From Acidimicrobiales bacterium (lineage in GTDB: Bacteria > Actinomycetota > Acidimicrobiia > Acidimicrobiales > QHCF01), in assembly GCA_039583615.1 (NCBI GenBank), contig JAVKSQ010000005.1, forward strand, positions 1,004 through 65,003: a stretch of 64,000 nucleotides of DNA, given 5' to 3'. The translations under genes were made by a program, and so were the position numbers. Under the pieces are notes generated by a model. The model was not told where the DNA came from and ran no database searches. It was given only the letters and a program-made list of their open reading frames with translations. Below are positions 1 through 64,000 of this stretch, piece by piece (within the stretch, counting starts at the first letter, position 1; each line of letters begins with the position of its first letter).

Positions 1-337
1 CGGGATGCGAACGCAGGTGGGCGAGAGCCATCTGGGCCAGTTCGCCCTTGCCCAGGCGTGCCGCCGCCCCGAGGCCGAGGTCGCTTCGTCGGCTTCGAGT
101 TCCCGAGCCCTTCCCCGGGGCGGCCAGGGACCAGCGGTCCGGCAACCGCCGGGAGCCGTCCCGGCCCCCGGCCCGGCGGGCGACCCGGCCCTGGGTGACG
201 AGCGCGGCGAGGACCTTGGTGGCCGTCGAGCGGCCGAGGCTGGCTGCCTCGGCGATCTCCGCCGCGCTGGCAGGGCCCTTCTTCAAGGCGTCGAGCACGG
301 CCTCGACGCTCGGGGTCTGGGTGTTGGTGGTGGGCAT
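1..337 (-). CDS. Winged-helix/MarR-like HTH protein, partial (3' end outside window)
   Basis: Absent from the supplied track because it has no stop in the window. The reverse complement from the ATG (complement of 335-337) reads MPTTNTQTPSVEAVLDALKKGPASAAEIAEAASLGRSTATKVLAALVTQGRVARR... AGGAGG lies 5 nt upstream of the ATG. The gene is divergent from the methylase genes. Confidence 0.55.
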   Translation of the reverse strand, partial: MPTTNTQTPSVEAVLDALKKGPASAAEIAEAASLGRSTATKVLAALVTQGRVARRAGGRDGSRRLPDRWSLAAPGKGSGTRSRRSDLGLGAAARLGKGELAQMALAHLRSHP

Positions 338-374
338 GGCGACCTCCTTCGGTCGGCTGGTAGTTGGCGTCCGA

Positions 375-386
375 GGAGGTACCTCC
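375..386. promoter_or_regulatory. Perfect 12-bp palindrome GGAGGTACCTCC in the divergent intergenic region (candidate operator)
   Basis: Read directly: ggaggtacctcc is its own reverse complement. It lies between the HTH start (337, minus) and the methylase start (486, plus). Confidence 0.25.
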
Positions 387-485
387 ACCTCGGCGAGGAC
401 CTCAAGCGCGGCACCCATTTGTCGGCAAAGGCCGTGTCGCTGCCGGTTCAGGTAGTGACGCAATCCCGGCCAGGGGCACAAGCCC

Positions 486-1383
486 ATGGCCACCCAGCCC
501 GTCCCGCTCCCATCCACCCCCGAGGTGCCACTCGCCGTGTGGCCCGTGGCACAGACCTCGGCCCCCACGCAGCGCCGCGCCGCCAGCTACCACCCCGGCT
601 GCACCGTCCACCCGGGCAAGATGCTGCCGGCCCTCGCCGCCCGCATCGTCTCCGAGTACTCCCAGCCGGGAGAGCTCATCGTCGACCCTATGTGCGGCGT
701 CGGCACCACGCTGGTCGAAGCCGCTTCCCTCGGCCGGCGCGCCATCGGTGTCGAGGTCGAAGCGCGCTGGGCCGAGCTCGCCGTGCCAACCTCGATCACG
801 CGCTCGGAGCGCGCAATAAGAAAGGTCTCCGGCGACCACGGGTCCACCAAGGCGACGCCAGGGACCTTGCCGCGATCCTCGGTCGATCCGCTGGCCGGGT
901 CGACTTGATCATCACCTCGCCGCCCTATGGGTGCGAGGCGGGCATCATTGACAAGCCCGGCTGGCTGGCCGGCCGGCGCCTCTGTCCGGCGGACAGCCTG
1001 AACTACTCCACCGACCGTGCGAACCTCGGGCACCTGCGCGGCGAGCGCTACGCGCACGCGATGGCCGATGTCTACGCGGCCTGCTTCAAGGCGTTGCGCC
1101 CTGGCGGGCTCCTCATCACCCCGTCACCAAGAACACCCGACGCTCCGGTCGCTGCCTCGACCTGGCCGGGCTCACCGTCGCCATGGCCAGGCAAGCCGGC
1201 TTCGCGTACCTGCAGCACGTCGTCGCCTTGCTCGGTCCGATCCGCGGCGGCCAGCTCTGCGCCCGGCCCTCCTTCTGGCAGCTCTCCCAGATTCGGCGAG
1301 CCCGGGCGACCAGTGCACCGGCGCACCTGGTGGTCCATGAGGACGTCGGCGTCTTCGCCAAGCCCGCAGGAGCCGCCCGATGA
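486..1383 (+). pseudogene. PPYG-motif SAM-dependent nucleic-acid methyltransferase (UPF0020-like motif order), disrupted by two frameshifts
   Basis: The homologous protein is split over three frames. The track ORF 486..908 carries HPGKMLPALAARIV...DPMCGVGTTLVEA...GRRAIGVEVEARWAEL. The middle of track ORF 5..1390 carries RANLDHAL...DLIITSPPYG...FKALRPGGLLIT. Track ORF 1183..1383 carries QAGFAYLQHVVALL...AHLVVHEDVGVF. The order and content are collinear with the intact paralogue at 1406..2221. The shift points are near 783 and 1118-1123, both in short C runs. Confidence 0.7.
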
Positions 1384-1405
1384 CTACTGAACTGCCCCTG
1401 TCGGT

Positions 1406-2221
1406 GTGGGCCACCGCTCAGCGCACCCCCGCGCCCAACGCGTCGGGCGCTACCTGCCGATGTCCCTCGCCCATCCAGCCAAGATGCTGCCCGCCATCGC
1501 CGCGGCCGCCATCGAGGCCTACAGCAGTCCAGGTGATCTGGTCGTGGACCCGATGTGCGGCATCGGCACCAGCCTGGTCGAGGCCGTTCATCTCGGGCGC
1601 GACGCCATCGGCATCGAGTACGAGCCGGCCTGGGCCGAGGTCGCCCGGGGGAACCTGCGCCACGCCCGAGCGCACGGGGCGAGCGGCCACGGCGAGGTGC
1701 TCTGCGGCGACGCCCGGCACCTCACGAGCCACGTCGACCCAGCGGCGCGCGGCCTAGTCGCATTGGTCCTCACCAGCCCGCCCTACGGGCCGTCCGTGCA
1801 CGGACAAGTCGACGCCAGACCAGGCCGGGGCGTCGTGAAGAGCCATTACCGCTACTCGTCCGACCCCGCCAACCTCGCCCACGTCGGCCTCGATCTGCTC
1901 CTCGACGCGATGCGCCAGGTTCTCGCGGAGTGCGCCGCGCTGCTGCGGCCGGGAGGCATCGCGGCGCTCACCGTCCGGCCGTGGTGGCGCGCCGGCGAGC
2001 TGATCGACCTGCCGGGCCTTCTCGTGCGAGCCGGCGAGCAGGCCGGGCTCGACCTGTTCGAGCGAAACGTGGCCCTTCTCGCCGGGATCGCCGACGACCG
2101 CCTCGTGCCTCGGGTGTCGTTCTTCGCTCTCGACCAGGTGCGGAGGGCTCGCGCCCGAGGCATACCGCGCCACGTCGTCGCCCACGAGGACCTGCTGGCC
2201 TTCCGTCGGAGGCCGGCATGA
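1406..2221 (+). CDS. PPYG-motif SAM-dependent nucleic-acid methyltransferase (UPF0020-like: DPMCGxGT then TSPPYG)
   Basis: Motifs HPAKMLPAIAAAAI, VVDPMCGIGTSLVEA and LVLTSPPYG are present. It is a paralogue of the upstream pseudogene. An ATG at 1380 overlaps the upstream stop (ATGA) and encodes PLSVWATAQ, homologous to PLAVWPVAQ of the paralogue but in another frame, so the ancestral N-terminus appears shifted near the C5 run at about 1425-1430. Confidence 0.75.
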   Translation: MGHRSAHPRAQRVGRYLPMSLAHPAKMLPAIAAAAIEAYSSPGDLVVDPMCGIGTSLVEAVHLGRDAIGIEYEPAWAEVARGNLRHARAHGASGHGEVLCGDARHLTSHVDPAARGLVALVLTSPPYGPSVHGQVDARPGRGVVKSHYRYSSDPANLAHVGLDLLLDAMRQVLAECAALLRPGGIAALTVRPWWRAGELIDLPGLLVRAGEQAGLDLFERNVALLAGIADDRLVPRVSFFALDQVRRARARGIPRHVVAHEDLLAFRRRPA

Positions 2222-2502
2222 CCGACGGCATCGTCGCCGCCGCCGTCGGCTCGCCCGCGCCGACCTTCGCCTCCCTGTTGGCCTACGCCAATGCGCGCGC
2301 TGCGCGACGTGAGGGAGAACGCAACAACCTCGGCGGCCTCTCCGCCACCGTGGAAGCCCTGCGCCAGTCCCTCCACGTCCTGGAAGCGGTGTCCGGGCGC
2401 ATCGAGGCCTCCGTCGGCGGGCTGCGCGAGCGGGTCGCACGGGTTGAGGGACGCCTCGACGCACGCGCCGCTCCGGCTCCGGCCCCTGGCCCCACCAGGT
2501 GA
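2218..2502 (+). CDS. Hypothetical 94-aa coiled-coil protein
   Basis: This is the last 94 codons of track ORF 1555..2502 (MTDGIVAAAVGSPAPTFASLLAYANARAARRE...). Its ATG overlaps the methylase stop (ATGA at 2218-2221), and its stop overlaps the next GTG (GTGA). Confidence 0.45.
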   Translation: MTDGIVAAAVGSPAPTFASLLAYANARAARREGERNNLGGLSATVEALRQSLHVLEAVSGRIEASVGGLRERVARVEGRLDARAAPAPAPGPTR

Positions 2503-2783
2503 GCGAGCCGAAGCCGCCGCTGGTCCTCCACCCCGCCCGCCACCTGCCGATGGACGCCGCACGCCAGGCCCGGGTCCTCGCCGCGTGGAGGGCCCTGCTC
2601 ATCCCGTACCTACGCCATCGGCGGGCGGCCGCCGGGCGACTTGACACCACCCAGCCCGCAGAGGCTCCTCAGAGCCCCGCCCATAGAGGAGGACCAGCGC
2701 CGCCATGGCCGCAGCCACCAAACGCCACCGCCCCCCGGGACCCGCCCAGCCAGGCACCGGGCCGACCCGGGTCGCCACGCTGA
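2499..2783 (+). CDS. Hypothetical protein (weak call)
   Basis: The GTGA start overlaps the preceding stop. The N-terminal half looks protein-like (PPLVLHPARHLPMDAARQARVLAAWRALLIPYL). The Pro-rich tail overlaps the recombinase start by 79 nt, so the true end is uncertain. Confidence 0.25.
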   Translation: MSEPKPPLVLHPARHLPMDAARQARVLAAWRALLIPYLRHRRAAAGRLDTTQPAEAPQSPAHRGGPAPPWPQPPNATAPRDPPSQAPGRPGSPR

Positions 2784-4327
2784 CCCGGATCTCCACCGAC
2801 GAGGTCAACCAGCCTTACTCCCTCGACGCCCAGGCCCAGGGGCTGGAAGCCTTCGTGACCTCCCAGCCCGGCCACAAGATCACCCACCGCTTCGTCGACC
2901 AAGCCTCCGGCGCAACACTCGACCGCCCGGGCCTCCAAGCCGCGCTCGCCGCGGCGAAGGCCGGCGAATTCGACGTGCTCCTCGTCTACCGAATCGACCG
3001 CATCAGCCGCTCGATCGTGGGGCTCATGACCATCGTAGAGGCACTCGACGCGGCGGGCGGCGCCCTGCGCTCGGCCACCGAGCCGATCGACACCCACGGA
3101 CCCGTCGGGCGGATGCTGCTCCAGTTGCTCGGCATCTTCGCCGAGTTCGAACGCAGCCTCCTCATCGACCGCATCACCAAAGGCTTCGAGCGCAAAGCGG
3201 CTCGCGGTGAATGGCTGGCCGGCCCCGGCCCATTCGGTTATCAGCTTGACACCCCCACCAAGACTCTCGTCCCCGACACCGACGAGGCGTCCGTGGTCGA
3301 GGCCATCTTCGCCGCCTACGCCGACGAGCGACTTGGGGCCACCGTTCTGGCCAACCGGCTCAACGACACGGGCCAGCGCAACCGTGGCAACCGGCTGTGG
3401 TCCAACCAGACTGTGCTGCGGATCATCCGCAACCCCGTCTATATCGGCAAGATCACCCACGGCACCGAGACATACGACGGCAAGCACGAGCCGATCATCG
3501 ACGACGACCTCTTCGCCCGCGCGCAAGCGCTCCTCGATGAACGCTCCGCCGCATCGACGGTCGTCGCGCCCACCGTCTCGGAGTACCTCTTGAGCGGGCT
3601 GCTTCGCTGCCAGGCCTGTAGTGGTGCCTACGTCGGCGCTGGCGCGCACGGCCGCAACGGCTTCTACCGGTACTACGTCTGCCGCACCCGCCAAGCCAAA
3701 GGTGCACGCGCATGTTCCGGGCGGCGCATCCCAGCCGACGACCTCGAGTCAGCCGTCGGCGCCAACCTCCTCGACACGTTCATGCGCCTCGACCTCTTCG
3801 AGCAAGGCATCCGTGAGGTGTACGCCGACATCACCAACGAGCGCCCTCGCCTCGAAGCCGAACGCGCCAGCACCGAAGCCCAGCTACGCGAGACCGTCGC
3901 CGCCCTCGACCGCTACCTCCACGCGTTCGAAACCGGGGCAATGCCCGCCGAACTTTGCGCTCCTCGCGTGGCCGAGCTGTCCGCACGTCGAGACGAGCTG
4001 ACAGCCCACCGCGAACATCTCGCCGCCGAATTACGCGCCGCGGTACCCGAGATACCAAGCCGCGCACTCATCGACGAGATACGCATCGAGATCGAACGAG
4101 TCACCAGCCAGGGCAGTCCCGACGTGATCAAGCAGCTCTTCGGAGAACTGATCGACCGCATCGAGATCTCACCCGACCACCACGCCTACCCCTACTTCAG
4201 GATCCCAGACACCAAGAAGCCCGGGCCATTCGGCGCCCGGGCCTCTTGCAGGACCCCGGTTCGTATGGGCCCACATCATGTGGAGGTGAGCGGACTCGAA
4301 CCGCCGACTTCTACGTTGCGAACGTAG
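2705..4327 (+). CDS. Large serine recombinase (resolvase catalytic domain, recombinase domain, zinc ribbon, coiled coil)
   Basis: Characteristic strings are present: ATLTRISTDEVNQPYSLDAQ, LLVYRIDRISRS, WSNQTVLRIIRNPVYIGK, LLRCQACSG...YYVCRTRQAKGARAC, and a long coiled coil. The last 47 nt (4281-4327) are antisense to tRNA-Ala; the tail VEVSGLEPPTSTLRT is translated tRNA antisense. Confidence 0.9.
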   Translation: MAAATKRHRPPGPAQPGTGPTRVATLTRISTDEVNQPYSLDAQAQGLEAFVTSQPGHKITHRFVDQASGATLDRPGLQAALAAAKAGEFDVLLVYRIDRISRSIVGLMTIVEALDAAGGALRSATEPIDTHGPVGRMLLQLLGIFAEFERSLLIDRITKGFERKAARGEWLAGPGPFGYQLDTPTKTLVPDTDEASVVEAIFAAYADERLGATVLANRLNDTGQRNRGNRLWSNQTVLRIIRNPVYIGKITHGTETYDGKHEPIIDDDLFARAQALLDERSAASTVVAPTVSEYLLSGLLRCQACSGAYVGAGAHGRNGFYRYYVCRTRQAKGARACSGRRIPADDLESAVGANLLDTFMRLDLFEQGIREVYADITNERPRLEAERASTEAQLRETVAALDRYLHAFETGAMPAELCAPRVAELSARRDELTAHREHLAAELRAAVPEIPSRALIDEIRIEIERVTSQGSPDVIKQLFGELIDRIEISPDHHAYPYFRIPDTKKPGPFGARASCRTPVRMGPHHVEVSGLEPPTSTLRT

Positions 4328-4353
4328 CGCTCTACCAGCTGAGCTACACCCCC
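4281..4353 (-). tRNA. tRNA-Ala (anticodon CGC)
   Basis: The reverse complement folds by hand as GGGGGTG TA GCTC AGCTGGTA GAGC G CTACG TTCGCAA CGTAG AAGTC GGCGG TTCGAGT CCGCT CACCTCC A. It has the G3:U70 Ala identity pair. No CCA is encoded. Confidence 0.9.
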
Positions 4354-4395
4354 GACGCTCGGCCACGATAGCCGTCGGGTAGGCCGTCCCCGAGG

Positions 4396-5064
4396 TCAGT
4401 TGGTGGCGGAGCGCCGCAGCATCAGCTCGGGGGACACCTGACGGGGTGGAGGCAGGTAGGCCAGCTTGAGCTCTCGCTCGGCGGCTGCGTTGCGGATACG
4501 CACGAGCAACCCGACGTAGGCGGCCAAGGCCACCGCCGCGATGGCAGCCAGCGCCCACATCATCCTGGCTCCGGGCACCGCACCGATGACCGCTGTCCCC
4601 ACGGTGACGGAGACCAGCGCCACCAACACGTTACGCCGGCGCTCGATGGTGCGCTGGCGCCCGAGCCCCCTCATGCTGGCAGCCCGCGCCGGCCCACCAG
4701 GCAAGGAGCGAGCCGGCGCCGGTCGTCCCGGGATGCGGCTGGGGACCGCCCGAGGAACGAAGCGGCGGTGCGCCTCGGTCGTATTGCCCCAGGTGGAGGG
4801 TCGGACCGGGGGCGGGGAGAAGCCTGTCGCCTGGCGCCTCCGGGGATCCGGAAAGGTGACCACCGTGGCGCTGGGCCTGGGGACCCGGAGCCGGTTGGCC
4901 GGCGCCACCAGCAGCTCCGGACCGGTACGACCGAGGACCCCGAGCTGGCGGCGAAACTGTCCGATCGAGCTGGTGGAGCCTCGTTGAGCCTGGCGGCGGG
5001 CGAGCGACACCAGGCCCACCACCACCCACATTCCCACGATCAGTACGAGCGCCACGACCGTCAA
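4396..5064 (-). CDS. Hypothetical membrane protein (N- and C-terminal TM segments, Pro/Arg-rich middle)
   Basis: Track ORF of 222 aa. Hydrophobic stretches are VVALVLIVGMWVVVGLVSL and VLVALVSVTVGTAVIGAV...WALAAIAAVALAAYVGLLV. Confidence 0.6.
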   Translation of the reverse strand: MTVVALVLIVGMWVVVGLVSLARRQAQRGSTSSIGQFRRQLGVLGRTGPELLVAPANRLRVPRPSATVVTFPDPRRRQATGFSPPPVRPSTWGNTTEAHRRFVPRAVPSRIPGRPAPARSLPGGPARAASMRGLGRQRTIERRRNVLVALVSVTVGTAVIGAVPGARMMWALAAIAAVALAAYVGLLVRIRNAAAERELKLAYLPPPRQVSPELMLRRSATN

Positions 5065-5183
5065 GCTCCTCGACCTGCCTCCGCTCCGCGGACCCTAGCC
5101 CGGGGTCCGTTCCAAGTGTGGGATTGTCGGCCGAGTTCGCTGGCAACCGACCCAATTGGTCTACTACCGGCGGCCTCTGGGCG

Positions 5184-5210
5184 CCAGTGGCCGCCCGAGG
5201 AGGCCACTGG
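5184..5210 (-). terminator. Putative stem-loop directly after the moaC stop
   Basis: A perfect 9-bp inverted repeat, ccagtggcc (5184-5192) and ggccactgg (5202-5210), flanks a 9-nt loop and abuts the moaC stop codon (5211-5213). There is no U tract. Confidence 0.35.
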
Positions 5211-5729
5211 TCAGGGCTGTTCCCCGTCCCCGCCCGGCCCAGCAGCCTCACCCCCGGCCCGGCGCCAGGTGCCTGACCGCCCGCCCACCTTCTCCCAGAG
5301 GGTCAGCTCGCTGATCACCATCGATCGGTCGGTCGACTTGCACATGTCATAGATCGTGAGGGCGGCCACCGCACAGCCCGTGAGTGCCTCCATCTCCACC
5401 CCGGTCCGGTCGACTGTCTCCACCTGGGTCTCCACCCCGACGTGATCGTCGCCGATGGTGAAGTTGACGTAGACCGCTCCTACCAGGAGAGGGTGGCACA
5501 GCGGGATCAGGTCAGCCGTGCGCTTGGCCGCCTGGATGCCGGCGATCCGGGCCGCACCGAGCACGTCGCCCTTGGTCATGGCCTGGCTGGCCACCTTGGA
5601 CGTCGTCTCGGGCTCCATCATGACCTTGCACCGGGCCAGAGCCCGGCGATGCGAGGGCTCCTTGGGAGTGACGTCGACCATGCGGGCGCGTCCCAGCGGA
5701 TCGAGGTGGGTCAGGCTGCTACCGGACAT
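5211..5729 (-). CDS. moaC: Cyclic pyranopterin monophosphate synthase MoaC
   Basis: Strings LTHLDPLGRARMVDV, KGDVLGAARIAGIQAAKRTADLIPLCHPL and GVEMEALTGCAVAALTIYDMCK are typical of MoaC. Confidence 0.92.
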   Translation of the reverse strand: MSGSSLTHLDPLGRARMVDVTPKEPSHRRALARCKVMMEPETTSKVASQAMTKGDVLGAARIAGIQAAKRTADLIPLCHPLLVGAVYVNFTIGDDHVGVETQVETVDRTGVEMEALTGCAVAALTIYDMCKSTDRSMVISELTLWEKVGGRSGTWRRAGGEAAGPGGDGEQP

Positions 5730-5909
5730 GGCCCGAGTCTAGATCCCGCCCGCCAGGCGAGGTGGGCGCAGTGGCTCTGGGCTGCGGGAGTCCGGCGGCG
5801 CCGGCGTCTGGTTGGGGCCGGAGGCCGAGGGCGGCCTGGCCTGAGGAGGGGCCCGGGGGCGGGCAGGCCGAGGTTGGCCTCGGGCCCGGGGGCTGAGCCC
5901 CCCGTGTGG

Positions 5910-7007
5910 CTACCCGCCGATCTGGCTCATGCTGCGGCCCGGCCTCACGAAGTTCACCTGACCGATCCGGTGCCCGGCCCACTTGGTGCCGACCGCCGCC
6001 TCGATGGCCCCGGCCAGGTCTTCGTCGCTGCCCCCGTTGCGCATCACCACCCGCAGGTCGTGCTCCTCCAGGGCGAAAAGGCAGGTCCGGAGGTGTCCCT
6101 CCGCCGTCAGCCGCACCCGGTCGCAGTCCGCGCAGAACGGCCTTGTCACCGACGGGATCACCCCGATCTCCCCCCGACCGTCCAGGTACCGGTAACGGGT
6201 AGCCGGCTCGGCCCCGCCCGCCCGGGCCGTCCCGTGGCCCACCGGCTCCAGCGGGTACACAGCCGAGATGGCCTGGACCGTCTCGGCGGCCGGGACCACT
6301 TGGCCCAGGGACCAGGAACCGTCGGCGTCGAGAGGCATGAACTCGATGAAGCGGACCTGCACCCCCTTCTCCCGCCCGAAGGCGGCGAAGTCCACCACCT
6401 CGTCCTCGTTCACCCCCCGCATGGTGACCATGTTGACCTTGACCGGCGAGAAGCCGGCCGCCACCGCCGCGTCCACCCCCTCCAGCACCGCATCGAGGCG
6501 GTCCCGCCGGGTGATGGCCCTGAAGCGCTCCGGGCGCAGCGAGTCGCACGAGATGTTGACCCGGCTCAAGCCGGCCCGGCGCAGCCGGTCGGCCACCAGT
6601 GGCAGGGTCACCCCGTTGGTGGTCATGGACACGTCCACCGGGCGCCGGTCCGGGCCACCAAGGCGGCTCAGCATCGCCACCAGCACGTCCAGGTCAGCCC
6701 GCACCGTCGGCTCCCCGCCGGTCAGGCGGACGCCGTTGAACCCGAAGCGCTCGACGCACACCCCGGCCACCCGCTCGATCTCCTCGAAGGTCAGCACCTG
6801 CGATCGCGGGAGGAAGGTCATCTCCTCGGCCATGCAGTAATGGCAGCGCAGGTTGCACCGGTCGGTCACCGAGATGCGCAGGTCGCGGACCCGGCGTCCG
6901 AACGGATCGACCAGGGGGGCTCCAGCCACCCACCCGAGCCTAACGGTCTGGCTGGCCAGCCCCGCGAAATGTGCGCCCTCCCGCCGGGCTCCCTCGCCCA
7001 CCCTCAT
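5910..7007 (-). CDS. moaA: GTP 3',8-cyclase MoaA (radical SAM)
   Basis: Contains the radical-SAM motif in RISVTDRCNLRCHYCM, plus VRLTGGEPTVR and a C-terminal CADCDRVRLTAEG cluster motif. The exact start is uncertain. Confidence 0.92.
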   Translation of the reverse strand: MRVGEGARREGAHFAGLASQTVRLGWVAGAPLVDPFGRRVRDLRISVTDRCNLRCHYCMAEEMTFLPRSQVLTFEEIERVAGVCVERFGFNGVRLTGGEPTVRADLDVLVAMLSRLGGPDRRPVDVSMTTNGVTLPLVADRLRRAGLSRVNISCDSLRPERFRAITRRDRLDAVLEGVDAAVAAGFSPVKVNMVTMRGVNEDEVVDFAAFGREKGVQVRFIEFMPLDADGSWSLGQVVPAAETVQAISAVYPLEPVGHGTARAGGAEPATRYRYLDGRGEIGVIPSVTRPFCADCDRVRLTAEGHLRTCLFALEEHDLRVVMRNGGSDEDLAGAIEAAVGTKWAGHRIGQVNFVRPGRSMSQIGG

Positions 7008-7025
7008 CCATCATGTCCAGGAGCG

Positions 7026-8282
7026 TCAAGTTTCCAGGAGCATGGTCCTCACCTGACCACCTGGGGGGATGCCGTCACCGTCGGGCACCAGGGCCAAGGC
7101 GTTGGCCTGGGCCATGGCCAGCAGCTGGTGGGAGCCCTGGCGTCCGGAGGGGCGCACGTGGAAGGGGCCGTCGGCGCCTGGCTCGGCTGTCACCCGGACC
7201 AGGTGGAGCTTGCCGTCGCGGAGCCGGGGGAGCCCGTCGTCGGCGATGGCGTGGACATGTCGGCGGTCGAGGTCCAGGTGACCGGTCATCTGGCGCAGGG
7301 CAGGCCGGGTGAACAGCTCGAAGCTGACCATCGACGACACGGGGTTGCCGGGAAGGCCGAAGACCGGCACACCCTCCACCACCCCGAAGGCCAGCGGCTT
7401 GGCCGGGCGGATGGCCACCTGCATCCAACCCATCGAGTCGCCGCTCAGGCGGTTGAGCACCGTCTTCACCCAGTCGAGGTCGCCCATGCTGACCCCGCCG
7501 CTCGTGACCACCGCATCACAGCCCGCGACGCCGGCCTCGATGGCTTCGGTGATCGCCGCCTCGGTGTCCCTGGCGATGCCCAGGTCGACCGGCTCGAACC
7601 CGCTGGCCGTGACCAGCGCCAGCAAGGTGGGGCGGTTGGAGTCACGGATCTGGCCCGGCCGCAGCCGCCCTGGCCCCTCCACCAGCTCGTCCCCCGTGGA
7701 GAGAACCCCCACCCGGACCCGAGGGAAGGCCGGCACCTCGGCGAGGCCCAGGCTGGCCAGCACCCCCAGATGGCCGGGGCCCAGGGGCGTGCGGGCAGGG
7801 AAGACCGGCTGGCCGACGCTCAGGTCCTCGCCGGCCAGGCGCACGTGGTCACCCGGCTTGGCTGGCGCCTCGATCATCACGGCGGCCCCCTGGTCCTCGG
7901 CCTCGGTCCGCTCGACCGGTACCACCGCGTCCGCCCCGGCCGGCATGGGAGCGCCGGTCATGATGCGCAGGGCCTCCCCGGGCCCGAGAGGTTGGTCGGG
8001 AGGCGCCGAGCCGGCCGACAGGCTGCCGACCACGGCCAGCCGCACCGGGGCCTCGGCGGTGTCGGCGGAGCGGACGGCGTAGCCGTCCATGGCTGTGTTG
8101 GCAAATGGCGGCACCGCCTGGCTGGACGTGACCTCCTCGGAGGTGACGCATCCGAGGGCATCGGCCAGGGCGACGCGGGTGGCCGGCACAGGCGGGCAGA
8201 GGTCGAGGACTCGGGCCCGGGCATCGGCCAGGGAGATCACGTCGACACGGTACACTCGCCCCCCGAGGAGGATCATGCCCAC
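7026..8282 (-). CDS. moeA: Molybdopterin molybdenumtransferase MoeA
   Basis: Strings PPFANTAMDGYAV, VVTSGGVSMGDLD and GLPGNPVSSMV support the call. The GTG at 8282 overlaps the divergent fmdB-like start at 8275, so an internal start (ATG at complement of 8274-8276, or GTG near 8240 before ISLADARARV) is more likely. Confidence 0.9.
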   Translation of the reverse strand: MGMILLGGRVYRVDVISLADARARVLDLCPPVPATRVALADALGCVTSEEVTSSQAVPPFANTAMDGYAVRSADTAEAPVRLAVVGSLSAGSAPPDQPLGPGEALRIMTGAPMPAGADAVVPVERTEAEDQGAAVMIEAPAKPGDHVRLAGEDLSVGQPVFPARTPLGPGHLGVLASLGLAEVPAFPRVRVGVLSTGDELVEGPGRLRPGQIRDSNRPTLLALVTASGFEPVDLGIARDTEAAITEAIEAGVAGCDAVVTSGGVSMGDLDWVKTVLNRLSGDSMGWMQVAIRPAKPLAFGVVEGVPVFGLPGNPVSSMVSFELFTRPALRQMTGHLDLDRRHVHAIADDGLPRLRDGKLHLVRVTAEPGADGPFHVRPSGRQGSHQLLAMAQANALALVPDGDGIPPGGQVRTMLLET

Positions 8283-8673
8283 CTACGAATACGCCTGTCG
8301 CTCCTGCGCGGAGCACCTCGAGGTAGTCCAGTCGTTCAAGGACGAACCGCTGACCATGTGCGGCGCCTGCGGCGGCTCTTTGCGCAAGGTCTTCAGCCCC
8401 ATTGGCATCGCCTTCAAGGGCAGTGGCTTCTACCGCAACGACAGTCGGGGGGCGTCCAGGGCCACGGGCGAGGGCACCAGGTCCAAGGAGCCTGCCAGCT
8501 CGGCCGCCGCCGCCTCGGCTGACTCCAAGTCAGGCGACTCCAAGTCAGGCGACTCCAAGTCAGGCGAGTCAGGGCCGGGATCCAAGACCACTGCCACTGG
8601 GCCGTCTGGCCGAGGCAAGTCGGGATCCGCCAGCCCTCCGGGCCGCGCCCAGGCCTCCAGCGCCGCCTCGTGA
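8275..8673 (+). CDS. FmdB-family zinc-ribbon protein with a Ser/Gly/Lys-rich repeat tail
   Basis: MPTYEYACRSCAEHLEVVQSFKDEPLTMCGACGG (CxxC...CxxC) lies within track ORF 8089..8673. GAGGAGGA precedes the ATG at 8275. Confidence 0.8.
   Translation: MPTYEYACRSCAEHLEVVQSFKDEPLTMCGACGGSLRKVFSPIGIAFKGSGFYRNDSRGASRATGEGTRSKEPASSAAAASADSKSGDSKSGDSKSGESGPGSKTTATGPSGRGKSGSASPPGRAQASSAAS
8521..8565. repeat. Perfect 15-bp tandem repeat x3 (gactccaagtcaggc), in frame (DSKSG)
   Basis: Read directly from the sequence. Confidence 0.95.
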
Positions 8674-9494
8674 GCGCTTCCCGGCCTGAGGCCGGGGTCG
8701 GGGTGATCGGCGGCAGCGGCTTCTACGCCTTCCTCGACGACGTCCACCACGTCAAGCTGCACACTCCCTACGGGCCTGCCTCGGCTCCGGTGGCACTGGG
8801 CGAGGTGGCCGGCACCGAGGTGGCCTTCCTGCCCCGTCACGGCGTCCATCACGATCTGCCTCCCCACCGGGTCAACTACCGGGCCAACCTGTGGGCCCTG
8901 CGGGAGTTCGGAGTGCACCGGGTGATCGGGGCCTGCGCCGCCGGCTCGCTGCGAGCCGACATCCACCCAGGGGACATGGTGGTGTGCGACCAGCTGGTGG
9001 ACCGTACCTGGGGGCGGTCCGACACCTTCTTCCAGGGGGGCCAAGTGGGCCACGTGGCCTTCGCCGACCCGTACTGCCCGGAGCTGAGCCAGGTGCTGGT
9101 GAGGGCGGCCGCCGAGGCGGGCGTGACTGCTCACGGCGCCGGGACGGTGGTGGTCATCCAGGGGCCGCGCTTCTCCACCCGGGCCGAGGCGGGTTGGTAC
9201 CGCTCGGCCGGATGGCACCTGGTCAACATGACCCAGTACCCCGAGGCGGCGCTGGCCCGCGAGCTCGGCATCTGCTACTCCGGGCTGGCCATGGTGACCG
9301 ACTACGACACCGGCCTGGAAGGCGTCGAGGGGATCGCGGCGGTCACCATGGCCAGCGCCCTGGAGGTGCTGGCCGACAACATCGGCAAGGCCCGCCACCT
9401 GCTGCTGGCCGCCATCCCGGGCATCCCCGCCACCTTCTCCTGTCACTGCCGGGAAGCCCTGGATCCCAGCCTGCTTGGGCTCAGGCCGGCCTAG
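8670..9494 (+). CDS. mtnP: S-methyl-5'-thioadenosine phosphorylase
   Basis: Strings GVIGGSGFY, FLPRHG..H..PPHRVNYRANLWAL, VVIQGPRFSTRAE and NMTQYPEAALAREL support the call. The GTG start overlaps the preceding stop (GTGA). Confidence 0.9.
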   Translation: MSASRPEAGVGVIGGSGFYAFLDDVHHVKLHTPYGPASAPVALGEVAGTEVAFLPRHGVHHDLPPHRVNYRANLWALREFGVHRVIGACAAGSLRADIHPGDMVVCDQLVDRTWGRSDTFFQGGQVGHVAFADPYCPELSQVLVRAAAEAGVTAHGAGTVVVIQGPRFSTRAEAGWYRSAGWHLVNMTQYPEAALARELGICYSGLAMVTDYDTGLEGVEGIAAVTMASALEVLADNIGKARHLLLAAIPGIPATFSCHCREALDPSLLGLRPA

Positions 9495-9544
9495 TCGGCC
9501 TGGTCGGCGGCTTCTGAGCAGGTACGGATCGGGCGGGCGGCCGG

Positions 9545-11017
9545 TCAGGAGCCGCTCATGCTCACGTCGGCGATGGCCAGGGTGACCCCGGCGGCCGCTC
9601 CGGGCAGCCACTCGACGTCGTCGCCGATGGCCACCACTGCCTGGAGCATCCGTTGGATGGTCGACGCGATGGTCACCTCCCGCACCGGCTCGGCCAGCGC
9701 CCCTCCCCGGATCATGAGCCCCTCGGCGCCCACCGAGAAGTCGCCGCTGACCGGGTTCACCCCCGAGTGCACGCCCGTGACCGAGCGCACCAGCAGGCCC
9801 TCGCCCACCTGGACCACGACCTGGGTCTCGTCCATGGGCCCGCCTCCCGGGCGGGCCTCCTCCCTGGGCCCGCCTCCCGGGCGGGCCTCCTCCATGGGCC
9901 CGCCTCCCGGGCGGGCCTCATCCGTCGGTACCAGGGCCAGGGCCCTGGCCCCCACTCCGGGGGTGGTCTTGAAGCCGCCCCGCACCGCCGAGGCGGTCGA
10001 GGCGGTGCCGGCTCGCCGTCCCGAGTAAGTGTCGTAGAGGAAGGCGGCCAGCACCCCCCCGGACACCAGCACGTTGCGCCGGCAGGCCAGCCCCTCGGCG
10101 TCGTGGGTGGCCGCCCCGTAGGCTCGGGCGTCGGTGGGGTCGTCGACCAGGGTCAGGCCGGCCGCCCCGACCTCCTCGCCCAGCCGGTCGGCGAAAGGCG
10201 AGCGACCCTTGAGCACGGCCTCCCCGGACAGGGTCCCGGCCAGGATGGCGAGCAGGGTGGTCGTCACCCGCTTGTCCAGGACCACCGTCAGCCGGCCCGA
10301 TCGGGGTTGCCTGGCCCCCAGCAGCTCGGTGGAACGGCGCACCGCGTCGCCGGCGGCCTTGGCCAGGTCGATGTCCTGCGGTTCCCGCCCGATGGAGTAG
10401 CCGCCGCCGGTCTGGGTCTCGTCGCCCTCGCCGGCGATGGCGTAGGTGGAGACGTAGCAGGAGGTCCGCCGAGACGAGGCGGCGATGCCGGTGGTCGTGG
10501 CCACCGCCACCTCGCTGGCCACGTCTCCCCAGTTGGCCTGCTCCACCTGGCGGATGCGGGGGTCGCCGCCGCGTACCCGGGCCTCGAGGTCCAGCGCCAG
10601 GGCCACCTTGTCCTCGGCGGCCAGGCCGGCCAGGGCCGGGCGCCACAGGTCCAGCGTCGCCGCCTCCGCCCCGTCCGGGCCGGCCAGGCCGACGTGCTCG
10701 TCGGGGGTGGCGAAGGCGGCGTTGTCGCGCGCCTCGGCCAGCGTCTCGGCCATGATGGCGTCGTCCAGGGAGCCGGCATAGGCGAAGCCCTGTCTGGTCC
10801 CCACCACCACCCGCACGCCGACTCCCGCCGACTCGGCCGAGGACAGCGACTCCACCTCGCCCCCGAACACCCGCACCGACGTGTCCCGCCCCCGGGCCAC
10901 GTAGGCCTCCACCTCCTCGCCGGGCCGAGCCCACGACACTATGCGGCCGGCCACCTCGTCCAGGGCGCCGACCCCAGAGCCCTTTCCCGAGCCCTCAGCC
11001 ACCAGCCGTCCCCCCAA
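9545..11017 (-). CDS. pmbA: PmbA/TldE-family metalloprotease partner
   Basis: The fold is TldD/PmbA-family without an HExxxH motif. It is adjacent to, and overlaps by 23 nt, the tldD gene. It contains an inserted (EARPGGGP[MR]E)x3 repeat. Confidence 0.85.
   Translation of the reverse strand: MGGRLVAEGSGKGSGVGALDEVAGRIVSWARPGEEVEAYVARGRDTSVRVFGGEVESLSSAESAGVGVRVVVGTRQGFAYAGSLDDAIMAETLAEARDNAAFATPDEHVGLAGPDGAEAATLDLWRPALAGLAAEDKVALALDLEARVRGGDPRIRQVEQANWGDVASEVAVATTTGIAASSRRTSCYVSTYAIAGEGDETQTGGGYSIGREPQDIDLAKAAGDAVRRSTELLGARQPRSGRLTVVLDKRVTTTLLAILAGTLSGEAVLKGRSPFADRLGEEVGAAGLTLVDDPTDARAYGAATHDAEGLACRRNVLVSGGVLAAFLYDTYSGRRAGTASTASAVRGGFKTTPGVGARALALVPTDEARPGGGPMEEARPGGGPREEARPGGGPMDETQVVVQVGEGLLVRSVTGVHSGVNPVSGDFSVGAEGLMIRGGALAEPVREVTIASTIQRMLQAVVAIGDDVEWLPGAAAGVTLAIADVSMSGS
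9831..9920. repeat. 30-bp tandem repeat x3, each unit containing an 8-bp-stem palindrome (ggcccgcc tcccg ggcgggcc), in frame within pmbA
   Basis: Units 9831-9860, 9861-9890 and 9891-9920 differ at 1-2 positions. The stem pairs 9837-9844 with 9850-9857 in the first unit. Confidence 0.95.
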
Positions 11018-12395
11018 TGGTCACGCCGGTGACCCGCAGGGTGGGCTGCCCGCAGCCGACCGGCACGCTCTGGCCGTCCTTGCCGCAGGTCCCGGGCACC
11101 ATGGCGAAGTCGTTGCCCACCGCGTCGATCCGGCGCAGCACCTCCGGACCGTTGCCGATGAGGTTCGCCTCCCTCAACGGCTCGGTGACCCGGCCGTCCT
11201 CGATGAGGTAGGCCTCGGTCATCCCGAACACGAAATCCCCGGTGGCGGTGTTGACCTGACCTCCTCCCAGCTGGGCCACGTAGACGCCCCTCGGGGTCTG
11301 GGCCACTATCTCGTCAGGGTCCTCGGCCCCGTTGGCCAGGTAGGTGTTGGTCATCCTCACCATGGGCAGGTGCTGGTAGCTCTGGCGCCGGCCGTTGCCG
11401 GACGACGCCTTGGACTGCTTGCGGGCCCGCAGCCAGTCCCACATGTAGTCGGTGAGGACCCCGTCGGCGATCAGCACGTTGCGCTGGGCCGGGCGGCCCT
11501 CGTCGTCGATGGCGAAGGCGCCCCACTCGCCGCCCATGGTGCCCTGGTCCACCAGGGTCACCAGTGGGCTGGCCACTAGCTGGCCCATCTTGGCGGTGTA
11601 GACCGAGCTGTCCTTGGCTATGTGGTCGGCCTCCAGGCCGTGGCCGCAGGCCTCGTGGAACAAGATGCCCCCGCTGCCCCCCTTGATGACCACCGGCAGG
11701 GTGCCGCTCGGCGCCGGCCGGGCAGCCAGCTTGGTCAGCGCCCGCCGGGCCGCCTCCCCGGCCACCTCCTCCACCGTCACCCGCTCGAACAGCTCGAACC
11801 CCACGGTGGCAGCCGCGGTGTGGAAGCCGGTCTGCATGCCGGTGTCGCCCACCGCCACGCAGCTCACGCTGAAGCGGGTCCGGACCTGGTCGTCACCGGC
11901 CAGCAGGCCGTCGCTGTTGGCCACCAGGATGCGACGGTGGCTGTCGCCGTAGCCGGCGCTCACCTGGGTGACGGCGCCCCCGGCCGACCGGGCGGCCTCG
12001 TCGGCCCGGGCCAGCAGCTCGACCTTGGCCGCCTTGCCCACCTCGTCGGGGGCGACCTGGGCCGCCGCTGGGCGTGAGTGGGCAGTGGAGGCGTGGGCGC
12101 CGACCGCAATTTTTCGAAATATGCCGTCATCCTGCCGGGCCACCGCGGCCGCCGCCCGGGCGGCTGCCAGCAGCCCTTCCTCGGACAGGTCGGCAGTGTG
12201 GGCGAAGCCGGTGGTCTCGCCCACCACCACCCGGATGCCGGCACCCCGGTCCCGCCCGGAGGCCAGCTCCTCGACCTTGGCGTCGTCGAGGGAGGCCGAC
12301 GAGGTGCGGCGGTCCTCGGCGAACAGCTCGGCGAAGTCGCCCCCCCGGCGCAGGGACTCACCCAGGACGCGCTCGACGGTGGACGCTTCGATCAC
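10995..12395 (-). CDS. tldD: Metalloprotease TldD
   Basis: Contains the HEACGHGLE (HExxxH) motif and RVVVGETTGFAHTADLS. The ORF is full length at 466 aa. Confidence 0.9.
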   Translation of the reverse strand: MIEASTVERVLGESLRRGGDFAELFAEDRRTSSASLDDAKVEELASGRDRGAGIRVVVGETTGFAHTADLSEEGLLAAARAAAAVARQDDGIFRKIAVGAHASTAHSRPAAAQVAPDEVGKAAKVELLARADEAARSAGGAVTQVSAGYGDSHRRILVANSDGLLAGDDQVRTRFSVSCVAVGDTGMQTGFHTAAATVGFELFERVTVEEVAGEAARRALTKLAARPAPSGTLPVVIKGGSGGILFHEACGHGLEADHIAKDSSVYTAKMGQLVASPLVTLVDQGTMGGEWGAFAIDDEGRPAQRNVLIADGVLTDYMWDWLRARKQSKASSGNGRRQSYQHLPMVRMTNTYLANGAEDPDEIVAQTPRGVYVAQLGGGQVNTATGDFVFGMTEAYLIEDGRVTEPLREANLIGNGPEVLRRIDAVGNDFAMVPGTCGKDGQSVPVGCGQPTLRVTGVTIGGTAGG

Positions 12396-12487
12396 GGCTG
12401 CTCCTCCCGGGGTGGCTCGACCGGGCTTAGGCTAGTGGCCTTGCGACCAGGCGACGAAGAGGCGGGCCGCCTGGCCCGGTCCGGGCC

Positions 12488-14278
12488 GTGAGCCCGGTCT
12501 GGCGTCGGGGGGGCAAAGCCGCTCCGGAGGAGACGCGTCCGGTACCGTCTGGGGTTGTGGATCCAGACCGGGAGACCTCGCCGGGGCCCGAACCGGCTGA
12601 TCCGACCAGCGTGCCTGCCGGGTCAGCGGCACCGGGGTCAGGGGCACCGGGGCCAGGGGCACCGGGGCCAGGGGCACCGGGGTCAGGGGATCCAGCCGGG
12701 GGCAGCCCCCAGGCAGGGCCAGGAGATCCAGCCGGGGGCAGCCCGCCGGCGAGGCCAGGAGGGACAGTGACCGACGAGGCCGAGGCCCTGCGGGGCCACA
12801 AGGCACGCGACGACGCCATCCAGGCGGCCCTGGCGGCGATCACGGTGCGGATAGAGGCGCTGGCCGGGGCATCGTCGTCTTTTCGTGACCTGGTGGCGGA
12901 CAAGCTCGTCGACCACCCGGCGTCAGGTGTGGGGACGTTGCCGGAGGTGGCGGCCCCCGACTACGGGACCCGCCCCCCGCCGCCCCCCCTCTACGGCTTC
13001 CCGACCGAGGCTCCGGCGCTCGGGGACCGCCCGGAGGATCTCGACTACGCCGCCGGGGAGGTGACCGAGCGCCGTCTGGGCGAGGTCCAGCGAGGCCTGC
13101 TCGGCGTGCAGGGCGGCCTGCGGGAGCTGGCCCATGCCTCGGACGCCCTGGGGCGGACGCTGCGGGGGTTGGCTGACGGCACCATCCGCCTGCCGTCGAT
13201 CGACGCAGTGGAGCAGCGCACCGACGAGCTCGGGCGTCGTCTGCTGCGGCGCCTCGACGGCGTGGAGCAGTCCCTGGCCGCCGCCGTCCGCGACGAGCAG
13301 GCCTGGCTGCGGGCCGGTCTGCCGCCGGAGCTGGCCGCCAAGGCCCAGACGGCCATCGTGGCGTCGCTGGAGCCCCTGGAGACGGCCCTTCACCAGCGGC
13401 TTGACCAGTTCGTCGACACGGTGCTCTCCGGTGTCAGCGAAGCGCTGAAGGAGACCGAGGATGCGGTGGTGGAGCGCATACAGGAGGAGGTCAGGGCCGA
13501 GCAACGGGCGATGAGCCGGCGCCTGGAGAAGCGTCTGGACATGCTCACCCAGGAGGTGGCCGAGCAGGGGGCGCTGGGTGGGCATCTCGAGGAGATCGTC
13601 GACGGGCTGGCCCAGCAGCTGGCCGGAGGCCAGGGCGGGCTGGGGGCGCACCTGGAGGCACTCGAGAGGGAGATCGGTGGCCTGGTCAAGGCGGAGAACG
13701 CCACCGCCCTGCAGCTGTTGAACGGACGCCTGGAGGAGCGCCTGGACGCGCTGGCCGAGGAGCTGGGCGCCCTGCAGAGGGCCGAGAAGGCCACCGGCCT
13801 CAAGCTGACCGGCGTCCGGGGCCGCCTGGCCGACGCCCTCGCTGCGCTGGACAGGCTGAGCACCCGTCCCGGTACGGGTTCGCCCGAGCTGGCCGAGGTG
13901 ATCGAGGTCAATCGCCTGGTGGTCGAGCGCCTGGAGGAGCTGAGCCTGGAGATGCAGACCGTGCGCCGCCGCCTGCCGGTGCGCGGGCCGGTCCCTCGAC
14001 CGGCCGGTACGCAGCCCGCCGCGGTGGACGAGGAGGACGAAGAGGAGGAGGAGGTCCTGGGACCGCCTGGTCGCGGGGCACCGGTGCCGGGGCTGCCCGG
14101 GAGGCAGCGGGGCTCGCGAGGACCGCTCGTGCCAGGACCAGGTGCCCGGCGGGCGAGCAACCAGCGCCCACCCGTGCGCCGGGCGGGAGAGGAGGGGCCG
14201 CCGCCTGCCCCCCGGCGCCGCCCGACCCCCCCGGTGAAGCTGGTGCCCCCGAGGGGTCCGGTACGCGACTCCGGGTGA
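12488..14278 (+). CDS. Hypothetical coiled-coil protein with Pro/Gly-rich repeat N-terminus and Pro/Arg-rich C-terminus
   Basis: Only the plus frame shows consistently G/C-ending codons and heptad-like Leu/Glu/Arg repeats (RLEERLDALAEELGALQRAEK...). The overlapping minus ORFs are low complexity. The start is uncertain (GTG 12488 or GTG about 12557). Confidence 0.6.
   Translation: MSPVWRRGGKAAPEETRPVPSGVVDPDRETSPGPEPADPTSVPAGSAAPGSGAPGPGAPGPGAPGSGDPAGGSPQAGPGDPAGGSPPARPGGTVTDEAEALRGHKARDDAIQAALAAITVRIEALAGASSSFRDLVADKLVDHPASGVGTLPEVAAPDYGTRPPPPPLYGFPTEAPALGDRPEDLDYAAGEVTERRLGEVQRGLLGVQGGLRELAHASDALGRTLRGLADGTIRLPSIDAVEQRTDELGRRLLRRLDGVEQSLAAAVRDEQAWLRAGLPPELAAKAQTAIVASLEPLETALHQRLDQFVDTVLSGVSEALKETEDAVVERIQEEVRAEQRAMSRRLEKRLDMLTQEVAEQGALGGHLEEIVDGLAQQLAGGQGGLGAHLEALEREIGGLVKAENATALQLLNGRLEERLDALAEELGALQRAEKATGLKLTGVRGRLADALAALDRLSTRPGTGSPELAEVIEVNRLVVERLEELSLEMQTVRRRLPVRGPVPRPAGTQPAAVDEEDEEEEEVLGPPGRGAPVPGLPGRQRGSRGPLVPGPGARRASNQRPPVRRAGEEGPPPAPRRRPTPPVKLVPPRGPVRDSG
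12629..12760. repeat. 15-bp tandem repeat x4 (gcaccggggYcaggg, 12629-12688) followed by 36-bp repeat x2 (12689-12760), in frame
   Basis: Read directly. The repeats encode APGSG/APGPG x4 and DPAGGSPxxxPG x2. Confidence 0.9.
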
Positions 14279-14297
14279 AGGGCCCGGTGCCGAGGGC

Positions 14298-15995
14298 TCA
14301 GTAGGCGCCGCGGCCGCGGACAACCGCCGCCATGGTCTTGGCCAGGATCACGAAGTCCAGCCCGAGCGACCAGTTCTCGACGTAGTACAGGTCCAGGCGC
14401 ACGGCATCCAGCCAGGCGAGCTCGCAGCGCCCGCTCACCTGCCACAGGCCGGTGAGACCGGGCCGGACGAGGAGGCGCCGACGGGTGTCGTCGTCGTAGC
14501 TCTCGACTTCACCGGGCAGGGGCGGACGGGGTCCGACCATGGACATGTGACCGCTCACCACGTGCCACAGCTGGGGGAGCTCGTCGAGCGAGAAGCGCCG
14601 CAGCCACCGCCCCACCGGCGTGACTCGGGGGTCCCGCCGGATCTTGAACAGGGGACCGTCGTGCTCGTTGAGGTGGCGGATGGTGGCCAGCTCGGCATCG
14701 GCCCCGGCCGCCATGGTGCGGAACTTCCACATGACGAACGGCCGCCCGGCCCGCCCCACCCGACACTGGCGGAACAGGACCGGCCCCGGACTGCTCAGCT
14801 TCACGGCCAGCGCCACGAGGGCCAGTACCGGTGCCAGCAGCACGAGGAGCACGCTGGCGGTCAGACGTTCGATCACGTGCTTGGCCACTCGGTCAGGGCC
14901 GCCGAAGCGCGGCTCCTCCACGTGCAACAGGGGCAGGCCGCCTACCGGTCGGATACCGATCCTCGGGCCGGCCACTCCGGTGACGCCCGGCGCCACGATC
15001 AGGTCCACGCCGGTGCGCTCCAGGCGCGCTGCCAGGCGGCGGATGGCTCCCAGCCCCAGCACGGCGCCGTCGGCCACCACCACCGCGTCGGCCTCACCGG
15101 CCAGGACCCACTGGATGATCTCGTCGCGCTGGGTCACCACGGGGACCGGCTCCCCGTCCACGTCGACCTGGGCGCCCGAGGGGGCTCCGGTGCAGGCTCC
15201 CACCACTGACAGACCGCCGTGCGGGGCCCGGCGCAGGTGGCGCACCAGCTCCTCGACGTGGCTCGCCGACCCGATGAGGACCGCCCGCTGCACGCACTTG
15301 CCGCGGGCCCGCTCGGCGTGCAGCCATCGCCGGGCTCCCCAGTGGGCGAAGAAGGTCACCGCCAGCGCCAAGGGGCCGACCAGGCCCACGAACTCCCGGG
15401 AGACGTTGACGTGGGACAAGAAGGCGAGCACCGCCATGGCCCCCACGAAGCGCACGGAGGCGTCGAGGATGCGCCGGTACTCCTCCGTGCCGGCACCGAG
15501 CGTCCGGGAGTCGTAGACGCCGCTGGCCAACAGGGTGAGGATCCACAGCGGGGCCAGGAGGGCCGAGAGGAGCGGGTAGGCGATAGAGGTGCCCACCACG
15601 TGGGTGTCGGCGGCATTGGCAGTGCCGAAGCGGACGAACTCGGCCAGCAGGCCGCTGCCGGCCAGCACGATGGCATCGGCCACCACCAGAGCGGCGACAT
15701 AGGGTCGCCGCCACCGACCGGCGGATCGGGTGGCCACCGGCCGCAGCCGGGGCCGGCGGCTGGCGGGGAGGCCGACCTCGGCTACCGGGGCACCGATCGG
15801 TCCAGCCAGCTCGGCGATGGCCGGTCCTCCATAGGCGCTGAGGGCAGAGGCGCTGAGGGCAGAGGCGCTGAGGGCAGAGGCGCTCAGGGGAGAGGCGCTC
15901 AGGGCAGAGGCGCTCAGGGCAGAGCCGACCCCGCCCAGGAGCGTCCCCTCTTGCCCGGGACCATCCCTGCCAACCGCACCGAGATCGGCTGCCAT
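14298..15995 (-). CDS. Polyprenyl-phosphate sugar phosphotransferase (WbaP/exopolysaccharide priming enzyme family)
   Basis: The C-terminal domain carries VLFRQCRVGRAGRPFVMWKFRTM, DELPQLWHVVSGHMSMVGPRP and RPGLTGLWQVSGR, and there are N-terminal TM segments. The start is placed at the ATG (complement of 15993-15995, MAADLGAV...). The remainder of track ORF 14298..17000 is antisense to the TylF-like gene. Confidence 0.85.
   Translation of the reverse strand: MAADLGAVGRDGPGQEGTLLGGVGSALSASALSASPLSASALSASALSASALSAYGGPAIAELAGPIGAPVAEVGLPASRRPRLRPVATRSAGRWRRPYVAALVVADAIVLAGSGLLAEFVRFGTANAADTHVVGTSIAYPLLSALLAPLWILTLLASGVYDSRTLGAGTEEYRRILDASVRFVGAMAVLAFLSHVNVSREFVGLVGPLALAVTFFAHWGARRWLHAERARGKCVQRAVLIGSASHVEELVRHLRRAPHGGLSVVGACTGAPSGAQVDVDGEPVPVVTQRDEIIQWVLAGEADAVVVADGAVLGLGAIRRLAARLERTGVDLIVAPGVTGVAGPRIGIRPVGGLPLLHVEEPRFGGPDRVAKHVIERLTASVLLVLLAPVLALVALAVKLSSPGPVLFRQCRVGRAGRPFVMWKFRTMAAGADAELATIRHLNEHDGPLFKIRRDPRVTPVGRWLRRFSLDELPQLWHVVSGHMSMVGPRPPLPGEVESYDDDTRRRLLVRPGLTGLWQVSGRCELAWLDAVRLDLYYVENWSLGLDFVILAKTMAAVVRGRGAY
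15835..15924. repeat. 15-bp tandem repeat x6 (gcgctSagggSagag), in frame ((ALSAS)n) in the N-terminus of the priming transferase
   Basis: Read directly: six contiguous units with 1-2 substitutions. Confidence 0.95.
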
Positions 15996-16166
15996 ACCCA
16001 GCTTCCCTCCCCGTTCGAGCCTGCGGTAGGCTAGCCCGGTAGCTGAGCCGGTGCACGGTTGGATTGTCGAGCGCCAGGAGCGGGCAGCTCCTGAGGCGTC
16101 GTGGGTTTCATCGTCGGCCGGTCGGGCGGACGGTATGTCTCGCCCGGGCCGGAGAGGGAGGGCTCG

Positions 16167-17006
16167 ATGGAGACGCTGGACAGGCCAGCTGCCGAGCTCT
16201 ACCTGGACCTGCTCAAGAGGTGCCTCACCCGGGAGCTGCTCGCAGAGTGCTATCACCCCCTCCGCACGGGCCGTCCCCTGACCTGGAAGCGCCTGGCGTA
16301 CCGCCTGCCCGAGCAGCTCCTTGCCCGGTACAAGCTGCAATTGGTCCGCCGAGCCCAGCCAGATCCCGCCGTCCGGGACGAGGGCCGTGACTGGCCGTCC
16401 TCGGCCGAGACGATGATCGGGCGCCGCCGGCTGGACAACTTGCAGTACTGCGTCATCCAGGCCCTGACCAGCGAGGTGCCCGGCGATCTCATCGAGACCG
16501 GCGTGTGGAGGGGCGGAGCGTCGATCTTCATGCGGGCCGTCCTGAAGGCGCTGGGCGACACCGATCGAAGGGTCTGGCTGGCTGATTCGTTTCGGGGCCT
16601 GCCTCCGCCGGACCCTGCCCGCTATCCGGCCGACGCTGGTGACCTGCTCTGGCGCTACGACGACCTGGCCATACCCCTGGAGGAGGTGAAGTCCAACTTT
16701 TCCCGGTACGGCCTGCTCGACGACCAGGTTCGTTTCCTGGAGGGCTGGTTCGACGAGACCCTGCCGGCGGCCCCCGTCGACCGCCTGTGCGTGCTGCGCC
16801 TCGACGGCGACATGTACCAGTCCACCATGGTGGCTCTGTCTGCCCTCTATCCCAAGCTGTCGGTGGAGGGGTTCGTCATCATCGACGACTTCGGTGCCGT
16901 TCCGGCCTGCCGGGCCGCAGTCGAGGACTATCGCCGCCAGCACGACATCTCGGAGGAGATAGTGCCGATCGACTGGACGGGAGTGTTCTGGCGCCGGCAA
17001 AGGTGA
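16167..17006 (+). CDS. TylF/MycF-family (macrocin-O-methyltransferase-like) sugar O-methyltransferase
   Basis: Strings PGDLIETGVWRGGASIFMRAVL, ADSFRGLP and LRLDGDMYQSTMVALSALYPKLSVGGF-like support the call. The ATG at 16167 (METLDRPAAELYLDLLKRCLT) is preceded by GGAGAGGGAGGG. Confidence 0.85.
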   Translation: METLDRPAAELYLDLLKRCLTRELLAECYHPLRTGRPLTWKRLAYRLPEQLLARYKLQLVRRAQPDPAVRDEGRDWPSSAETMIGRRRLDNLQYCVIQALTSEVPGDLIETGVWRGGASIFMRAVLKALGDTDRRVWLADSFRGLPPPDPARYPADAGDLLWRYDDLAIPLEEVKSNFSRYGLLDDQVRFLEGWFDETLPAAPVDRLCVLRLDGDMYQSTMVALSALYPKLSVEGFVIIDDFGAVPACRAAVEDYRRQHDISEEIVPIDWTGVFWRRQR

Positions 17007-17125
17007 TGTCGGCGACGAGCTGGGAGCTGCCCGGGGCTGGCTGGCGCCCTCGACCGGCCTGGGGTGGGGACGAGCACCTGGTGGCTGGCCCCACGTCTGG
17101 CCGATCGCGGCTCCGGGTCACTTGA

Positions 17126-18652
17126 GTGTGGTGTCGCAGGCCTCGCCATGAAGGGGGGCCGGCTGACCCGGGGCCTCTAGCCAGCACCCTGGCTGAGCCG
17201 GTGACGGCTCCTGCCGGAGGCCTGGGGACGGCGGAGATACGCCGCCGAGCTACCCGAGGCGCAGCCGTCCTGGGGGCACGCATGGGGATCGTCAAGGTCC
17301 TCAGCCTGGCTGCCAACGTGGTCCTGGCCAGGCTCCTCACTCCGCGGGACTTCGGCCTTGTCGCCTTTGGTGCCTCCCTGGTGACCATCGCCAGGCTGCT
17401 GGCCGATGGGGGGATCGGCCTCGCTCTCATCCTGGGTCCGAGCGAACCGGAGCGCCGCGACCTGGCGGCGCTGCTGGGGTTCCAGCTGGTCGGCTCGACA
17501 ACGATCGTGGGGGCGGTGGCGCTGGTGGCTCTGCCCTTCGGCGAGGCCGGTCGCGTCACCTCGCTGATCGCCCTCTCCATCCCGCTGGCGGTCTGGGGCA
17601 GTCCTGGGGCGATCATCCTCGAACGCCAGCTGTCATACCGCACGATCGCCTCGGTGGAAGTCATCGGAGTGGTGACCTACCTGGGCTGCGCCACCGCGTC
17701 GGTGGCTCTCGGAGCTGGCGTCTGGGGCCTGGCCAGCGCCATGGCCCTCGGCCCTGCTGTTCAGAGCCTCGCCACCGTCCTCCTGGTGCCGGCGGGCCGG
17801 GTCCGGCCGCAGCTGGCTTGGGCGCGGGTGCGCCGGCTGCTGGGCTTCGGCACCCGGTTCCAGGCTGCCGGCCTGGTCGACCTGGCCTACCAGCAGGGAG
17901 TCAACGTGGGCACAGCGTCCCTGGTCGGCATCCCGAACCTCGGGAGATGGACCTTTGTGACCAACCTGATGCAGGTGCCCCTTGATCTGTTGACCATATT
18001 CGTCCGGGTGTCCTTTCCCTCGATAGCCAGGCTGATGGACGCTGGCCAGGATCCAGCTGGCCGGCTCGAGGAGTTCATGAGGATCGTGGCGGTGAGCTGG
18101 GGCATCCTGATCGCCGGGATCGTGGGCACGGCGCCGGCATCCATCGATGTGATCTTCGGAACCTCATGGCATCCTGCGATCGCCGTGCTGCCCTGGGTCG
18201 GAGCTGCCTACACGCTGAGCGGTCCGATGGGAGTGGTCCTGGTCGGCTACCTCTACGCCCGGGGCCAAGCGGGCACCATCCTGCGCATCAAGATCCTCGA
18301 TACCGTGGTCGGGCTGGCGGCGGCGATGGCCCTTCTTCCCATCTTCGGCATCACCGCTCTCGGCATTGGCATGGTGGTGCAGGTCCTGGCTCAGATGTTC
18401 CTCTATCGAGGGGCCATTCGTCGCTGGGCTCGTGTCCGGGTCTTGCTGGCGATCCTTCCACAGGCCGGTGCCACTGCCCTTGCTGCCGGGGCAGGCTGGT
18501 ACACGGCTTGGGAGCTGGGGCCCCATCCCCTTGCCCTCGCCGGCTCGGCGCTGGCCACCGGAGCTGTCTACAGCGGGTGCACCGCGCTGGTCAGTCGGAC
18601 GGTCCTCAGGGAGACTCTCAGCCTTCTAAGAGCCGGGCTCGGCGCCAGATAG
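17126..18652 (+). CDS. Polysaccharide flippase (Wzx/PST family, MOP superfamily)
   Basis: A multi-TM protein with an N-terminal string GAAVLGARMGIVKVLSLAANVVLARLLTPRDFGLVAF typical of the family. The start is uncertain (an in-frame GTG at 17201 is possible). Confidence 0.75.
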   Translation: MWCRRPRHEGGPADPGPLASTLAEPVTAPAGGLGTAEIRRRATRGAAVLGARMGIVKVLSLAANVVLARLLTPRDFGLVAFGASLVTIARLLADGGIGLALILGPSEPERRDLAALLGFQLVGSTTIVGAVALVALPFGEAGRVTSLIALSIPLAVWGSPGAIILERQLSYRTIASVEVIGVVTYLGCATASVALGAGVWGLASAMALGPAVQSLATVLLVPAGRVRPQLAWARVRRLLGFGTRFQAAGLVDLAYQQGVNVGTASLVGIPNLGRWTFVTNLMQVPLDLLTIFVRVSFPSIARLMDAGQDPAGRLEEFMRIVAVSWGILIAGIVGTAPASIDVIFGTSWHPAIAVLPWVGAAYTLSGPMGVVLVGYLYARGQAGTILRIKILDTVVGLAAAMALLPIFGITALGIGMVVQVLAQMFLYRGAIRRWARVRVLLAILPQAGATALAAGAGWYTAWELGPHPLALAGSALATGAVYSGCTALVSRTVLRETLSLLRAGLGAR

Positions 18653-18707
18653 GCCAAGCTCTCCGGCTGGCCCGACCAACTGCACCTGGAAGCCAGCCCT
18701 TAGGGCT

Positions 18708-19676
18708 TCATCTCGTCAATACGAGATCGGTAAAGGAGATGCCGTCGTAGACGTCGGCCAGCTGGATCAGGTCGCTGGCCGGCAGGCTCACTGCCGATCC
18801 CGACCGCTCCGACGCCCTCACGTCGATGACCAGCCGGTAGTTCTCCGCCACGAGCTGGCAAAGCCTGTCCAACCCGTTGGACCTCCGCAGCCCATAGGGC
18901 CAGAACTCGATGACGGCGGGGATAGGGCGCTCATGCCTCAGGATTGACGATGCCCCCGCCAGCACCTGGGCCTCGTGGCCCTGGACGTCGACCCACAGCA
19001 AGCCGACGGCGGCCGGATCGATACGGCCGTCCTCGACCAGGCTGTCGAGGCGCAGAGTGGCTACCGGGATCGTGTCCCGGGCGTCCTCGCCGAAGCAGCC
19101 GGCCTGGCTGGACGATCCGAGAGATCTCACCCGGTGGTCTCCTGTGCTCTCGCCCGAGAGCTCGAGCAGCTCCTCCCCGTCATGGTCGGAGATGGCCACC
19201 GGATAGGTGTCGACGACATCGTCGAGACCGTTCAAGATCAGGTTGCAGCGAAGTATGGCGTAGTTGGCCGGCGCCGGCTCGAACGCGGCGGCCCTGGCCG
19301 CGCCATAATTCGATATGGCCGGAATTGTCGAGGTGCCCAGGTTGGCGCCAACGTCAAGAAAGGTCCTGGCCTCGAGAAAGCCATGCATACCGGGTAGATC
19401 GTCGATCAGGTTCATGGTCGTAGCCATGAGGTCACGTTCGTAATCGCCAAAGACGAATATGTGCCTACTGACGTGGTCCGTAGTGGTAACAAGGTACCGA
19501 CCATCGCCCCTTTCGACGACTATCATAGGACCCAGTCTCGCCAGGGCGGAGAATCCGTAATGTCGGACTAGGCGGGTAGGACTTCGGTCGTAATAGCGGA
19601 AGTTGCCCCAAAGACGGCGACTGCGAGCAACGAGTGAATTCGGGGCACGACCCACAACGCCAAGCCGTTTGGTCAC
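18708..19676 (-). CDS. FkbM-family methyltransferase
   Basis: Strings FLDVGANLGTSTIP, AAFEPAPANYAILRCNL and WVDVQGHEAQVLAGA support the call. Confidence 0.8.
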   Translation of the reverse strand: MTKRLGVVGRAPNSLVARSRRLWGNFRYYDRSPTRLVRHYGFSALARLGPMIVVERGDGRYLVTTTDHVSRHIFVFGDYERDLMATTMNLIDDLPGMHGFLEARTFLDVGANLGTSTIPAISNYGAARAAAFEPAPANYAILRCNLILNGLDDVVDTYPVAISDHDGEELLELSGESTGDHRVRSLGSSSQAGCFGEDARDTIPVATLRLDSLVEDGRIDPAAVGLLWVDVQGHEAQVLAGASSILRHERPIPAVIEFWPYGLRRSNGLDRLCQLVAENYRLVIDVRASERSGSAVSLPASDLIQLADVYDGISFTDLVLTR

Positions 19677-19776
19677 CCCCTATGCTCCTTTCCTGGGGCG
19701 ACGACCCCGATCGGCGCGGGCCTGCTCTGAGGGCTCCAGCCCGGACCGAGCGGTTCGACGGCTCCATTTGCGCGCC

Positions 19777-20715
19777 ATGGGCTGCCTTGGTATGACGGCG
19801 ACACCCACGACGGGTCGGCCGCCACCAGGGAAAGACATGCTCGCCACTCGGGAACTACCAGCCCGCTACCAGGAGTGGAATCGCCGCTGGCTCGCCCCCC
19901 AGGGCCCCGATGGCCGTACCTGCCTGCCCATCTCGCGCCGGGTGAGTCGCCGACGAGCCCGAGCTCTGGGCCCCTTCGTCTGGCAGCCCAACTCCTCCAC
20001 CCGAGCGTTCGAGTACCCGTGGGCATTCGACACCACCGACGTCGGCCACGGCCAGCGTGTCCTCGAAGTCGGCGGAGGCTTGTCCGGCCTTCAGTTCGTG
20101 CTGGCCATGGCGGGAGCCGAGGTGGTCAACGTCGACCCGTTTGTCTCCTACGGTGGCGACGAGGGCTATAGCCAGGAAGTTGTCTCTTTCCATCGTCGTT
20201 TAAATCGGCTGTGGAATACGTCGGTGTCACTGCGGCCAACCACAATCGGCAACGCCGACCTTCCGTCAGAATTCTTCGACATCGTGTATTGCATCTCTAC
20301 GATCGAGCACCTTGAACGGGAGGCGATACTAGCTATATTGCAGCACGTCAGGCGGGTCCTGGTGCCGGGTGGCCTCTTCGTACTGACGGTGGATCTATTC
20401 TTGAACCTGACTCCATTCACAGATAGGACCCACAACCACTGGGGGACGAATATCTCGGTAGCCTGGTTGCTGGAGAGGTCAGGATTGGAGCTCGAAGCCG
20501 GTGACCCCAGCCAGCTTACAGGCTTTCCAGACTTTGATCCAAGCTCCATCCTGGCCAACTTGGAGCGATTTGCAATAGGGACAGCCTATCCCCAACTGGC
20601 TCAGGCCGCAGTATTGAGGAAAGCTCGAGCAGCGCCGCGACGGCCGGCGGACCTCGGTTACCACGACAGCTCGACCGGCGCCACCGGGTTGGCCCGTTCC
20701 CCCACCACAGTGTAG
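19777..20715 (+). CDS. Class I SAM-dependent methyltransferase
   Basis: Strings VLEVGGGLSGLQFVLAMAGAEVVNVDP, FDIVYCISTIEHL and LVPGGLFVLTVDL support the call. The first ATG after the divergent FkbM start was chosen (19777; alternatives are 19792 or about 19837). The 3' end overlaps the convergent gene by 58 nt. Confidence 0.65.
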   Translation: MGCLGMTATPTTGRPPPGKDMLATRELPARYQEWNRRWLAPQGPDGRTCLPISRRVSRRRARALGPFVWQPNSSTRAFEYPWAFDTTDVGHGQRVLEVGGGLSGLQFVLAMAGAEVVNVDPFVSYGGDEGYSQEVVSFHRRLNRLWNTSVSLRPTTIGNADLPSEFFDIVYCISTIEHLEREAILAILQHVRRVLVPGGLFVLTVDLFLNLTPFTDRTHNHWGTNISVAWLLERSGLELEAGDPSQLTGFPDFDPSSILANLERFAIGTAYPQLAQAAVLRKARAAPRRPADLGYHDSSTGATGLARSPTTV

Positions 20716-21503
20716 AGCAGTGTCTCCCGACCTTGGTAGCCCTGGGTGTGGAAGAGGAGGCGGCGTATGTGGAAGCCGAGCACCTGCAGCATCCGGGCCA
20801 CCGCCCACGGGGTGAGGCGCCACCACGTCTCCCGTGGGTTACCGGCCCGCGGATCGGGCATGAACCCGAGATTGGCGGGCAGGGCGCGGCTGCGGGCCAG
20901 GGGGAGACGGGTCCAGCCGGGCAGGCGGCTGAGGGCGCTGGCCGAGCGGCTGGCCGGCTCGGTGACGATCACCGACTGGCGGGTGAGGTGCAGAGCGCGG
21001 GCGAGGGCGAGAAAGGGGTCTCGTATGTGCAGGAGAACCGATCCCAGCATGGCCACATCGACCGGACCGATGTCCTGGGGTATCTCGTAGACCGAGCCGT
21101 AGACCATGCGAGCATTGGACTCCATCGCGGCGTGGGCGAACCAGAAGCTATTGTTGATCTGCCGCATTCCATGAGCGCGCTCTACGGCGAACGCGGTGGG
21201 TGGTACGCCATTGAACGGCACCAGGTCCCAGCCGTCGGACTCGTCAGAGAGATCGTAGGCAACCACCTCGGCTCCGCGGCGCTCCATCTCGAAGCAGACA
21301 AAGCCGCTGGCGGTACCCACCTCCAGGACGCGCTTGCCCTCGAAGCTGACGCGGCCTAGGTAATCGGCCACTCTATGTCTGAGGTCCCACGGACCTCGCT
21401 GCAAGCCTATTTCCGGCAGGTCCATAGTATGGTAGAAGCGGCAGTCATGAACGCTCTCGACTACCCGGGGCGCGGCATACAGCTGCTGGCGAGGGCGGAT
21501 CAT
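20658..21503 (-). CDS. Class I SAM-dependent methyltransferase
   Basis: Strings KRVLEVGTASGFVCFEMERRGAEVVAYDL and VDVAMLGSVLLHIRDP support the call. Confidence 0.7.
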   Translation of the reverse strand: MIRPRQQLYAAPRVVESVHDCRFYHTMDLPEIGLQRGPWDLRHRVADYLGRVSFEGKRVLEVGTASGFVCFEMERRGAEVVAYDLSDESDGWDLVPFNGVPPTAFAVERAHGMRQINNSFWFAHAAMESNARMVYGSVYEIPQDIGPVDVAMLGSVLLHIRDPFLALARALHLTRQSVIVTEPASRSASALSRLPGWTRLPLARSRALPANLGFMPDPRAGNPRETWWRLTPWAVARMLQVLGFHIRRLLFHTQGYQGRETLLYTVVGERANPVAPVELSW

Positions 21504-21554
21504 CGAGGAAAGCCTAATGCGTCCGAGACCACGATAGTCGCCGGCCCGGGCCGT

Positions 21555-22808
21555 TCAATGGGCGGTGGAAGCACGAGTGATCTCCTCGTACATGGCCAGG
21601 ACTCGCCCGGTGCTGGCGGCGAAGTCATACCTGGCCGCCGCCCATCGCCTGGCCCGCTCTGCGATCACCCTCGCCCGCTCCGGGTGGGTGAGCAGGTCGA
21701 CCACCGACTGGGCCATGGCGGTCGGTTCGACGGTGATCGCCGCAAATGCGCCGGGGCCCGCCTCCTCCACCACCCCCTCGACGGCGATGGGGGTAGCCAC
21801 CACTGGCAGGCCGTAGAGCATGGCCTGGGGGACCTTGAACTTGAGGCCGGCCCCGGCGAGCAGGGGGGCCACGAACACGTCGGCGTCCTCGTACAGCGGA
21901 GCCAGGGAAGGGACGTACCCGGTGACGATCACGTTGCCAGCAGCGCGCGCCTGGAGCAGCTCGGGAGGGTGGGTGCCGGCGATGATGCAACGAGCGTGCG
22001 GGCACCGAGCCTCGACGGACGGCCACACCTGATCGAGGAACCACAGGGCGCTTCGGTAGTTCTCCGGCCGGTCGAAGGCACCGGTCATCAGCACGTTTCG
22101 ACCTTCCCGCCGTGATGCTCGGGCCCGGCTGGGCTCTGCGCTCGGCGCTTGCAGGGGCGGATCGATCACCAGCATCGGTTGGTCCAGGCCCGCCTGGGCG
22201 AGGTGTCGGCGATCCTGGTCCTTGAAGACCAGGGCCGCGTCGGAGCCGGCCATTCGGCCCAGCTCCCAGCGGCGGAACATCTCCAGTGACAGCCCGAAGG
22301 CTCGTTGCTTGAGCCATGAGCGGCGGTCGAGGCTCCGTCGGCGAGCGTCGGCCTGCCAAGGAAGGTCGTAGAGGACGAGGACCACGGGCACGTCGGGGGC
22401 GACGCGCTTGACCGCCCCCAGCACAGCAAGGATGCGCTCTGCCCAGTGCAACTCGATCACGTCCGCCGATCGAAGGTGCTCGGCGGCGGGAGCGAGCATT
22501 GCCTCCAGCTCCTCCCGAGGCGCCCCCAGCGTTCCCCACCGTAGGGCGGCAAGGCCCGGATACGCCCGGATGCAGCCCCGCTGGGCACGGCGGCGGACGG
22601 TTTGCGCCCTGGGGACGCGTAGCAGGCCCATCAAGTGGGCAGCCCCCGGCAGGCAGCTGGTATCGCTCTCGGCGCCGGCCCAGGACAGGCCGAAGAGCGC
22701 TACCTGGTTGTCGGTTCCCAGATGCTCGAGGTGGTGGAGGAGGAACTCCCCCCCGGCGTGGTCCACGCCAGGGTATGTGAGGAAGGGGGAGATGGCGACG
22801 ATGCGCAA
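21555..22808 (-). CDS. Glycosyltransferase, GT4-like (GT-B fold)
   Basis: The C-terminal string VFVAPLLAGAGLKFKVPQAMLYGLPVVATPIAVEG is typical of the GT1/GT4 donor-binding domain. Confidence 0.8.
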   Translation of the reverse strand: MRIVAISPFLTYPGVDHAGGEFLLHHLEHLGTDNQVALFGLSWAGAESDTSCLPGAAHLMGLLRVPRAQTVRRRAQRGCIRAYPGLAALRWGTLGAPREELEAMLAPAAEHLRSADVIELHWAERILAVLGAVKRVAPDVPVVLVLYDLPWQADARRRSLDRRSWLKQRAFGLSLEMFRRWELGRMAGSDAALVFKDQDRRHLAQAGLDQPMLVIDPPLQAPSAEPSRARASRREGRNVLMTGAFDRPENYRSALWFLDQVWPSVEARCPHARCIIAGTHPPELLQARAAGNVIVTGYVPSLAPLYEDADVFVAPLLAGAGLKFKVPQAMLYGLPVVATPIAVEGVVEEAGPGAFAAITVEPTAMAQSVVDLLTHPERARVIAERARRWAAARYDFAASTGRVLAMYEEITRASTAH

Positions 22809-22858
22809 GGGGAGTGCATGCTACCCGAGCGCTTGTCCGGGCCTCGGACCGACGTCGC

Positions 22859-23386
22859 TCAAGGCAGGGGGCGGGCGATGACGGACCTCAGCCGACTCGG
22901 GGAGCCAGCCACGACCGTATAGGGCTCAACGTCGTCGAGGACCAAAGAGCCCACCCCCACGACCGCATGCTCGCCTATTGTGCAGGGGCCGACGACAGTG
23001 ACGTTGGTCGACAGCCAGGCGCCCTCGCCCACTACGACATCGCGGCCTTCCCTCGGCACTGCCACCTGGCGTTGCGGCCCGAACTTGGTGAAGTCGTGAG
23101 TCCCGGTGAGAATGACCACGTTGTGACCGAAGAACGCATAGGGCCCCACGGTAATGGTCCCCGATGACAGGTTGAAGAGCGTGTTGTTCACCACCGAGGT
23201 GGGGTCGAGGCGCAGCCTGCTCGGATCTCCGTAGACCATCGCCCTCGTAAGAAGCGGGTCCACTCCCTGCTCGACAAGTGAGTGGCTGGCCAGGGCCCGC
23301 TCGACCAGGCGGGTCACGGAGCGGCCGATGAGAGGCCAGGCCATCCGGGCGAGCCTGTCGAGAGCTCGTGACATGGTATCTATCAT
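22859..23386 (-). CDS. Left-handed beta-helix (hexapeptide-repeat) acyl/acetyltransferase
   Basis: Hexapeptide strings ITVGPYAFFGHNVVILTG, VVVGEGAWLSTNVTVVGPCTIGEHAVVGVGSLV. The start is ATG at complement of 23384-23386 (MIDTMSRAL), 1 nt after the upstream stop. The track's longer N-terminus overlaps the GT2 gene. Confidence 0.8.
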   Translation of the reverse strand: MIDTMSRALDRLARMAWPLIGRSVTRLVERALASHSLVEQGVDPLLTRAMVYGDPSRLRLDPTSVVNNTLFNLSSGTITVGPYAFFGHNVVILTGTHDFTKFGPQRQVAVPREGRDVVVGEGAWLSTNVTVVGPCTIGEHAVVGVGSLVLDDVEPYTVVAGSPSRLRSVIARPLP

Positions 23387-23387
23387 C

Positions 23388-24329
23388 TCAGGGCGGAGCC
23401 CGGCGTTGAAGGGGCCGTGACCCGCTCTCCTCCGGCCCGGGCCCGGGACATCCGAGACGCCGGAAGGTGAAGTCGACCAGGGCAGACCATCGGATATGAG
23501 CCAGACGGGTTCGATCTGGCTCCCCGGCTGCCAAGTCACGGAAGATCCATGCCAGTGTTCGCACCACTTGGCGTACCCGAAACCAGACGGCTGCATGTTC
23601 AAAGACAAAGACCAGGCGGTTACGGTTATCCAGGTACTGCAAGAGTGGAGAGGGACGGGCGGTGTCATGCCAAGCCTGGGCACTAGGCACACACTCGATG
23701 GCCCAGCCGGCGGCGCCTAGCCGCAGGCAATAGTCGACATCCTCATAATACAGGAAATAGCGCTGATCAAGTAAGCCCACCTGGCGGAACGCTGCTAGCC
23801 TCAGCAGGACGCATGCTCCATCCAACCATTGAGCATCATGCGGGGGACGATCCAGCCAACTATCGATCTCGGGCATTCGAGGATCCACGATGTGCCGTGG
23901 GTCCCACGTGCGAGGGTCGACGAAGCCTCCGGCCGCGTAGAGGCGCTCTGGATCGGCGTGAAGACCGAGCGCGGGACCTACCGCACCGAGACTTGGTCGT
24001 TCCTCCAGTCGCCGGGCCAGCCGCTCCAGGGCACGGGTGCCCAAAGCGCAGTCATGGGTGAGCAGGACAACCGCCTCCAGCCCGCCCCCGGCGTCGGCCA
24101 GGATCCGCAGGCCGGCGTTCATCCCGGCTGAGTACCCAGCATTGTGCGGGAGCTCGAGCACCTCCACCCAGGGAAATGCGGCGCGGATCTCACCCACCGA
24201 CCCGTCGGCTGAGTAGTTATCTACCAATATAACACGGGCGGGCGCAACCGATTGGCTTTGAAGATGCTCCAGACAGGACGCAACTCCGGGCCAAAACCTA
24301 TAGTGGAGGATTACGGCGCCGGTATTCAT
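23388..24329 (-). CDS. Glycosyltransferase family 2
   Basis: Strings AVILHYRFWPG...VILVDNYSADGS and LPHNAGYSAGMNAG support the call. The start is ATG at complement of 24327-24329 (MNTGAVIL). Confidence 0.8.
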   Translation of the reverse strand: MNTGAVILHYRFWPGVASCLEHLQSQSVAPARVILVDNYSADGSVGEIRAAFPWVEVLELPHNAGYSAGMNAGLRILADAGGGLEAVVLLTHDCALGTRALERLARRLEERPSLGAVGPALGLHADPERLYAAGGFVDPRTWDPRHIVDPRMPEIDSWLDRPPHDAQWLDGACVLLRLAAFRQVGLLDQRYFLYYEDVDYCLRLGAAGWAIECVPSAQAWHDTARPSPLLQYLDNRNRLVFVFEHAAVWFRVRQVVRTLAWIFRDLAAGEPDRTRLAHIRWSALVDFTFRRLGCPGPGPEESGSRPLQRRAPP

Positions 24330-24393
24330 GAGGGATCTGGCTGACCTAACCCGGAGCTGGGACCGGCTCGGACCAGACTGTACCATGGTATAA

Positions 24394-25143
24394 GTGGACG
24401 TCATGCGCCATGCTGCGGAGCGGGTCGTGAGCCTGGTGCGGGGGTATCCCTGCGTCCCTCTCCGACGGGCAATCATGCAGGGAAGGGCCAGATGGGTGCA
24501 ACGGCTTCCGCCCCGTGTGAGGCATGCCCTCGATCTTGACGCCGTCCCGACGAACCTCCCGCCCCTCGCCACGCGCTTCTCTGCTCACACCTGGCGGTCG
24601 GTCGATCCTGCCCGAGTGGAGATCGGGGCGGGTCCCCGTCCCACGCCGGGCTACGTGCACGTCGACGCCGACCGGCGGGCCCGCCACGTCGAGCACCTGG
24701 CTCCGGCCTGGAAGCTGCCGTTTCCTGACCATTCGCTCCAGGAGCTGCTGGCCATCCACGTGCTGGAGAACGTTCACCCGACCCGAGTAGGAGAGACTCT
24801 TGTGGAATGGCGGCGGGTCCTTCGCCCGGGTGGTGTCGCTCATGTACAGGTGTACGATGCCGCGAGGATCTTCCGGGCGTTCCTGGGGGGGTCGACCGAC
24901 CTGAAGTGGCTTCTTCTCAGTGCGATATTCGGCTTCGTATCGCCCTACGGCGGCCCTACGGAGCCTCGTCGCGCAAGCGCCTATGACTTCGACCTCCTTC
25001 GAGATTTCCTCTTGGCGGCCGGCTTCGAGAGCGTCACGAACCTTACCGATCCGGAGCCCGGCGGCCGGATCGAGGACTGGGCCGTCCTCACATCTCGCCT
25101 CGACCTGGTGGTGGCGGCCACCGCCGGCCACGCCAGCGCATAG
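24394..25143 (+). CDS. Putative SAM-dependent methyltransferase (Methyltransf_11-like)
   Basis: Strings VEIGAGPRPTPGYVHVD, LLAIHVLENVHP and VLRPGGVAHVQV support the call. The start is GTG 24394 or ATG 24403. Confidence 0.6.
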   Translation: MDVMRHAAERVVSLVRGYPCVPLRRAIMQGRARWVQRLPPRVRHALDLDAVPTNLPPLATRFSAHTWRSVDPARVEIGAGPRPTPGYVHVDADRRARHVEHLAPAWKLPFPDHSLQELLAIHVLENVHPTRVGETLVEWRRVLRPGGVAHVQVYDAARIFRAFLGGSTDLKWLLLSAIFGFVSPYGGPTEPRRASAYDFDLLRDFLLAAGFESVTNLTDPEPGGRIEDWAVLTSRLDLVVAATAGHASA

Positions 25144-25149
25144 CATCCT

Positions 25150-26349
25150 GTGTCGTCCGGTGGTGCGTTCCGAGCCCTGGGCCAGCCGCCAAGGATGACG
25201 TCCCCCGGGATGGTCGCCGGACCCGCCGGAGGAAGCCACCCGGATGGGCGCCTGCGGGTGGGCGTCGACCGGTCGCTGCTGCGACCTGGCCGGGCCAGCG
25301 GGCACGGTCGGGTATGGGGGCAGGTCCTCGCCGGGCTGGCGGCCCATGTCCACCTCCGACCGGTCTCCACCGAAGGCCGAGCCCCGAGCTGGCGAGGCGA
25401 GAGAGGCTGGCAGGAGCCCGACATATGGCTGATCGACGGCCACCGGCCCCTGGCCAGAGACAGTGCCAAGCCCGTCGTCGCGGTTGTCTACGAGGCCGGC
25501 TGGTGCACTCCCTACCTCCGCCGCTTCCTGCATCCGGGTACTGCCCGGTACCTCGACGACAGCACCGACGCCGCCATGAGGGTGGCCGATCATGTGATCA
25601 CGCTCTCCGAGTGGAGCCGGTCACAGGTCATCGAGCGGTACGGCTTGTCGCCCCACCGGGTGCATGCCGTGCCCTTGGGGGTCGATCTCGACACGTTCAG
25701 GCCAGGGCTGGAGGGGGGCGTCGACATCGTGGCGGCCGCCTCCGCCCGCCCGGTGGACCACTATGTGCTCTTCGTGGCCACCATTCACCCGCGCAAGAAC
25801 CTGGCCGGTCTGCGCCAGGCAATGACAGCCCTTGCTCGCCGTGGCTTCTCCCAGTCTCTCGTCCTGGTCGCCGGGGCGATATCCGATTGGCGGGACTCAC
25901 CGGACCTGGAGTGGGTGGCGGAGGCCGACCTACCCGGCGCCACCGGCCACATGGTGCGAGTCCGAGAGCCCAGTGACACCTGCCTGGCGGCCCTGATGGC
26001 CGGAGCCGACGCCTTCTGCCTGCCGAGCTTCTCGGAGGGGTTCGGCCTCACCGCCTTGGAAGCGCTGGCCTGCGGGACGCCCGTGGTCGTCTCCAACCAG
26101 GGCGCGCTGCCCGAGGTGGTGGGGGGCGCCGGGTTGGTGGTCGAGCCTACGCCAGGCTCTCTGGAGAGCGCCCTGGCTCGGATCCTGAGCAGCTCTGACC
26201 TGTCAGACCGCCTGAGGAAGGCCGGGCGCGCCAGAGCGGAGGCGTTCGCCTGGCACCGGACGGTCTCCGGCTGGCTCTCGGTCATGGCCGGGGCGGCCGA
26301 GGATGGGGCCAGGTCCGAGCAACCGAGCACCACCCTGCGTGCTCGGTAG
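25150..26349 (+). CDS. Glycosyltransferase, GT4-like
   Basis: Strings LFVATIHPRKN and FCLPSFSEGFGLTALEALACGTPVVVSNQGALPEVVG (E-x7-E region) support the call. The true start is probably ATG 25195 or 25210, before RLRVGVDRS. Confidence 0.8.
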   Translation: MSSGGAFRALGQPPRMTSPGMVAGPAGGSHPDGRLRVGVDRSLLRPGRASGHGRVWGQVLAGLAAHVHLRPVSTEGRAPSWRGERGWQEPDIWLIDGHRPLARDSAKPVVAVVYEAGWCTPYLRRFLHPGTARYLDDSTDAAMRVADHVITLSEWSRSQVIERYGLSPHRVHAVPLGVDLDTFRPGLEGGVDIVAAASARPVDHYVLFVATIHPRKNLAGLRQAMTALARRGFSQSLVLVAGAISDWRDSPDLEWVAEADLPGATGHMVRVREPSDTCLAALMAGADAFCLPSFSEGFGLTALEALACGTPVVVSNQGALPEVVGGAGLVVEPTPGSLESALARILSSSDLSDRLRKAGRARAEAFAWHRTVSGWLSVMAGAAEDGARSEQPSTTLRAR

Positions 26350-26355
26350 CTGTGG

Positions 26356-27393
26356 TCAGGACCTTGTCGCCACCACTGCCAGCTCTTCGGCTCGGTCTGG
26401 GTTCTGCACGGAGCGGAGGTTCGCCACCAGCGTGGCACCCAGGTTGGCATCGGCGGGATCCCCGTTGTGGCGGGCGATGGCGGTGCTGGCCCCGAACATG
26501 GGGCCGGCATCGAAGGCCACCGGCATCCTCACCCACTGCGAGAAGCCGGCCTGGTGGAGGATCCTGGCCAGCCCACTTGCGGTAAAGAGGGTCAAGTGGC
26601 GGGGAGGCTCCAGCCCCCGCCAGTTCCTGCCATACCGTCGGTGACCGGCGGAGGCCAGGTTGGGAGTGGCGATCCACACCTTGCCGCCGGGTTTGAGGAG
26701 GCGCCAGCAGGATCGCAACAAGTCCACCGGCTGGTGGACATGCTCGATGACGTGGTTGACGGTGATGACGTCAAAGGTGCCCGGAGCGAAGCTGTCCTCG
26801 CCAAAGACCTCGTTGCGAACCGGAAGGCCGGCAGCCACGGCCAATGCCGCCGCCTTGGCATCAGGCTCGATGCCGTCCACCTGCCAACCAGCCGACCGCA
26901 TTTCCAGGAGGAACCGGCCACTGCCACAGCCGATATCGAGCAACCGCCGGGGACCCTCGGGCCGGTCCAGGTACCGTACCCACCGACTGGCCCGCCGCCG
27001 GGTGCCCGGAGCAAGGGCCAGCGCCAGCCCCCCGACCCGCCAACTGGGATTAAACTGATAGCCGTGCCTGCGCCGGAGGTAGCCGTTCCTGAGCGCTCGT
27101 CGCGAGTAGGCGATCATGGTGCTGGGCTCTGCGCAAGATACGTCGGGCGAGCAGTGAGTGAGGTAGGATCGGTAGGCGAAGGAGATGGAGTCGCGGCTGG
27201 GTCGTGGATTGAGATAAGCCGACTCGCACTGGTGGCAAAGGTAGATCTCCCAGCGGTCCGAAGAGCATTGGAACACGTGGTCGAGCAGGGCGGAGTACAA
27301 GGGTGTGCCTTGCTGGCCGCCGCAGGCGGGGCAGCATGTGAGGAGCTCTAAGTCGCCGCCCGCCCACTTGCCCGGGGTCATCGTCTCTTCCAT
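26356..27393 (-). CDS. Class I SAM-dependent methyltransferase with N-terminal Cys4 zinc-ribbon-like segment
   Basis: Strings CCPACGG...CHQCES and RLLDIGCGSGRFLLEM...FDVITVNHVIEHV...LKPGGKVWI support the call. The start is an ATG (MEETMTPG) with GAGGTG upstream. The track start at 27420 is a TTG. Confidence 0.75.
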   Translation of the reverse strand: MEETMTPGKWAGGDLELLTCCPACGGQQGTPLYSALLDHVFQCSSDRWEIYLCHQCESAYLNPRPSRDSISFAYRSYLTHCSPDVSCAEPSTMIAYSRRALRNGYLRRRHGYQFNPSWRVGGLALALAPGTRRRASRWVRYLDRPEGPRRLLDIGCGSGRFLLEMRSAGWQVDGIEPDAKAAALAVAAGLPVRNEVFGEDSFAPGTFDVITVNHVIEHVHQPVDLLRSCWRLLKPGGKVWIATPNLASAGHRRYGRNWRGLEPPRHLTLFTASGLARILHQAGFSQWVRMPVAFDAGPMFGASTAIARHNGDPADANLGATLVANLRSVQNPDRAEELAVVATRS

Positions 27394-27505
27394 GGGGTGC
27401 TCACCTCGGGACCGAACCAACGCAACACGGACGGTCAGCGTCGAGGCTAGCAGCCCTCCACAGACGGGCCTTTCTCGAAGTCAGTCAGTCCCGCACTGAT
27501 CAGGA

Positions 27506-28516
27506 ATGGAGAAAGTGGGTAGCCACTCACCGCTCGTGAGCGTGATAGTTCCCACCTATGACCGCCCAGAGTACCTGGGGCAGGCTCTGGCCAGTGTGCT
27601 GGCGCAGCGCTGCGACGATCTGGAGGTCATCGTCTCGGACGACGCTGGTCCCAACGACATTGGCTCACTGGTCGAGTCATTTGGGGACCGGCGGCTCAAG
27701 TACAGGCGCAATACCACCAACCTGGGAGTGCTGGGCAATACCGTAGCTGCACTGGGCCAGGCCGGGGGAAAATACATCGCCATTCTCAACGACGACGACC
27801 TGTGGGGCCCACTGTTCCTGGAGCGACTGGTGGCCGCCCTGGAGGATAGGGATGATCTCGTCGTCGCCTTTTGCGATCATTATATCATCGACAGTGAGGG
27901 CCGGATCGACGCCGCGGCGACGGAGCGCCGTACTCATGACTACAGCCGGGATCGCCTTAGCCCTGGAGTACACCATCCGTTTGGTGAGATCGCGCTGGTC
28001 AACAGGAGCATAGGTGCCGTCATGGGAGCGGTCTTCCGACGCCGATCCATTGACTGGGCGGCCCTCCCAGCCGAGGCCGGACCCGCCTACGACACATGGA
28101 TCTTGTATCTGGCGGCCAAGAGTGGCCTGGGCGCATGCTATGTCCCTGAGAGACTGACATATTATCGGTACCATACAGGTCAGCAGACCTTTCAGAGCGT
28201 CCTGGACTTCCACCTCGGACTGGTCTTCTGCTACCAGGCCTTCCTCGATGACCAATCGCTGTGGACGATGCATCGCCAGCTTCGAGCGCTCCTGGGTACC
28301 GCCTACGTGGACTGCGGGCTCACCCTGGTGCGGGCCGGAAGGGCCAGGGAGGCCAGAGCCAGCCTGATGCGAGGCCTGTGGCTGGGCCCCGGACCCAGGT
28401 CCGTGGTCGGGCTGCTGCTCACGCTGGGTCCCAGCTGGGCGCCTCGATGGGTGACTCGGGTCGTGCGGACGTCCAAGGGCCTGGCTGGGGCGGGAGGGGT
28501 CGCCGGCCGGGACTAG
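27506..28516 (+). CDS. Glycosyltransferase family 2
   Basis: Strings VSVIVPTYDRPEYLGQALASVLAQ, EVIVSDDAGP and AILNDDDLW support the call. Confidence 0.85.
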   Translation: MEKVGSHSPLVSVIVPTYDRPEYLGQALASVLAQRCDDLEVIVSDDAGPNDIGSLVESFGDRRLKYRRNTTNLGVLGNTVAALGQAGGKYIAILNDDDLWGPLFLERLVAALEDRDDLVVAFCDHYIIDSEGRIDAAATERRTHDYSRDRLSPGVHHPFGEIALVNRSIGAVMGAVFRRRSIDWAALPAEAGPAYDTWILYLAAKSGLGACYVPERLTYYRYHTGQQTFQSVLDFHLGLVFCYQAFLDDQSLWTMHRQLRALLGTAYVDCGLTLVRAGRAREARASLMRGLWLGPGPRSVVGLLLTLGPSWAPRWVTRVVRTSKGLAGAGGVAGRD

Positions 28517-28525
28517 GTTGTCCGG

Positions 28526-29239
28526 GTGGCCCGGGCTGATCTCACCGGCTGGCCTCGCCGACCGGGTCGCCTTCCTGCCGCCCTGCTCCGGCGGGTGCTG
28601 CCCAGCCATCCACGGTTCGGCTTCGCTTGGGTCCACCTCGAGGACGGCTCGATCACCTTCCGCGAGGAGGGCTTCGTGGCCGCGGGCTCACCGGCGTCGC
28701 TCTTGGCGCGACACAACTACGAGACTGCCTGCATCCGGCATCTGCTGAGAGACGTCGACGCCCTTCGGTCCCTGGAGGTCGGATGCGGCTACGGCCGACT
28801 GAGCCCCGTGCTGGCCGAGTTCTCCCGGGCCCACCTCGCGCTCGACATCAACGAGGCGGCCCTGGAGCAGGCTCGCACCATGTACCCCGAGCTCACCTTT
28901 CAGAGAGCCTCGGCCTCCGACCTGCCGTTTCCGAGCGACTGCTTCCAGCTGGTGACCACCTGGACGGTGGTTCAGCACATCCCGCCAGGCCAGATAGCCG
29001 CCGCATGCTCGGAGCTGATCCGGGTCCTGGTCCCCGGTGGGGTCCTGCTCACCTGCGAAGAGACCCGCCAGGCGGGGCGTCCGGCGGGTGGGCGGCGACC
29101 ACCACACACCTGGCACCGTGGCGTGGAGGACTACCAGCGCCTGTTCGAGCCCCTCAGCCTGGCCTACTCATCTTTCATCCACGAGCTCGACCGGCTGCCG
29201 GGAATGCAGTCGCCTGGACGGGTGATGCTCTGGCGCTAG
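28526..29239 (+). CDS. Class I SAM-dependent methyltransferase
   Basis: Strings SLEVGCGYGRLSPVLA, FQLVTTWTVVQHI and LVPGGVLLTCE support the call. Confidence 0.75.
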   Translation: MARADLTGWPRRPGRLPAALLRRVLPSHPRFGFAWVHLEDGSITFREEGFVAAGSPASLLARHNYETACIRHLLRDVDALRSLEVGCGYGRLSPVLAEFSRAHLALDINEAALEQARTMYPELTFQRASASDLPFPSDCFQLVTTWTVVQHIPPGQIAAACSELIRVLVPGGVLLTCEETRQAGRPAGGRRPPHTWHRGVEDYQRLFEPLSLAYSSFIHELDRLPGMQSPGRVMLWR

Positions 29240-29266
29240 CCTGGATCTGCGCTAACGGAAGGAGCC

Positions 29267-30307
29267 ATGACCGATCCCGTGGCAGCTGCGGGAGGACGCT
29301 CATCTAGTTGGGCCAACTGGAATTGGGCGACATCCAAGGCGGGTGATGCCTGCCGGTTGGCGGCCGGGATATGCAGGGGGTTGCACGGCCTTCGCGGGCG
29401 CGGGCGCGGGGGCCATCTTCTTCATGGGCTCATGCGTGAGCAGCTGGGCGGCGCAGCTGCTGGCAGCTGGGACATCCCGATGCGGAGGGGCCATGAGATG
29501 CGCTCGCCCTGGTCCACCGTCCAGAGCTGGACGGCGGCCTTCACCGGCCAGTACGACGAGGCGGAGATAGACCTCCTGCTTAGCTTCGCCGACCAGGGAA
29601 CCCTGCTGTTGGACGTGGGCGCCTCGGTCGGGTTCTGGACCGTCCCACTCGCCATGGCGGCCCGGGATAGGCAGGGCCGCGTCCTGGCCATCGAGCCTCT
29701 GTCCGCCAACGTCGGATTGCTGAGAGCCAATCTGGCGCGCAACGGTCTGGGCCATGTGGTGGACATCTGTCCGGTAGCCCTGGGCTCGGACCCGGGCGAG
29801 GCAGTGGCGGTGGTGGAGCCGGGAGGTGCTGGAAATGCGTGGGTGGACCCGCCCCTGCCCGAGGGCGGCCAGACCTGGGGGGCGGCCTGGACCGAGACCG
29901 TCCGGGTAACACCGCTGGACGCCATGGCGCTGCCGCCCTCGTGCATCGGCCTGCGGTGCAGCGTCGTCAAGCTCGACGTGGAGGGCTTGGAGATGGCGGT
30001 TCTGGAGGGTGGCGCCAACTTCATGACACGTCACCGACCCGTCCTCCTCGGTGAATTCTCTCCAGAGTGCTTCGCCCGACGGGGGGTGCCCGGCGACGCA
30101 CCCCAGCGGTGGGCCGAGAGCACGGGCTACTGCTGCCACGAGGTGGTGCACGAGCGCAACAGCCGCATCTCGGACCAGTACCGGGTCGTCCTGGTGGCTC
30201 GCCGGAGCGGAGAGGCCCGTGGTGACGGAGCCCTTCTCCTGACCCCGGCCGACCTGCTGGCCCCGGACGCCCTCCTGACCCGGGGGGACATGGCCGTCCC
30301 GCCCTGA
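29267..30307 (+). CDS. FkbM-family methyltransferase
   Basis: Strings LLDVGASVGFWTVPLA, LAIEPLSANVGLLRANL and KLDVEGLEMAVLEG support the call. AAGGAG precedes the ATG. Confidence 0.8.
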   Translation: MTDPVAAAGGRSSSWANWNWATSKAGDACRLAAGICRGLHGLRGRGRGGHLLHGLMREQLGGAAAGSWDIPMRRGHEMRSPWSTVQSWTAAFTGQYDEAEIDLLLSFADQGTLLLDVGASVGFWTVPLAMAARDRQGRVLAIEPLSANVGLLRANLARNGLGHVVDICPVALGSDPGEAVAVVEPGGAGNAWVDPPLPEGGQTWGAAWTETVRVTPLDAMALPPSCIGLRCSVVKLDVEGLEMAVLEGGANFMTRHRPVLLGEFSPECFARRGVPGDAPQRWAESTGYCCHEVVHERNSRISDQYRVVLVARRSGEARGDGALLLTPADLLAPDALLTRGDMAVPP

Positions 30308-30438
30308 TCTCAGCCGGTCTTCCCCGAGGATGCCGGCCAACCCGCCGCCGCCAGGCCGAGGGGTCTGGACGCCGGCCGGTCAGGTCGACGCCTCGCCCAC
30401 CGTGGCCGCCTCGGTGGGTGCATTAGGCTGCCGCGAAG

Positions 30439-32310
30439 ATGTGCGGGATAGTGGCCGTGACCGGGCGGGACGTCAGGCCTGGGGCGTCCAAGCTGCTGGA
30501 AGCCCTCCGCCACCGGGGACCAGACGACTCTGGCCTGGTGGACTTCGGACCGGTTGCTCTGGCCGCCAGTCGCCTGGCCATTCTCGACCCGGCTCCCCGG
30601 GCCGGCCAACCCATGGGCTCGGCCGGGCGCCATCTGGCCTACAACGGCGAGCTGTACAACTTCGCCGAGCTGCGGGCCGAGCTGGCGGCCGCCGGCATCT
30701 CCTTCACCACCACCGGCGACACCGAGGTCGTGCTCCAGGCCGTCGTCCGCTGGGGCCAAGGTGCGTGCCAGCGGTTCCGCGGCATGTTCGCCCTCATCGT
30801 CTTCGACGAGACGACCGGAGAGCTGTGGGCCGCCCGCGACCGCTACGGGATCAAGCCCCTCTACTGGCGAACGCGACCGGGCGGGGGGATCGCCCTGGCC
30901 TCGGAGGCGACACCGCTGGCGGCCATGGGGGCAGCGGGGACCAGCGTGGCCGGCCTCGCCGATTTCCTGCGCTTCGGTGCGCCTGTCACCTCAGGCATCT
31001 TCGACGGCGTGAGCGAGCTGGAGCCGGGCACGGTCACGACCTGGAGACCCGATGGGTCCAGGCGGGCGGAGCCGTACCGCCAGGAAGCTGCCCACTGCCC
31101 TGGCGCTTGGCTGGAGCCCGCCGACCTGCTGCACCAGAGCGTGACCGAGCACCTGGTCGCTGACAGGCCAGTGGCCCTCTTCCTCAGCGGGGGCTTCGAC
31201 TCAGGGGCGCTGGCGGCCCAGTCCCACCAGGCCGCTCGGCCACCGACCGCCCTATCCCTGGCCTATCCGGGCAACGGGGCAGATCTGGCCCGAGCCCGGG
31301 CCACGGCGGCGCACTTCGACCTGGATCACCGGGTGGTCCACCTGGAGACTGGTGACCTGGCTGCTCAGATCGCCGCATTCCTGGCGGCCATGGACCAACC
31401 CACTGTTGACGGGCTCAACACGTTCCTGGTGGCGGGAATCGCAGCCGACGAGGGGTTCCCGGTCGCCCTGAGTGGCCTGGGCGGCGACGAGGTCCTGGGT
31501 GGCTACGGGTACTACCGCCGGCTGGCGCTGTTCAACCTGGCGGCCAGGGGCTGGCGCCGGCTGCCGTCGCCGCTGCGCCGGGCGGGAATCGTGGTCGGCT
31601 CCCGTCACTACGCCCGCCCGCCCGGCCAGCTGGTCGCCATGCTGGAGGCCCGAACGTTGCCGGACCTGCACCAGTCATGGAGGAGCCTGTTCACCGCCGC
31701 CGAGGTGACCCGTCTCACCGGGACCGCGCTGCCCGCCAGTGACCCAGGGCAGGTCGACCCGGTCTCGTCGCCGGGCCTCCAGCTCCACCGACTCGATCTG
31801 GAGACCTATCTGCGGCCGGTCCTGCTCCGGGACACCGACGCCTACTCGATGGCCCATGGGGTCGAGGTCCGCGTCCCTTTCCTCGACCACCGGTTGGTGA
31901 GCGCGGCCAACCAGGGCTCCGCCTCCTTCACCAAGACCGACCTGGCCCGCCAGCTCGGAGACGCCTATCTTGGCGGGCTCGCTCGCCGGCCCAAGCTGGC
32001 CTTCTCGTTGCCGTGGGGACGCTGGCTGAGGGTGGCTCGGGAGGTGGCGGGCGAGGTGTTGGCCGATGTCGATCCCTGGCGGGGGCTGGTCGATCCAGCC
32101 CCGGCCCGGGCAGTCGTCGAGCGGCGTGGCCCCGAGGGGCGCAACAGCCCGTTGCGGGCCTGGGCACTGATAGCGCTGTCGTGCTGGCTGGCCCGCCAGC
32201 CCCAGGAGCGCTCGATGCCGGCCCGGCGGAGCCTCTCTACGCCCCCGCCGGCGAGCAGCCCACCGATCGGCACCCGCGGGTCCGGGCGGAACTGGGGATG
32301 GCCGAGCTGA
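30439..32310 (+). CDS. asnB: Asparagine synthase (glutamine-hydrolysing)-like amidotransferase
   Basis: MCGIVAV provides the N-terminal Cys2 nucleophile. Other strings are HRGPDDSG, YNGELYNF and the LSGGFDSG PP-loop. Confidence 0.88.
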   Translation: MCGIVAVTGRDVRPGASKLLEALRHRGPDDSGLVDFGPVALAASRLAILDPAPRAGQPMGSAGRHLAYNGELYNFAELRAELAAAGISFTTTGDTEVVLQAVVRWGQGACQRFRGMFALIVFDETTGELWAARDRYGIKPLYWRTRPGGGIALASEATPLAAMGAAGTSVAGLADFLRFGAPVTSGIFDGVSELEPGTVTTWRPDGSRRAEPYRQEAAHCPGAWLEPADLLHQSVTEHLVADRPVALFLSGGFDSGALAAQSHQAARPPTALSLAYPGNGADLARARATAAHFDLDHRVVHLETGDLAAQIAAFLAAMDQPTVDGLNTFLVAGIAADEGFPVALSGLGGDEVLGGYGYYRRLALFNLAARGWRRLPSPLRRAGIVVGSRHYARPPGQLVAMLEARTLPDLHQSWRSLFTAAEVTRLTGTALPASDPGQVDPVSSPGLQLHRLDLETYLRPVLLRDTDAYSMAHGVEVRVPFLDHRLVSAANQGSASFTKTDLARQLGDAYLGGLARRPKLAFSLPWGRWLRVAREVAGEVLADVDPWRGLVDPAPARAVVERRGPEGRNSPLRAWALIALSCWLARQPQERSMPARRSLSTPPPASSPPIGTRGSGRNWGWPS

Positions 32311-33458
32311 GGGCAGGTCGGATACGGGTGGTCTACCTCGATCATTGCGCCGCCCTCTCGGGGGCGGAGCTGGCCTTGCTCAGGCTTCTCCCCGCTCTCG
32401 ACGGCGTAGAGGCCCACGTGATCCTGGCCGAGGACGGGCCTCTGGCTGACAGGTTGGCGAGGGCGGGAATACCCGTCGAGCTCCTCCCGATGGGCCGGCG
32501 GGCTCGCAGCCTGAGCCGTGAGCAGGTGGGGCTGCGAGCATCGGCGGGAGCCGGGGCCGTCGTAGCCGTTGGCTACGCCGCCCACCTGGCCCGGCGCCTC
32601 CGCCAGCTGGAGCCGGACCTGGTCCACACCAACTCCCTCAAGGCCGCTGTATATGGTGGCCTGGCGGCGAGGCTGGTTGGCCTGCCGGTCGTCTGGCACC
32701 TCCGTGATCGGATCGCCCCCGACTACCTGCCCAGGCCAGCCGTGGCCCTGGTCAAAGCCCTGGCCCAGGTCCTGCCCAGCGCAGTGGTGGCCAACTCGAG
32801 GGCCAGCCTCTGCGCCCTGGGGCGTCACCGGGGTCCTCATGCGGTCATCACCAGCCCGGTGGTCCCACCGGCTCGCCGCCACACCGCCTCGGAGGGCCCG
32901 GCAGTGATCGCCATGCTGGGCCGCCTGGCCCCCTGGAAGGGCCAGGACCTGTTCCTGCGAGCCTTCGCCTCCGCCTTCCCCGGTGGGTCGGAGCGGGCGG
33001 TCGTGGTCGGCTCGGCGCTGTTCGGCGAGAGCGATTATGAGGCTTACCTTCGCCAGCTGGTCAAGGATCTGGCGGTGGAGCACCGGGTGGTCTTCGCCGG
33101 CTTCCGGGAGGACGTCGCCGATTGCCTGGCCGGCATCGACATCCTGGTCCACGCCTCGGTGGTGCCGGAGCCGTTGGGCCAAGCGGTGCTGGAGGGCATG
33201 GCGAGCGGCTTGGCAGTGGTCGCCGCTCGGGCTGGGGGACCGGCGGAGATGGTGGCCGACGGCGTGGACGGGCTCCTCTACCCGCCGGGCGACGTGGACG
33301 CCCTGGCCGGTATCCTGCGCCAGCTGGCGGCCGATGCCGAGCTGCGCCGCCGACTGGGTGGGGCGGCCCGCCACCGCTCGGCTGCCTGGGCACCACCGGT
33401 GGTCGCCCGCCAGACTCTGGCGTTCTACCGCCAAGTGCTCGTCCAGCGCTCTGTCTGA
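32298..33458 (+). CDS. Glycosyltransferase, GT4-like
   Basis: The start is ATG 32298 (MAELRAGRIRVVYLDHCAALSGAE), overlapping the asnB end by 13 nt. The C-terminal string LVHASVVPEPLGQAVLEGMASGLAVVAARAGGPAEMV supports the family call. The upstream part of track ORF 32013.. is out of frame within asnB. Confidence 0.85.
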   Translation: MAELRAGRIRVVYLDHCAALSGAELALLRLLPALDGVEAHVILAEDGPLADRLARAGIPVELLPMGRRARSLSREQVGLRASAGAGAVVAVGYAAHLARRLRQLEPDLVHTNSLKAAVYGGLAARLVGLPVVWHLRDRIAPDYLPRPAVALVKALAQVLPSAVVANSRASLCALGRHRGPHAVITSPVVPPARRHTASEGPAVIAMLGRLAPWKGQDLFLRAFASAFPGGSERAVVVGSALFGESDYEAYLRQLVKDLAVEHRVVFAGFREDVADCLAGIDILVHASVVPEPLGQAVLEGMASGLAVVAARAGGPAEMVADGVDGLLYPPGDVDALAGILRQLAADAELRRRLGGAARHRSAAWAPPVVARQTLAFYRQVLVQRSV

Positions 33459-33494
33459 ACGAATGACGGGGCACAGATACACTCCTGAATCGAC

Positions 33495-34028
33495 ATGGAA
33501 ATGGCGGGATTGGAGCGAATGGCGGGAAAAGCCAGCTGGTGCCACAAGCTGATATCGATGGATCAGCTTGACGCCCAACGCCAGAGTTGGCGCCGGGAAG
33601 GAAGGGTGGTGGTCTGGACCAACGGATGCTTCGACCTGCTCCATGTCGGGCACCTGCAGACCCTGGACGCAGCCCGCCGCCTCGGGGACATACTGGTGGT
33701 CGGGGTCAACGACGATGCGTCAGCTCGCAGCCTCAAGGGCAGCGGCCGGCCGTTCGTGCCCGCCGCCGAGCGGGCCGCCCTGATCGCGGCTTTGGAGGTG
33801 GTGACCAGGGCCGTCGTCTTCTCCGGCCTCACCCCCGAGCATGTCCTCAGCCGGCTCCAGCCCGAGGTCCACTGCAAGGGGGCCGACTACGCCCCTCCTC
33901 AGGGCAAGCCCATCCCTGAGATGGCGACCGTGGAGGCCTACGGAGGACGGGTGGAGTTCCTGCCCCTGGTGGTCGCCCGCTCGACCTCGTCCCTGACCAG
34001 CCGGATCCGGGCCAACCGGTATGACTGA
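33495..34028 (+). CDS. hldC: D-glycero-beta-D-manno-heptose-1-phosphate adenylyltransferase (RfaE/HldE domain II type, stand-alone)
   Basis: The cytidylyltransferase motif VVVWTNGCFDLLHVGHLQTLDAARRLGDILVVGVNDD is present, plus SRI near the C-terminus. Several alternative ATG starts lie between 33495 and 33558. Confidence 0.85.
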   Translation: MEMAGLERMAGKASWCHKLISMDQLDAQRQSWRREGRVVVWTNGCFDLLHVGHLQTLDAARRLGDILVVGVNDDASARSLKGSGRPFVPAAERAALIAALEVVTRAVVFSGLTPEHVLSRLQPEVHCKGADYAPPQGKPIPEMATVEAYGGRVEFLPLVVARSTSSLTSRIRANRYD

Positions 34029-35145
34029 TCGGGGCATCGAGTCGACGGTGTCGCGCTTGTCTGGCACCGCCGTGTTGATAGTGGGCGACCTCATGCTGGA
34101 CGAGTACATCTGGGGCGATGTCCGGCGCATCTCTCCCGAGGCGCCCGTACCGGTCGTCGAGGTGGCGGGCCTGACCGCTGTCCCCGGAGGGGCGGCCAAC
34201 GCGGCGGCCGGGATCGTGGCCCTGGGTGGCCAGGCCCGGCTGGGCGGGGTGGTCGGTGGGGACGCCTCGGGGCAGCGACTGAGGGCTCGATTGCGCGAGC
34301 GGGGTATCGCCGTCGACGGCATCTGGTCGGACGAGAGGCGCCCGACGACGACCAAGACGCGCATCGTGGCTGGTTCCCAGCAAGTGGTCAGAGCCGACCG
34401 GGAGACCTGCGCCCCCCTGGCCGAGAGCATCGAGGACGCCCTGGGTGACTGGGCCCTGGGCCAGCTGGGCGGGGCTGGTGCGGTGATCCTCTCCGACTAC
34501 GCCAAAGGGGCCGTCTCAGCTCGGTTGGCCCAGACGCTGATCGAGGCTGCCTCGGCTCGCCGCCTGCCGGTGGTGGTCGACACCAAGGGGGTCGATTATG
34601 CCAGGTACCGGGGGGCGACCGTGCTCACCCCGAACCTCGAAGAGGCGGCACGGGCGTCCGGGCTGGTCATCGCCGACGAGGAGGACCTCTGCCGCGCCGC
34701 CAAGGTCCTGCTCGGGAACCTGGGGGGCGCCGCCTTGCTCGTCACTCGCGGCGCCCAGGGCATGACGCTGTTCACGGCCGATGGCCCGGGAGCCGACCCC
34801 GCCCACATCCAGGCGACCGCCCGCAACGTCTTCGATGTCACCGGGGCGGGGGACACGGTGGTCGCCAGCCTGGCCCTGGCCCTGGCCAGTGGCGCCAGCC
34901 TTCCCGACGCCGCCCACCTGGCCAGCGCGGCGGCGGGCGTGGTGGTTGGCAAGGTGGGAACGGCCACGGTGTCGCTCGCCGAGCTGGCGGCCGCCGGCTC
35001 ACCAGGTGGCGAGGGTCTGGCTCCGCCGGCCCCGAGCGGCGCCGGGGACCCGCCAGGGAGGATCAGTCGCGCCTCGGATGGTCGGCCCGGAACAGCAAGA
35101 AGTGCCCGAAGCGCTCCAGGCGCCGTCGGCGCGTCTCCGGCTTGA
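34021..35145 (+). CDS. hldA: D-glycero-beta-D-manno-heptose-7-phosphate kinase (RfaE/HldE domain I type, pfkB family, stand-alone)
   Basis: Strings VLIVGDLMLDEYIWGDVRRISPEAPVPVV and DVTGAGDTVVASLALALASG support the call. The ATGA start overlaps the preceding stop. The Pro/Gly-rich tail overlaps the convergent gene by 83 nt. Confidence 0.85.
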   Translation: MTDRGIESTVSRLSGTAVLIVGDLMLDEYIWGDVRRISPEAPVPVVEVAGLTAVPGGAANAAAGIVALGGQARLGGVVGGDASGQRLRARLRERGIAVDGIWSDERRPTTTKTRIVAGSQQVVRADRETCAPLAESIEDALGDWALGQLGGAGAVILSDYAKGAVSARLAQTLIEAASARRLPVVVDTKGVDYARYRGATVLTPNLEEAARASGLVIADEEDLCRAAKVLLGNLGGAALLVTRGAQGMTLFTADGPGADPAHIQATARNVFDVTGAGDTVVASLALALASGASLPDAAHLASAAAGVVVGKVGTATVSLAELAAAGSPGGEGLAPPAPSGAGDPPGRISRASDGRPGTARSARSAPGAVGASPA

Positions 35146-35896
35146 GCCGCTTCCAGACCCGGCCTCGCAGGGGCTCCGGCAGCGGGACCAGGTCGACGTC
35201 CAGGCCGGTAATCGACGTCTGGGCGCTGGTGAAGAAGGTCAGCAGCAGGTCCCGCCACTGGTCAGCCGGATAGAAGCGGGCGGTGAAGCCGTCGGTGCAG
35301 CGCCACAGGGCCTCGTCCACCGAATGAGACCTCCAGTTGCGCGACACCAGCCAATCGCGGGCCAGGGCGATGGCCAGACGGGTGGAGTCCCGGTGGTAGA
35401 CCATCCCGGCAAACGCGCCGCCGTGGCGGAGCCAGCGGCTCACGTTGCGCACGATGCGCCCGGTATGGGCCGAGTGATGGACCACTCCCCAGCTCCAGAC
35501 GACGTCGAAGCGATCGTGGAAGTCGGCACGGTCGTCCTCGGCGTCCCACTCCTCCAGCGCCCCCGTCAGCCCCTTGAGCTCGAAGCGCCGGCGGGCCAGC
35601 TCGACCGCCGGGCGGGAGATGTCGACTGCGCTGAGCAGCGCCCCGCGGCGGGCCAGCAGCTCGGCGTGCTGGCCCGATCCCAGGCCGACCTCGAGGACCT
35701 CCTTGCCCTCTAGGGAGATGTCCCCCAACAGCCGGTCCAGCGGTGATCGCCCGTCCAGGAAGTGGCGATGCTGGTCGGCGCTACGACGGTCCTGGTCGTC
35801 GAACCAGGCCAGCGAGCCGACGGGCAGTCCGGAGGCGCTGCGCCAGTCATAGGTCATCGGAGTGTGCTCCCACCAGGCGCGGTTGGCTGCCTGCAC
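35063..35896 (-). CDS. Class I SAM-dependent methyltransferase
   Basis: Strings KEVLEVGLGSGQHAELLARRGALLSAVDIS, FDVVWSWGVVHH and LRHGGAFAGMVY support the call. Confidence 0.7.
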   Translation of the reverse strand: MQAANRAWWEHTPMTYDWRSASGLPVGSLAWFDDQDRRSADQHRHFLDGRSPLDRLLGDISLEGKEVLEVGLGSGQHAELLARRGALLSAVDISRPAVELARRRFELKGLTGALEEWDAEDDRADFHDRFDVVWSWGVVHHSAHTGRIVRNVSRWLRHGGAFAGMVYHRDSTRLAIALARDWLVSRNWRSHSVDEALWRCTDGFTARFYPADQWRDLLLTFFTSAQTSITGLDVDLVPLPEPLRGRVWKRLKPETRRRRLERFGHFLLFRADHPRRD

Positions 35897-35955
35897 CGCC
35901 TCGAGCGGCTGATCGCCGAGGCGCTTGCCACCGTGTCTTCCCCCGGCCGGGTGCT

Positions 35956-37101
35956 TCAGCGGAGCACCCCTTCCAGGCGCCGCTCGACTCGATCCACTGC
36001 CGCCTTCCAGGTGTAGTCGTTCATGGCTCGGGCCCGGGCCCGGTCGCCAAGGGCTCGGGCGTAGCCGGGATGATCCAGCAGGCGCAGTGCCCCACGTCTG
36101 ATGTCTGGCAGGGAAAGGGGGTCCACCAGCAGTCCCGTCTCCTCGTGGACCACGGCATCGGGAACCCCGCCCGAGTTGCCAGCCAGCGAGGGTCGGCCGG
36201 CCAGCGCCGCCTCCAGGAAGGCGATTCCGAAGCCCTCGAACAGCGCCGGCCGCCGCGACTGCCGGGACAGCATCACGAAGGCCTGGCAGGCGTGCAGCAG
36301 GGCCGACTTGGTGGCCTCGTCGACCAGGTCGGCCATGAGCACCGCGTGGCCCACTCCGACCTGGTCGGCCAGTCGGCGCAAGCTTGCCTTGAGCTCTCCC
36401 TGACCGGCGATGACGTAGCGCAACCCGGGCCGGCGCGCCAGGAGCCTGGGCAGGGCGCGGATGAACATGTCCTGGCCCTTGTGCGCCTCGACCAGGCGGC
36501 TCACGGTCAGGAAGAAGGGTGCCACCGTGGCGGTCACCGGGTCGACCAGGCCCAGGCGACCGAGGATGGCGTCACTGTCGGCGGGAGCGATGGCGATGGC
36601 CGCCCCGTTGGCGGTGACCGCGATCCGCCCTGACGGCACCCCGCACCTGGCGACCTCCCGGGCCGTGAACCGACTGACGGCCATGACCAGATCCAGGCGA
36701 GGCCCCAGCGTCCGCATCAGCAGACGCGTCCTCGGCGCCCAGATCTCGCTGCCGTGCACCAGCGCCGCCCGGGGCGTGCCGCGAGCCGACACCATGGCGG
36801 CCGGCAACGCGTTGACATGACCAGCCAGCACGATGTCGGTCGGCTGACCTGCGGCCAGGCGCAGCATCTCGGTGAGCGCCGCCAACCGTGAGGCGTTCCA
36901 GCCCGACCGGGTCCTGAGCACCCGGAAGGCGGCGGCGCGGTCGTAGCGGCTGGCGCTCGGGTGGTGAGGAGCGATGACGGTGGTCGACCAACGCTGCGCC
37001 AGTCCGTGAGCTAGCTCGTGCATCACCGTCTCTATCCCGCCCACCGCCGGAGGAAAGGCGGGGGCCAGGACCAACAAGCGGGGTCGGTGGCGTGGTGTCA
37101 C
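35956..37101 (-). CDS. Glycosyltransferase, GT4-like
   Basis: Strings LLVLAPAFPPAVGGIE and FVMLSRQSRRPALFEGFGIAFLEAALAGRPSLAGNSGGVPDAV support the call. Confidence 0.85.
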   Translation of the reverse strand: MTPRHRPRLLVLAPAFPPAVGGIETVMHELAHGLAQRWSTTVIAPHHPSASRYDRAAAFRVLRTRSGWNASRLAALTEMLRLAAGQPTDIVLAGHVNALPAAMVSARGTPRAALVHGSEIWAPRTRLLMRTLGPRLDLVMAVSRFTAREVARCGVPSGRIAVTANGAAIAIAPADSDAILGRLGLVDPVTATVAPFFLTVSRLVEAHKGQDMFIRALPRLLARRPGLRYVIAGQGELKASLRRLADQVGVGHAVLMADLVDEATKSALLHACQAFVMLSRQSRRPALFEGFGIAFLEAALAGRPSLAGNSGGVPDAVVHEETGLLVDPLSLPDIRRGALRLLDHPGYARALGDRARARAMNDYTWKAAVDRVERRLEGVLR

Positions 37102-37105
37102 CGCG

Positions 37106-38617
37106 CTAGGAGGCCCTCACCACCAGGTTCTCTGCCAGGGCGTCGCCAGCCTCCGCCCTCGTGCGGCTGGCCAGCGCCAGACCGAGGGCGATCCACATGA
37201 AGAAGCCGCTGGCGCCGGTCAGGTCGTTGGCGAACACCAGGTAGACGAGCCCGGCGAGGCCCACCGCTCGACCGGTCGCCACCAGCGGATCTCCGGGTCG
37301 GGCCCCCGCGGTGGCGGCCACCCCCAGGACGGCGCCCAAGACGTAAAGGGCGGTGCCCAACCAGCCCAGCTCGTAGGGGACGGCCAGCAGCCCGCTGTCG
37401 AAGTTCCCCATACCGGTGACCTCGTGAGTGGCCGAGGCGAGCTTGGTGGCCGTCCCGGTGGAGCCTGTTCCATGACCCAGCGCATCATGCGCCACCATGG
37501 GGGTCTCCGCTTTGTAGAAGGCCACTCGGGCCGAGAAGCTGGTGTCCCGGGAGATGTCCCCCAGACCGACCGTCACGCTCCTTACTCGACTGGGCGCCTG
37601 GCTGCCGGCTGCCCGGGTGCCGCCTGGACCGATCGCCCCGTGCCCGGGCAGCAGGGCCAGGACCACGAACGGGAGCGCGACCGCCACTGCCATCGGGGCC
37701 AGCCGGGCCAGCCCAGCGCGCTGGGCGACCAGGAGGTAGACCAGCCCCACTGCCAGCACTATCCACCCCGCACGGATCCCGGATATGGCCAGGGCGGTCG
37801 CTCCCAGGGCCATGGTCGCGGTCAGGCCCATGGTCACCATGCCAAGGGCGTGGCGGCACTGGCTCACCACCAGCATCAGCACCGCCAGCACGAAGGCGAA
37901 CGGGGCGGGCGAGTTGAGGGTGCTGAACGGCCGGAAGTGCCCGGCGGTGATGGTCGGATACTCAGCCAGGCCGGAGTGCAGGGCCCAGTAGGCGTCCCAG
38001 CTGGGGAGCAGGAAGTACTGGATCAAGCCGTAGGCGCTGATGGTGACCACGGTGGCCAGGGCCAGGCCGGCGACGGTGCGGCGGTAGGCAGGAGCCACAC
38101 CCCCCTGCCAGGCCAGATGGGCCCCGACGAGGGGCGGGGCGACCCAGTCCGCCGCCCCGTAGACGGCGGCCAGGTGCGAGCCCCGGGCCAGCCCGACCAC
38201 CAGCCCCACCGCGATGCCGCAGCCCACCAGGACGAAGCCCCTGAGCCTCGGGTTGCCCGCCGCCCGGAGGTTGGAGAGGGTCGTCACCAGGCAGGCGGCG
38301 CTGGCCACCAGGGGTGCCAGGACCACCGCGCTGGTCGGGTCGTAGCCGGCCTGGTAGTCGCTCAGGCGGCGAACCTCGGGCGTGAGGACCCACAGCCACC
38401 ACACCAAGCCGAGGTAGGCGGTGGGCCGTGACCGGACCAGGGCCAGGGCCCCGACTGCCGAGGCGGCGGGAAACGCGATCCGCAGCAGGCCGCCGTCACC
38501 GGCGGCCAGGGTGGCGGCCACCACCGCCACCAGCAGTCCGGCCACACCCGCCGGCAGGACCAGGGCGCGTCGCCCGGTGGGAGCGGTCGCCCGCTCGCCC
38601 CTCCTCGCCCGCGGCAC
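37106..38617 (-). CDS. O-antigen ligase/polymerase-like (Wzy/WaaL family) polytopic membrane protein
   Basis: A 503-aa, highly hydrophobic multi-TM protein with a large loop, lying 4 nt downstream of a GT gene at the edge of the glycan locus. The family call comes from architecture and context only. Confidence 0.65.
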   Translation of the reverse strand: MPRARRGERATAPTGRRALVLPAGVAGLLVAVVAATLAAGDGGLLRIAFPAASAVGALALVRSRPTAYLGLVWWLWVLTPEVRRLSDYQAGYDPTSAVVLAPLVASAACLVTTLSNLRAAGNPRLRGFVLVGCGIAVGLVVGLARGSHLAAVYGAADWVAPPLVGAHLAWQGGVAPAYRRTVAGLALATVVTISAYGLIQYFLLPSWDAYWALHSGLAEYPTITAGHFRPFSTLNSPAPFAFVLAVLMLVVSQCRHALGMVTMGLTATMALGATALAISGIRAGWIVLAVGLVYLLVAQRAGLARLAPMAVAVALPFVVLALLPGHGAIGPGGTRAAGSQAPSRVRSVTVGLGDISRDTSFSARVAFYKAETPMVAHDALGHGTGSTGTATKLASATHEVTGMGNFDSGLLAVPYELGWLGTALYVLGAVLGVAATAGARPGDPLVATGRAVGLAGLVYLVFANDLTGASGFFMWIALGLALASRTRAEAGDALAENLVVRAS

Positions 38618-38685
38618 CTCCGGAGGCTATATGGCGGGAGCTGTGGCCGGGCGGCCGTCCCCCGCTAAGCTCCCAGCCGAGCGCT

Positions 38686-39633
38686 GTGCACTCGACCCAG
38701 GTCAAGATCCTCGTCCCCGGCAACCATCTGATGGTGGGCCTGCTCGGCCAGCACGACGAGTTGCTGCGACTGGTGGAGGACGCCTTCGGCGGGGCCACCA
38801 TCTTGGTGCGCGGCAACGAGATCACCGTGGAGGGCGGAGATGCCGAGCGCGTGGGCCGCCTCTTCGAGGAGCTGGTCCTGCTGCTGGAGGCGGGCCAGGG
38901 ACTGGACCGGGCCAACGTGGGGCGAACCATCGAGATGGTCAAGGCCGACGAGCGGCCCTCCGAGGTCCTCACCACCCAGATCCTGCGCTCGGCCAGGGGC
39001 CGCACGGTGAGGCCCAAGACCGCCGGCCAGAAGCGCTACGCCGACGCCATCACCGCCAACGTGATCACCGTCGGAGTCGGGCCGGCCGGGACCGGCAAGT
39101 CGTACCTGGCGGTGGCCCTGGCCGTGCAGGCCCTGCAGGCCAAGAAGGTCAACCGCATCATCCTCACCCGCCCGGCGGTGGAGGCCGGCGAGCGCCTGGG
39201 CTTCCTGCCCGGCGACCTGATGGCCAAGGTGGACCCCTACCTGCGGCCCCTCTACGACGCCCTCTACGACATGGTCGAGCCCGAGGGCATGGCCCGCCTG
39301 GTCGATCGGGGAGCCATCGAGGTGGCCCCGCTGGCCTTCATGCGAGGCCGGACGCTCAATTCCAGCTTCGTGATACTGGACGAGGCCCAGAACACCACTC
39401 CCGAGCAGATGAAGATGTTCCTCACCCGCATCGGGTTCAACTCACAGGCGGTGGTCACCGGCGACGACACCCAGACCGACCTGGGCGGGGGGCGCTCGGG
39501 CCTGGTCGGACTGGAGGAGCTGCTGGGAGGAATCGAGGGCCTGGCCTTCGTCCGGCTCACCCAACGCGACGTGGTCCGCCATCGCATCGTGGCCGACATA
39601 GTGAGGGCCTACGAACGGGCGCCGGGCGCATGA
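38686..39633 (+). CDS. phoH: PhoH-family ATPase
   Basis: Contains the Walker [17 protein letters not shown], plus [19 protein letters not shown] and FVILDEAQN. The start is placed at the in-frame GTG 38686. The track's upstream extension is Pro/Arg-rich and antisense to the Wzy-like gene. Confidence 0.9.
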
Positions 39634-40112
39634 GCGTCCTGGCCACCAACCGCCAGGACGACCAGCCGGTCGACCTGGCGGAGTGGACAGGGCTGGCCGT
39701 CCGGGTCCTGGAGGCGGAGGGGGCCGGCGGGGAGCTGTCACTGGCCTTCGTGGACGAGACGGCCATGGCTGAGCTCAACCAGCGCTTCCGCGGCCAAGAG
39801 GGCAGCACCGACGTGCTGGCTTTCCCCATCGACGAGCCGCTGGGCGCCGGAGACCAGCACCGGGACCGAGGCGCTGAGCAGCCGCTGATGCTGGGTGACG
39901 TGGTGGTCTGTCCGGCGGTGGCGGCCCGCAATGCCACCTTCCACGGCCATCCTCCGGAGGACGAGATGGCCCTCCTGGTGGTGCATGGCATCCTCCACCT
40001 CCAGGGCCTGGACCACCGTGACCAGGCCGAGGCTTCGGCCATGGAGGAGCGTGAGCGCCAGCTGCTGGCGCACTGCCGGGCCCCGGCGCCCCCCACCACT
40101 CCGGCACCCTGA
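39630..40112 (+). CDS. ybeY: rRNA maturation endoribonuclease YbeY
   Basis: Strings TDVLAFP and LLVVHGILHLQGLDH (the H-x-x-x-H-x-x-x-x-x-H zinc motif) are found in the last 160 codons of track ORF 38421..40112. The ATGA start overlaps the phoH stop. Confidence 0.9.
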   Translation: MSVLATNRQDDQPVDLAEWTGLAVRVLEAEGAGGELSLAFVDETAMAELNQRFRGQEGSTDVLAFPIDEPLGAGDQHRDRGAEQPLMLGDVVVCPAVAARNATFHGHPPEDEMALLVVHGILHLQGLDHRDQAEASAMEERERQLLAHCRAPAPPTTPAP

Positions 40113-41383
40113 TGCGTCTGCAGGGCACCGATGCGGTGCTGATCGTGGTGATCGTCGTCCTCTTGGTGTTCTCGGGGGTCCTGGCCCTGGCCGAGACCAG
40201 CCTCACCCGGATGAGCCGGGTGAAGGCGGTCACCTTGCAAGAGGAAGGGCGCCGGGGGGCGGGAGTGCTGGTGCGCCTGATAGAGCACCCCGAGCGCTTC
40301 CTCAACCCGATCCTGTTGATGGTCCTGCTCTGCCAGCTGGTGGCGGCCACCTTGGTGGGCGTGGTCTCCGAGCACCTGTTCGGGGCGCTGGGGGTGGCGG
40401 TGGCCACCGCCTTCGAGGTGGTGGTCATCTTCGTCCTGGCCGAGGCCGCCCCCAAGAACTGGGCCGTCCAGTATCCCGAGCGGGCCGCCCTGTTCGCCGC
40501 CCCGCTGGTGAACGCGGTGATCCGCTTCCCTCCGGTGAGGCTGGTCTCCGGGGCGCTGATCGGCCTGGCCAACCGGATCCTGCCCGGCGGCAGCGTCCGC
40601 AAGGGGGCCTACGTCTCCGAGCGGGAGCTGCTGGCCATGGCCGACATGGCCATGGAGGAGGAGGTGATCGAGCACGAGGAGCGGGCTCTCATCCACTCGA
40701 TCATCGAGTTCGGCGACACGGTGGTCCGCGAGGTCATGGTCCCCCGGCCCGACATGGTGGCCGTCCAGGGGAGCCGCCCGGTGCGGGAGGTGATCGAGGT
40801 GGCCATGGCCGCCGGCTATAGCCGCATCCCGGTCTACGGTCAGCAGATCGACGACATCCTGGGCATCGCCTACGCCAAGGACCTGATGCGGGCCGACCGC
40901 GACGGCGGGCTGGACCGGCCGGTGCGGGAGCTGGTCCGAGAGGCCCACTTCGTGCCGGAGACCAAGCGGGTGGCCGAGCTGATGCGGGAGATGCAGTCGC
41001 AGAAGTTCCACATGGCCATCGTCATCGACGAGTACGGCGACACCGCCGGCCTGGTGACCCTGGAGGACCTGATCGAGGAGCTGGTGGGCGACATCGTCGA
41101 CGAGTTCGACGTGGAGGAGCCGCTGATCGAGCCCATGGCCAACGGCGAGTACCGGGTGAACGCCCGCATGCCGATCGACGAGGTGAACGACCTGCTCCAC
41201 GCCGACCTGCCGGCGGGGGACTGGGACACGGTGGGCGGCCTGGTGTTCAACCTGCTCGGCCACGTACCGTCGGAAGGGGAGGCGGCCGAGGCCGACGGCC
41301 ACCGTCTGGTGGCCGAGAAGGTCCAGGGTCGCCGCATCGGCCGGGTCCGGATCGCCAGGGTGGCGGCTGCCGATGGGAGCTGA
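40112..41383 (+). CDS. corC: CNNM/CorC-HlyC family protein (DUF21 TM domain, CBS pair, CorC_HlyC domain)
   Basis: Strings LALAETSLTRMSRVK and VREVMVPRPDMV..., followed by AIVIDEYGDTAGLVTLEDLIEELVGDI, support the call. Confidence 0.88.
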   Translation: MRLQGTDAVLIVVIVVLLVFSGVLALAETSLTRMSRVKAVTLQEEGRRGAGVLVRLIEHPERFLNPILLMVLLCQLVAATLVGVVSEHLFGALGVAVATAFEVVVIFVLAEAAPKNWAVQYPERAALFAAPLVNAVIRFPPVRLVSGALIGLANRILPGGSVRKGAYVSERELLAMADMAMEEEVIEHEERALIHSIIEFGDTVVREVMVPRPDMVAVQGSRPVREVIEVAMAAGYSRIPVYGQQIDDILGIAYAKDLMRADRDGGLDRPVRELVREAHFVPETKRVAELMREMQSQKFHMAIVIDEYGDTAGLVTLEDLIEELVGDIVDEFDVEEPLIEPMANGEYRVNARMPIDEVNDLLHADLPAGDWDTVGGLVFNLLGHVPSEGEAAEADGHRLVAEKVQGRRIGRVRIARVAAADGS

Positions 41384-42281
41384 CGGCCAGCCGGGGGCGC
41401 CCGTCGTCCCGACCAGGCCGGCGGCTCGTCCCCAGCCGGCGTTCCGTTCCGGCTTGGCGGCCGTGGTGGGCCGGCCCAACGTGGGCAAGTCCACCCTCGT
41501 CAACCAGATGCTCCACACCAAGGTCTCGATAACCTCAGAGCGCCCCAACACGACCCGCACCCAGGTCAGGGGAGTGCTCAACCGCCCCGGTGCCCAGCTC
41601 GTCCTGGTCGACACGCCCGGCATCCACCGGCCCCGGACCCTGCTGGGCGAGCACCTCAACGCCTCGGCGGTCGGCGCCCTCGACGGGGTGGACGTGGTCG
41701 TGCTCCTGGTCGATGCCACCGCCCCGCTCGGCAAGGGGGACCGGTTCGTGGCCGCCCGGGCCCCAGCTGACGCCATCTTGGTGGTCAACAAGGTGGACCT
41801 GGCCTCCCCGGCCCAGGTGCTGGCCCAGCTGAGGGCGGCCGCGACCCTCGACCTGTCGAGCTACCACCCCGTCTCGGCCGTCACCGGGGAGGGGGTCGGC
41901 GAGCTGGTCGACGAGATCGTGAGCCGGCTGCCGGAGGGGCCCAGGTACTACCCCGAGGACATGGTGACCGACGTGGGCGACGCCTTCTGGGTGGCCGAGC
42001 TGGTCCGGGAGCAGCTGCTGGCCGTCACCCGGGAGGAGCTGCCCCATTCGGTGGCCTGCCGGGTGACCGAGTGGGAGTGGCCCCGTATCCGCTGCGAGAT
42101 CCTGGTCGAGAGGGACTCGCAGAAGGGGATCGTCATAGGCCGGGGCGGCAAGGTGCTGGAGGCGGTGGGCTCGGCGGCCCGGGCCCAGCTTCCCCAGGGC
42201 GCCTACCTGGAGCTGTTCGTCAAGGTGGACAAGGACTGGCAGAGCCGCCCCCGGGCCCTGGAGCGCCTCGGCTACGGCTAA
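41373..42281 (+). CDS. era: GTPase Era
   Basis: Strings GRPNVGKSTLVN, DTPGI, NKVD and a C-terminal KH domain support the call. Confidence 0.92.
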   Translation: MGADGQPGAPVVPTRPAARPQPAFRSGLAAVVGRPNVGKSTLVNQMLHTKVSITSERPNTTRTQVRGVLNRPGAQLVLVDTPGIHRPRTLLGEHLNASAVGALDGVDVVVLLVDATAPLGKGDRFVAARAPADAILVVNKVDLASPAQVLAQLRAAATLDLSSYHPVSAVTGEGVGELVDEIVSRLPEGPRYYPEDMVTDVGDAFWVAELVREQLLAVTREELPHSVACRVTEWEWPRIRCEILVERDSQKGIVIGRGGKVLEAVGSAARAQLPQGAYLELFVKVDKDWQSRPRALERLGYG

Positions 42282-42311
42282 CCCAACTAGGCCACCCGCA
42301 TCTGGGCCGAG

Positions 42312-42608
42312 GTGATCGCCGACTATCCATACAGCGCTCTGCAACTGGCGCCTAGCGGGCTTGGCGCCAATTTCGTCGGTGAGAATCCACAGGAGGGAGT
42401 GACTCTCCAGCCACCCTTGTTCCAGGTCCGGGCCCCAATCTCCTTAACTGCCCAGCAGGCCGCGGATAAGGCCGAGAGAATTCTTCGAATCACGGGTCGC
42501 CATCTTGGATTTACCCAGGGTTACAACATGGGCATCGGTGACATGTACCACGCGCCAGTGTCTGACGGCTTTGACTTCACCCGCTGGCGAATCCTGGGTC
42601 AGGCGTGA
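42312..42608 (+). CDS. Hypothetical 98-aa protein
   Basis: Track ORF with a GTG start. Third-codon positions are mostly G/C in this frame. The stop overlaps the next GTG (GTGA). No recognisable motif. Confidence 0.4.
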   Translation: MIADYPYSALQLAPSGLGANFVGENPQEGVTLQPPLFQVRAPISLTAQQAADKAERILRITGRHLGFTQGYNMGIGDMYHAPVSDGFDFTRWRILGQA

Positions 42609-42868
42609 CACCACCGGAGGTTTTCTATGTTGGCCCGGTCGGGAGTTGGACAGCGTTTGCCCTGCTGAGTGAGTCGTTTTGGCTGCCCGCTTCATACTTC
42701 GCCCTGCGGCTCGAGGACTATCCGAGCCACGAGGCGGAGGAGCCGGCCGCCCGGCGGCTGGTGGCAGACCGCCACAGGAACCGGCTAGGACGGATCGAGC
42801 AGGATGGCCGTGATCTACTGCACCAGAAGGTGGTGGCTTTCTGGACGCCTTCTGCTGTCAGACGCTAG
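42605..42868 (+). CDS. Hypothetical 87-aa protein
   Basis: Track ORF, translationally coupled to the preceding ORF. No recognisable motif. Confidence 0.4.
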   Translation: MTPPEVFYVGPVGSWTAFALLSESFWLPASYFALRLEDYPSHEAEEPAARRLVADRHRNRLGRIEQDGRDLLHQKVVAFWTPSAVRR

Positions 42869-43000
42869 CGAGACACAGGACGGCGAGGCCCAGCGGGACC
42901 GGTGGGACGTCCCTGATCGCTTCATAGGACCCGATGACGACGGCATCTCCGTCGACGCCCAAGGCCTCGATCGACCTCGCCGCCAGCCGGGCCCCGTTCC

Positions 43001-44887
43001 TCATTCCCGTCGGGCCAGGAAGGCCTCCACCTCGCGGCGGTGACGGGTGCGGGCCATGGGCGGCAGGGCCCGGACCAGGTCCCAGCGGTAGCTGGCGGTG
43101 GCCAGGCGGCGGTCGAGGACGGCCACCACCCCCCGGTCGTGGCGGCTGCGGATGAGCCGCCCCGCCCCCTGGGCCAGCAGGGTGGCCGCCCGGTTCAAGT
43201 CGACCAGGCGGAAGGCGGCGGGGCCGGCCCGCTCCCGCCGGGCCTCGGTCAGGGGGTCGTCGGGCCGGGGGAAGGGGATGCGGTCGATGACCACCAGCGA
43301 GAGGGTGGACCCGGGGACGTCCACGCCCTGCCAGAAGCTCATGGTGGCGAACAGGCAGCTCGACTCCTCCCTGGCGAAGGCCTCGAGCAGTGCCGGCTTG
43401 GGCATCTCCGACTGGGCCAATATGCGAAATGGGACCCTCTCCCGCATGGCCTCCACGCCCTCCTTCATGGCCCGCAGGCTGGTGAACAGCGCCAGCGTCC
43501 GTCCCCCGGCCGTCTCGATCAGGTGGGCCAGCTCGTCGTGCACGGCGCGCTCGGCCCCCGGCCGGCGCCGGTCGGGGAGGTGGGTGGGGCAGTAGAGCAG
43601 GCCGTGGTCCGGGTAGGGGAAGGGGCTGCCCACGTCCAACTGGTCGTAGCCGGTGAGGCCGAGGCGCACGGGCAGGGCCGGCGGCACGGTGGCGCTGGTG
43701 AGGACCGCGGTCACCTTGCCCCACAGGCACTCGGACAGCAGCGGGCCCACGTCGACCAGGGCCAGCTTGAGCACCGGCGGCTGCTCCTCCACCCAGGCCA
43801 CCTGGTCGTCGGAAGGAGAGGTGACCCGGGCCAGGTCGCCGGCCAGGTGGCTGGCGGCCAGCAGGGCCCGGGTGGCCGCCTGGTCGTCGCCGTCCCGGTC
43901 GCGCAGGGCGGAGATGGCCCGGTCGAGGCGCCCGGCCGTCAGGGTCACCGCGTCGGCCAGCTGCTCCCCCAGGGCCGGGGGGAGGCGCCGTCCGATGAGG
44001 GGGACCAGGGCGGCCTCCAGGGAGTCGCCGGCGGCCGCCACCTGGTTGGCCAGCTCCGTGGCTGACCCGGAGGCAGGCCGAGCAGAGCTGCCCAGCGCCG
44101 ATCGGAGCTGGCGAGCGAGGGCCCGCAGCCGGCCGGCGCCCACCTCGGCCCCCAGGGCGGCGCTGGCCACGTCCTCGAGCTCGTGGGCCTCGTCGAAGAC
44201 CACCACGTCGTGCTCGGGCAGGACCTGGCCTCCGCTGGCCAGGTGGGCGCAGTACAGATGGAGGTTCACCACCACCACGTCTGCCTGGGCGGCCCGCTCC
44301 CGCGCCGCCTCGGCGAAGCAGCCGTCCCCCGAGGGGCACTCCGAAGCCCCAGGGCAGTCCAGGGCGCTCACGCTGAGCTGGGCCCAGGCCTGGGGCCGGG
44401 GCTCGAAGGCCAGCTCCGCCCGATCGCCGGTGGGGGACCGCTGTGCCCAGGCCAGCAGGCGCCGTACCTCCTGGCCGAGGCTGCGCCCGCCACCGTCCGC
44501 CTCCTCCAGGCTGAGCTGCTCGCCGCCAGCCACCTCCTGCCCCCGCTGGCGGCAGAGGTAGTTCGACCGCCCCTTGAGCACGGCGTAGCGGAAGGGCCGG
44601 CCCAGGTGGCGGGCCAGGAAGGGCAGGTCCTTGGTGGCCAGCTGGTCCTGGAGGGCCTTGGTGGCGGTGGCCACCACCACCCGGCGGCGGGAGAGGACGG
44701 CGGGCACCAGGTAGGCGAGCGACTTGCCGGTGCCGGTGCCGGCCTGGACCACCAGGTGCCGGCCGCTGGCCATGGCTACCGCCACCGCCTCGGCCATGTC
44801 CCGCTGGCCTCCCCGGGCCTCGCCTCCCCCGGGCAGGGCGCTCACCACCTTGCTGAGAGCCGCCGCGGCGTCGGTGCGGCGGCCCAT
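43001..44887 (-). CDS. dinG: DinG/XPD-family ATP-dependent DNA helicase (Fe-S type)
   Basis: Contains the Walker A VVQAGTGTGKSLAYL, DEAH in VVFDEAHELEDV, and four Cys (NYLCRQR ... LDCPGASECPSGDGC) in the position of the XPD-type Fe-S cluster. Confidence 0.88.
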   Translation of the reverse strand: MGRRTDAAAALSKVVSALPGGGEARGGQRDMAEAVAVAMASGRHLVVQAGTGTGKSLAYLVPAVLSRRRVVVATATKALQDQLATKDLPFLARHLGRPFRYAVLKGRSNYLCRQRGQEVAGGEQLSLEEADGGGRSLGQEVRRLLAWAQRSPTGDRAELAFEPRPQAWAQLSVSALDCPGASECPSGDGCFAEAARERAAQADVVVVNLHLYCAHLASGGQVLPEHDVVVFDEAHELEDVASAALGAEVGAGRLRALARQLRSALGSSARPASGSATELANQVAAAGDSLEAALVPLIGRRLPPALGEQLADAVTLTAGRLDRAISALRDRDGDDQAATRALLAASHLAGDLARVTSPSDDQVAWVEEQPPVLKLALVDVGPLLSECLWGKVTAVLTSATVPPALPVRLGLTGYDQLDVGSPFPYPDHGLLYCPTHLPDRRRPGAERAVHDELAHLIETAGGRTLALFTSLRAMKEGVEAMRERVPFRILAQSEMPKPALLEAFAREESSCLFATMSFWQGVDVPGSTLSLVVIDRIPFPRPDDPLTEARRERAGPAAFRLVDLNRAATLLAQGAGRLIRSRHDRGVVAVLDRRLATASYRWDLVRALPPMARTRHRREVEAFLARRE

Positions 44888-44963
44888 GTCGTGAGGTTAG
44901 ACATGAGCCGAGCAGCGTCCAGGCGACGGCCAGGGCTGATCGGTGGCGCGGTAGGTTGCGCCG

Positions 44964-45728
44964 GTGGCCGCTCCTGCCAGGTCCGTCGGCGCAGCCGACT
45001 CCCAAGACACAGACCTGACCCGGCTGCCCGCTCACGTGGGCTGCGTGATGGACGGCAACGGCAGGTGGGCCGCCCAGCGGGGCCTGGCGCGCACGGAGGG
45101 CCACGCGGCCGGCGAGCAGGCCCTGTTCGACACCGTCGAGGGCGGGTTGGACCTGGGCCTGCGGTGGCTCACCGTCTTCGCCTTCTCCACCGAGAACTGG
45201 AGGCGGCCGCCCGACGAGGTCCGCTTCTTGATGCGCTTCAACGAGGGCATCCTGGTCCGCCGCCGGGACGAGCTGCACGAGAAGGGTGTGCGGGTGCGCT
45301 TCGTGGGCCGGCGGGACTGGCGGGTGCCCAAGCGCCTGCTGCGTCGCATCGAGGAGGCCGAGGAGCTGACTCAGCACAACCGGCGCATGACCCTCACCTT
45401 CGCCTTCAACTACGGCGGCCGGGTGGAGATCGTCGACGCCGTCCGGGACCTGGTCAACGACGGGGTGCCGGCGGCCAAGATCGACGAGCGGGCCATCAGC
45501 GATCGCCTCTACCGGCCCGACATGCCCGATCCCGACCTGGTGGTGAGGACCTCGGGAGAGTTCCGCGTCTCCAACTTCCTGCTCTGGCAGCTGGCCTACA
45601 GCGAGCTGGTCTTCGTCGACGTGCTGTGGCCCGACTTCCGCCGCCAGCACCTGTTCGAGGCGGTGCGGGAGTTCCAGCGCCGGGAACGCCGCTACGGCGG
45701 GGTCGAGCGGCCCCGGCACGCTCGCTGA
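44964..45728 (+). CDS. uppS: Isoprenyl transferase (undecaprenyl-diphosphate synthase family)
   Basis: Strings HVGCVMDGNGRWA, FAFSTENWRRP and RTSGEFRVSNFLLWQLAYSE support the call. Confidence 0.92.
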   Translation: MAAPARSVGAADSQDTDLTRLPAHVGCVMDGNGRWAAQRGLARTEGHAAGEQALFDTVEGGLDLGLRWLTVFAFSTENWRRPPDEVRFLMRFNEGILVRRRDELHEKGVRVRFVGRRDWRVPKRLLRRIEEAEELTQHNRRMTLTFAFNYGGRVEIVDAVRDLVNDGVPAAKIDERAISDRLYRPDMPDPDLVVRTSGEFRVSNFLLWQLAYSELVFVDVLWPDFRRQHLFEAVREFQRRERRYGGVERPRHAR

Positions 45729-45731
45729 GAC

Positions 45732-46460
45732 ATGACCCTCTACCGGGACGAGGCGGTGGTGCTGCGCAGCATCCGCCTCGGCGAGGCCGACCGCATCGTC
45801 ACCCTGGTCACCCCCAGGCACGGCAAGGTCCGGGCGGTGGCCAAGGGGGTGCGGCGCACCAGGAGCCGGTTCGGTGGTCGCCTGGAGCCGCTCACCCAGG
45901 TAAGCGTCCTGTGCTGGAAGGGACGTGAGCTCGACATCGTCACCCAGGCCGAGGTGCTGGACAACTTCCGGGCCGTGCGAGAGGAGCTGGACCGCCTGGC
46001 GGCGGCCAGCGCCATGCTGGAGGTGGCCGACCAGGTGGCCCAGGAGGGCCAGCCAGGACCAGAGCTGTACCGCATGCTGGTCGGCGCCCTGCGCACCCTG
46101 GCCAGCCCTCCCGCCCCCCCGACGGGTCCCCCCCCCCTGATCGTGCCGGCCTTCTTCTGGAAGCTGCTGGTGCTGGAGGGGTCGGCGCCCATCCTGGACG
46201 CCTGCGCCCGTTGCGGCGCCACCGGGGACCTGGTCGCCTTCGACCTGGGGGAGGGCGGGGTCCTCTGCCGGTCCTGCCGGCGCGGCGCGGCGGTCAGCCC
46301 GGAGGCCCTGGGCCTGGTCCGGCGCATCCTCGGCGGCGACCTGGCCGCCGTCCTGGCCGAGGCCGCCTCCCCGGCCACCGCCGAGGTGGCCAGCCTGGCC
46401 ACCGAGGTGGTCCAGGCCCACCTCCAGCGCCGCCTGCGGTGCACCACTGCCCCCTTCTGA
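45732..46460 (+). CDS. recO: DNA repair protein RecO
   Basis: Strings MTLYRDEAVVLRSIRLGEADRIVTLVT and the zinc motif CARCG...CRSC support the call. Confidence 0.9.
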   Translation: MTLYRDEAVVLRSIRLGEADRIVTLVTPRHGKVRAVAKGVRRTRSRFGGRLEPLTQVSVLCWKGRELDIVTQAEVLDNFRAVREELDRLAAASAMLEVADQVAQEGQPGPELYRMLVGALRTLASPPAPPTGPPPLIVPAFFWKLLVLEGSAPILDACARCGATGDLVAFDLGEGGVLCRSCRRGAAVSPEALGLVRRILGGDLAAVLAEAASPATAEVASLATEVVQAHLQRRLRCTTAPF

Positions 46461-46564
46461 GGCGGCATCCCCCGGCCTCGGCCGGTTCCCTCAGCCGCCC
46501 CAGCTCACGTACAGCAGGCCCTGGGGCTGGATGCCGCCGAGCCCGGTTGGCGACGACATGGGCA

Positions 46565-46990
46565 TCAACCAGGACCTCCGCGCCGGTTGGCCGGGAGCAG
46601 GTCCTCGGCGTCGGTGAGGTCGAGCACCCTGGCCACGAAGGGGCTGGGAGCCTCGACCAGCATCTCCCGCCCGGCCTGGTGAAGGTGTCGGCGGACCTCT
46701 ATGAGGGCCCCGACCCCGCTCGAGTCGATGAAGGTCACCCCGCTCATGTCGACGACCACCCTCGGGGCGCCGTCGTCCAGGCTGGCGATCAGGCGGTTGA
46801 GCACGGGGGCGGTGACCACGTCGACCTCGCCCTGCACGGACAGGACCATCTGGCCGCCTCCCGTCTCGACGGCGGTGACGGAGAAGTCGTAGCTCAGCGG
46901 AGGCCTCCTTGGCGTCTGGGCCGTCGCCCGCCTTGGCGGCACGGTCGCAGGGCTCCCACCCTGACAGCCGTCTCCGACAGCGGGGTGCAT
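46565..46990 (-). CDS. STAS-domain anti-sigma-factor antagonist
   Basis: Strings LSVQGEVDVVTAPVL and VVVDMSGVTFIDSSGVGALI support the call. The start is uncertain: the ATG at complement of 46988-46990 was chosen, and the track start at 47038 is less likely. Confidence 0.7.
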   Translation of the reverse strand: MHPAVGDGCQGGSPATVPPRRATAQTPRRPPLSYDFSVTAVETGGGQMVLSVQGEVDVVTAPVLNRLIASLDDGAPRVVVDMSGVTFIDSSGVGALIEVRRHLHQAGREMLVEAPSPFVARVLDLTDAEDLLPANRRGGPG

Positions 46991-47052
46991 CGGGGATGAA
47001 CAGGAGGTGAGCGGGAGCTGAAGCTTGGGCCGCTCCACTATCCTCGGCCGCC

Positions 47053-48357
47053 ATGGGGCCGGAGGACCTGATGGAACGTGTCACCAACCTCTGCAAGCGA
47101 CGGGGGTTCGTGTTCCCGTCGGCCGAGGTGTACGGAGGCTTTCGCTCGACCTATGACTACGGGCCGCTGGGCGTGCTCATGCTGCGCAACATCAAGGAGG
47201 CCTGGTGGCGCTCCATGGTCCAGCTGCGCGAGGAGGTGGTCGGGCTGGACGCGGCCATCCTCTCCAGCCCCCGGATCTGGGAGGCCTCCGGGCACCTGGC
47301 CAACTTCACCGACCCGCTGGTCGACTGCCGCAGCTGCCACGAGCGGTGGCGGGCCGACCAGATCGGTGGCACCTGCCCCAACTGCGGCTCGACCGACCTG
47401 ACCGAGGGGCGGGCGTTCAACTTGTTGTTCAAGACCTTCGTGGGCCCGGTGGAGGACGACGCGGCCGTGGCCTACCTGCGCCCCGAGACGGCCCAGGGGA
47501 TGTTCGTCAACTTCGCCAACGTCCTCCAGACCACCCGCAAACGCCCTCCGTTCGGCATAGCCCAGATGGGCAAGTCCTTCCGCAACGAGATAACGCCGGG
47601 GAACTTCGTGTTCCGCACCCGGGAGTTCGAGCAGATGGAGCTGGAGTACTTCGTGCCGCCGGACCAGGGCGCCCAGTGGTACGAGTACTGGTGCGCCGAG
47701 CGCCTGGCCTGGTTCGTCGACCTCGGCATCTCCAAGGACCGCCTGCGGCTGCGCCCCCACGACGCCGAGGAGCTGAGCCACTACTCGACAGCCACCGCCG
47801 ACGTGGAGTTCGCCTTCCCCTGGGGATGGGGCGAGCTGGAGGGGATCGCCAACCGCACGGACTTCGACCTGTCGGCTCACGCGGCGGCGTCCGGCGAGCG
47901 CCTCGACTACTTCGACCCGACCACTGGCGAGCGCTACGTCCCCCACGTCATCGAGCCGGCGGTGGGCGCCACCCGGGCCATGATGGCCTTCCTGATCGCC
48001 GCCTACGACGAGGACCAGGTGGGCGGGGAGGCCCGCACCGTGCTGCGCCTGCACCCCCGGCTGGCTCCGTGCTCGGTGGCGGTGCTGCCCCTGTCGCGCA
48101 AGGAGACGTTGAGCCCGCTGGCGCGCCGGGTGCTGGCCCTCCTCCAGCCCCTGTTCATGTGCGACTACGACGACACCCAGTCCATCGGCCGGCGCTACCG
48201 CCGCCAGGACGAGGTGGGGACCCCCTACTGCGTAACCGTCGACTTCGACAGCCTGGACGACGACGCGGTCACGGTGCGGGACCGGGACACCACCGAGCAG
48301 GTCCGGGTGCCGATCACCAACCTGGCCGCCGAGCTGGCCTCCCGCCTGGGTGAGTGA
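47053..48357 (+). CDS. glyQS: Glycine--tRNA ligase (homodimeric class II type)
   Basis: Strings RRGFVFPSAEVYGG, YLRPETAQGMFVNF and GKSFRNEITPGNFVFRTREFEQMELEYF support the call. Confidence 0.93.
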   Translation: MGPEDLMERVTNLCKRRGFVFPSAEVYGGFRSTYDYGPLGVLMLRNIKEAWWRSMVQLREEVVGLDAAILSSPRIWEASGHLANFTDPLVDCRSCHERWRADQIGGTCPNCGSTDLTEGRAFNLLFKTFVGPVEDDAAVAYLRPETAQGMFVNFANVLQTTRKRPPFGIAQMGKSFRNEITPGNFVFRTREFEQMELEYFVPPDQGAQWYEYWCAERLAWFVDLGISKDRLRLRPHDAEELSHYSTATADVEFAFPWGWGELEGIANRTDFDLSAHAAASGERLDYFDPTTGERYVPHVIEPAVGATRAMMAFLIAAYDEDQVGGEARTVLRLHPRLAPCSVAVLPLSRKETLSPLARRVLALLQPLFMCDYDDTQSIGRRYRRQDEVGTPYCVTVDFDSLDDDAVTVRDRDTTEQVRVPITNLAAELASRLGE

Positions 48358-48406
48358 GGAGGGCGCAGTAGGCTCTCGGTTCACGTGCGAGTGGGCAGGA
48401 GGCTTG

Positions 48407-51112
48407 ATGGCGTACGTGTTCAATTTCGATCATCAGCATCCCAAGCCGCCGATGGAGTGCAAGGAGCTCCTCGGTGGAAAGGGAGCCAACCTGGCCGAGA
48501 TGACCTCGGTGCTCGGGTTGCCGGTGCCCCCCGGCTTCACCATCTCAACCGACGCCTGCCGGGCCTACATGTCAGGCGGGTGGCCGGGGGAGCTGGACGA
48601 GGAGGTTGCGTACGCCCGGGCTGGCCTGGAGGAGGCCATGGGCCGCTCGCTCGGCGACCCGGGCGACCCGCTGCTGGTGAGCGTGCGCTCGGGGGCCAAG
48701 TTCTCCATGCCGGGGATGATGGACACTGTGCTCAACCTGGGGCTCAACGACGAGTCGGTGGAGGGGCTGGCCAACAAGACCGGCGACGAGCGCTTCGCCT
48801 TCGACTCCTACCGGCGCTTCGTGGCCATGTACGGGCGGATAGTCCTGGGTCTGCCGGGCGAGGGGTTCGACGCTCGCTTCGACGCGGCCAAGGAGCTGGC
48901 CAACGTCGCCTCCGACGCCGAGGTCCCGGTGGAGCTGCTGGCGTACCTGGTGCGGTCCTACCGCCAGCTGGTGGAGCGGGAGAGCGGCCAGCCCTTCCCC
49001 CAGGCGCCGGAGGAGCAGCTGCGGGGGGCCATCGAGGCGGTGTTTCGGTCCTGGAACGGGCCCCGGGCAGTTGCCTACCGCAACCGTGAGCGCATCCCCC
49101 ACGAGCTGGGCACCGCGGTCAACGTCCAGGCCATGGTGTTCGGGAACCGGGACGACCAGTCGGGCACCGGCGTGGGCTTCACCCGCGACCCGGCCACCGG
49201 GGCCCAGGGGGCCTACGGGGACTTCCTGGTCAATGCCCAGGGCGAGGACGTGGTGGCCGGCATCCGCAAGACCGAGCCCCTGTCGGCCCTGAGGGATCGC
49301 TTCCCCAAGGTCTACCAGGAGCTGATGGACATCTTTGCCCGCCTCGAGCACCACTACCGCGACATGTGCGACACCGAGTTCACCATCGAGCAGGGCAAGC
49401 TGTGGATGCTCCAGACCCGGGTCGGCAAGCGCACCGGGACAGCCGCCCTCAAGATGGCGGTGGACATGACCACCGACCCGGCCATCGCCTTGTCCAGGGA
49501 AGAGGCCGTGCTGCGCCTGTCGGGCGACCAGCTCGACCAGGTCCTGCACCCGCAGTTCGCCAGCACTGACGTCACCGTGCTGGCGACCGGCTTGGGGGCG
49601 TCGCCGGGGGCGGCCGTCGGTAGGGCCTACTTCAGCGCCGACGCGGCGGTGTCGGCGGTGGGGCGGGGGGAGAAGGCCATCCTCGTCCGCCCCGAGACCT
49701 CTCCGGACGACGTGCACGGGATGATGGCGGCCGAGGGCGTCCTCACCAGCCGGGGCGGCCTGGTGAGCCACGCCGCGGTGGTGGCCCGGGGCTGGGGCAA
49801 GCCGGCGGTGGTGGGGGCGGAGGGAGTACGCATCACCGGGTCGCGCTTCGTGGCCGGAGGGGTCACGGTGGGCGAGGGTGACCTGATCTCCATCGACGGG
49901 GCCCGCGGCCAGGTGGTCCTGGGCGAGGTGGCCCTGTCGGAGGCCTCGCCGCCGGCGGAGATGGAGACGGTGCTGTCGTGGGCCGACGAGATCCGGGCCG
50001 GGCGCCTGGGGGTGCGGGCCAATGCCGACAACGGGGCGGACGCGGCCAACGCCAGGCGTTTCGGGGCCGAGGGGATCGGGCTGTGCCGCACCGAGCACAT
50101 GTTCCTGGGCGACGATCGCCTGCCGATCGTTCGGCGCATGATCCTGGCGTCGGGGGAGGAGGAGGAAGGGGCGGCACTGGAGGAGCTGAGGGTGGCTCAG
50201 CGGTCGGACTTCGTGGAGATACTGGAGGCCATGGACGGCCTGCCGGTGACCGTCCGCCTGCTCGACCCGCCGCTGCACGAGTTCCTGCCCCCGGTCGAGG
50301 AGCTGGCGGTGAAGGCCGCCACCGTCGGCCTGTCCGACGTGGAGCGCCGTCTCTACGATGCCGCCCGGTCGTGGGCCGAGGTCAATCCCATGCTGGGGAC
50401 CCGGGGAGTGCGCCTGGGAGTGGTCAAGCCCGGCCTGTACGCCATGCAGGTGAGGGCCCTGATGGAGGCGGCCGCCCTGCGGGCGGCGGACGGGGGGCAT
50501 CCGGTGGTGGAGATCATGATCCCACTCACGGTCACCCGGCCCGAGCTGGCCCTGGCCCGGTCATGGGTGACGGAGGCCATCGCCGAGGCCACCTCGGCTG
50601 TCGAGGTTGGCGGGGAGGCCGGGGCCGGGGAGGCCGAGGCTGGGCCGGAGGGGGCTGGGCCGGAGGGGGCGGGGCCCGAGGGGGCCATCGAGGTCCTGAT
50701 CGGGACCATGGTCGAGACGCCGCGGGCTGCCCTGCGGGCCGACGAGATCGCCGAGGAGGCGCAGTTCTTCTCCTTCGGGACCAACGACTTGACTCAGATG
50801 ACGTTTGGGTTCAGCCGGGACGACGTGGAGGGCAGGATGATGTCGGCCTACCTGGAGAAGGGGCTGCTGGCCCGCAACCCCTTCGAGTCCCTGGACGACG
50901 GGGCAGTGGGGGAGCTGGTACGCATCGGGGTGGAGAGGGGCCGGCGCACCCGGCCCGAGCTCAAGATCGGCATCTGCGGTGAGCACGGCGGCGACCCCGA
51001 GTCGATCGCCATCTTCGCTCGAGCCGGTCTGGACTACGTGAGCTGCTCGCCCTTCCGGGTGCCCATCGCTCGTCTGGCGGCCGCCCAGGCTGTCCTCGCC
51101 GCCGAGGGCTGA
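48407..51112 (+). CDS. ppdK: Pyruvate, phosphate dikinase
   Basis: Strings LLGGKGANLAEM, TSRGGLVSHAAVVARGWGKPAV (phospho-His region) and GLCRTEHMF support the call. The ATG at 48407 (MAYVFNF) is preceded by GCAGGAGG. Confidence 0.93.
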   Translation: MAYVFNFDHQHPKPPMECKELLGGKGANLAEMTSVLGLPVPPGFTISTDACRAYMSGGWPGELDEEVAYARAGLEEAMGRSLGDPGDPLLVSVRSGAKFSMPGMMDTVLNLGLNDESVEGLANKTGDERFAFDSYRRFVAMYGRIVLGLPGEGFDARFDAAKELANVASDAEVPVELLAYLVRSYRQLVERESGQPFPQAPEEQLRGAIEAVFRSWNGPRAVAYRNRERIPHELGTAVNVQAMVFGNRDDQSGTGVGFTRDPATGAQGAYGDFLVNAQGEDVVAGIRKTEPLSALRDRFPKVYQELMDIFARLEHHYRDMCDTEFTIEQGKLWMLQTRVGKRTGTAALKMAVDMTTDPAIALSREEAVLRLSGDQLDQVLHPQFASTDVTVLATGLGASPGAAVGRAYFSADAAVSAVGRGEKAILVRPETSPDDVHGMMAAEGVLTSRGGLVSHAAVVARGWGKPAVVGAEGVRITGSRFVAGGVTVGEGDLISIDGARGQVVLGEVALSEASPPAEMETVLSWADEIRAGRLGVRANADNGADAANARRFGAEGIGLCRTEHMFLGDDRLPIVRRMILASGEEEEGAALEELRVAQRSDFVEILEAMDGLPVTVRLLDPPLHEFLPPVEELAVKAATVGLSDVERRLYDAARSWAEVNPMLGTRGVRLGVVKPGLYAMQVRALMEAAALRAADGGHPVVEIMIPLTVTRPELALARSWVTEAIAEATSAVEVGGEAGAGEAEAGPEGAGPEGAGPEGAIEVLIGTMVETPRAALRADEIAEEAQFFSFGTNDLTQMTFGFSRDDVEGRMMSAYLEKGLLARNPFESLDDGAVGELVRIGVERGRRTRPELKIGICGEHGGDPESIAIFARAGLDYVSCSPFRVPIARLAAAQAVLAAEG
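50642..50686. repeat. 15-bp tandem repeat x3 (gggccSgagggggcN), in frame (GPEGA) within ppdK
   Basis: Read directly. Units are 50642-50656, 50657-50671 and 50672-50686. Confidence 0.9.
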
Positions 51113-51179
51113 GGAGCAGGCTGAACGGGCTGGCCAGGGACTGGGCCGGGGTGACGGTTGGCGGGGTACCTTTCTGTTC

Positions 51180-53186
51180 GTGCTCATCGCGCAAGAGGAT
51201 GTGGCCAAGGTGAGGGCCGCCATCGACCTGGTCGCCTTGGTGGGTGAGCACCTGGCGCTCAAGCGCCAGGGCCGGCGATGGGTGGGGCTGTGCCCCTTCC
51301 ACGCCGAGACCACTCCGTCGTTCGGGGTCAACCCCGAGCTGGGTCTCTACCACTGCTTCGGGTGCCAGGCGTCGGGGGACGCCATCACCTTCGTGCGAGC
51401 GGTCGAGCACCTCGACTTCGTGGACGCGGTGGAGTGGCTGGCCGGGCGGGCCGGGATCAGCATCGCTCGAGAGGAACCTGGCTCCGGCCGTCGACCGGAT
51501 GGCCGGCAGCGGTCCCGGCTGCTGGAGGCTATGGAACGGGCGGTGGCCTGGTACCACGAGCGACTTCTGGCCCACCCAGATGGTGCCCCGGCTCGGGACT
51601 ACCTGGCGTCCAGGGGATATGACAAGGAGGTGGCTGGCGCCTTCCGGCTGGGGTGGGCGCCTCACGACTGGGACGCCCTGGCCCGAGCCCTCAAGCTTCC
51701 CGAGGAGGTCCTCACCGCAGCGGGCCTCGGCTTCGTCAACCGCGCCGGTCGGGTGCAGGATGCTTTTCGGGGGCGGGTGATCTTCCCCATCTTCGATCCG
51801 GGGGGACGGGCGGTGGCCCTGGGGGGCCGGGTGTTGCCCGGGGCGGGGCAAGTCGGTGGCCGAGAGGCCGGGCCCAAGTACAAGAACTCCCCCGAGACTG
51901 CCATCTACTCCAAGCGCCGGACGCTCTACGGGCTCAACTGGGCCAAGGCGAACGTGGTGGAGACCGGTGAGGTGATCGTGTGCGAGGGCTATACCGACGT
52001 GATCGCCTTCTTCGCCGCCGGAGCGCCCCGGGCAGTGGCGACATGCGGCACGGCCCTGGGCGAGGACCACCTCCGGGTGCTCAGGAGCTTCGCCCAGCGA
52101 GTGGTCCTGGCCTACGACGCCGACCGCGCCGGCCAGGCGGCCGCCGAACGGGTCTACGAGTGGGAGCGTCACCACGACCTGGACATCGCCGTGGCTGGCC
52201 TCCCGGGCGGTTCCGACCCGGCCGAGCTCGGTCAGCGAGATCCGGGGGCGCTGCTGGCCGCGGTCGAGCAGGCCCGGCCCTATCTGGCCTTTCGGGTGGA
52301 GCGGCTCCTCGGCGATGCTCACCTGGGCACCGCCGAGGGCCGAGCCAAGGCGGCCGAGGCGGCGCTGTCAGCCGTGGCCCAGCATCCCAACGAGCTGGTG
52401 CGCGACCAGTACGTGATGGACATCGCCGACCGCTGCCGGGTGCCAGCCGAGCGGTTGAGGGCCATGATGGCCAGCGGTCGTCCCAGGGCGGCGGCCCAGC
52501 ATCGGCTGGGTCACTCGGCTCGGCGTCCGGGGACGGCCGACGGCCGGCCCGGTCACCGAGGTGAAGGGGCCGACCGGGACGGGGCTGGACCTGGTCAGGC
52601 CGGCGCCGGGGGGTCGGATGGCCCCGGTGGCCCCGACGGCCGGGGACGCCGCCGAGGTGGCGTGGCCTCCGCAGACAACCAGGCCGGCTGGGACGGCCAA
52701 GAGCGGGAGCACGGCCGGTCCGCCGCCCCGGTCCCCACCGTGAGGTTGGCGCCAGGGCCGGGGACCGAAGCCCTGCGACTGGCTGTCCACCGGCCCCACG
52801 AGGTCGCCGACCGGCTGGAGGAGTTCCTGTTTGCGGACGGTCTGCAGCGCCGGGCCTTCGGCGCTCTGGCCAGCTCGGCCACCCTGCACGAGGCCATCGC
52901 CAATGCCGACCCGGAGGTGGCTGCGCTCCTCGGGCGCCTGGCCCTGGAGGACACCGAGGCGGACGCCGGCGACGTGGTCAACTTGCTGTTGGCCGACGCC
53001 CTTCGCCGGGCCCTGGAGGACCTGGAGGCCGATGCCCGGCGCTCGTACGAGAGCTTTGCCGAGCTGGCCGGGGACGCCACCTGGCTGAGGCAGGCGCTGG
53101 TCGAGCTCCGGGAGGCGCCTGCCGGATCAGTTGCGCCGCCTCGGTTGGTAGCCTGGTTGCGAGGTCGGGCGAAGGAGCAGTCATGA
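51180..53186 (+). CDS. dnaG: DNA primase
   Basis: Contains the zinc finger [25 protein letters not shown] and TOPRIM strings [12 protein letters not shown] and [13 protein letters not shown]. Confidence 0.92.
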
Positions 53187-54658
53187 GCAACGCCGGGACC
53201 GTGCTCGCCACGGCAGGGTTCCCCGAGGATGGGTTCGATCGCTTGTTCGAGATCGCCCGCCAGCGTGGCGTTCTCACCCAGGAGGACCTCATGGCCGTGC
53301 TGGAGACGGTGGAGCTGAGTGCCGATCTGATCGACGCCGTGGTCGACCGGGTGAAGGCAGCGGGGATCCACTACGCAGAGCCGGCCGACGATCTCGCCGG
53401 GGTGTCCGCCGCCCCCGTCGCCGGCCGGACCGACCATCTCCCTCCGGTAGGCGCCGCCCTTGAGGCTGACCCGGCGGCCGGCCTTACCGGTCCCAGCGAG
53501 GCGGTGGCGACCCGGGCTACGCCGGGTCGAGACCAGGTGACCAGCCTTGGCCATCCCGGCGACAACGCGGTGACCGCGCTCCCCCCCTCGGGCGAGGCGC
53601 CGGCCGATGCCCGTCCATTGCCGGCCAGGAGACGACGGGGACCGGCCAGGACTCGACCCGCAGCCACCGGCCGGGTCCGCCGGGACAGCGGGCGCGACAG
53701 CCGCGGTGACGAGGAGGCTCTGGGCCCGGCGGCCGACCCGGTGCACACCTATCTCCGGGAGATCGGGAAGGTCCCCCTGCTGCGCACCGAGGAGGAGGTG
53801 GCGCTGGCCCGGCGAGTGGCCGAGGGCATTGCCGCCGCTGAGAGACTGCTCGCCTCGGAGGACCACGGCGACCGCGGCCCTGACTTCGAAGAGGAGCTCC
53901 TGCGGGCCGAGCGGCTGGTGACCAGCGGCATCGAGGCCAAGCAGTGCCTCATCGAAGCCAACCTGCGCCTGGTGGTATCGATCGCCAAGCACTACCGAGG
54001 GCGAGGGCTGGCCTTTCTGGACCTCATCCAGGAGGGCAATCTCGGCTTGATGCGGGCGGTCGAGAAGTTCGACTACACCCGGGGCTTCAAGTTCTCGACC
54101 TACGCCACCTGGTGGATCCGCCAGGCGCTCACTCGTGCCCTGGCCGACCAGGCCCGGACCATCCGCATCCCGGTCCACATGGTCGAGCTGATCAACCGCA
54201 TGCTCAACGTTCAACGCCAAGGGGTGCAGGAGCTCGGTCGGGAGCCGACGGCCGAGGAGGTGGCCGGCTGGTTGGAGATGCCGGTCGAGCGGGTGCGAGA
54301 GCTGCAGCACCTCAGCCAGGAGACGATGTCCCTGGAGCAGCCGATGGGGGAGGAGGAGGGCTTCAGCCTCTCCGATCTGATCGAGGACCAAGAGGCGGTG
54401 GCACCGGCCGATGCGGCGGCCCGGGCCCTGCTCAACGAGGCGGTGAAGAAGGCGCTGGCCCAGCTGGACGACCGGGAGGCCGAGGTGGTGCGGCTGCGCT
54501 TCGGGCTCGACGACGGCCAGATGCGCACCCTCGAGGAGGTTGGGCGGGTGTTCGGCGTAACCCGCGAGAGGGTGCGTCAGATCGAGACGAAGACGCTGAA
54601 CAAGCTACGCCACCCGATGCACAGCCAGACGCTGCGGGAGTACCTGGACGAGGCTTGA
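53183..54658 (+). CDS. rpoD: Primary-type RNA polymerase sigma factor (group 1, RpoD/SigA-like)
   Basis: Strings [64 protein letters not shown] and RERVRQIE support the call. The ATGA start overlaps the dnaG stop. Confidence 0.93.
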
Positions 54659-54677
54659 GGTCTTACGGGGTAGTGCC

Positions 54678-54902
54678 TTACAGGGGCCAGAGATTGCTGA
54701 TCTTTCCGCCGACCAAGCCCTGAGCCTTCTCGGTGCCCGAGCCGACCAGGTCCTTGGCCTTCTCGGCCACCTGGCTCACCACCGGTGACTTGAGGGCAGC
54801 TTCGGCCAAGCTGGTGACGTTGGCCTTGATCTGCTCAGGGCTCATGGTGCCGAGGTAGTAGCCAGCGGCCAGCCCGGTCAGCAAGCTATAGCGCATTTTC
54901 AT
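54678..54902 (-). CDS. Small hypothetical protein (74 aa, N-terminal hydrophobic helix)
   Basis: Track ORF MKMRYSLLTGLAAGYYLG... with an AGAGG-like sequence upstream. Convergent with rpoD. Confidence 0.45.
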   Translation of the reverse strand: MKMRYSLLTGLAAGYYLGTMSPEQIKANVTSLAEAALKSPVVSQVAEKAKDLVGSGTEKAQGLVGGKISNLWPL

Positions 54903-54973
54903 GGGGTCACTGTACCTCTTTCCGGCGGTCCGTGCTGGATTGGGCGGAAGGCGCTGGTAGGGTGCCGGGCGTT

Positions 54974-55046
54974 TCCGGGGTAGCTCAATCGGCAGAGCAC
55001 GCGGCTGTTAACCGCGGTGTTGAGAGTTCGAGTCTCTCCCCCGGAG
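54974..55046 (+). tRNA. tRNA-Asn (anticodon GTT)
   Basis: Hand fold: TCCGGGG TA GCTC AATCGGCA GAGC A CGCGG CTGTTAA CCGCG GTGTT GAGAG TTCGAGT CTCTC CCCCGGA G. Confidence 0.9.
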
Positions 55047-55063
55047 CACCCGCCGCAGTCCCC

Positions 55064-55136
55064 GGGCCCGTAGCTCAGTGGTCAGAGCATGGGACTCATA
55101 ATCCCCTGGTCGTGGGTTCGATCCCCACCGGGCCCA
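55064..55136 (+). tRNA. tRNA with CAT anticodon (elongator Met; Ile2 cannot be excluded)
   Basis: Hand fold: GGGCCCG TA GCTC AGTGGTCA GAGC A TGGGA CTCATAA TCCCC TGGTC GTGGG TTCGATC CCCAC CGGGCCC A. The G1:C72 pair argues against an initiator. Confidence 0.85.
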
Positions 55137-55194
55137 CTGATGTCTCTCCTTTTCAGCCGCCTTGTTCCGTCTGTTCAGCCCCTCTGATGAGGTC

Positions 55195-55230
55195 AACCCA
55201 ACGGTCGACCCAACAGCTAACCCAACAACG
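55195..55230. repeat. Three 12-bp-spaced direct repeats (A/G)ACCCAAC between tRNA-Met and the integrase remnant (arm-site-like)
   Basis: aacccaac at 55195-55202, gacccaac at 55207-55214 and aacccaac at 55219-55226, read directly. Confidence 0.7.
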
Positions 55231-55248
55231 GGGAGGGGGCCATTGCCG

Positions 55249-55550
55249 GGGAGTGTGCGGCAGCGGCGCCCGGGAGTGTGGGAGCTGAGGGTCTACGCCG
55301 GGAAGAGGCCAGGCGGGTACGCCATCGCCACACCAGCTTCGTGGGCTCCAAGCGGCCTGCTGGCACCGAGCTGGCCCGCCTGGTCGCCGAGCAGGAGCGG
55401 GCGCCAGTGGTGGCCGACGAGGAGAGCCGGGGTGGGAACCGGTCACCACCGTCAACGACGCCATCGGCGGCTGGCGGGACAACGGATGGCAGGACCTCAG
55501 CCCCACCACCACCCGGCGCTACCAGAGCCTGTGGACGGTCCACGCGCCTG
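55249..55550 (+). pseudogene. Tyrosine-integrase N-terminal remnant, split over three frames and lacking the catalytic domain
   Basis: Frame a reads GSVRQRRPGVWELRVYAGK. Frame b reads RHTSFVGSKRPAGTELARLVAEQE. Frame c reads TVNDAIGGWRDNGWQDLSPTTTRRYQSLWTVHA. These strings match the usual N-terminal arm-binding and SAM-like region order of actinobacterial phage-type integrases. Nothing integrase-like follows about 55550. Confidence 0.6.
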
Positions 55551-55652
55551 GGCCCCAGTCATGTCGGGCTGACGACGGGGCGCGAACAAGAAAGCCGCCG
55601 CGTAGGTGTGCGTAAGCGCCACCTCGGAGACCGTCCACATAGAACCCTACTT

Positions 55653-55702
55653 ACAAGAACAGAACGGTCATCCTTGCATTTTGTTCTTGTCAACGCTAGC
55701 CT
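55653..55702 (+). promoter_or_regulatory. Candidate promoter (TTGCAT-17 nt-TAGCCT) overlapped by a perfect 9-bp inverted repeat upstream of the cassette
   Basis: ACAAGAACA (55653-55661) and TGTTCTTGT (55682-55690) are exact reverse complements with a 20-nt spacer. TTGCAT lies at 55674-55679 and TAGCCT at 55697-55702, about 22 nt before the first cassette ATG (55725). Confidence 0.3.
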
Positions 55703-55724
55703 CACCCGTGAACAGGGAGCGAGC

Positions 55725-55958
55725 ATGGCAGAGCAGGGGAAGCCCAGAGGTCGCACCGTCTTCTCCGTTCGACTGGATGGCTTGGAACTGCCGTCGGAGA
55801 TCACCCTTCGGATCGCCGTCGCCGTGCGCCGCGCCATTCTTGCCGAGATGGCTGAAGTCGATCTTGTGTCCGGCTTTCGCGTCCAGGATTTGGCAGCCCT
55901 GGAGAGCGGTGGCGGGACGCAGGGAATTGCGATCGTCGCCGACGTTGCGGAGGACTAG
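55725..55958 (+). CDS. Small ORF (77 aa), candidate precursor peptide or accessory; no Cys, C-terminal ...LESGGGTQGIAIVADVAED
   Basis: This is the last 77 codons of track ORF 55278..55958. The ATG is preceded by AGGGAG. The stop is followed after 2 nt by the next GTG. Confidence 0.5.
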   Translation: MAEQGKPRGRTVFSVRLDGLELPSEITLRIAVAVRRAILAEMAEVDLVSGFRVQDLAALESGGGTQGIAIVADVAED

Positions 55959-55960
55959 CT

Positions 55961-56377
55961 GTGCGCTCGATGCAAGTCGCCAGGGCTCACGAATGCCTCT
56001 GCCCGAGCGGACGTTGCCGGGAGGGGGCCAAGTTGCTGGGCGTAGTTGGGACTGATGGCTGTGTCAGCTTCCTGACGCCAGCCATTCCAATAAGCGAGGT
56101 CTTTGTTGACAAGGCATTGGCGATCGGGCGCACCGGTGCCCGATTCCGTTTCGCTGAGCCATGCGCGCAGAGTGACTGTGAGCACTGGGCTGGGGAGCGC
56201 TGCCAGTTGATCGATCGTTTCATCGTAGACGGACCGTGCGACGATGTGGACTCCTCGAGAACGAAGCTCCCGGTGTGTGGCATCCGGGTCTCTTGCCGAT
56301 GGTATGGACAGCGGGGCCGGCGTGCCTGCGCGGTGTGTCCCATGGTCATTCGTGAGCCTTTAGCGGCGATTTCATAA
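55961..56377 (+). CDS. Cysteine-rich protein (138 aa, 12 Cys), function unknown
   Basis: Track ORF. Cys strings are ECLCPSGRC, DGC, EPCAQSDCEHW, ERC, GPC, PVCGIRVSC and RACAVCP. It is tightly coupled to the upstream ORF. The overlapping minus ORF is low complexity and contrary to the operon direction. Confidence 0.5.
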   Translation: MRSMQVARAHECLCPSGRCREGAKLLGVVGTDGCVSFLTPAIPISEVFVDKALAIGRTGARFRFAEPCAQSDCEHWAGERCQLIDRFIVDGPCDDVDSSRTKLPVCGIRVSCRWYGQRGRRACAVCPMVIREPLAAIS

Positions 56378-56408
56378 CGAAGATTTCTCAACCAGAAGGA
56401 GGAGTCGC

Positions 56409-56657
56409 ATGGAAGACGAACCGAGAGAGGATGAGGATACCGTCGTCCCGATCAGGGAGCGGCATGTCGTCATGACGCCTACCGGCGTTACCTTTGTTCT
56501 CAATGAGGAAGACCAGCGTCAGGCTCGTCGCTGCCTTGAGCGGACCGGCAACATCACCATCAATTTCGGGGAAGTGACTGTCTCAAGTCTCAGTGAGATC
56601 AGGCGGCTCGAGCGGATCGCTGACGGGCCCGATGGCGGTGTCGGTCCGATCGACTGA
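56409..56657 (+). CDS. Small ORF (82 aa), candidate RiPP precursor; acidic N-terminus, C-terminal ...RIADGPDGGVGPID
   Basis: A strong SD (AAGGAGG at 56396-56402) lies 6 nt before the ATG. The stop is followed after 2 nt by the GTG start of the DUF692 gene. Confidence 0.6.
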   Translation: MEDEPREDEDTVVPIRERHVVMTPTGVTFVLNEEDQRQARRCLERTGNITINFGEVTVSSLSEIRRLERIADGPDGGVGPID

Positions 56658-56659
56658 CA

Positions 56660-57541
56660 GTGCCAACGCCCAGGTTGACGCCGGCCATCGGTCTCGGCTC
56701 GGATGCCGTTGCCGTGGGCATGGCATACAGCAGAGCCGCTGCAGGCCTTGTATGCGACTTGCTCGATGATCTCGACTACGTCGAGTATCCCTATGAGTTG
56801 CTGATGTGCAACGCCGCCGCGGCCGAGATGGCTTGCAACTCGACCGCCGTGCTGCACTGCGCAAGTCTGTCATTGGCGTCGGGTGACCCACCCGACGCGG
56901 CGGTCCTCCACACCGTCGCCGACTGGGCCGATCGGCTCGACTCTCCCTGGGTGGGTGAGCATTTCGCATTTGTGGCCGCCCGGAACCCTGGCCCGTGGGC
57001 AGGGGACGACCCGGGGCGGGAAGACAGAGTCTTCAACATCGGCTTTGCGATCAGCCCGCCGTTGAACGCCGACACGGTCGAGAGCGTTGCAGAGGCGTTG
57101 GCGGCCGTCGTGACGGTTGTGCGACGACCATTCGTTATCGAGAACTCCCCGGTCTATTTCCCAATGCCGGGTTCCGGGATGGGGCAGGGAGAAGCGTTCA
57201 CGGCACTAACTCGCCTCAGCGATGTTGGCGTGCTGATGGACTTGGCCCATCTGCTGATTACCTGCGACACGATGGGATTGGACCCGTTGGCTGAGCTCCG
57301 CCGCTTTCCGCTCGATCGCGTGGTCGAGGTGCATCTCTCTGGGGTTTCGCGGGATTCCGGTGTGCTGTGGGACGATCATGCGTCCGCCCCCGTAGCAGCG
57401 GAGTACGAGCTCTTGAACGTCGTACTCCATGATGCGCCAGTTCGCGCGATCACGCATGAGTACAACTGGGCGCCTAGGTTTCCCGCGGACGTCGCCCGCC
57501 GGGAGATTGACCGCACCCACCAGATACTGGGCTCCAGGTAG
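56660..57541 (+). CDS. DUF692-family protein (MbnB/TglH-like multinuclear non-heme iron oxidative enzyme, MNIO)
   Basis: Family-order strings are present: AIGLGSD, VLHCASLSLAS, WVGEHFAF, PFVIENSPVYF, GVLMDLAHLL, VVEVHLSG, LWDDHAS and ITHEYNW. These provide His/Glu/Asp ligand candidates in the order I recall for MbnB-type TIM-barrel enzymes. Confidence 0.8.
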   Translation: MPTPRLTPAIGLGSDAVAVGMAYSRAAAGLVCDLLDDLDYVEYPYELLMCNAAAAEMACNSTAVLHCASLSLASGDPPDAAVLHTVADWADRLDSPWVGEHFAFVAARNPGPWAGDDPGREDRVFNIGFAISPPLNADTVESVAEALAAVVTVVRRPFVIENSPVYFPMPGSGMGQGEAFTALTRLSDVGVLMDLAHLLITCDTMGLDPLAELRRFPLDRVVEVHLSGVSRDSGVLWDDHASAPVAAEYELLNVVLHDAPVRAITHEYNWAPRFPADVARREIDRTHQILGSR

Positions 57542-57569
57542 TGACCGAGGGCAAGGCGGCCCCGAGGCC

Positions 57570-59513
57570 ATGACGGTCGAGACTCGCGCCGTCAACGCCA
57601 TGATCGCGCGAGGTCTCGTCGAACCCTCATTCCTTGTCGCTCTCGATCAGGATAGAGGCCGGGTACTCGACGACATGGGGATCTCCAGCGGGACGCGCCA
57701 GGATTTCATCGGACTTGATTGCCATCGCCTGGCGCTGATGGCCACGTTCATATGTAAGGTGAAGAACAATGACCTCTGGAGCACCCTGCCCCTAACCCGG
57801 GCGCTGCTACAGGAATACGGCAGCGAGCTAGAGGTGTTCGGGGTCTTCAGCCGACGGAGTCCGCAGCGTGGTGGCTCGCTTCACGAGCGCGTCAGCGCGT
57901 TGGTCGAGTGCCTTCTGTCCTACGCGTCCGCTCGCCGCGGCCAGGTCCCAGGCCTGGAGGATGTCGTCCGCCACGAGTGGCTTGTAGCCCGGTTCTCGAA
58001 CGGGTGGGGACTAGAGGCATCGTCGTTGGACACGGTCGATGACGACCCTCCCGAGGCGCGGCCAGCGAACCTCTGGCGACCAAGGATTCGAGGGACGGTC
58101 TTGGTGCAGAGCTACGAGCACGACCCGCTGCGTGTGCAGCTTGCATGGCAAGCACGGGAGTGGACCAGATCGATGGCTCCGCCGACCGAGCCAACATTTT
58201 TGTGCTACTCGTTGGGCGACACGCCGGGAAGCCGGCTCCGAGTCTTTAGGATGGATCCAGCCGTGGCTCTGATTGTCGGCTGGGTGGATGGTCAGCGGTC
58301 TCCGATCGAAATTGCCAATCTCATGGGTGCAGGCACGGACGCGGCGCTCGTTGTCCGAGTCCTTCTCGCCGCAGCTCAGGAGGGGATCATTCGTTCCCCG
58401 AGCGCTGAGGTCTTGGCCGCGCTTCAACGACATCACGGAGACGTCGGTGGCCTGCCGGCTAAAAGCTCGAAGGAGCACGAACCACTCTTCGGCGGTAGCC
58501 GTCAGCGGGGGCCGGATCAAGTGCTCGATCTTGTGAGCGGCTACGCCGCTGGCCGCCTCCTATACACGCTGCAGCGAATCGGAGCCCTTGGGCGCTTCGG
58601 CACTCCGAGTAGGGCTGCTTCTGTCGCGGTGGAGCTCGGCGTTGATCGAGCGTGGCTCGAGGCCGTGGTGCAGTTTCTCGCGGTGACTGGAGGCGTCTTC
58701 CGCCAGCTCGACGGCGGCCGTTACGTCGTCGAGTTGGACGAACGCGAACGACAGCGGCTGAACTTCGAGTTGACCAAGTTCGTCGGGGCCTACGGAGCGT
58801 GCCTCGATGCGGTTGGGCCGGCTCCTGACGTCGTCGACGCTGACGCATTTGCTGATGCGTTCAGCGCGTCGGTTCACAGCCGTGCTGATCGCCCCTACCA
58901 TGGCTCGTTGATTCCGGGACTGCTCCGCGAGTTTGGCGTGGCATCGGGACTCTTGGATCTTGGCTGTGGGACCGGTGACCTTCTCATCGATCTAGCGGTC
59001 AGCGACGAGGGCTTCCACGGGATCGGAATCGATGAGAACCGCGCGATGTGTGCTCGTGCGGTGGCGGAGGCCGGACGAGCAGCTGTCCTGCGACGAGTGC
59101 GCATATTTAGTGGCGATGCGTTCGATGTCCTGGCAAATCTTCCGCTAGATGCGATGTGCCCGATGACGGCGGCGCACTCGGCGAGCTTCTTCAACGCCCT
59201 GTTTGCGAACGGGCATCGCCGAGCGGTTGACATCCTCACGCTGCTCAGCGACCGGCTCGGCCGCCGCCTTTTGTTCATCGACGACTACTACGGGCAGCTG
59301 GGTGTGGACTTCGATGCTCATGTTGGTCTGACATGGTCGATGATGCAGGACCTCGTCCAAGTCTGTTCCGGGCAGGGCGTGCCACCGAGGGAGCGGGTCG
59401 ATTGGGAGGCGGTGTACCAACGTGCGGGGTGCCGGCTTCTCCGCTCGTATGAGGGCACGCTCGGCGGGTTCCCGCGCTTTATCCACGTGGTCCAACTCGC
59501 AGCCGCCTCGTAG
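57570..59513 (+). CDS. Three-module fusion: MNIO-partner-like N-terminal region, PqqD-like recognition element, winged-helix plus class I SAM O-methyltransferase
   Basis: The start is ATG 57570 (MTVETRAV...). Mid-region: RVFRMDPAVALIVGWVDGQRSPIEIANLMGAGTDAALVVRVLLAAAQEGII (PqqD/RRE-like). Then LVSGYAAGRLLYTLQRIGALGRFGTPSRAASVAVELGVD (OMT dimerisation/wHTH-like). Then LLDLGCGTGDLLIDLA and IGIDENRAM (SAM motifs I and II). Confidence 0.7.
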   Translation: MTVETRAVNAMIARGLVEPSFLVALDQDRGRVLDDMGISSGTRQDFIGLDCHRLALMATFICKVKNNDLWSTLPLTRALLQEYGSELEVFGVFSRRSPQRGGSLHERVSALVECLLSYASARRGQVPGLEDVVRHEWLVARFSNGWGLEASSLDTVDDDPPEARPANLWRPRIRGTVLVQSYEHDPLRVQLAWQAREWTRSMAPPTEPTFLCYSLGDTPGSRLRVFRMDPAVALIVGWVDGQRSPIEIANLMGAGTDAALVVRVLLAAAQEGIIRSPSAEVLAALQRHHGDVGGLPAKSSKEHEPLFGGSRQRGPDQVLDLVSGYAAGRLLYTLQRIGALGRFGTPSRAASVAVELGVDRAWLEAVVQFLAVTGGVFRQLDGGRYVVELDERERQRLNFELTKFVGAYGACLDAVGPAPDVVDADAFADAFSASVHSRADRPYHGSLIPGLLREFGVASGLLDLGCGTGDLLIDLAVSDEGFHGIGIDENRAMCARAVAEAGRAAVLRRVRIFSGDAFDVLANLPLDAMCPMTAAHSASFFNALFANGHRRAVDILTLLSDRLGRRLLFIDDYYGQLGVDFDAHVGLTWSMMQDLVQVCSGQGVPPRERVDWEAVYQRAGCRLLRSYEGTLGGFPRFIHVVQLAAAS

Positions 59514-59516
59514 CCG

Positions 59517-60188
59517 ATGGCCACAGCGACCATTAGGCCCGTGGCAGCGACCTGGGACGGTGTTTTGCCGCCCAGCGAGCTCAGTCAGCTGTTGGAGTAC
59601 GCGGTGTATCGCGAGAGCGAGTTCGTCGACACCCAGGTCCTCGGTGCCGATGATGGCGCGGTCTCGGTCGTGGATCGGAACATGAGACGGAACACGCACT
59701 TACGGGGCACCGCTAATGTGCCATGTGCTGTCATGCGGCGCCTCAAGGAGTATATCCCAGTGTTGGCCCGGTCCATTGGTCAGGATGATGACAGATGTTC
59801 AGACGGTGTGTACGAGGCAGAGATTACCGCCACGGGACATGGTGGCTTCTTCACCGCTCACGTCGACGATGCGAATGCTCGTGTACGGGATCGCTCGATC
59901 AGCTTCGTTCTCTTCTTCAGCGAATGCCCCAGACCATTTCGAGGTGGCCATCTCTGCATCGAACGCGACTGGAGGGACGACGATCAACTGTTTATCTTCG
60001 ATGCTGTGCGGGATGGCCGACTGAGCAGGTCTGAGGTAGCCGAGATCATAGAGCCCAAAGCCAACCGGCTCGTCGTCTTTGCGAGTCATCGGCTCCATGA
60101 GGTTCGGCCGGTGTGGACCAGGTCGAGCCAGTTCCGGTGCTCGAGATTCACGGTGACCGGCTTCCTCCGATCCTCCGATCGGCGTTAG
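59517..60188 (+). CDS. 2-oxoglutarate/Fe(II)-dependent oxygenase (prolyl-4-hydroxylase-like)
   Basis: FFTAHVDD provides the HxD, ISFVLFFS follows, and NRLVVFASHRLHEVRPV provides the distal His and Arg. It lies 3 nt after the preceding stop. Confidence 0.75.
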   Translation: MATATIRPVAATWDGVLPPSELSQLLEYAVYRESEFVDTQVLGADDGAVSVVDRNMRRNTHLRGTANVPCAVMRRLKEYIPVLARSIGQDDDRCSDGVYEAEITATGHGGFFTAHVDDANARVRDRSISFVLFFSECPRPFRGGHLCIERDWRDDDQLFIFDAVRDGRLSRSEVAEIIEPKANRLVVFASHRLHEVRPVWTRSSQFRCSRFTVTGFLRSSDRR

Positions 60189-60220
60189 AAACACCTACTT
60201 TCCTGGCTCTATGCGTCTGA

Positions 60221-61240
60221 GTGGGGAGACCAGGTGCGGATCCCGGAGCGGGGAAGTTCGTCTTGCCAAGTAACGCCGCCGACGTGGAGGGCACCGTCAT
60301 GGCTGGCGGTATCGGGACGCCCGGCTCCGAGACCAGCCGCTTGTGGATGCGAAGGAGAGGATCGGCCTTCCTGGCGCGCTGGCCCAGCGTCTCGTTCTGG
60401 ACCCGGCGGCGAACCTTGTTCCTGGAGCTCTCGAAGGAGGTCCGCCAAAGCGTCCGGGCCGAGGTGGCCAAGGCCAGGGAAGGGCTGAGCGAGGGCCAGG
60501 GTCACCAGGTCGTCGTCGACCCGCTGCTCCGCTACCGGATCACCGTGGAGATCCTGACCGAGTCGGGCCAACTCCGGGTGATGGACGAGCGGCTGGAGGC
60601 GCTCAAGGCCGACGGGACCCGGACGCCAGCCGACGCCCGTTTATCTGGCAGGAGGTGGCCGAGAGCTGGATCCGCCCTTCGTCGGGAGGAAGAGGGCCAT
60701 ACCCTCTACGAGGAGATCGGCCAGGACCGCCCGATCGCCTCCAAGCGGCTCTACCCTCCCCACTACCCCCACATCTCCGCCTTGGGCGAGGAGCTGGCCC
60801 GCTGGCGGACCTACTACCTGGAGCCCTCGGCCATGCGCAGGGAGACGCCGCTGCGGGAGGTGACCGTCCTCCCACCCGACGGCAGCGACTGGAGCCTCTG
60901 TCGGTGGTGGGCTACGAGGAGCCCGAGAACGGTGTTCACCCCGACCGTCTCTCGATGGTGGGCCGGGTCCTGTCGAGCGCGGCCGAGCGCGGCCGAGCGC
61001 GGCACGACGTAGTACCTGGTGAACACCCACTCGCCGCTGCTGTCGGAGTATTTCCTGGGGGCGGGCGCTGCGGCCCGGATCGTCCGCTGCTCCCGCCACG
61101 GCCGGGAGACCCTGTTCGAGACCCTCGACGACCTCAACCTCCTCAGTGCCAGTACCATCGCCGACGGGCTGGCCGACGACTTCTCCCCACCGCTGGCCTC
61201 GACATTCGCCCAGCGAATGGTGCGGGGAGACTTCCGCTGA
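60221..61240 (+). pseudogene. ABC-type (AAA_15/21-like) ATPase remnants spread over three frames
   Basis: Fragments are RYRITVEILTESGQLRVMDERLEAL, ...LARWRTYYLEPSAMRRETPL, VVGYEEPENGVHPDRL (Walker B/D-loop-like, about 60907-60950) and NTHSPLLSEYF (H-loop-like, about 61019-61050). They sit in different frames. No intact Walker A was seen. Confidence 0.5.
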
Positions 61241-61420
61241 TCGCCGTGGGCCTGTTCGCCGAGGGCGACGGGCACCGGGCCCTCGTGGGCCTCATTGCCC
61301 TGGGCCCACTCCACCATCTCCCACACCACCACGTACTACACACTAATCACAGCGTACTACCGAGCTGGTGGCATCGACCACCAGCCGCGACGCACGGACG
61401 CCCGCTCCTGCCAGTCCGGC

Positions 61421-61834
61421 TCAGACTGGTCTCGACAGGGGGCGGGCAAGGCTGAGCTCATGGCCGTCGGGATCGCGAATGTGGAAGTAGCGCTCGCCCC
61501 ACGGCCCATCGGCCGGCTCGGTCTGTGGTGCGAACCCCGCCTCCAGCGCCCGGCGGTGCATGGCGTCGACATCGTGCACCCAGAAGACGACTCGGCCCCA
61601 GGGGGGGCTTCCGACCGGGCGGGGGGCGTGCGCCTGCAGGTTGAGGTAGCTCCCGCCTACCTGGTAGCTGGTGAACGACGCGTCCGGTCCCCCGAAGAGC
61701 AGCTCGAAGCCCATGACCCGGTAGAAAGACACCGCCTCGGCCATGTCCGAGGTGAGCAGCGTCACCGCACTGAGGCGCTCGATAGCCGGTTGCTCGGTCC
61801 TCACCGCCTCGCATCTTCTCAGATGGCGAAGCAT
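61421..61834 (-). CDS. VOC-family (glyoxalase/bleomycin-resistance/dioxygenase fold) protein
   Basis: Strings LSAVTLLTSDMAEAVSFYRVMGFEL and GERYFHIRDPDGHELSL support the call. The start is uncertain (the second ATG of the track ORF was chosen). Confidence 0.75.
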   Translation of the reverse strand: MLRHLRRCEAVRTEQPAIERLSAVTLLTSDMAEAVSFYRVMGFELLFGGPDASFTSYQVGGSYLNLQAHAPRPVGSPPWGRVVFWVHDVDAMHRRALEAGFAPQTEPADGPWGERYFHIRDPDGHELSLARPLSRPV

Positions 61835-61938
61835 CGGGAGGATGGTCCTTGGCCGCGGTACCCTCGCCGCCAATAAAGGCAAGCGTGCCGTGACCGTGGC
61901 AAACTGTTGGCGACACGGCCGCCTACCCAGGAGAATCG

Positions 61939-62517
61939 ATGAATCGCAGGGAGCTCGTCAGCGCTGTCGCCACCCACACTGGTGTCGATTCTCGTGACGT
62001 GGACAAGGTGTTGCGAGGTGCCACCGAAGTCATCGAGGCAGTGGCAGCCAAGGGCGAGCAGGTGACGATCAGCGGCTTCGCCAAGTTCGCTCGGGTGGAT
62101 CGGCCGGCCCGTATGGCTCGCAACCCAGGGACGGGGGAGCCGGTCAAGGTGAGAGCGTCCAAGAAGGCAAGGATCACCCCCCTCAAGGGCTTCAAGGACG
62201 CGGTGATGAGGCCCATGGCCGCCCCCAAGCTGGCCAAGGGAGTGTGGCCGCCCGTGCCAGCCAAGGCTTCGCCAGGTGCAGGCTCAGCTCGCCGGGCCGG
62301 GCCGGCCCGGGCGGTGACATCCAGGGCTCCAGCCAGGTCGTCGCCCGCCAGCAAGGCTGGTGCGAGCAAGGCGGCCGCCACCAAGCCCGCCCCGCCAGGA
62401 CCGCCAGCCAAGCGGGCTGGAGCCGCCAAGGCAGCCCCAGCGGCCAAGAAGCCCGCCAGCGGCCCTCGCTATGTCAGTCGCCTGCCTTCCCGCCAAGGCG
62501 GGCCGTCTCCTTCTTGA
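61939..62517 (+). CDS. hup: HU-family nucleoid protein with long Ala/Lys/Pro-rich C-terminal tail (actinobacterial HupB/Hlp type)
   Basis: MNRRELVSAVATHTGV...VTISGFAKFARVDRPARMARNPGTGEPVKV is followed by a PAKKA-like tail. AGGAGA precedes the ATG. Confidence 0.88.
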   Translation: MNRRELVSAVATHTGVDSRDVDKVLRGATEVIEAVAAKGEQVTISGFAKFARVDRPARMARNPGTGEPVKVRASKKARITPLKGFKDAVMRPMAAPKLAKGVWPPVPAKASPGAGSARRAGPARAVTSRAPARSSPASKAGASKAAATKPAPPGPPAKRAGAAKAAPAAKKPASGPRYVSRLPSRQGGPSPS

Positions 62518-62605
62518 TCCGCTCGGTGACGGCTCACGGCGACAAGACCATCCACCGCCGGATCGACGCGAGGGGCAGCGGGCTCCTGGTGGCTCGGGGA
62601 TCCAT

Positions 62606-62965
62606 TTGACCACGGCACCCTCTGGAAGCGGCCACCACCTCGAGGTCGGCCCGTTGGACGCCCTCGATCTGGTTCACAAGGGGGCGGTGCTGCTCGACGT
62701 GAGGGACCCGCCCGAGTGGGTGGCCGGTCACGCCCCCCAGGCGACGTGGATGCCGATGAACCGGGTGCCGGACGAGCACCAGAGCCTTCCCGGCGACCGG
62801 CCGATCGTGTGTGTCTGCCACCTGGGCGGGCGATCGGCGGTGGTCACCCAAGCGCTGCGACAAGCGGGCTACGACGCTCGCAACTTGGCCGGCGGGATGA
62901 AGGCCTGGGAAGCGGCTGGCTTGGCGGTCGTCGACGAGGAGGGTGGCGCCGGCCGTATCGTGTGA
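62606..62965 (+). CDS. Rhodanese-domain protein (single domain)
   Basis: LLDVRDPPEWVAGHAP... and the active-site loop CVCHLGGRS lie within track ORF 62360..62965. The start is uncertain (in-frame TTG 62606 chosen). Confidence 0.7.
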   Translation: MTTAPSGSGHHLEVGPLDALDLVHKGAVLLDVRDPPEWVAGHAPQATWMPMNRVPDEHQSLPGDRPIVCVCHLGGRSAVVTQALRQAGYDARNLAGGMKAWEAAGLAVVDEEGGAGRIV

Positions 62966-62979
62966 GCGTGGGGTGTCCC

Positions 62980-64000
62980 TCACCCGGCCAGCTCCACCAG
63001 GCGGCACAGGCCGTTGGCCAGGCGCAGTTGCTCCACCGAGCGGCAGTGCACCGCCAGCAGCCGGGGGCTGCCCACCACCACGGCCAACGCCTGGGCCCGG
63101 GAGACGGCCACGTTGAGCCGGTTGGTGCTGTAGAGGAATTCCATCCCCCGGGGGACGTCCTCGGCGCTGGACGCGGTGAGCGACACCAGCACCACGGCGG
63201 CCTGCTGGCCCTGGAACTTGTCCACGGTGCCGACCCTGGCGGCAGCTGGCAGGCGCTCGGCCAGCCGGGCCACCTGGGCGTTGTAGGGGGCCACCACCAG
63301 GATGTCGGTGGGTCCCAACCGAGCCACCTTCCCCTCCTGGTCGGTCCACGACCGGCCCAGCAGGGCGTCGTAGCGTTCGCCTACTGCCGCCGCCTCCTCG
63401 GCCGAGCTGGTCCGATTGCCGGTATGGAGCACAGGGACCCAACGCAGACCTGATCCACCGAGCAGCGGCCCGTCGGCGACTACCTGGCGCCGGCATTGCG
63501 CCAGCGTGTGCAGGCGGCCGTCGTAGACCACCTCGGATACGAATGCGCAGATGTCCGGGTGAAGGCGACGGGTGACGTCCAGGAACAGTCCTCGGTCTGG
63601 GGGAATGGTCGCCGCCCCGGCCAGGAGGTGATCGAGAGCCGACACGCCGACCCCAGGCGGGTGGGTCCCCCTGGATGGCTGGGCCAGCTGGCGGGGATCT
63701 CCGACCAGCACCAGGTTGGCAGCCGATGTGCCTGCTGCCGCGGCATTGGCCAGCGAGATCTGACCCGCCTCGTCCACCACCAGGACGTCCAGAGCCTGGT
63801 CCATGCCCGGGCGGGCGAAGAGCCAGGCCGTCCCGGCCACCACGTCCACCTCCCCGCTGGCCACGGCTGCCTCCACCGCCTGGTTGCTCCCGGTCCACTC
63901 CAGCTCGGGATCGGCGCACCGGCGGCCGTCGTCCGCCTTCTGCAGGGCCCTCAGCTTGACACCCTCCTCTCGGGCGCAGGCCATGACCCGCTCCACCAAG
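62980..64000 (-). CDS. Superfamily-1 helicase C-terminal region (Upf1/DNA2-like, AAA_11/AAA_12 type), partial (5' end outside window)
   Basis: Strings VLVVDEAGQISL, LVLVGDPRQL, VGTVDKFQGQQAAVVLVSL and NRLNVAVSRAQ support the call. Confidence 0.8.
   Translation of the reverse strand, partial: LVERVMACAREEGVKLRALQKADDGRRCADPELEWTGSNQAVEAAVASGEVDVVAGTAWLFARPGMDQALDVLVVDEAGQISLANAAAAGTSAANLVLVGDPRQLAQPSRGTHPPGVGVSALDHLLAGAATIPPDRGLFLDVTRRLHPDICAFVSEVVYDGRLHTLAQCRRQVVADGPLLGGSGLRWVPVLHTGNRTSSAEEAAAVGERYDALLGRSWTDQEGKVARLGPTDILVVAPYNAQVARLAERLPAAARVGTVDKFQGQQAAVVLVSLTASSAEDVPRGMEFLYSTNRLNVAVSRAQALAVVVGSPRLLAVHCRSVEQLRLANGLCRLVELAG

Follow-up and report, generated by a model that had tools for sequence, protein, structure and literature searches.

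Ferredoxin:thioredoxin reductase joins a Cys-rich catalytic subunit, which holds a [4Fe-4S] cluster and a disulfide, to a small variable subunit. The conserved subunit is about 13 to 15 kDa and has seven or eight Cys, Cys-Pro motifs among them; the variable one is about 8 to 9 kDa. Bufferins, another point of reference for small Cys-rich proteins, have Sec signal peptides and are members of the DUF2282 or BUF_6/12Cys families (PMC12452194). A C-terminal Asp is the target of ApyHI, an ApyH-type MNIO system (PMC12452194). The gene that concerns us here lies in a 64,000-nucleotide stretch of an Acidimicrobiales genome (the window), between a small open reading frame, ORF77, and a cluster of apy-like MNIO genes. 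It encodes a protein that is rich in Cys, and it is ORF77, rather than the MNIO cluster, that travels with it across the bacteria.

The gene occupies positions 55961 to 56377 of the plus strand. It is a GTG-initiated ORF of 138 amino acids, an ATG at 55970 being the alternative start, with a conserved core at residues 14 to 127 (positions 56000–56341). An earlier note, made from the letters alone, had described a 12-Cys product with no signal peptide, beginning 2 nt past the stop of ORF77, and reading the ORF again bears this out. There are exactly 12 Cys, at residues 12, 14, 19, 34, 68, 73, 81, 93, 106, 112, 123 and 126, and they fall in the segments ECLCPSGRC, DGC, EPCAQSDCEHW, ERC, GPC, PVCGIRVSC and RACAVCP. 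Cys makes up 8.7% of the residues, against a median of 1.6% and a 99th percentile of 6.6% for the window's 341 stop-to-stop ORFs of at least 100 amino acids. To the eye the N terminus, MRSMQVARAHECLC..., holds no hydrophobic signal-like stretch, nor could we see in MRSMQVARAHECLCPSGRC the hydrophobic h-region of the Sec signal peptides of bufferins. The TAG of ORF77 (55956–55958) is separated by 2 nt from the GTG at 55961, and a Shine–Dalgarno sequence, GGAGGA, can be read directly at 55949–55954 on the plus strand, 6 nt before the GTG. It falls within the last part of ORF77, which would fit two translationally coupled genes. The Cys-rich gene was probably left uncalled in the source record, because neither the 138-residue product nor a 135-residue form of it occurs in a collection of 15 billion proteins, whereas ORF77, ORF82, the MNIO and the 2OG oxygenase encoded around it are all present in that collection.

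The earlier note had also seen an antisense ORF at 55987–56391 on the minus strand, encoding 134 amino acids, and had warned that the strand needed checking. The ORF does exist, and the check favors the plus strand. GC3 is unable to discriminate here, the antisense frame being co-phased and using the same third codon positions as the plus frame. The homologous loci are more telling. Over the region of homology in 45 non-redundant loci, the plus frame is free of stops in every one; the antisense frame is open in only 29 and interrupted in the other 16, with one to five stops in L007, the closest relative, and also in low-GC members from the Bacteroidota. It is because of this comparison, in which the minus frame is closed in L007 and the low-GC homologues, that we regard 55961–56377 as a real plus-strand gene and 55987–56391 as its high-GC shadow, no gene of its own. 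That the minus-strand ORF might be the true gene has its size, equal to that of the plus ORF, to recommend it. Its frame is broken in homologous loci, the closest relative included, it finds zero matches among Pfam and NCBIfam families, its composition, rich in R, S and P, is typical of a shadow frame, and its direction is opposite to that of the operon; we give the idea virtually no credence.

On the plus strand, the gene turned out to belong to a large family. A word-indexed search found 21 homologues at 40 to 58% identity. When 1.84 billion representatives were searched with a profile, 1,098 clusters (at 50% identity) matched with E<=1e-3, 790 of them with E<=1e-10. The family is spread over at least six phyla: the loci we collected come from Actinomycetota, Gemmatimonadota, Alphaproteobacteria, Bacteroidota, Acidobacteriota and Chloroflexota, with plasmid matches in Cyanobacteria and Betaproteobacteria as well. 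Across 156 family sequences C68, C73, C81, C106, C112, C123 and C126 are kept in 100% and C14 in 99%, while C19 is kept in 65% and C12, C34 and C93 in no more than 2%; on this alignment the last three are Cys specific to the window. As a conserved feature, then, the 12-Cys pattern gives way to one of eight. Two of the eight belong to Cys-Pro motifs (C14-P15 and C123-x-x-C126-P127), and the spacing is C14 ... C68-x4-C73-x7-C81 and C106-x5-C112-x10-C123-x2-C126. Further invariant or nearly invariant residues are P15, S16, G27, F48, R61-F62-R63-F64, W76, I108, R109, R113, W114, Q117, G119 and A122, and P127 is nearly invariant among the 22 closer family sequences. The family signature can be written C-P-S ... 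RFRFA-x2-C-x4-C-x2-W-x4-C ... C-x-I-R-x2-C-R-W-x2-Q ... A-C-x2-C-P.

None of this led to a named family. The earlier note had not recognized the family, and had asked for HMM and structure-based searches; these have now been run and return no known family or fold. Pfam and NCBIfam gave no match for the Cys-rich protein, nor for a set of ten divergent members and neighbors, plasmid members among them, and over 75 family members they produced nothing save one hit to NapG at E=0.0025, which we take as noise. PADLOC and PHROG had no match to the protein, and PDB sequence searches, whether with the single sequence or a profile, returned noise alone, for example IL-17A and mL49. An AF2 model (pLDDT 75, pTM 0.66) has a β-hairpin at residues 24 to 43, short helices, a strand at 62 to 67 and C-terminal helices, and the best Foldseek match to it in the PDB and BFVD was no better than E = 1.4. 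Canonical Fe-S motifs, such as CX2CX2CX3CP or those of ferredoxins, WhiB-like and SPASM proteins, are absent; the Cys spacings differ and no family HMM matches. We looked for fusion (Rosetta-stone) partners among the long family members and found none that convinced us. A literature search turned up nothing on the family, and public annotation of the plasmid copies reads "hypothetical protein" or is missing. We rate the protein, on these comparisons, as a member of an uncharacterized, widespread orphan family that lies beyond the known kinds. A separate observation concerns size: at about 130 residues and with no recognized catalytic motif, the protein is small for an enzyme, which sits uneasily with the reading that we favor below.

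ORF77 (55725–55958, plus strand, ATG at 55725) encodes 77 amino acids. With an HMM built from ORF77 and seven partners, and with tblastn and a profile search as further evidence, we found that 46 of 50 non-redundant loci have a homologue of ORF77 adjoining the Cys-rich gene and sharing its strand, upstream in 45 and downstream in one (L046). The spacing is typically -4 to +14 nt and overlaps of 1 to 4 nt are frequent. A gene of roughly 77 to 94 codons lies directly upstream in every homologue locus that has gene calls. The loci with no adjacent intact partner are a frameshifted remnant (L032), a contig end (L047) and two in which there is no partner (L011 and L022). All-against-all clustering of the neighboring ORFs yielded no third recurrent gene, the other recurrences being the antisense shadow and, within Mesorhizobium, genus-level synteny. 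Around most cassettes there is neither a peptidase nor a transporter nor any further RiPP gene, a point against the reading favored below. Judged by gene neighborhood, ORF77 is the Cys-rich protein's own partner, because the two adjoin in 46 of the 50 loci and no other gene recurs. Gene order across these loci shows the pair to be a genetically coupled, conserved two-gene module. The earlier note had placed the Cys-rich gene between two candidate precursors, a picture that is not supported, ORF77 being the partner of the Cys-rich gene and ORF82, on the other side, the MNIO precursor. The layout has the features of a type II toxin–antitoxin operon, small gene first, coupled and autonomous, and equally that of the RiPP systems in which a small gene adjoins the gene of a conserved protein.

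The partner is the less conserved of the two, with a weak mean column identity of 23% against 27 to 40% for the Cys-rich protein. Only G67 is invariant, with L22 nearly so, and the partner family has no conserved Cys or His. ORF77 itself finds no match in Pfam, NCBIfam, PADLOC or PHROG. Its AF2 model, with a pLDDT of 68.6, reads β1(10–16)-α1(24–45)-β2(51–55)-β3(67–73), and Foldseek finds no match to it (best E 0.72). The invariant Gly begins the hydrophobic last strand, TQ-G-IAIV in ORF77 and EWL-G-IWI or GPI-G-FFV elsewhere; residues 60 to 77 of ORF77 are GGG-TQGIAIVADVAED. In the AF2 monomer this strand is placed within the partner's own β-sheet, which suits a folded subunit more than it does a free core peptide and is, again, at odds with the reading favored below. 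A GG precedes the Gly motif by one to three residues in the clade of ORF77, and most partners have no recognized leader or GG. Judged by eye, the Caulobacteraceae partners carry a twin-arginine signal-like extension, ...DRRTLLAAA...ASAA, and those of two Streptomyces plasmids Sec-like signals. Two ideas about the partner fell by the wayside. That the partners might all share a double-glycine leader, or end in GG like ubiquitin or ThiS, was rejected because their C termini are heterogeneous, and as to a glycyl-radical "spare part" (the RVxGY motif), the motif differs and that of a radical-SAM activase is absent.

Plasmids supplied further leads. A Spirosoma plasmid has a RiPP region, all on one strand, that encodes NHLP precursors, LanM, TolC, a methyltransferase and ABC transporters of the NHLP export type, one of which bears a peptidase; its last gene is a bona fide member of the Cys-rich family (E 3.9e-42). 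That member lies directly 3' of the gene for a 76-residue double-glycine-leader peptide, ...LTDDALDAVSGG|VGGDKPNISPIITGPIGFINNP..., and on a Nostoc plasmid a divergent member lies directly 3' of that for a TIGR03793 NHLP precursor ending ...AGG|IIRQPIGLVLDSLS. On two Streptomyces plasmids the cassette is found amid NRPS genes. A PSSM covering 11 residues about G67 in the α/β partners scored the Nostoc core at p=0.009, a value that would fail strict multiple-test correction, the partner from A. vitis at p=0.0016 and that from Ralstonia at p=0.003. The Spirosoma peptide (p=0.42) and the Streptomyces plasmid partners were not significant, and the ApyA-like peptide of the window, used as a negative control, gave p=0.85. 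These scores are suggestive of a recognition motif that sits behind differing leaders, as happens in RiPP systems.

Downstream of the cassette, all on the plus strand, come ORF82 (56409–56657), an ApyA-like precursor by its match to NF050152 (39.7 bits, E 3.8e-10) that ends in Asp; an ApyH-like MNIO (56660–57541, 294 bits); an ApyI–ApyS fusion at about 57.5 to 59.5 kb, recognized by the NCBIfam models RiPP_bind_ApyI and RiPP_MTase_ApyS; and a 2OG-Fe(II) oxygenase (59517–60188, Pfam 2OG-FeII_Oxy_3). Five metagenomic relatives of the MNIO keep the order ApyA-like, MNIO, ApyI–ApyS and 2OG, at 49 to 57% identity, and every one of the ApyA-like precursors has a C-terminal Asp (GPID, TVID, TPID or QPTD). 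We conclude from the family match that the MNIO precursor is ORF82, because it belongs to the ApyA family and both it and its homologues have the C-terminal Asp; ORF82 is also the sole match to NF050152, which leaves ORF77 unmatched. The conservation in syntenic loci that the earlier note had wanted checked has now been examined: the eight Cys and, nearly always, the partner are kept, and the MNIO is absent. By tblastn the ApyA-like, MNIO, ApyI/ApyS and 2OG proteins had no match in 52 other cassette loci, and PF05114 (MNIO) is absent from the nine cassette loci with precomputed Pfam annotation. Conversely, neither cassette HMM found a match in the five metagenomic relatives of the MNIO cluster, and where these keep upstream sequence (L053, 4.7 kb; L054, 2.3 kb; L056) the cassette is present in none of the three. 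Among the loci examined, the adjacency of cassette and apy-like genes is a one-off. We take the cassette to be independent of the MNIO because the 52 loci lack MNIO genes and the MNIO relatives lack the cassette, and a role for the Cys-rich protein as either substrate or regular component of the MNIO cluster is not supported by these comparisons.

How the two came to be neighbors can be read in part from the window. GC is about 0.62 over the cassette and the apy-like genes (55.5–60.3 kb) and about 0.71 in the flanks. The block follows directly on tRNA-Asn, tRNA-Met and an apparent integrase remnant, and the cassette is followed on the same strand, after a gap of 31 nt and no terminator, by the apy-like genes. 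Cassette and apy-like genes were probably acquired together and are probably co-transcribed, because they share this low GC, this tRNA and integrase-remnant site and a close packing free of terminators. We also looked for a repeat of the tRNA 3' end that could mark an attachment site, and found none. A perfect 9-nt inverted repeat, ACAAGAACA / TGTTCTTGT, spans 55653–55690 with a 20-nt spacer, some 35 nt upstream of ORF77, and is a possible operator for the cassette or the whole operon. The tightness with which the cassette is packed onto the apy-like genes leaves room for local functional recruitment, which is a point against the favored reading to which we now turn.

What does the module do? 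The locus is best explained as a cassette that happens to stand first in an acquired operon of apy-like MNIO RiPP genes without belonging to their pathway. Our preferred reading, in which we have about as much confidence as doubt, is of an autonomous two-gene module in which an eight-Cys metalloprotein acts on its small partner, by binding or by processing it. This Cys-rich protein would be cytoplasmic, and its eight invariant Cys would make up two metal sites, Fe-S or Zn, of four Cys each, one of C14, C68, C73 and C81 and the other of C106, C112, C123 and C126. The co-translated small partner would be its cognate ligand or substrate, and the likeliest docking point would be the partner's sole invariant element, the Gly and hydrophobic residues of the near-C-terminal strand (TQ-G-IAIV). 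The Cys-rich protein would hold the partner, or process it post-translationally, ahead of its release, after which export would follow in some lineages. The physical interaction of the two proteins, the binding of metal, and the processing or chaperoning are all things we infer. The earlier note's suggestion of a metal or Fe-S accessory protein survives in one half: the eight invariant Cys and the Cys-Pro motifs make metal or Fe-S chemistry the most plausible, whereas a regular place in the MNIO cluster is not borne out, with MNIO genes in 0 of 52 cassette loci. A bolder version, possible though doubtful, would make the eight-Cys protein the founding member of a family of very small metallo-maturases or metallo-chaperones acting on the Gly-hydrophobic motif of a ribosomal precursor whose leader has been swapped repeatedly. 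The leader would be a structured α/β domain in most lineages, that of ORF77 included, NHLP or double-glycine on plasmids of Cyanobacteria and Bacteroidota, and elsewhere a Tat-like or Sec-like signal.

The other readings we have weighed begin with those that tie the cassette to its neighbor. The earlier note had proposed a Cys-rich MNIO substrate, a bufferin-like precursor in effect, and for this there is the Cys-rich composition and the MNIO gene alongside, nothing more. The protein lacks a signal peptide and any match to the bufferin or ApyA precursor families, and none of its homologues in the 52 loci sits beside an MNIO. The MNIO is ApyH-like, a kind whose target is a C-terminal Asp (PMC12452194), and the Cys-rich protein ends in Ser, while ORF82 and its homologues retain the Asp. 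We consider the proposal highly improbable and largely refuted already. Recruitment as a local accessory of the apy-like pathway, for instance as iron or electron donor to the MNIO or the 2OG oxygenase with ORF77 as a second precursor, is better founded: the genes share a strand, the gaps of 2 and 31 nt and the lack of a terminator make co-transcription likely, GC is about 0.62 throughout 55.5–60.3 kb, and ORF77 ends in Asp, as ApyA-like precursors do. The association is nevertheless confined to the window, being seen neither in the 52 cassette loci nor in the three related MNIO clusters with upstream sequence; the closest homologues of ORF77 end ...REL or ...REP, with no Asp, and the ApyA model does not match ORF77. 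We think it very unlikely.

Two further readings leave the MNIO aside. The Cys-rich protein could be the Fe-S or dithiol subunit of a heteromeric redox or sensor protein, with the partner as a small "variable" subunit, and work in electron transfer, in thiol–disulfide chemistry, or as a sensor of redox state or of metal. Such a protein would be in keeping with the eight invariant Cys, the Cys-Pro motifs and a small α/β partner devoid of conserved Cys or His, and the sizes parallel those of the catalytic and variable subunits of ferredoxin:thioredoxin reductase, a likeness drawn from general knowledge and not from homology. Tat-type signals on the partner alone are typical of cofactor-loaded complexes, and in the Caulobacteraceae the folded complex would pass through Tat, hitchhiking on the partner's signal peptide. 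Against this, Sec-like signals on the partners of the Streptomyces plasmids are incompatible with folded co-export, the protein has no ferredoxin-type or other known cluster motif and no Pfam or NCBIfam Fe-S match, and no redox enzyme or regulator recurs nearby; we judge this reading rather unlikely. Much about the cassette also recalls a toxin–antitoxin-like or otherwise selfish addiction module riding on islands and plasmids: a small gene first and one for about 130 amino acids second, with overlaps of 1 to 4 nt, a patchy distribution across phyla with no conserved neighbors, residence on plasmids and, in the window, on a low-GC island beside tRNA genes and an integrase remnant. The partner model, however, is β-α-β-β and shows no DNA-binding fold, some partners bear export signals, and the downstream protein is more conserved than toxins usually are. 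Neither a PADLOC defense model nor a Pfam or NCBIfam model, toxin and antitoxin models being included there, matches, and we know of no precedent for a toxin with eight invariant Cys. An addiction module strikes us as unlikely. The preferred reading, a metalloprotein that binds or processes its partner, is the one we carry forward.

What is new here is an uncharacterized family and its module, and not a demonstrated mechanism. More than 1,000 clusters at 50% identity, in at least six phyla, share an eight-Cys signature and a small partner and have gone without a family model and without a solved or similar structure, most often labeled as hypothetical or left unannotated. Defining the family prevents the Cys-rich protein and ORF77 from being misassigned to the MNIO pathway when genomes are mined for RiPPs. 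With only two genes the cassette is also cheap and direct to test, and it may bring to light a metallocofactor site, or a way of maturing peptides or proteins, that is new. Were the maturase version true, an unrecognized, phylum-spanning class of RiPP-like products would have been lying beside an unrelated MNIO cluster.

Set against known systems, the protein does not fit the bufferins, the ApyA-type aminopyruvatide precursors or the canonical Fe-S proteins on the features compared, and it matches no known toxin–antitoxin family. With the bufferin precursors BufA it shares its wealth of Cys and, in the window, a place beside an MNIO gene; it differs in having no signal or family match, and its family is unlinked to MNIOs. 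Type II toxin–antitoxin systems are likewise autonomous two-gene operons, with the small gene first, overlapping stop and start, and a patchy presence on islands and plasmids, but here the partner model shows no DNA-binding antitoxin fold and no toxin family matches, and the eight-Cys pattern and the export signals of some partners set the cassette apart. Ferredoxin:thioredoxin reductase too consists of two small co-encoded proteins, one conserved and Cys-rich and the other variable. No similarity of sequence or fold was detected, though, the CPC...CPC...CHC of the reductase is absent from the eight-Cys protein, and some cassette partners have export signals. RiPP precursor/maturase pairs (NHLP, Nif11, double-glycine leaders) differ in that the eight-Cys protein, of about 130 residues, has no known maturase domain, most cassettes come with no protease or transporter, and the usual partner is predicted to be a folded α/β domain and not a disordered leader–core peptide. 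In those pairs, as in the cassette, a small variable product adjoins a far better conserved protein, the N terminus of the small protein varies by lineage while a short C-proximal motif is kept, and two of our loci do lie behind an NHLP precursor or a GG-leader peptide, in clusters with C39-type exporters. Of the known systems, the module comes closest in its workings to a pair of precursor and maturase or to a metalloprotein of two small subunits.

The cassette that pairs the small partner ORF77 with the gene for the Cys-rich protein, a member of the Cys8 family, likely shares one genomic island with the apy-like cluster directly downstream. The tRNA-Asn (window 54974-55047) and tRNA-Met (55064-55137) genes are followed by what resembles the N terminus of a tyrosine integrase, an apparently decayed and frameshifted remnant within 54974-55450 (GSVRQRRPGVWELRVYAGK ... 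FVGSKRPAGTELARLVAEQE). Beyond this remnant GC content drops from about 0.71 to about 0.62, over 55.5-60.3 kb of the window. A search for a direct repeat marking the attachment site of the putative island found none. Elsewhere in the window, positions 16000-30000 form a second low-GC stretch, 0.65-0.68 against about 0.72 in its flanks.

The cluster itself (56409-60188) is a compact apy-like RiPP cluster of four adjacent genes, encoding ORF82 (the ApyA-like precursor), an ApyH-like MNIO, a fused ApyI-ApyS and a 2OG-Fe(II) oxygenase, with no P450 or radical-SAM gene among them. The 15-billion-protein collection contains four operon neighbours of the Cys-rich gene, from an 82,844-bp NCBI contig, namely ORF77, ORF82, the MNIO and the 2OG oxygenase; absent from it are the Cys-rich protein (55961-56377) in both its 138-aa and 135-aa forms and the antisense product of the locus. 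The source record probably lacks an annotation for the Cys-rich gene.

The company kept by related cassettes varies. Near the closest relative of the window cassette lie two fragments, one of a gene resembling a 2OG-Fe(II)/prolyl hydroxylase and one resembling a transposase (L007:1-270), and no MNIO adjoins that cassette. On the Spirosoma oryzicola plasmid NZ_CP089546.1 (L058/L061) there is a large RiPP region with NHLP and TOMM precursors, LanM, a methyltransferase and NHLP exporters; its last three genes encode a 384-aa DUF7005 protein, a peptide with a GG leader and a member of the Cys8 family. Just two loci lack a recognisable partner. In one of them, from Sphaerisporangium (L011:4248-6384), the Cys8 gene comes not after a small partner but after the gene for a Pro-rich protein of 556 aa, which has a transmembrane segment at its C terminus.

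Some partners carry export-type signals. Those of Caulobacteraceae (P0176, P0177, P0185, P0186 and P0190, from L021 and its relatives) have N-terminal extensions resembling twin-arginine (Tat) signals, and the Cys-rich proteins paired with them have no signal. On two Streptomyces plasmids, where NRPS genes surround both cassettes, the partners (L059:3706-3954 and L062:5705-5938) have Sec-like signal peptides and terminate in Cys (...GGRVAGIDTQSSTC and ...GRGVGIDPNEPAC).

Immediately upstream of ORF77 (55725-55958), in an AT-richer region, sits a perfect 9-nt inverted repeat (55653-55690, ACAAGAACA-N20-TGTTCTTGT), a candidate operator. ORF77 ends in ...VAED; its closest homologues terminate in ...REL or ...REP. 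The metagenomic relatives of the apy-like cluster (L053-L057) have the identical four-gene order, and every precursor, theirs and that of the window, has a C-terminal Asp (GPID, TVID, TPID, QPTD). That ORF77 has this residue in common with the ApyA-like precursors is probably coincidence, and through it ORF77 could be an accidental substrate of ApyHI in the source organism.

Follow-up and report, generated by a model that had tools for sequence, protein, structure and literature searches.

Which protein, and which of its residues, an MNIO modifies is not evident when several small open reading frames lie beside its gene. The question is posed here by a 64,000-nucleotide stretch of DNA from an Acidimicrobiales bacterium, referred to as the window, in which an MNIO is encoded within a six-gene cassette. 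The cassette lies in a low-GC islet (approximately 55600-60200) with a GC content of 0.57-0.66, compared with ∼0.70 in the flanks; the islet begins ∼0.5 kb after a tRNA gene.

55064..55137, + strand: tRNA-Met (ARAGORN), preceded by a tRNA-Asn at 54974-55047.

No direct repeat of the 3' end of the tRNA-Met was found that could mark an island boundary. The segment 55160-55570 might, as a guess, be the frameshifted N-terminus of an integrase; searches for an integrase remnant in this segment were all negative. Scanning the cassette for promoters and terminators returned nothing beyond the expectation from shuffled sequence.

The original prediction centred on the 82-residue ORF directly upstream of the MNIO gene, ORF82, for which the following features were assigned.

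56396..56402, + strand: AAGGAGG Shine-Dalgarno sequence of ORF82, read directly, 6 nt before the ATG.
56409..56657, + strand: ORF82, predicted ApyA-family precursor peptide of 82 aa (profile matches, homologues and dN/dS).
56532..56549, + strand: codons of C42-L-E-R-T-G47, corresponding to the C-B-X3-G motif of ApyA (motif as in PMC11117315; homologues).
56628..56654, + strand: ORF82 tail P74-D-G-G-V-G-P80-I-D82, in which D82 is the residue predicted to be modified by the MNIO and Pro80 occupies position -3.

Direct reading places the start of ORF82 at ATG 56409 and its stop, TGA, at 56655-56657, leaving a gap of 2 nt to the GTG at 56660 that opens the MNIO gene. The AAGGAGG is the longest anti-Shine-Dalgarno match among all cassette starts. 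The initial description of the ORF, comprising its 82-residue length, sequence, Shine-Dalgarno element and distance to the MNIO start, was accurate. The peptide consists of a conserved leader-like region, approximately residues 19-68, and a variable tail spanning residues 69-82. Homologues display 59-84% identity, and no intact homologue seen departs from the terminal Asp or from C42-L-E-R-x-G47. Values of dN/dS of 0.07-0.22, obtained with saturated synonymous sites, indicate that ORF82 is under purifying selection, and the features of the ORF far exceed chance. AlphaFold, supplied with five sequences, returned an uninformative prediction (pLDDT 49) and no confident model.

ApyA, the precursor of the aminopyruvatides, is defined by a central Cys-hydrophobic-X2-3-Gly (CBX2-3G) motif and a C-terminal Asp (PMC11117315). 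ORF82 contains both hallmarks, C42-L-E-R-T-G47 and D82, and is the only ApyA-like ORF that a profile search detected within the window. The peptide scored 39.7 bits (E 3.8e-10) against the NCBIfam model NF050152 (broader_ApyA), for which the cutoff is 40. When the ORF82 clade was compared by hhalign with 76 ApyA candidates, the probability was 97.4% (E 1.3e-11). BLASTP of ORF82 against the ApyA of Burkholderia thailandensis produced no alignment; the kinship is detectable by profile methods only. The C-B-X2-3-G motif was found at 80 of 80 related MNIO loci. In 77 of these the upstream ORF carrying the motif terminates in Asp, and in the other three, which are ApyH-type loci (L017, L049 and L080), it terminates in Asn. 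For ORF82, the conservation check proposed for the terminal Asp was borne out in the intact homologues and, with the exception of these three, at the related loci. The Cys lies 37-41 residues from the C-terminus in the ORF82-clade tails measured (41 in the window), compared with 27-35 residues in the other ApyA candidates. It had been considered problematic that ORF82 contains a single Cys so distant from its C-terminus. This concern is dispelled by the identity of C42 as the Cys of the CBX2-3G motif, which in ApyA is unmodified yet essential for ApyHI (PMC11117315). On this profile and homologue evidence ORF82 is assigned to the known ApyA (aminopyruvatide) family as a genuine precursor peptide.

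The genes downstream of ORF82 are predicted to encode the enzymes that act on such a peptide.

56660..57541, + strand: ApyH-like MNIO (PF05114, NF050151 and identity to ApyH), with TTG 56675 as an alternative start.
57570..59513, + strand: ApyI-ApyS fusion protein of 647 aa (NF050149 and NF050150).
57585-58379, + strand: ApyI-like partner domain of the fusion, residues 6-270 (NF050149, E 1.7e-21, 76.7 bits; cutoff 200).
58521-59498, + strand: ApyS-like SAM methyltransferase domain of the fusion, residues 318-643 (NF050150, E 2e-57, 194.8 bits; cutoff 400).
59517..60188, + strand: 2OG-Fe(II) oxygenase, prolyl-hydroxylase/PKHD type (PF13640, E 1.6e-14).

The MNIO, which matches PF05114 with an E of 1.6e-28, scores 294.5 bits against the ApyH model NF050151, compared with 80.8 bits against the next MNIO family, BufB. 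It shares 41% identity with B. thailandensis ApyH (ABC35712) over 273 residues, the residues typical of metal ligands are invariant, and in the MNIO tree the enzyme nests within the ApyH-type loci. As its score of 294.5 bits falls below the equivalog cutoff of 400, which the ApyH of locus L005 exceeds at 444.6 bits, the window MNIO represents a divergent subfamily of the ApyH lineage rather than a curated equivalog. An identical NCBI protein (P0006) has 273 aa, implying a start at ATG 56720. This start would remove V19-G20, conserved residues that align to ApyH, and for that reason GTG 56660 or TTG 56675 is favoured, with ATG 56720 probably giving too short a protein. The ApyI-type partner and the ApyS-type methyltransferase are both present, as domains of one protein, and the fusion is a single continuous ORF in the window and in L001, L002, L086 and L171-L174. 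In the characterised system ApyI contains an RRE (PMC11117315). All four NCBIfam scores (39.7/40, 294.5/400, 76.7/200 and 194.8/400 for peptide, MNIO, partner and methyltransferase, respectively) lie under the curated cutoffs, and the window proteins are therefore not callable as equivalogs by NCBI's rules.

The aminopyruvatide (apy) pathway of B. thailandensis E264 comprises ApyA, ApyHI, ApyS, ApyD and ApyO (Nguyen et al. 2024, PMC11117315). The cassette resembles this pathway in the central C-B-X2-3-G motif of its peptide (CLE in both), the terminal Asp, the adjacent MNIO of the ApyH lineage, the ApyI-like partner and the ApyS-like methyltransferase. It differs in the fusion of ApyI and ApyS, in the absence of the B12-radical-SAM enzyme ApyD and the P450 ApyO, in the addition of a 2OG-Fe(II) oxygenase, in a longer, Pro-containing tail, and in HMM scores below the equivalog cutoffs. 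Searches with tblastn found no match to ApyD in the whole window (query, L005 ApyD) and none to a P450 with one probe, the P450 gene from L001. With the I domain joined directly to the S domain, no room exists for ApyD between them; in canonical clusters the I and S matches are separated by 2.0-2.5 kb. Among published clusters, 93% encode ApyS, 97% ApyD, and 74% the P450 ApyO in combination with a precursor that has aromatic residues at -2/-4 (PMC11117315). The tail of ORF82, which ends in G-P-I-D, contains no aromatic residues at -2/-4, and the joint absence of the P450 and these residues agrees with the published correlation. Since these aromatic residues are lacking, no biaryl macrocycle is expected for ORF82.

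The core gene order of A, H, I-S fusion and 2OG oxygenase recurs in L001/L002, L003, L085, L086 and L171-L174, while L087 encodes A, H, I and a frameshifted 2OG oxygenase, with the ApyS part absent. The five of these loci that were placed in the MNIO tree form one clade, sister to the canonical actinobacterial clusters, which are represented by Streptomyces smaragdinus (L005) and by Jatrophihabitans and Ornithinibacter MAGs (L006 and L007). Clusters of the L005 type have a similar precursor leader (...VVITPSSMVFSLTPEHREKARACLERSG...) and non-aromatic tails ending in V/I-V/I-D, and L006 and L007 share the DGG before the tail. Unlike the window, however, canonical clusters such as L005 keep a separate ApyI, followed by ApyD (670 bits) and then ApyS; their tails contain no Pro at -3, and no relative of the window 2OG oxygenase was detected beside them. 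Sequence comparison thus identifies the ORF82 cluster as an undescribed variant, without B12-radical-SAM enzyme or P450, with ApyI and ApyS fused and with a 2OG oxygenase added.

In the 2OG oxygenase the iron-binding triad (H115-x-D117...H194) and the 2OG-binding R210 are invariant, and every complete relative found has a related oxygenase after its partner/methyltransferase gene, although the oxygenase is frameshifted in L003 and L087. A phmmer search of the PDB gave no match; in a profile search of the same database the best matches, which were weak (E 0.013-1), were to prolyl hydroxylases and PiuC. Pro occupies position -3 in 9 of 10 distinct tails from the clade with the oxygenase and in none of the other 76 ApyA candidates, a co-occurrence that is drawn from one clade, such that the tails are not independent observations. 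The oxygenase may hydroxylate a residue of the tail, most likely Pro80, and would then fill the tailoring role held by ApyD and ApyO in canonical clusters.

Taken together, we consider it likely that ORF82 is the ribosomally made precursor for a divergent RiPP of the aminopyruvatide type, produced by a cassette of ApyA-like peptide, ApyH-like MNIO, ApyI-ApyS fusion and 2OG oxygenase. By analogy with the characterised pathway, the terminal Asp82 is probably converted into a keto-acid warhead that inhibits proteases. In B. thailandensis, Asp is converted to aminopyruvate, which is then C-methylated by ApyS (PMC11117315). Following this precedent (PMC11117315), the ApyI-like domain would bind the region around C42-L-E-R-T-G47 and present the flexible tail to the MNIO, which would oxidise Cβ of Asp82 and decarboxylate the residue to give C-terminal aminopyruvic acid. 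The fused ApyS domain would C-methylate the same β-carbon, yielding 3-amino-2-oxobutanoate. The expected product is a linear peptide bearing an α-keto-β-amino acid warhead. The proposal that ApyHI-like chemistry on the C-terminal Asp is followed by methylation thus gains support at the level of homology, from the NCBIfam ApyA, ApyH, ApyI and ApyS matches, the identity of the MNIO to ApyH and the hhalign comparison, while the reactions themselves stay predicted. In B. thailandensis, removal of the P450 abolished the activity of both ApyHI and ApyS (PMC11117315); as the cassette contains no P450, its substrate requirements must differ. In E. coli as a host, ApyHI showed no activity.

The two genes preceding ORF82 raise the possibility of a different substrate.

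55725..55958, + strand: ORF77, small partner protein of the ORF138 family, with a variable C-terminus and no ApyA profile similarity.
55961..56377, + strand: ORF138, belonging to an uncharacterised protein family that is widespread and has 8 invariant Cys (homologue alignment and AF2 model).

ORF77 had been paired with ORF82 as a second candidate precursor, as it too ends in Asp after a Gly-Gly (its end reads ...LESGGGTQGIAIVADVAED, as described earlier). With a dN/dS of 0.13-0.19 ORF77 is evidently a real, conserved gene. Its close homologues, however, end in ELGG, IAER or QREP, the distant family members in many different residues, and the single Gly that is invariant across the family, G67, lies in a 'G-I/L' motif. 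The peptide contains no Cys, hmmsearch with ApyA profiles returned no match even at E<=10, and the hhalign E was 0.12. A pattern picked out by eye, 'LP..I..A..R...VDL', had suggested that ORF77 might be a divergent, Cys-less ApyA paralogue, but this idea was rejected, as hhalign aligned the two in the same register with that E of 0.12 and a probability of 0.5%. The proposed equivalence of the two peptides is not upheld, and the terminal Asp of ORF77, with its parallel in ORF82, is coincidental. ORF138 is matched by 824 cluster representatives at E<=1e-3, and 8 Cys are invariant in the family. Its AF2 model is confidently folded (pLDDT 90.4) and has no fold match in the PDB. The protein has no Pfam, NCBIfam or PDB match; nothing was found at cut-off for the ORF77 and ORF138 families in Pfam, for the ORF138 family in NCBIfam, or for the window's two proteins in PADLOC and PHROGs, and longer ORF138 homologues displayed no informative domain fusions. 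Most ORF138 homologues are preceded by a protein of the ORF77 family. An MNIO match was present at only 1 of 83 loci with a family member (the window and L001-L003 excluded, and many contigs being short), and the module is absent from the 80 ApyH-type genome loci and from L085-L087 and L171-L174, although it adjoins a canonical apy cluster in L161. ORF77 and ORF138 thus constitute a separate, widespread and uncharacterised two-gene module that usually occurs without an MNIO and merely accompanies the cassette in this sub-lineage. It is conceivable, albeit doubtful, that the module is an undescribed peptide-maturation system in which ORF77 is a second precursor of a new kind, for reasons unrelated to its terminal Asp. 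Such a role would fit the leader/core-like layout of ORF77-type peptides, with ∼47 conserved N-terminal residues and a hypervariable C-terminal region, the properties of the ORF138-type partner (∼135 aa, 8 invariant Cys and no solved structural relative), and the variable neighbours of the module, which include a radical-SAM/SPASM enzyme, ferritin-like proteins, NHLP exporters, NRPS genes and, in the window and L161, apy clusters. If true, the cassette encodes two independent peptide-maturation systems.

These data bear on the alternative, raised at the outset for the 12-Cys ORF138, that the Cys-rich protein, or else ORF77, is the true substrate of the MNIO and ORF82 an accessory protein. Most characterised MNIOs modify Cys, the two genes lie immediately upstream on the same strand and in the same low-GC islet, and the L161 locus repeats the association. 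The distribution of the module, with a single MNIO match among the further loci and none of the module at the ApyH-type loci, makes this alternative highly improbable, as do the compact fold predicted for ORF138, with its invariant Cys, and the location of the family-specific substrate hallmarks in ORF82. A different doubt concerns the chemistry. The MNIO could belong to the same family and yet only β-hydroxylate the terminal Asp, or oxidise it in another way, as PesHI and PflD do, while the methyltransferase modifies some other atom, for instance through O-methylation of a carboxylate. MNIOs that stop at 3-hydroxy-Asp exist, the MNIO and methyltransferase score well under the ApyH and ApyS cutoffs, and the context, with a 2OG oxygenase in place and ApyD and ApyO missing, differs from that of the characterised cluster. 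We nevertheless regard such an outcome as improbable. PesH and PflD are reported to be <30% identical to ApyH, compared with 41% for the window enzyme, which is nested in the ApyH-type loci; the strictly retained, fused ApyS-like domain fits the need for an α-keto acid intermediate, which ApyS requires; and neither the terminal Asp nor the essential Cys motif has been lost. PesHI (nitrilobacillins) and PflD resemble the predicted activity of the window MNIO in acting on Asp, and the nitrilobacillin pathway also pairs its MNIO with an α-KG-dependent proline hydroxylase, although of HExxH type and not PF13640; in these systems, however, the target Asp is not C-terminal and there is no ApyS-like methyltransferase. 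MovX, which converts a C-terminal Asn to a C-terminal amide, is likewise an MNIO acting on a C-terminal residue, reminiscent of the three ApyH-type loci with Asn-ending precursors, but it has a fused wHTH domain, is partner-free and belongs to another MNIO cluster (PMC12452194), and the window peptide ends in Asp.

The Gly-Gly of the tail invites a further reading, in which it is a double-glycine leader cleavage site and the mature product is VGPI followed by the modified Asp. In favour of cleavage at this position, PDGG is conserved in the window, in P0002-P0004 and in L171-L174, DGG is also present in L006, L007 and L055, and AGG in B. thailandensis ApyA. The Gly-Gly is, however, missing from the tails of L085-L087 and occurs in just 22 of 76 ApyA tails, and in L171-L174 it is followed by 10-11 residues, compared with 5 in ORF82. 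Pfam and NCBIfam searches detected no C39 peptidase or exporter among the six cassette products, and the cassette contains no other protease gene. The conserved GG/GA/GS site and cognate peptidase-domain ABC exporter that define double-glycine leaders are thus not the combination found in the ORF82 cassette, and leader removal is unresolved in canonical ApyA too (PMC11117315). It is therefore unlikely that the leader is cleaved at this site, and the earlier view of the Gly-Gly as a leader-end motif common to ORF82 and ORF77 does not hold; the Gly-Gly is only semi-conserved.

The preferred assignment of ORF82 as the precursor of an aminopyruvatide-type product has several implications. Desmethyl-aminopyruvatide A, in which ApyHI and ApyS generate a C-terminal α-keto-β-amino acid, inhibits papain-family cysteine proteases with sub-nanomolar IC50 (PMC13192836). 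From the ORF82 clade one would predict this warhead on an inhibitor scaffold of a different kind, a linear, Pro-rich peptide that lacks a macrocycle and may contain hydroxyproline. The cassette offers a simpler test system, comprising one peptide and three enzymes, in which neither a B12-radical-SAM enzyme nor a P450 is needed, and it could reveal how an unmodified but essential Cys aids an MNIO at a residue ∼40 positions distant. The natural fusion of ApyI to ApyS suggests that the partner hands the peptide to the MNIO and the methyltransferase alike. Finally, the co-variation of the 2OG oxygenase with Pro at -3 provides a concrete, testable hypothesis, comparable to the published association of the P450 with aromatic residues.

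The cassette comprises six co-directional genes in the 55.6–60.2 kb region of the window, which are listed here with the two genes that lie downstream of it.

Genes of the cassette and its downstream flank
55725-55958, plus strand: ORF77, 77 aa
55961-56377, plus strand: ORF138, 138 aa
56409-56657, plus strand: ORF82, 82 aa
56660-57541, plus strand: MNIO, 293 aa from GTG 56660
57570-59513, plus strand: ApyI-ApyS fusion protein, 647 aa
59517-60188, plus strand: 2OG-Fe(II) oxygenase, 223 aa
61421-61882, minus strand: glyoxalase-family gene
61939-62517: HU-type DNA-binding protein (PF00216); its C-terminal tail is long and rich in Ala/Lys/Pro, a type known from Actinomycetota

Sequence comparison places ORF82 in the ApyA family of aminopyruvatide (apy) precursors. 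It matched the NCBIfam model NF050152 ('broader_ApyA') at E 3.8e-10 (39.7 bits, cutoff 40), and no other ORF of the 64-kb window matched an ApyA profile. The MNIO matched the NCBIfam ApyH model NF050151 (E 6.7e-88, 294.5 bits, cutoff 400), its second-best MNIO family scoring only 80.8 bits, while residues 6-270 and 318-643 of the fusion protein matched NF050149 (ApyI; E 1.7e-21, 76.7 bits, cutoff 200) and NF050150 (ApyS; E 2e-57, 194.8 bits, cutoff 400), respectively. Pfam agrees, assigning MNIO, methyltransferase and 2OG-oxygenase domains to the cassette products, and the MNIO is 41% identical to Burkholderia thailandensis ApyH (sequence from the supplement of PMC11117315) over 273 residues. 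BLASTP aligned no part of ORF82 with B. thailandensis ApyA; when profiles of the ORF82 clade and of 76 ApyA candidates were compared, the probability was 97.4% (E 1.3e-11), with the alignment spanning the Cys motif. ApyA peptides vary widely in sequence, and nothing is conserved among them except a C-B-X2-3-G motif in the middle and an Asp at the C-terminus; the Asp is converted to aminopyruvic acid by ApyHI, the β-carbon is C-methylated in a later step by ApyS, and the conserved Cys, although itself unmodified, is essential for ApyHI (PMC11117315). ORF82 carries both C42-L-E-R-T-G47 and D82. Its lone Cys, whose distance from the tail end had been a concern in the original prediction, sits in this motif and is thus a hallmark of the family. 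Homology shows that the cassette contains an ApyA-type precursor, an ApyH-type MNIO and ApyI and ApyS domains. The original proposal was correct in naming ORF82 as a precursor and ApyHI-type Asp chemistry as its likely modification.

Re-reading the sequence reproduced the original transcription of ORF82 and ORF77 exactly, and bore out both that ORF82 has the strongest Shine-Dalgarno sequence of the cassette (AAGGAGG, 6 nt 5' of the ATG, the best anti-SD match among the cassette starts) and that only 2 nt separate its stop codon from GTG 56660. The identical NCBI protein to the window MNIO (P0006) is 273 aa long, placing its start at ATG 56720. Because a start there would exclude V19-G20, two conserved residues that align with ApyH, an upstream start at GTG 56660 or TTG 56675 appears more likely.

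The precursor is conserved to a degree well above that expected by chance. Intact direct homologues of ORF82 (76-84% identity) all retain the ending PDGGVGPID. Scanning species-representative genomes with the MNIO alignment gave 80 loci, which span Actinomycetota, Pseudomonadota, Acidobacteriota, Bacteroidota and other phyla, and in 77 of these the ORF directly 5' of the MNIO gene has both C-B-X2-3-G and a terminal Asp. The remaining three precursors have the same motif and end in Asn, suggesting a sub-group with another C-terminal substrate residue.

Asn-ending precursors (all CBX3G)
L017, 7513-7779: ...AEVIVN
L049, 2267-2596: ...SMVTSN
L080, 7654-7980: ...ALVIVN

ORF82 itself is a translated gene under purifying selection, since comparison of the window with its relatives shows saturation at synonymous sites (pS 0.63-0.90) but a pN of 0.13-0.30; dN/dS, where computable, is 0.07-0.22.

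The original prediction also drew a parallel between ORF82 and ORF77, based on a leader-like region, a GG motif and a terminal Asp in both, and considered the Cys-rich ORF138 as an alternative MNIO substrate; neither proposal held. ORF77, 52-64% identical to its closest relatives and under purifying selection, contains no Cys and shows no similarity to ApyA in profile comparisons, and its homologues end variously in AELGG, IAER or QREP. The family of ORF138 is large and uncharacterised (824 cluster representatives at E<=1e-3), with eight invariant Cys; nothing reached the cut-off in Pfam or NCBIfam, and PDB sequences gave no credible match (best E 0.075). The AlphaFold (AF2) model of ORF138 is confident (pLDDT 90.4) and matched no PDB fold. 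In 83 ORF138-family loci (L088-L170; three plasmids and 80 metagenome contigs), an ORF77-type protein of ~70-95 aa precedes most homologues where upstream sequence existed, the two genes often being tightly spaced or overlapping. The ORF77-type proteins share an N-terminal region of ~47 aa (EFxVxLDGxxLxxExxxxIxxAIQxAVLxELAxxD) and one invariant Gly, with a C-terminal region that is variable to the last residue; the ORF138-type partner is ~135 aa. Neighbours of the module are varied and often biosynthetic, among them NHLP-type exporters and, on plasmids, NRPS, PPTase and MbtH genes, along with a radical-SAM/SPASM enzyme and ferritin-like proteins. An MNIO match lies near the module in only one of the 83 loci, the metagenome contig L161, where the module is convergent to a canonical apy cluster in the order A, H, I, D, S (2185-7720; precursor ending in AWLYD), a second, independent juxtaposition of the two. 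The module is absent from the 80 ApyH-type genome loci and from the other relatives with the order A, H, I-S, 2OG oxygenase (L085-L087 and L171-L174). ORF77 and ORF138 are therefore a separate, widespread two-gene module; the terminal Asp of ORF77 is a coincidence, and the substrate of the MNIO is a protein other than ORF138.

The locus represents a known RiPP class in a new architecture. Eleven contigs hold near relatives of its cassette (L001/L002, L003, L085, L086, L087, L171-L174 and L004, a short near-identical fragment), with the common order precursor, MNIO, ApyI-ApyS and 2OG oxygenase. ApyI-ApyS is one ORF of 609-647 aa in most of these, is broken in L003 and L085, both frameshift-prone assemblies, and lacks the S part in L087. 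By contrast, the canonical cluster of Streptomyces smaragdinus (L005) encodes separate ApyI, ApyD radical-SAM (670 bits) and ApyS proteins. In the set of 80 genome loci, 2.0-2.5 kb separates the ApyI match from the ApyS match, the room taken by the ApyD gene in L005, with a single exception (a 471-nt gap). The window contains no match to ApyD, nor to the single P450 used as a probe. A neighbour-joining tree groups the MNIOs that accompany the 2OG oxygenase in a single clade, whose sister group is that of the canonical actinobacterial clusters; tail types follow the MNIO phylogeny. No cluster of this layout occurs in the published RODEO data set, where a lone 2OG oxygenase gene flanks a canonical cluster at a distance of 3.6 kb, and a full-text search of limited coverage turned up no account of this variant.

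Several features of the relatives were recorded in passing. In L003 (10001-13640; ERZ1700618) frame breaks affect the precursor, MNIO, fusion protein and 2OG oxygenase, so that the copy is either decaying or misassembled from long reads; the last 28 residues of its precursor, although out of frame, are 93% identical to ORF82. L171-L174 have extra conserved neighbours (for example L171 20-5014 and 9417-10565), comprising an unannotated ~380-aa protein after the 2OG oxygenase and Cupin_8/JmjC-like, DUF6445 and luciferase-like monooxygenase proteins. L171 additionally encodes YcaO and TfuA, which as a pair are associated with thioamide formation. The window cassette lacks all of these genes.

The cassette coincides with a low-GC islet (about 55600-60200; genes 0.57-0.66 versus ~0.70 in the flanks) that starts ~0.5 kb past tRNA-Asn and tRNA-Met (boundary regions 54974-55600 and about 60200). 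By eye, 55160-55570 resembles a frameshifted integrase N-terminus, a reading supported by no family or BLAST match, and a search for att-like repeats of the tRNA 3' end was negative. In the ~1.2 kb that separates the 2OG oxygenase from the glyoxalase-family gene (60200-61420), all ORFs are putative, overlapping and high in GC, and none matches a family. Upstream, by reading alone, 51180-53186 looks like DnaG primase and 53183-54658 like a principal sigma factor.

The precursor tails of the 2OG clade, the relatives sharing this cassette order, are as follows.

C-terminal tails of the 2OG clade
Window: ...ADGPDGGVGPID
L171-L174: ...PDGGTGPAP(P)GPGPID
L085: ...ESTNLEPITQVD
L086, L087: ...DPE(F/L)GPPQPVD

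The weight originally placed on the Gly-Gly motif was not borne out: it is kept in only one sub-clade, lies within the last 16 residues of 22 of 76 peptides of the wider ApyA family, and the cassette encodes neither a peptidase nor an exporter. For these reasons it is not accepted as a demonstrated cleavage site, and may instead be a flexible hinge or local recognition element. The tail feature that co-varies with the extra enzyme is proline, found at -3 in 9/10 distinct tails of the 2OG clade versus 0/76 other ApyA candidates, and in the last eight residues of 10/10 versus 2/28 non-aromatic tails elsewhere (Fisher p ~1e-7, a value that ignores the shared ancestry of the tails). The 2OG oxygenase belongs to PF13640, with H-x-D...H and the C-terminal Arg invariant, and its best PDB profile matches, which are weak (E 0.013-1), are to 4iw3_A, human EGLN prolyl hydroxylases and PiuC; 4iw3 is presumably a bacterial prolyl hydroxylase, its own entry being named just 'putative uncharacterized protein'. 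We infer that the oxygenase hydroxylates a prolyl residue of the tail.

By analogy with the apy system, the ApyI-like domain would bind ORF82 at the conserved region in which the CLERTG motif lies, the MNIO would oxidise Asp82 at Cβ and decarboxylate it to aminopyruvate, and the fused ApyS domain would methylate the β-carbon; hydroxylation by the 2OG oxygenase would probably fall on Pro80. The main rival view is that the MNIO chemistry differs from that of ApyH, as illustrated by the published MNIOs PesHI and PflD, which stop at β-hydroxy-Asp; these enzymes, however, share <30% identity with ApyH as published. In addition, B. thailandensis ApyHI depended on prior P450 action (PMC11117315), a dependence that cannot apply to the window cassette. 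Two points add somewhat to the otherwise moderate interest of the locus: the warhead of its class inhibits papain-family cysteine proteases at sub-nanomolar levels (PMC13192836), and the uncharacterised ORF77/ORF138 module travels with the cassette.

Follow-up and report, generated by a model that had tools for sequence, protein, structure and literature searches.

The closest described system is the aminopyruvatide pathway of Burkholderia thailandensis E264, whose apy cluster encodes ApyA, ApyH, ApyI, ApyD, ApyS and ApyO (PMC11117315). Two features are conserved in the ApyA precursors, a CBX2-3G motif and a C-terminal Asp (PMC11117315). ApyH and ApyI are both required, and together they make aminopyruvic acid, which is C-methylated at its beta-carbon by ApyS, an enzyme that needs the keto acid; in B. 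thailandensis, ApyHI acted only once the P450 cross-link had been made (PMC11117315). Across apy clusters, ApyH is found in 100%, ApyD in 97%, ApyS in 93%, and the P450 ApyO with aromatic residues at -2/-4 in 74% (PMC11117315). ApyI, the partner of the MNIO (an iron oxidase), has been characterised as containing a RiPP recognition element (RRE), which is the domain that binds the leader peptide, and one of its homologues is labelled RREFam006 PqqD_RRE in the RODEO table of the same study (PMC11117315). Together with TglI it has been classed as a ‘PME-type 2’ partner, the ‘PME-type 1’ partners having a related two-domain fold (PMC12452194). Beta-amino-alpha-keto acid termini are regarded as candidate protease-inhibitor warheads (PMC11117315). 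In this characterised system the MNIO partner and the methyltransferase are separate proteins (PMC11117315), in agreement with what an earlier, preliminary description of the locus treated here had said of MNIO systems.

In the window, i.e. the whole 64-kb stretch of DNA that was analysed, the counterparts of these two proteins are encoded by one ORF (Table 1). The resulting 647-aa protein is genuine and recurrent and unites two components which occur apart in the known aminopyruvatide pathway, and we consider it quite likely that it represents a natural ApyI-ApyS fusion within a variant aminopyruvatide-type RiPP gene cluster. What is new here is that ApyI and ApyS are joined; the pathway itself has already been described, and the locus is no new kind of system. 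The finding is incremental and not conceptually new; tailoring enzymes fused to an RRE are frequent among RiPP pathways. A literature search gave no account of an ApyI-ApyS fusion, no protein in the published RODEO tables matches any other known fusion in length, and the 647-aa entries among those displayed from these tables are ApyD.

The fusion ORF starts with ATG. A longer frame that runs into the upstream gene could be read from 57429, but homologues begin at the Met encoded at 57570. The protein collection contains an NCBI-derived entry of 647 aa with the identical sequence. The preliminary description had given the position and length of the ORF correctly, and the three motifs that it had quoted are present at residues 129-142 (LEDVVRHEWLVARF), 224-274 (RVFRMDPAV...QEGII) and 461-475 (LLDLGCGTGDLLIDL). 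The membership of the locus in the aminopyruvatide (apy) RiPP class had escaped it.

Table 1. Features of the fused locus and its surroundings, with positions in the window
Feature	Position	Strand	Remarks
tRNA-Asn and tRNA-Met	54974..55137	+	ARAGORN, Rfam; upstream edge of the cluster-bearing low-GC segment
Small ORF, 76 aa	55728..55958	+	ends ...ADVAED; translationally adjacent to the Cys-rich ORF
Cys-rich ORF, 138 aa	55961..56377	+	12 Cys; upstream of the precursor; cluster membership uncertain
ApyA-like precursor, 82 aa	56409..56657	+	CLERTG motif; ends ...GPDGGVGPID, C-terminal Asp
ApyH-like MNIO (DUF692)	56660..57541	+	maximal ORF 293 aa; Pfam PF05114, E 1.6e-28
Fusion gene, 647 aa	57570..59513	+	ApyI-type MNIO partner and ApyS-type methyltransferase; NCBIfam match to each half
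Helical domain, residues 1-144	57570..58001	+	AF2 helices 2-144; TglI-like, DUF2063-like by fold
RRE-type winged-helix domain, residues 176-275	58095..58394	+	AF2 topology; PqqD chain matches
Variable linker, residues 276-316	58395..58517	+	low pLDDT; boundary of stand-alone homologues
Methyltransferase, residues 317-647	58518..59513	+	ApyS-type SAM enzyme; winged-helix subdomain and Rossmann domain
2OG-Fe(II) oxygenase, 223 aa	59517..60188	+	PF13640, E 1.6e-14; begins 3 nt past the fusion stop codon

The N-terminal half aligns with residues 6-270 to positions 4-254 of the 260 positions of the NCBIfam model ApyI (NF050149; E 1.7e-21), although the 76.7 bits reached are below the equivalog cut-off of 200. 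A Foldseek search with the N-terminal 295 residues gave TglI as top match (8hi7_A, E 2.8e-6, TMq 0.52, 284 columns). On both counts this part is an MNIO partner, as had been suspected by eye, but the helical domain covers residues 2-144 in the AlphaFold2 (AF2) model and does not extend over some 200 residues as had been thought. Family-invariant columns are R14, T76, H135, E136, Y213 and G241, of which H135-E136 fall inside LEDVVRHEWLVARF of the helical domain. The DUF2063-type signature that had been suggested for this region was not recovered, as Pfam DUF2063 (PF09836) gave no match at E <= 1 in the window protein or any of 15 relatives, and the protein belongs with the ‘PME-type 2’ partners instead. 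A PqqD-like element does exist at the place originally proposed, with a weak signal: the family profile matches PqqD chains at residues 224-262 (E 0.004, 0.04 and 0.09), and Pfam PqqD has no match in the window protein and one match among the 15 relatives (E 0.0049). In the AF2 models, a sheet of three strands (176-184, 206-215, 223-228) is followed by three helices (230-237, 245-251, 258-270), which is the topology of an RRE. Helical region and RRE together are one ordinary TglI/ApyI-type partner, and what had been described as a three-part fusion consists of two parts.

These two parts are well-folded in the AF2 model of the whole protein (mean pLDDT 89.5) and separated by a disordered linker, in which the pLDDT falls below 50 at residues 292-313; with a pTM of 0.58, the relative placement of the two halves is not predicted. 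The linker coincides with the end point of stand-alone ApyI-like proteins, and stand-alone ApyS-like proteins begin beyond it. Its length varies among the fusions, and a remnant of apyD is not detectable in it.

The C-terminal half covers with residues 318-643 the positions 5-323 of the 323 positions of the NCBIfam model ApyS (NF050150; E 2e-57), again with a score (194.8 bits) below the equivalog cut-off, which is 400 in this case. Pfam, AF2 and Foldseek identify this half as a SAM methyltransferase of class I, and they bear out the OMT-style winged-helix segment and the SAM motif that had originally been noted. Motif I of the Rossmann domain, LLDLGCGTG, is found at residues 461-469, the Pfam matches are to generic class I methyltransferase families only (Methyltransf_25, _4, _31 and others), and the OMT dimerisation domain PF08100 is matched by one relative (E 1.8e-4). 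Domain annotation by profile HMMs, which had been named as a check in the preliminary description, recovered ApyI, ApyS and a weak PqqD-like signal, and it did not recover DUF2063. When residues 317-647 were compared by Foldseek, the top matches were MppJ (4kib, TMt 0.75), MrsA and SgvM, with MppJ and MrsA chains on ranks 1-17 (TMt 0.70-0.76), and against PDB sequences the family profile matched MppJ (5.9e-20), SgvM (6.5e-16) and MrsA (1.2e-10). In SgvM, Zn is bound through H244 and H296 (PMC10502145). The residue aligned to the corresponding H243 of MppJ, at high posterior probability, is N542, which is invariant in the family, and H295 of MppJ aligns with lower confidence to a variable position, C599. 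The alignment does not recover the two-His metal site of the SgvM type: the first position is Asn and the second His is unconserved, which makes the catalytic analogy to SgvM and MppJ incomplete.

The neighbouring genes also resemble those of apy clusters. The precursor shows the CBX2-3G motif (C-L-ERT-G) and the C-terminal Asp, both read directly from its sequence, and it reaches 39.7 bits against NCBIfam NF050152 broader_ApyA, the cut-off being 40; its putative leader strand is VVMTPTGVTFVL. Homologous precursors with [IV]D ends are encoded in five of the homologous loci that were compared (L001, L008, L009, L002 and L004). For the MNIO, ApyH is the best NCBIfam model by far (NF050151; E 6.7e-88, 294.5 bits, cut-off 400; BufB 80.8 bits), and it keeps those His/Glu/Asp/Asn residues that are invariant among 11 ApyH-like proteins. 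The MNIO also matches TglH (chain 8hci_D), its homologue from S. smaragdinus clears the ApyH cut-off with 444.6 bits, and its start may be at 56720, to judge from an NCBI-sourced version of 273 aa in the protein collection. As the ApyH, ApyI, ApyS and ApyA scores are all under their equivalog cut-offs, the cluster has to be regarded as a divergent relative that could have a different chemistry. The oxygenase downstream of the fusion has conserved HxD...H...R motifs.

The two small ORFs upstream of the precursor are less informative, and PADLOC, Rfam and PDB-sequence searches with these accessory ORFs were of no help. The Cys-rich ORF has a syntenic homologue (61% identity) in L001 only and no family, PDB-sequence or PADLOC match; a place in the ‘adjamnio-I’ family of putative precursors (PMC12452194) was considered for it. 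The 76-aa ORF likewise has a homologue in L001 only (62% identity over 48 aa) and no family match; it was considered as a second precursor and rejected as unsupported, since the L001 homologue has no Asp end and there is no ApyA signal.

Gene organisation distinguishes the fused loci from the canonical ones. Canonical loci read A-H-I-D-S. In the fused loci apyD is missing and the genes are arranged as A-H-(I~S)-2OG oxygenase. The order H-I-D-S is seen in L002, L004 and L006, with the precursor also visible in L002 and L004; L003, L005 and L015 encode H, D and S without a detectable ApyI match, and in L011 and L019 I and S are neighbours that are not fused. No ApyD homologue was found anywhere in the window by tblastn (E <= 0.01), whereas it was found in L002-L006 and L015, and six-frame translations of the window contained no P450 haem-binding motif. 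In L001, L007, L008 and the fragment L018 the fusion gene is immediately followed by a homologue of the oxygenase gene, and none was found in canonical loci. The 2OG-Fe(II) oxygenase is a signature of the fused cluster sub-type; fusion, oxygenase and the absence of the B12-radical-SAM gene are linked. The fusion may have originated in a cluster where apyD had ceased to separate apyI from apyS.

Is the fusion real, and is the cluster functional? In most relatives, the ApyI-like (~275-290 aa) and ApyS-like (~330 aa) parts are two separate proteins, and in L011 apyI and apyS share a frame with only a stop codon and 24 nt between them, so that a single base error could mimic a fusion. That the 647-aa ORF merely unites adjacent apyI and apyS genes by an assembly or annotation artefact is nevertheless so improbable as to be negligible, since five independent assemblies (window, L001, L007, L008 and L009), which come from different samples, all contain this ORF without interruption at only 35-48% identity, and since linker length and sequence differ in each fusion. 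The concern about an artefact that had been raised earlier is thereby settled. A tree of the methyltransferase domain places the window-type fusions in one clade, and further fused representatives exist (P0004, P0005 and P0104). Fusion homologues align across the full length (P0002-P0005 and P0104), with E values of 1e-164 to 1e-99, which puts the ORF far beyond chance. Six fused proteins are among the 150 best of 469 matches in a library of 1.84 billion representatives, all of them with both signatures and with 27-48% identity to the window protein. A word-indexed protein search (full protein; alignment) gave only the window protein and P0002 among the matches listed, and none among the matches listed when the N-terminal half was the query; two scans of GTDB species genomes gave split clusters only and no fused homologue. 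The surroundings give some reason to think that the cluster is decaying, as part of a degraded genomic island, and yields no product: the low-GC segment (GC of the cluster 0.625 versus 0.705 in the flanks) adjoins two tRNA genes, two genes look broken (55162-55572, which resembles the N-terminus of an integrase, and 60221-61012, a fragment of an ATPase gene), and no protease or exporter gene is nearby. A search for directly repeated copies of the tRNA 3' end, by which the island could be delimited, found none. We regard decay as highly improbable, as all four core ORFs are intact with their catalytic motifs kept, and as the gene order is retained at 45-76% protein identity in L001, L007, L008 and L009, which argues for selection on the whole gene set.

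It may further be asked what the two halves do. Tailoring enzymes often carry the RRE that serves them as a fused domain (PMC11117315), and some MNIOs need no partner: MovX is listed without one, and for ChrI it is reported that it can be dispensed with (PMC12452194). The N-terminal half could on these grounds be a leader-binding module for the methyltransferase only, with an MNIO that has no partner or one encoded elsewhere. This is very unlikely, because this half aligns to the whole ApyI profile, helical domain included, and not with its RRE alone, because the TglI match extends over 284 columns, because the 64-kb window contains no second ApyI-like gene, and because ApyH of the characterised system is inactive when ApyI is omitted (PMC11117315). 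As for the C-terminal half, the preliminary description had envisaged an O-methyltransferase and a methyl capping step. Such a cap could be an ester at the carboxylate newly formed at the C-terminus, or it could be placed on an enol oxygen. Many small-molecule O-methyltransferases do have this fold (MmcR, MfnG, NcsB1), the family has Asn where the keto-acid C-methyltransferases have their first metal-binding His, and the clade is below the ApyS cut-off. However, ApyS, MppJ, SgvM and MrsA outrank all O-methyltransferases in the sequence and structure matches, the Pfam O-methyltransferase family (Methyltransf_2) has no match in the window protein, and C-methylation by ApyS has been seen by NMR (PMC11117315). 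Judged from this homology and from the modelled structure, C-methylation is more likely than O-methyl capping, which we consider improbable.

For the ApyI-ApyS fusion, the chemistry may be envisaged by analogy to the B. thailandensis system. The RRE (residues 176-275) would bind the conserved leader of the 82-aa precursor, and residues 1-144 would dock on the ApyH-like MNIO in the manner of TglI on TglH. The MNIO could then convert the C-terminal Asp of the precursor to aminopyruvic acid, a beta-amino-alpha-keto acid, and the tethered domain 317-647 would C-methylate the beta-carbon to yield a C-terminal 3-amino-2-oxobutanoate while the peptide is held on the same chain. The downstream 2OG-Fe(II) oxygenase may add a further oxidation. 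The tethering might bring a kinetic benefit, and if the roles proposed for the two halves are correct, the ApyH·(ApyI~ApyS) assembly would be a ready-made stoichiometric complex that suits structural and kinetic studies of how an MNIO passes a reactive beta-amino-alpha-keto acid onward. ApyHI-type chemistry would moreover be possible without the P450 cross-link that is required in Burkholderia. The locus is indicative of a branch of the apy class that depends on a 2OG oxygenase. More tentatively, and with less than even confidence, such loci might constitute an undescribed aminopyruvatide-like sub-class of linear peptides, in which the C-terminal Asp is converted by the MNIO to a beta-amino-alpha-keto acid, the partner and the C-methyltransferase are tethered, and a 2OG oxygenase replaces the B12-radical-SAM enzyme and the P450. 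Oxidation and methylation would then take place in one assembly on a leader-bound substrate, and the dedicated 2OG-Fe(II) oxygenase would bring new chemistry.

Among known systems, the DUF2063-RRE partners of the bufferin and oxazolin MNIOs (‘PME-type 1’, e.g. NGO1945, PDB 3dee) have the role as MNIO partner in common with the fusion protein; the DUF2063 signature is missing in the window protein, and 3dee is not among the Foldseek matches. TglI of the TglHI system (pearlin / 3-thiaglutamate pathway; PDB 8hi7, 8hci) has the same helical-plus-RRE layout as the N-terminus of the fusion, but it is a stand-alone protein with only ~16% sequence identity, and the substrate residue of TglH is a C-terminal Cys and not Asp. 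MppJ (4kib), SgvM (8ftr/8fts) and MrsA (8r4z) share the winged-helix and Rossmann architecture of residues 317-647, and they catalyse the reaction that has also been demonstrated for ApyS, the beta-C-methylation of alpha-keto acids. Unlike the fused methyltransferase, they are stand-alone homodimers that act on free keto acids, and SgvM has a Zn-binding His where the ApyS-like family has Asn. With the apy cluster of B. thailandensis, the locus has in common the precursor with CBX2-3G motif and C-terminal Asp, an MNIO for which ApyH is the best model although its score is below the cut-off, the ApyI- and ApyS-type proteins, and a gene order that opens with A-H-I. The core of the window precursor, which ends with GVGPID, has no Tyr/Trp pair and no aromatic residue at -2/-4, and a biaryl macrocycle is therefore not expected. 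ApyD and ApyO are absent, and in the window the ApyI- and ApyS-type proteins are one polypeptide that is followed by a 2OG-Fe(II) oxygenase.

The 647-aa protein is a fusion of an ApyI-type MNIO partner with an ApyS-type methyltransferase, and its locus is a member of the described aminopyruvatide (apy) class, which the preliminary description had overlooked. The ORF starts with ATG; a longer reading from 57429 would run into the upstream gene, homologue starts align with the Met at 57570, and an NCBI-sourced record in the protein collection is identical to the product, in which the three motifs quoted earlier were located at residues 129-142, 224-274 and 461-475. The only Pfam signals, near residues 458-526, are those of generic class I methyltransferases. 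By NCBIfam, residues 6-270 correspond to "RiPP maturation protein ApyI" (NF050149, E 1.7e-21, positions 4-254 of 260) and residues 318-643 to "RiPP biosynthesis methyltransferase ApyS" (NF050150, E 2e-57, positions 5-323 of 323), with all NCBIfam scores at this apy-like locus below the equivalog cut-offs. The AlphaFold2 model of the fusion (mean pLDDT 89.5, 47 relatives as input) consists of two folded halves and a linker whose residues 292-313 fall below pLDDT 50, and the placement of the halves relative to each other is not fixed by the model (pTM 0.58).

Could two genes have been joined by an assembly artefact? At the DNA level the window and four contigs that come from other samples (L001, L007, L008, L009) each contain one unbroken fused ORF, which excludes an artefact and establishes the fusion as genuine. 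When 1.84 billion representative proteins were searched exhaustively with HMMER (E <= 1e-3), 469 relatives were found. Among the best 150 of these, six span both halves, namely the window protein, P0002, P0003, P0004 and P0005 (38-48% identity to it) and P0104 (27%), while the rest stand alone, as ApyS-like proteins (about 330 aa) or as ApyI-like proteins (about 275-290 aa). Each of the five other fusions has both NCBIfam signatures, and in a joint alignment the variable linker marks the exact end of stand-alone ApyI and the exact start of stand-alone ApyS proteins. The fused architecture is rare, and none was found among GTDB species representatives.

The preliminary description saw three functions combined on one chain: an MNIO-partner-like region, a PqqD-like recognition element and an O-methyltransferase. 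This by-eye assignment of domains was in essence correct, but the first two regions together are one ordinary ApyI/TglI-type partner, and the protein is therefore a two-gene fusion and not a new combination of three functions. In a separate model of the N-terminal half (pLDDT 87.3, pTM 0.82), a helical domain (residues 2-144) is followed by strands 176-184, 206-215 and 223-228 and then by helices 230-237, 245-251 and 258-270, which as modelled have the topology of an RRE, the leader-binding RiPP recognition element. Two PDB chains match this half at E < 1e-3, both of them TglI (8hi7_A, 8hci_A; E 2.8e-6), the partner of the MNIO TglH, which is a separate 304-aa DUF692 chain. The PqqD-like region was recovered at the same place, as a profile of stand-alone ApyI-like proteins matched PqqD chains at residues 224-262 (E 0.004-0.09). 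Pfam DUF2063 gave no signal in the fusion or in 15 relatives, which is in line with the literature, where ApyI and TglI are grouped with the "PME-type 2" partners that have a DUF2063-like fold without the DUF2063 signature (PMC12452194). In a profile comparison the two N-terminal helices of ApyI-like proteins (residues 3-52) marginally matched the nitrile-hydratase-alpha-like chain 6lk7_A (E 0.002), and far more weakly 8tb1, a chimera with an NHLP leader peptide (E 1.4).

The proposed O-methyl "cap" is unlikely, since ApyS and alpha-keto-acid C-methyltransferases are nearer to the C-terminal half than O-methyltransferases. In structural comparisons, the C-methyltransferases MppJ (TMt about 0.75), MrsA and SgvM outrank O-methyltransferases of the same fold, and MppJ, SgvM and MrsA are also the PDB sequences first found by the family profile (5.9e-20, 6.5e-16 and 1.2e-10). 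The domain thus most likely is a C-methyltransferase acting on an alpha-keto acid. However, the ApyS-like family has an invariant Asn (N542) at the position that aligns with the first Zn/Fe-binding His of the two enzymes MppJ (H243) and SgvM (H244), and the second metal-site His has no conserved counterpart (C599 in the fusion). ApyS-type enzymes may thus have another way of activating the keto acid.

Features of the window cluster, its surroundings and homologous loci
Feature	Location	Strand	Evidence or remark
Putative principal sigma factor	53183-54658	+	by eye; long N-terminal extension
Integrase-like N-terminal remnant	55162-55572		by eye; no Pfam hit; low-GC segment
76-aa ORF	55728-55958	+	just upstream of precursor
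Cys-rich 138-aa ORF (12 Cys)	55961-56377	+	just upstream of precursor
ApyA-like precursor, 82 aa	56409-56657		directly upstream in cluster; broader_ApyA 39.7 bits, cut-off 40
MNIO	56660-57541		best model ApyH, E 6.7e-88
ApyI~ApyS fusion, 647 aa	57570-59513	+	
Residues 3-52 of fusion	57576-57725		
2OG-Fe(II) oxygenase	59517-60188		PF13640, E 1.6e-14
ATPase fragment	60221-61012		weak HEC-01A hit; low-GC segment
HU-family protein	61939-62517	+	long Lys/Ala/Pro-rich tail
Counterparts of Cys-rich and 76-aa ORFs	L001 5880-6480		synteny kept
apyI and apyS, adjacent, unfused	L011 2673-4589		no apyD
apyI and apyS, adjacent, unfused	L019 2101-3479		no apyD
CHAT-domain (caspase-like protease) protein	L001 10865-11629	-	near fused-type cluster
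CHAT-domain protein	L008 1677-4439	-	near fused-type cluster

ApyA precursors are defined by a CBX2-3G motif and a C-terminal Asp (PMC11117315), and the 82-aa ORF has both in its internal CLERTG and its end ...GPID. The MNIO retains all His, Glu, Asp and Asn residues invariant among 11 ApyH-like proteins, and the oxygenase, which starts 3 nt past the fusion's stop codon, has intact HxD...H...R motifs. Neither a B12-radical-SAM homologue nor a P450 haem motif was found in the whole 64-kb window. The Cys-rich and 76-aa ORFs, missing from L008, match nothing among families, PDB sequences and defence systems, and the former resembles the "adjamnio-I" putative MNIO substrates (PMC12452194) in size and Cys count. 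The CHAT-domain protein, not present in the window, is a possible leader peptidase, or its position may be coincidental.

In every sufficiently flanked fused locus (window, L001, L007, L008 and fragment L018), the order is ApyA-ApyH-(ApyI~ApyS)-2OG oxygenase, and none with enough flanking DNA has a B12-radical-SAM gene. Split loci, in contrast, have an ApyD-like B12-radical-SAM gene immediately upstream of apyS and lack the fused-type oxygenase. Their order is H-I-D-S in L002 (Streptomyces smaragdinus), L004 and L006, with the precursor also seen in L002 and L004, and it agrees with H-I-D of the Burkholderia thailandensis reference cluster; in L003, L005 and L015, the H-D interval gave no ApyI match in tblastn. 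L011 and L019 look like an intermediate state, and in L011 apyI and apyS share one frame, with one stop codon and 24 nt between them. A SPASM-type radical SAM gene was seen by eye downstream on the opposite strand in L011. In a neighbour-joining tree of methyltransferase domains (no bootstrap), the window-type fusions form one clade and P0104 lies elsewhere, a pattern which suggests that fusion occurred twice independently. The fusion linker holds no recognisable remnant of apyD; this gene may have been lost or, conversely, inserted later.

The cluster segment follows directly after tRNA-Asn and tRNA-Met genes and has a GC content of 0.625 vs 0.705 (window 54000-61000); cluster GC is below that of the flanks also in L001, L008 and L009. 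A search for a flanking direct repeat found none. Window GC is about 70%, which together with the HU-family protein and the putative principal sigma factor points to an Actinomycetota host. Another lower-GC stretch lies at 16000-30000 (0.65-0.69 vs about 0.71-0.74).

RRE fusions in themselves are commonplace. No report of an ApyI-ApyS fusion was found in the searchable literature. None of the other known fusions has a protein of its length in the RODEO tables of the founding paper, where the 647-aa entries among the matches listed are ApyD (PMC11117315); a survey of MNIO clusters in Microbial Genomics lists an MNIO|nitroreductase fusion, and the word "methyltransferase" is absent from it (PMC12452194). 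New here is the fused architecture, rare yet recurrent, which offers a natural handle on the coupling of MNIO, partner and tailoring enzyme and points to unexplored chemistry.

What does the B. thailandensis system suggest for the pathway? There, ApyHI generates aminopyruvic acid (-30 Da), and ApyS, which requires this keto acid, C-methylates the beta-carbon to (S)-3-amino-2-oxobutanoic acid (PMC11117315). By homology, the most likely course in the window cluster would begin with binding of the conserved precursor leader by the RRE of the fusion and docking of the helical domain on the MNIO, as of TglI on TglH; the MNIO would then oxidise and decarboxylate the Asp at the C-terminus, the tethered methyltransferase domain would methylate the enolisable beta-carbon, and the 2OG-Fe(II) oxygenase would carry out a further oxidation of unspecified nature. 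The sub-cut-off NCBIfam scores, the missing P450, N542 and the pTM of 0.58 call for caution with this scheme. The Burkholderia MNIO needed a preceding cross-link by a P450, which is absent here. The cluster is of a sub-type with a 2OG oxygenase in place of the B12-radical-SAM and P450 enzymes, and its precursor sequence implies a product that would be linear rather than biaryl-bridged.
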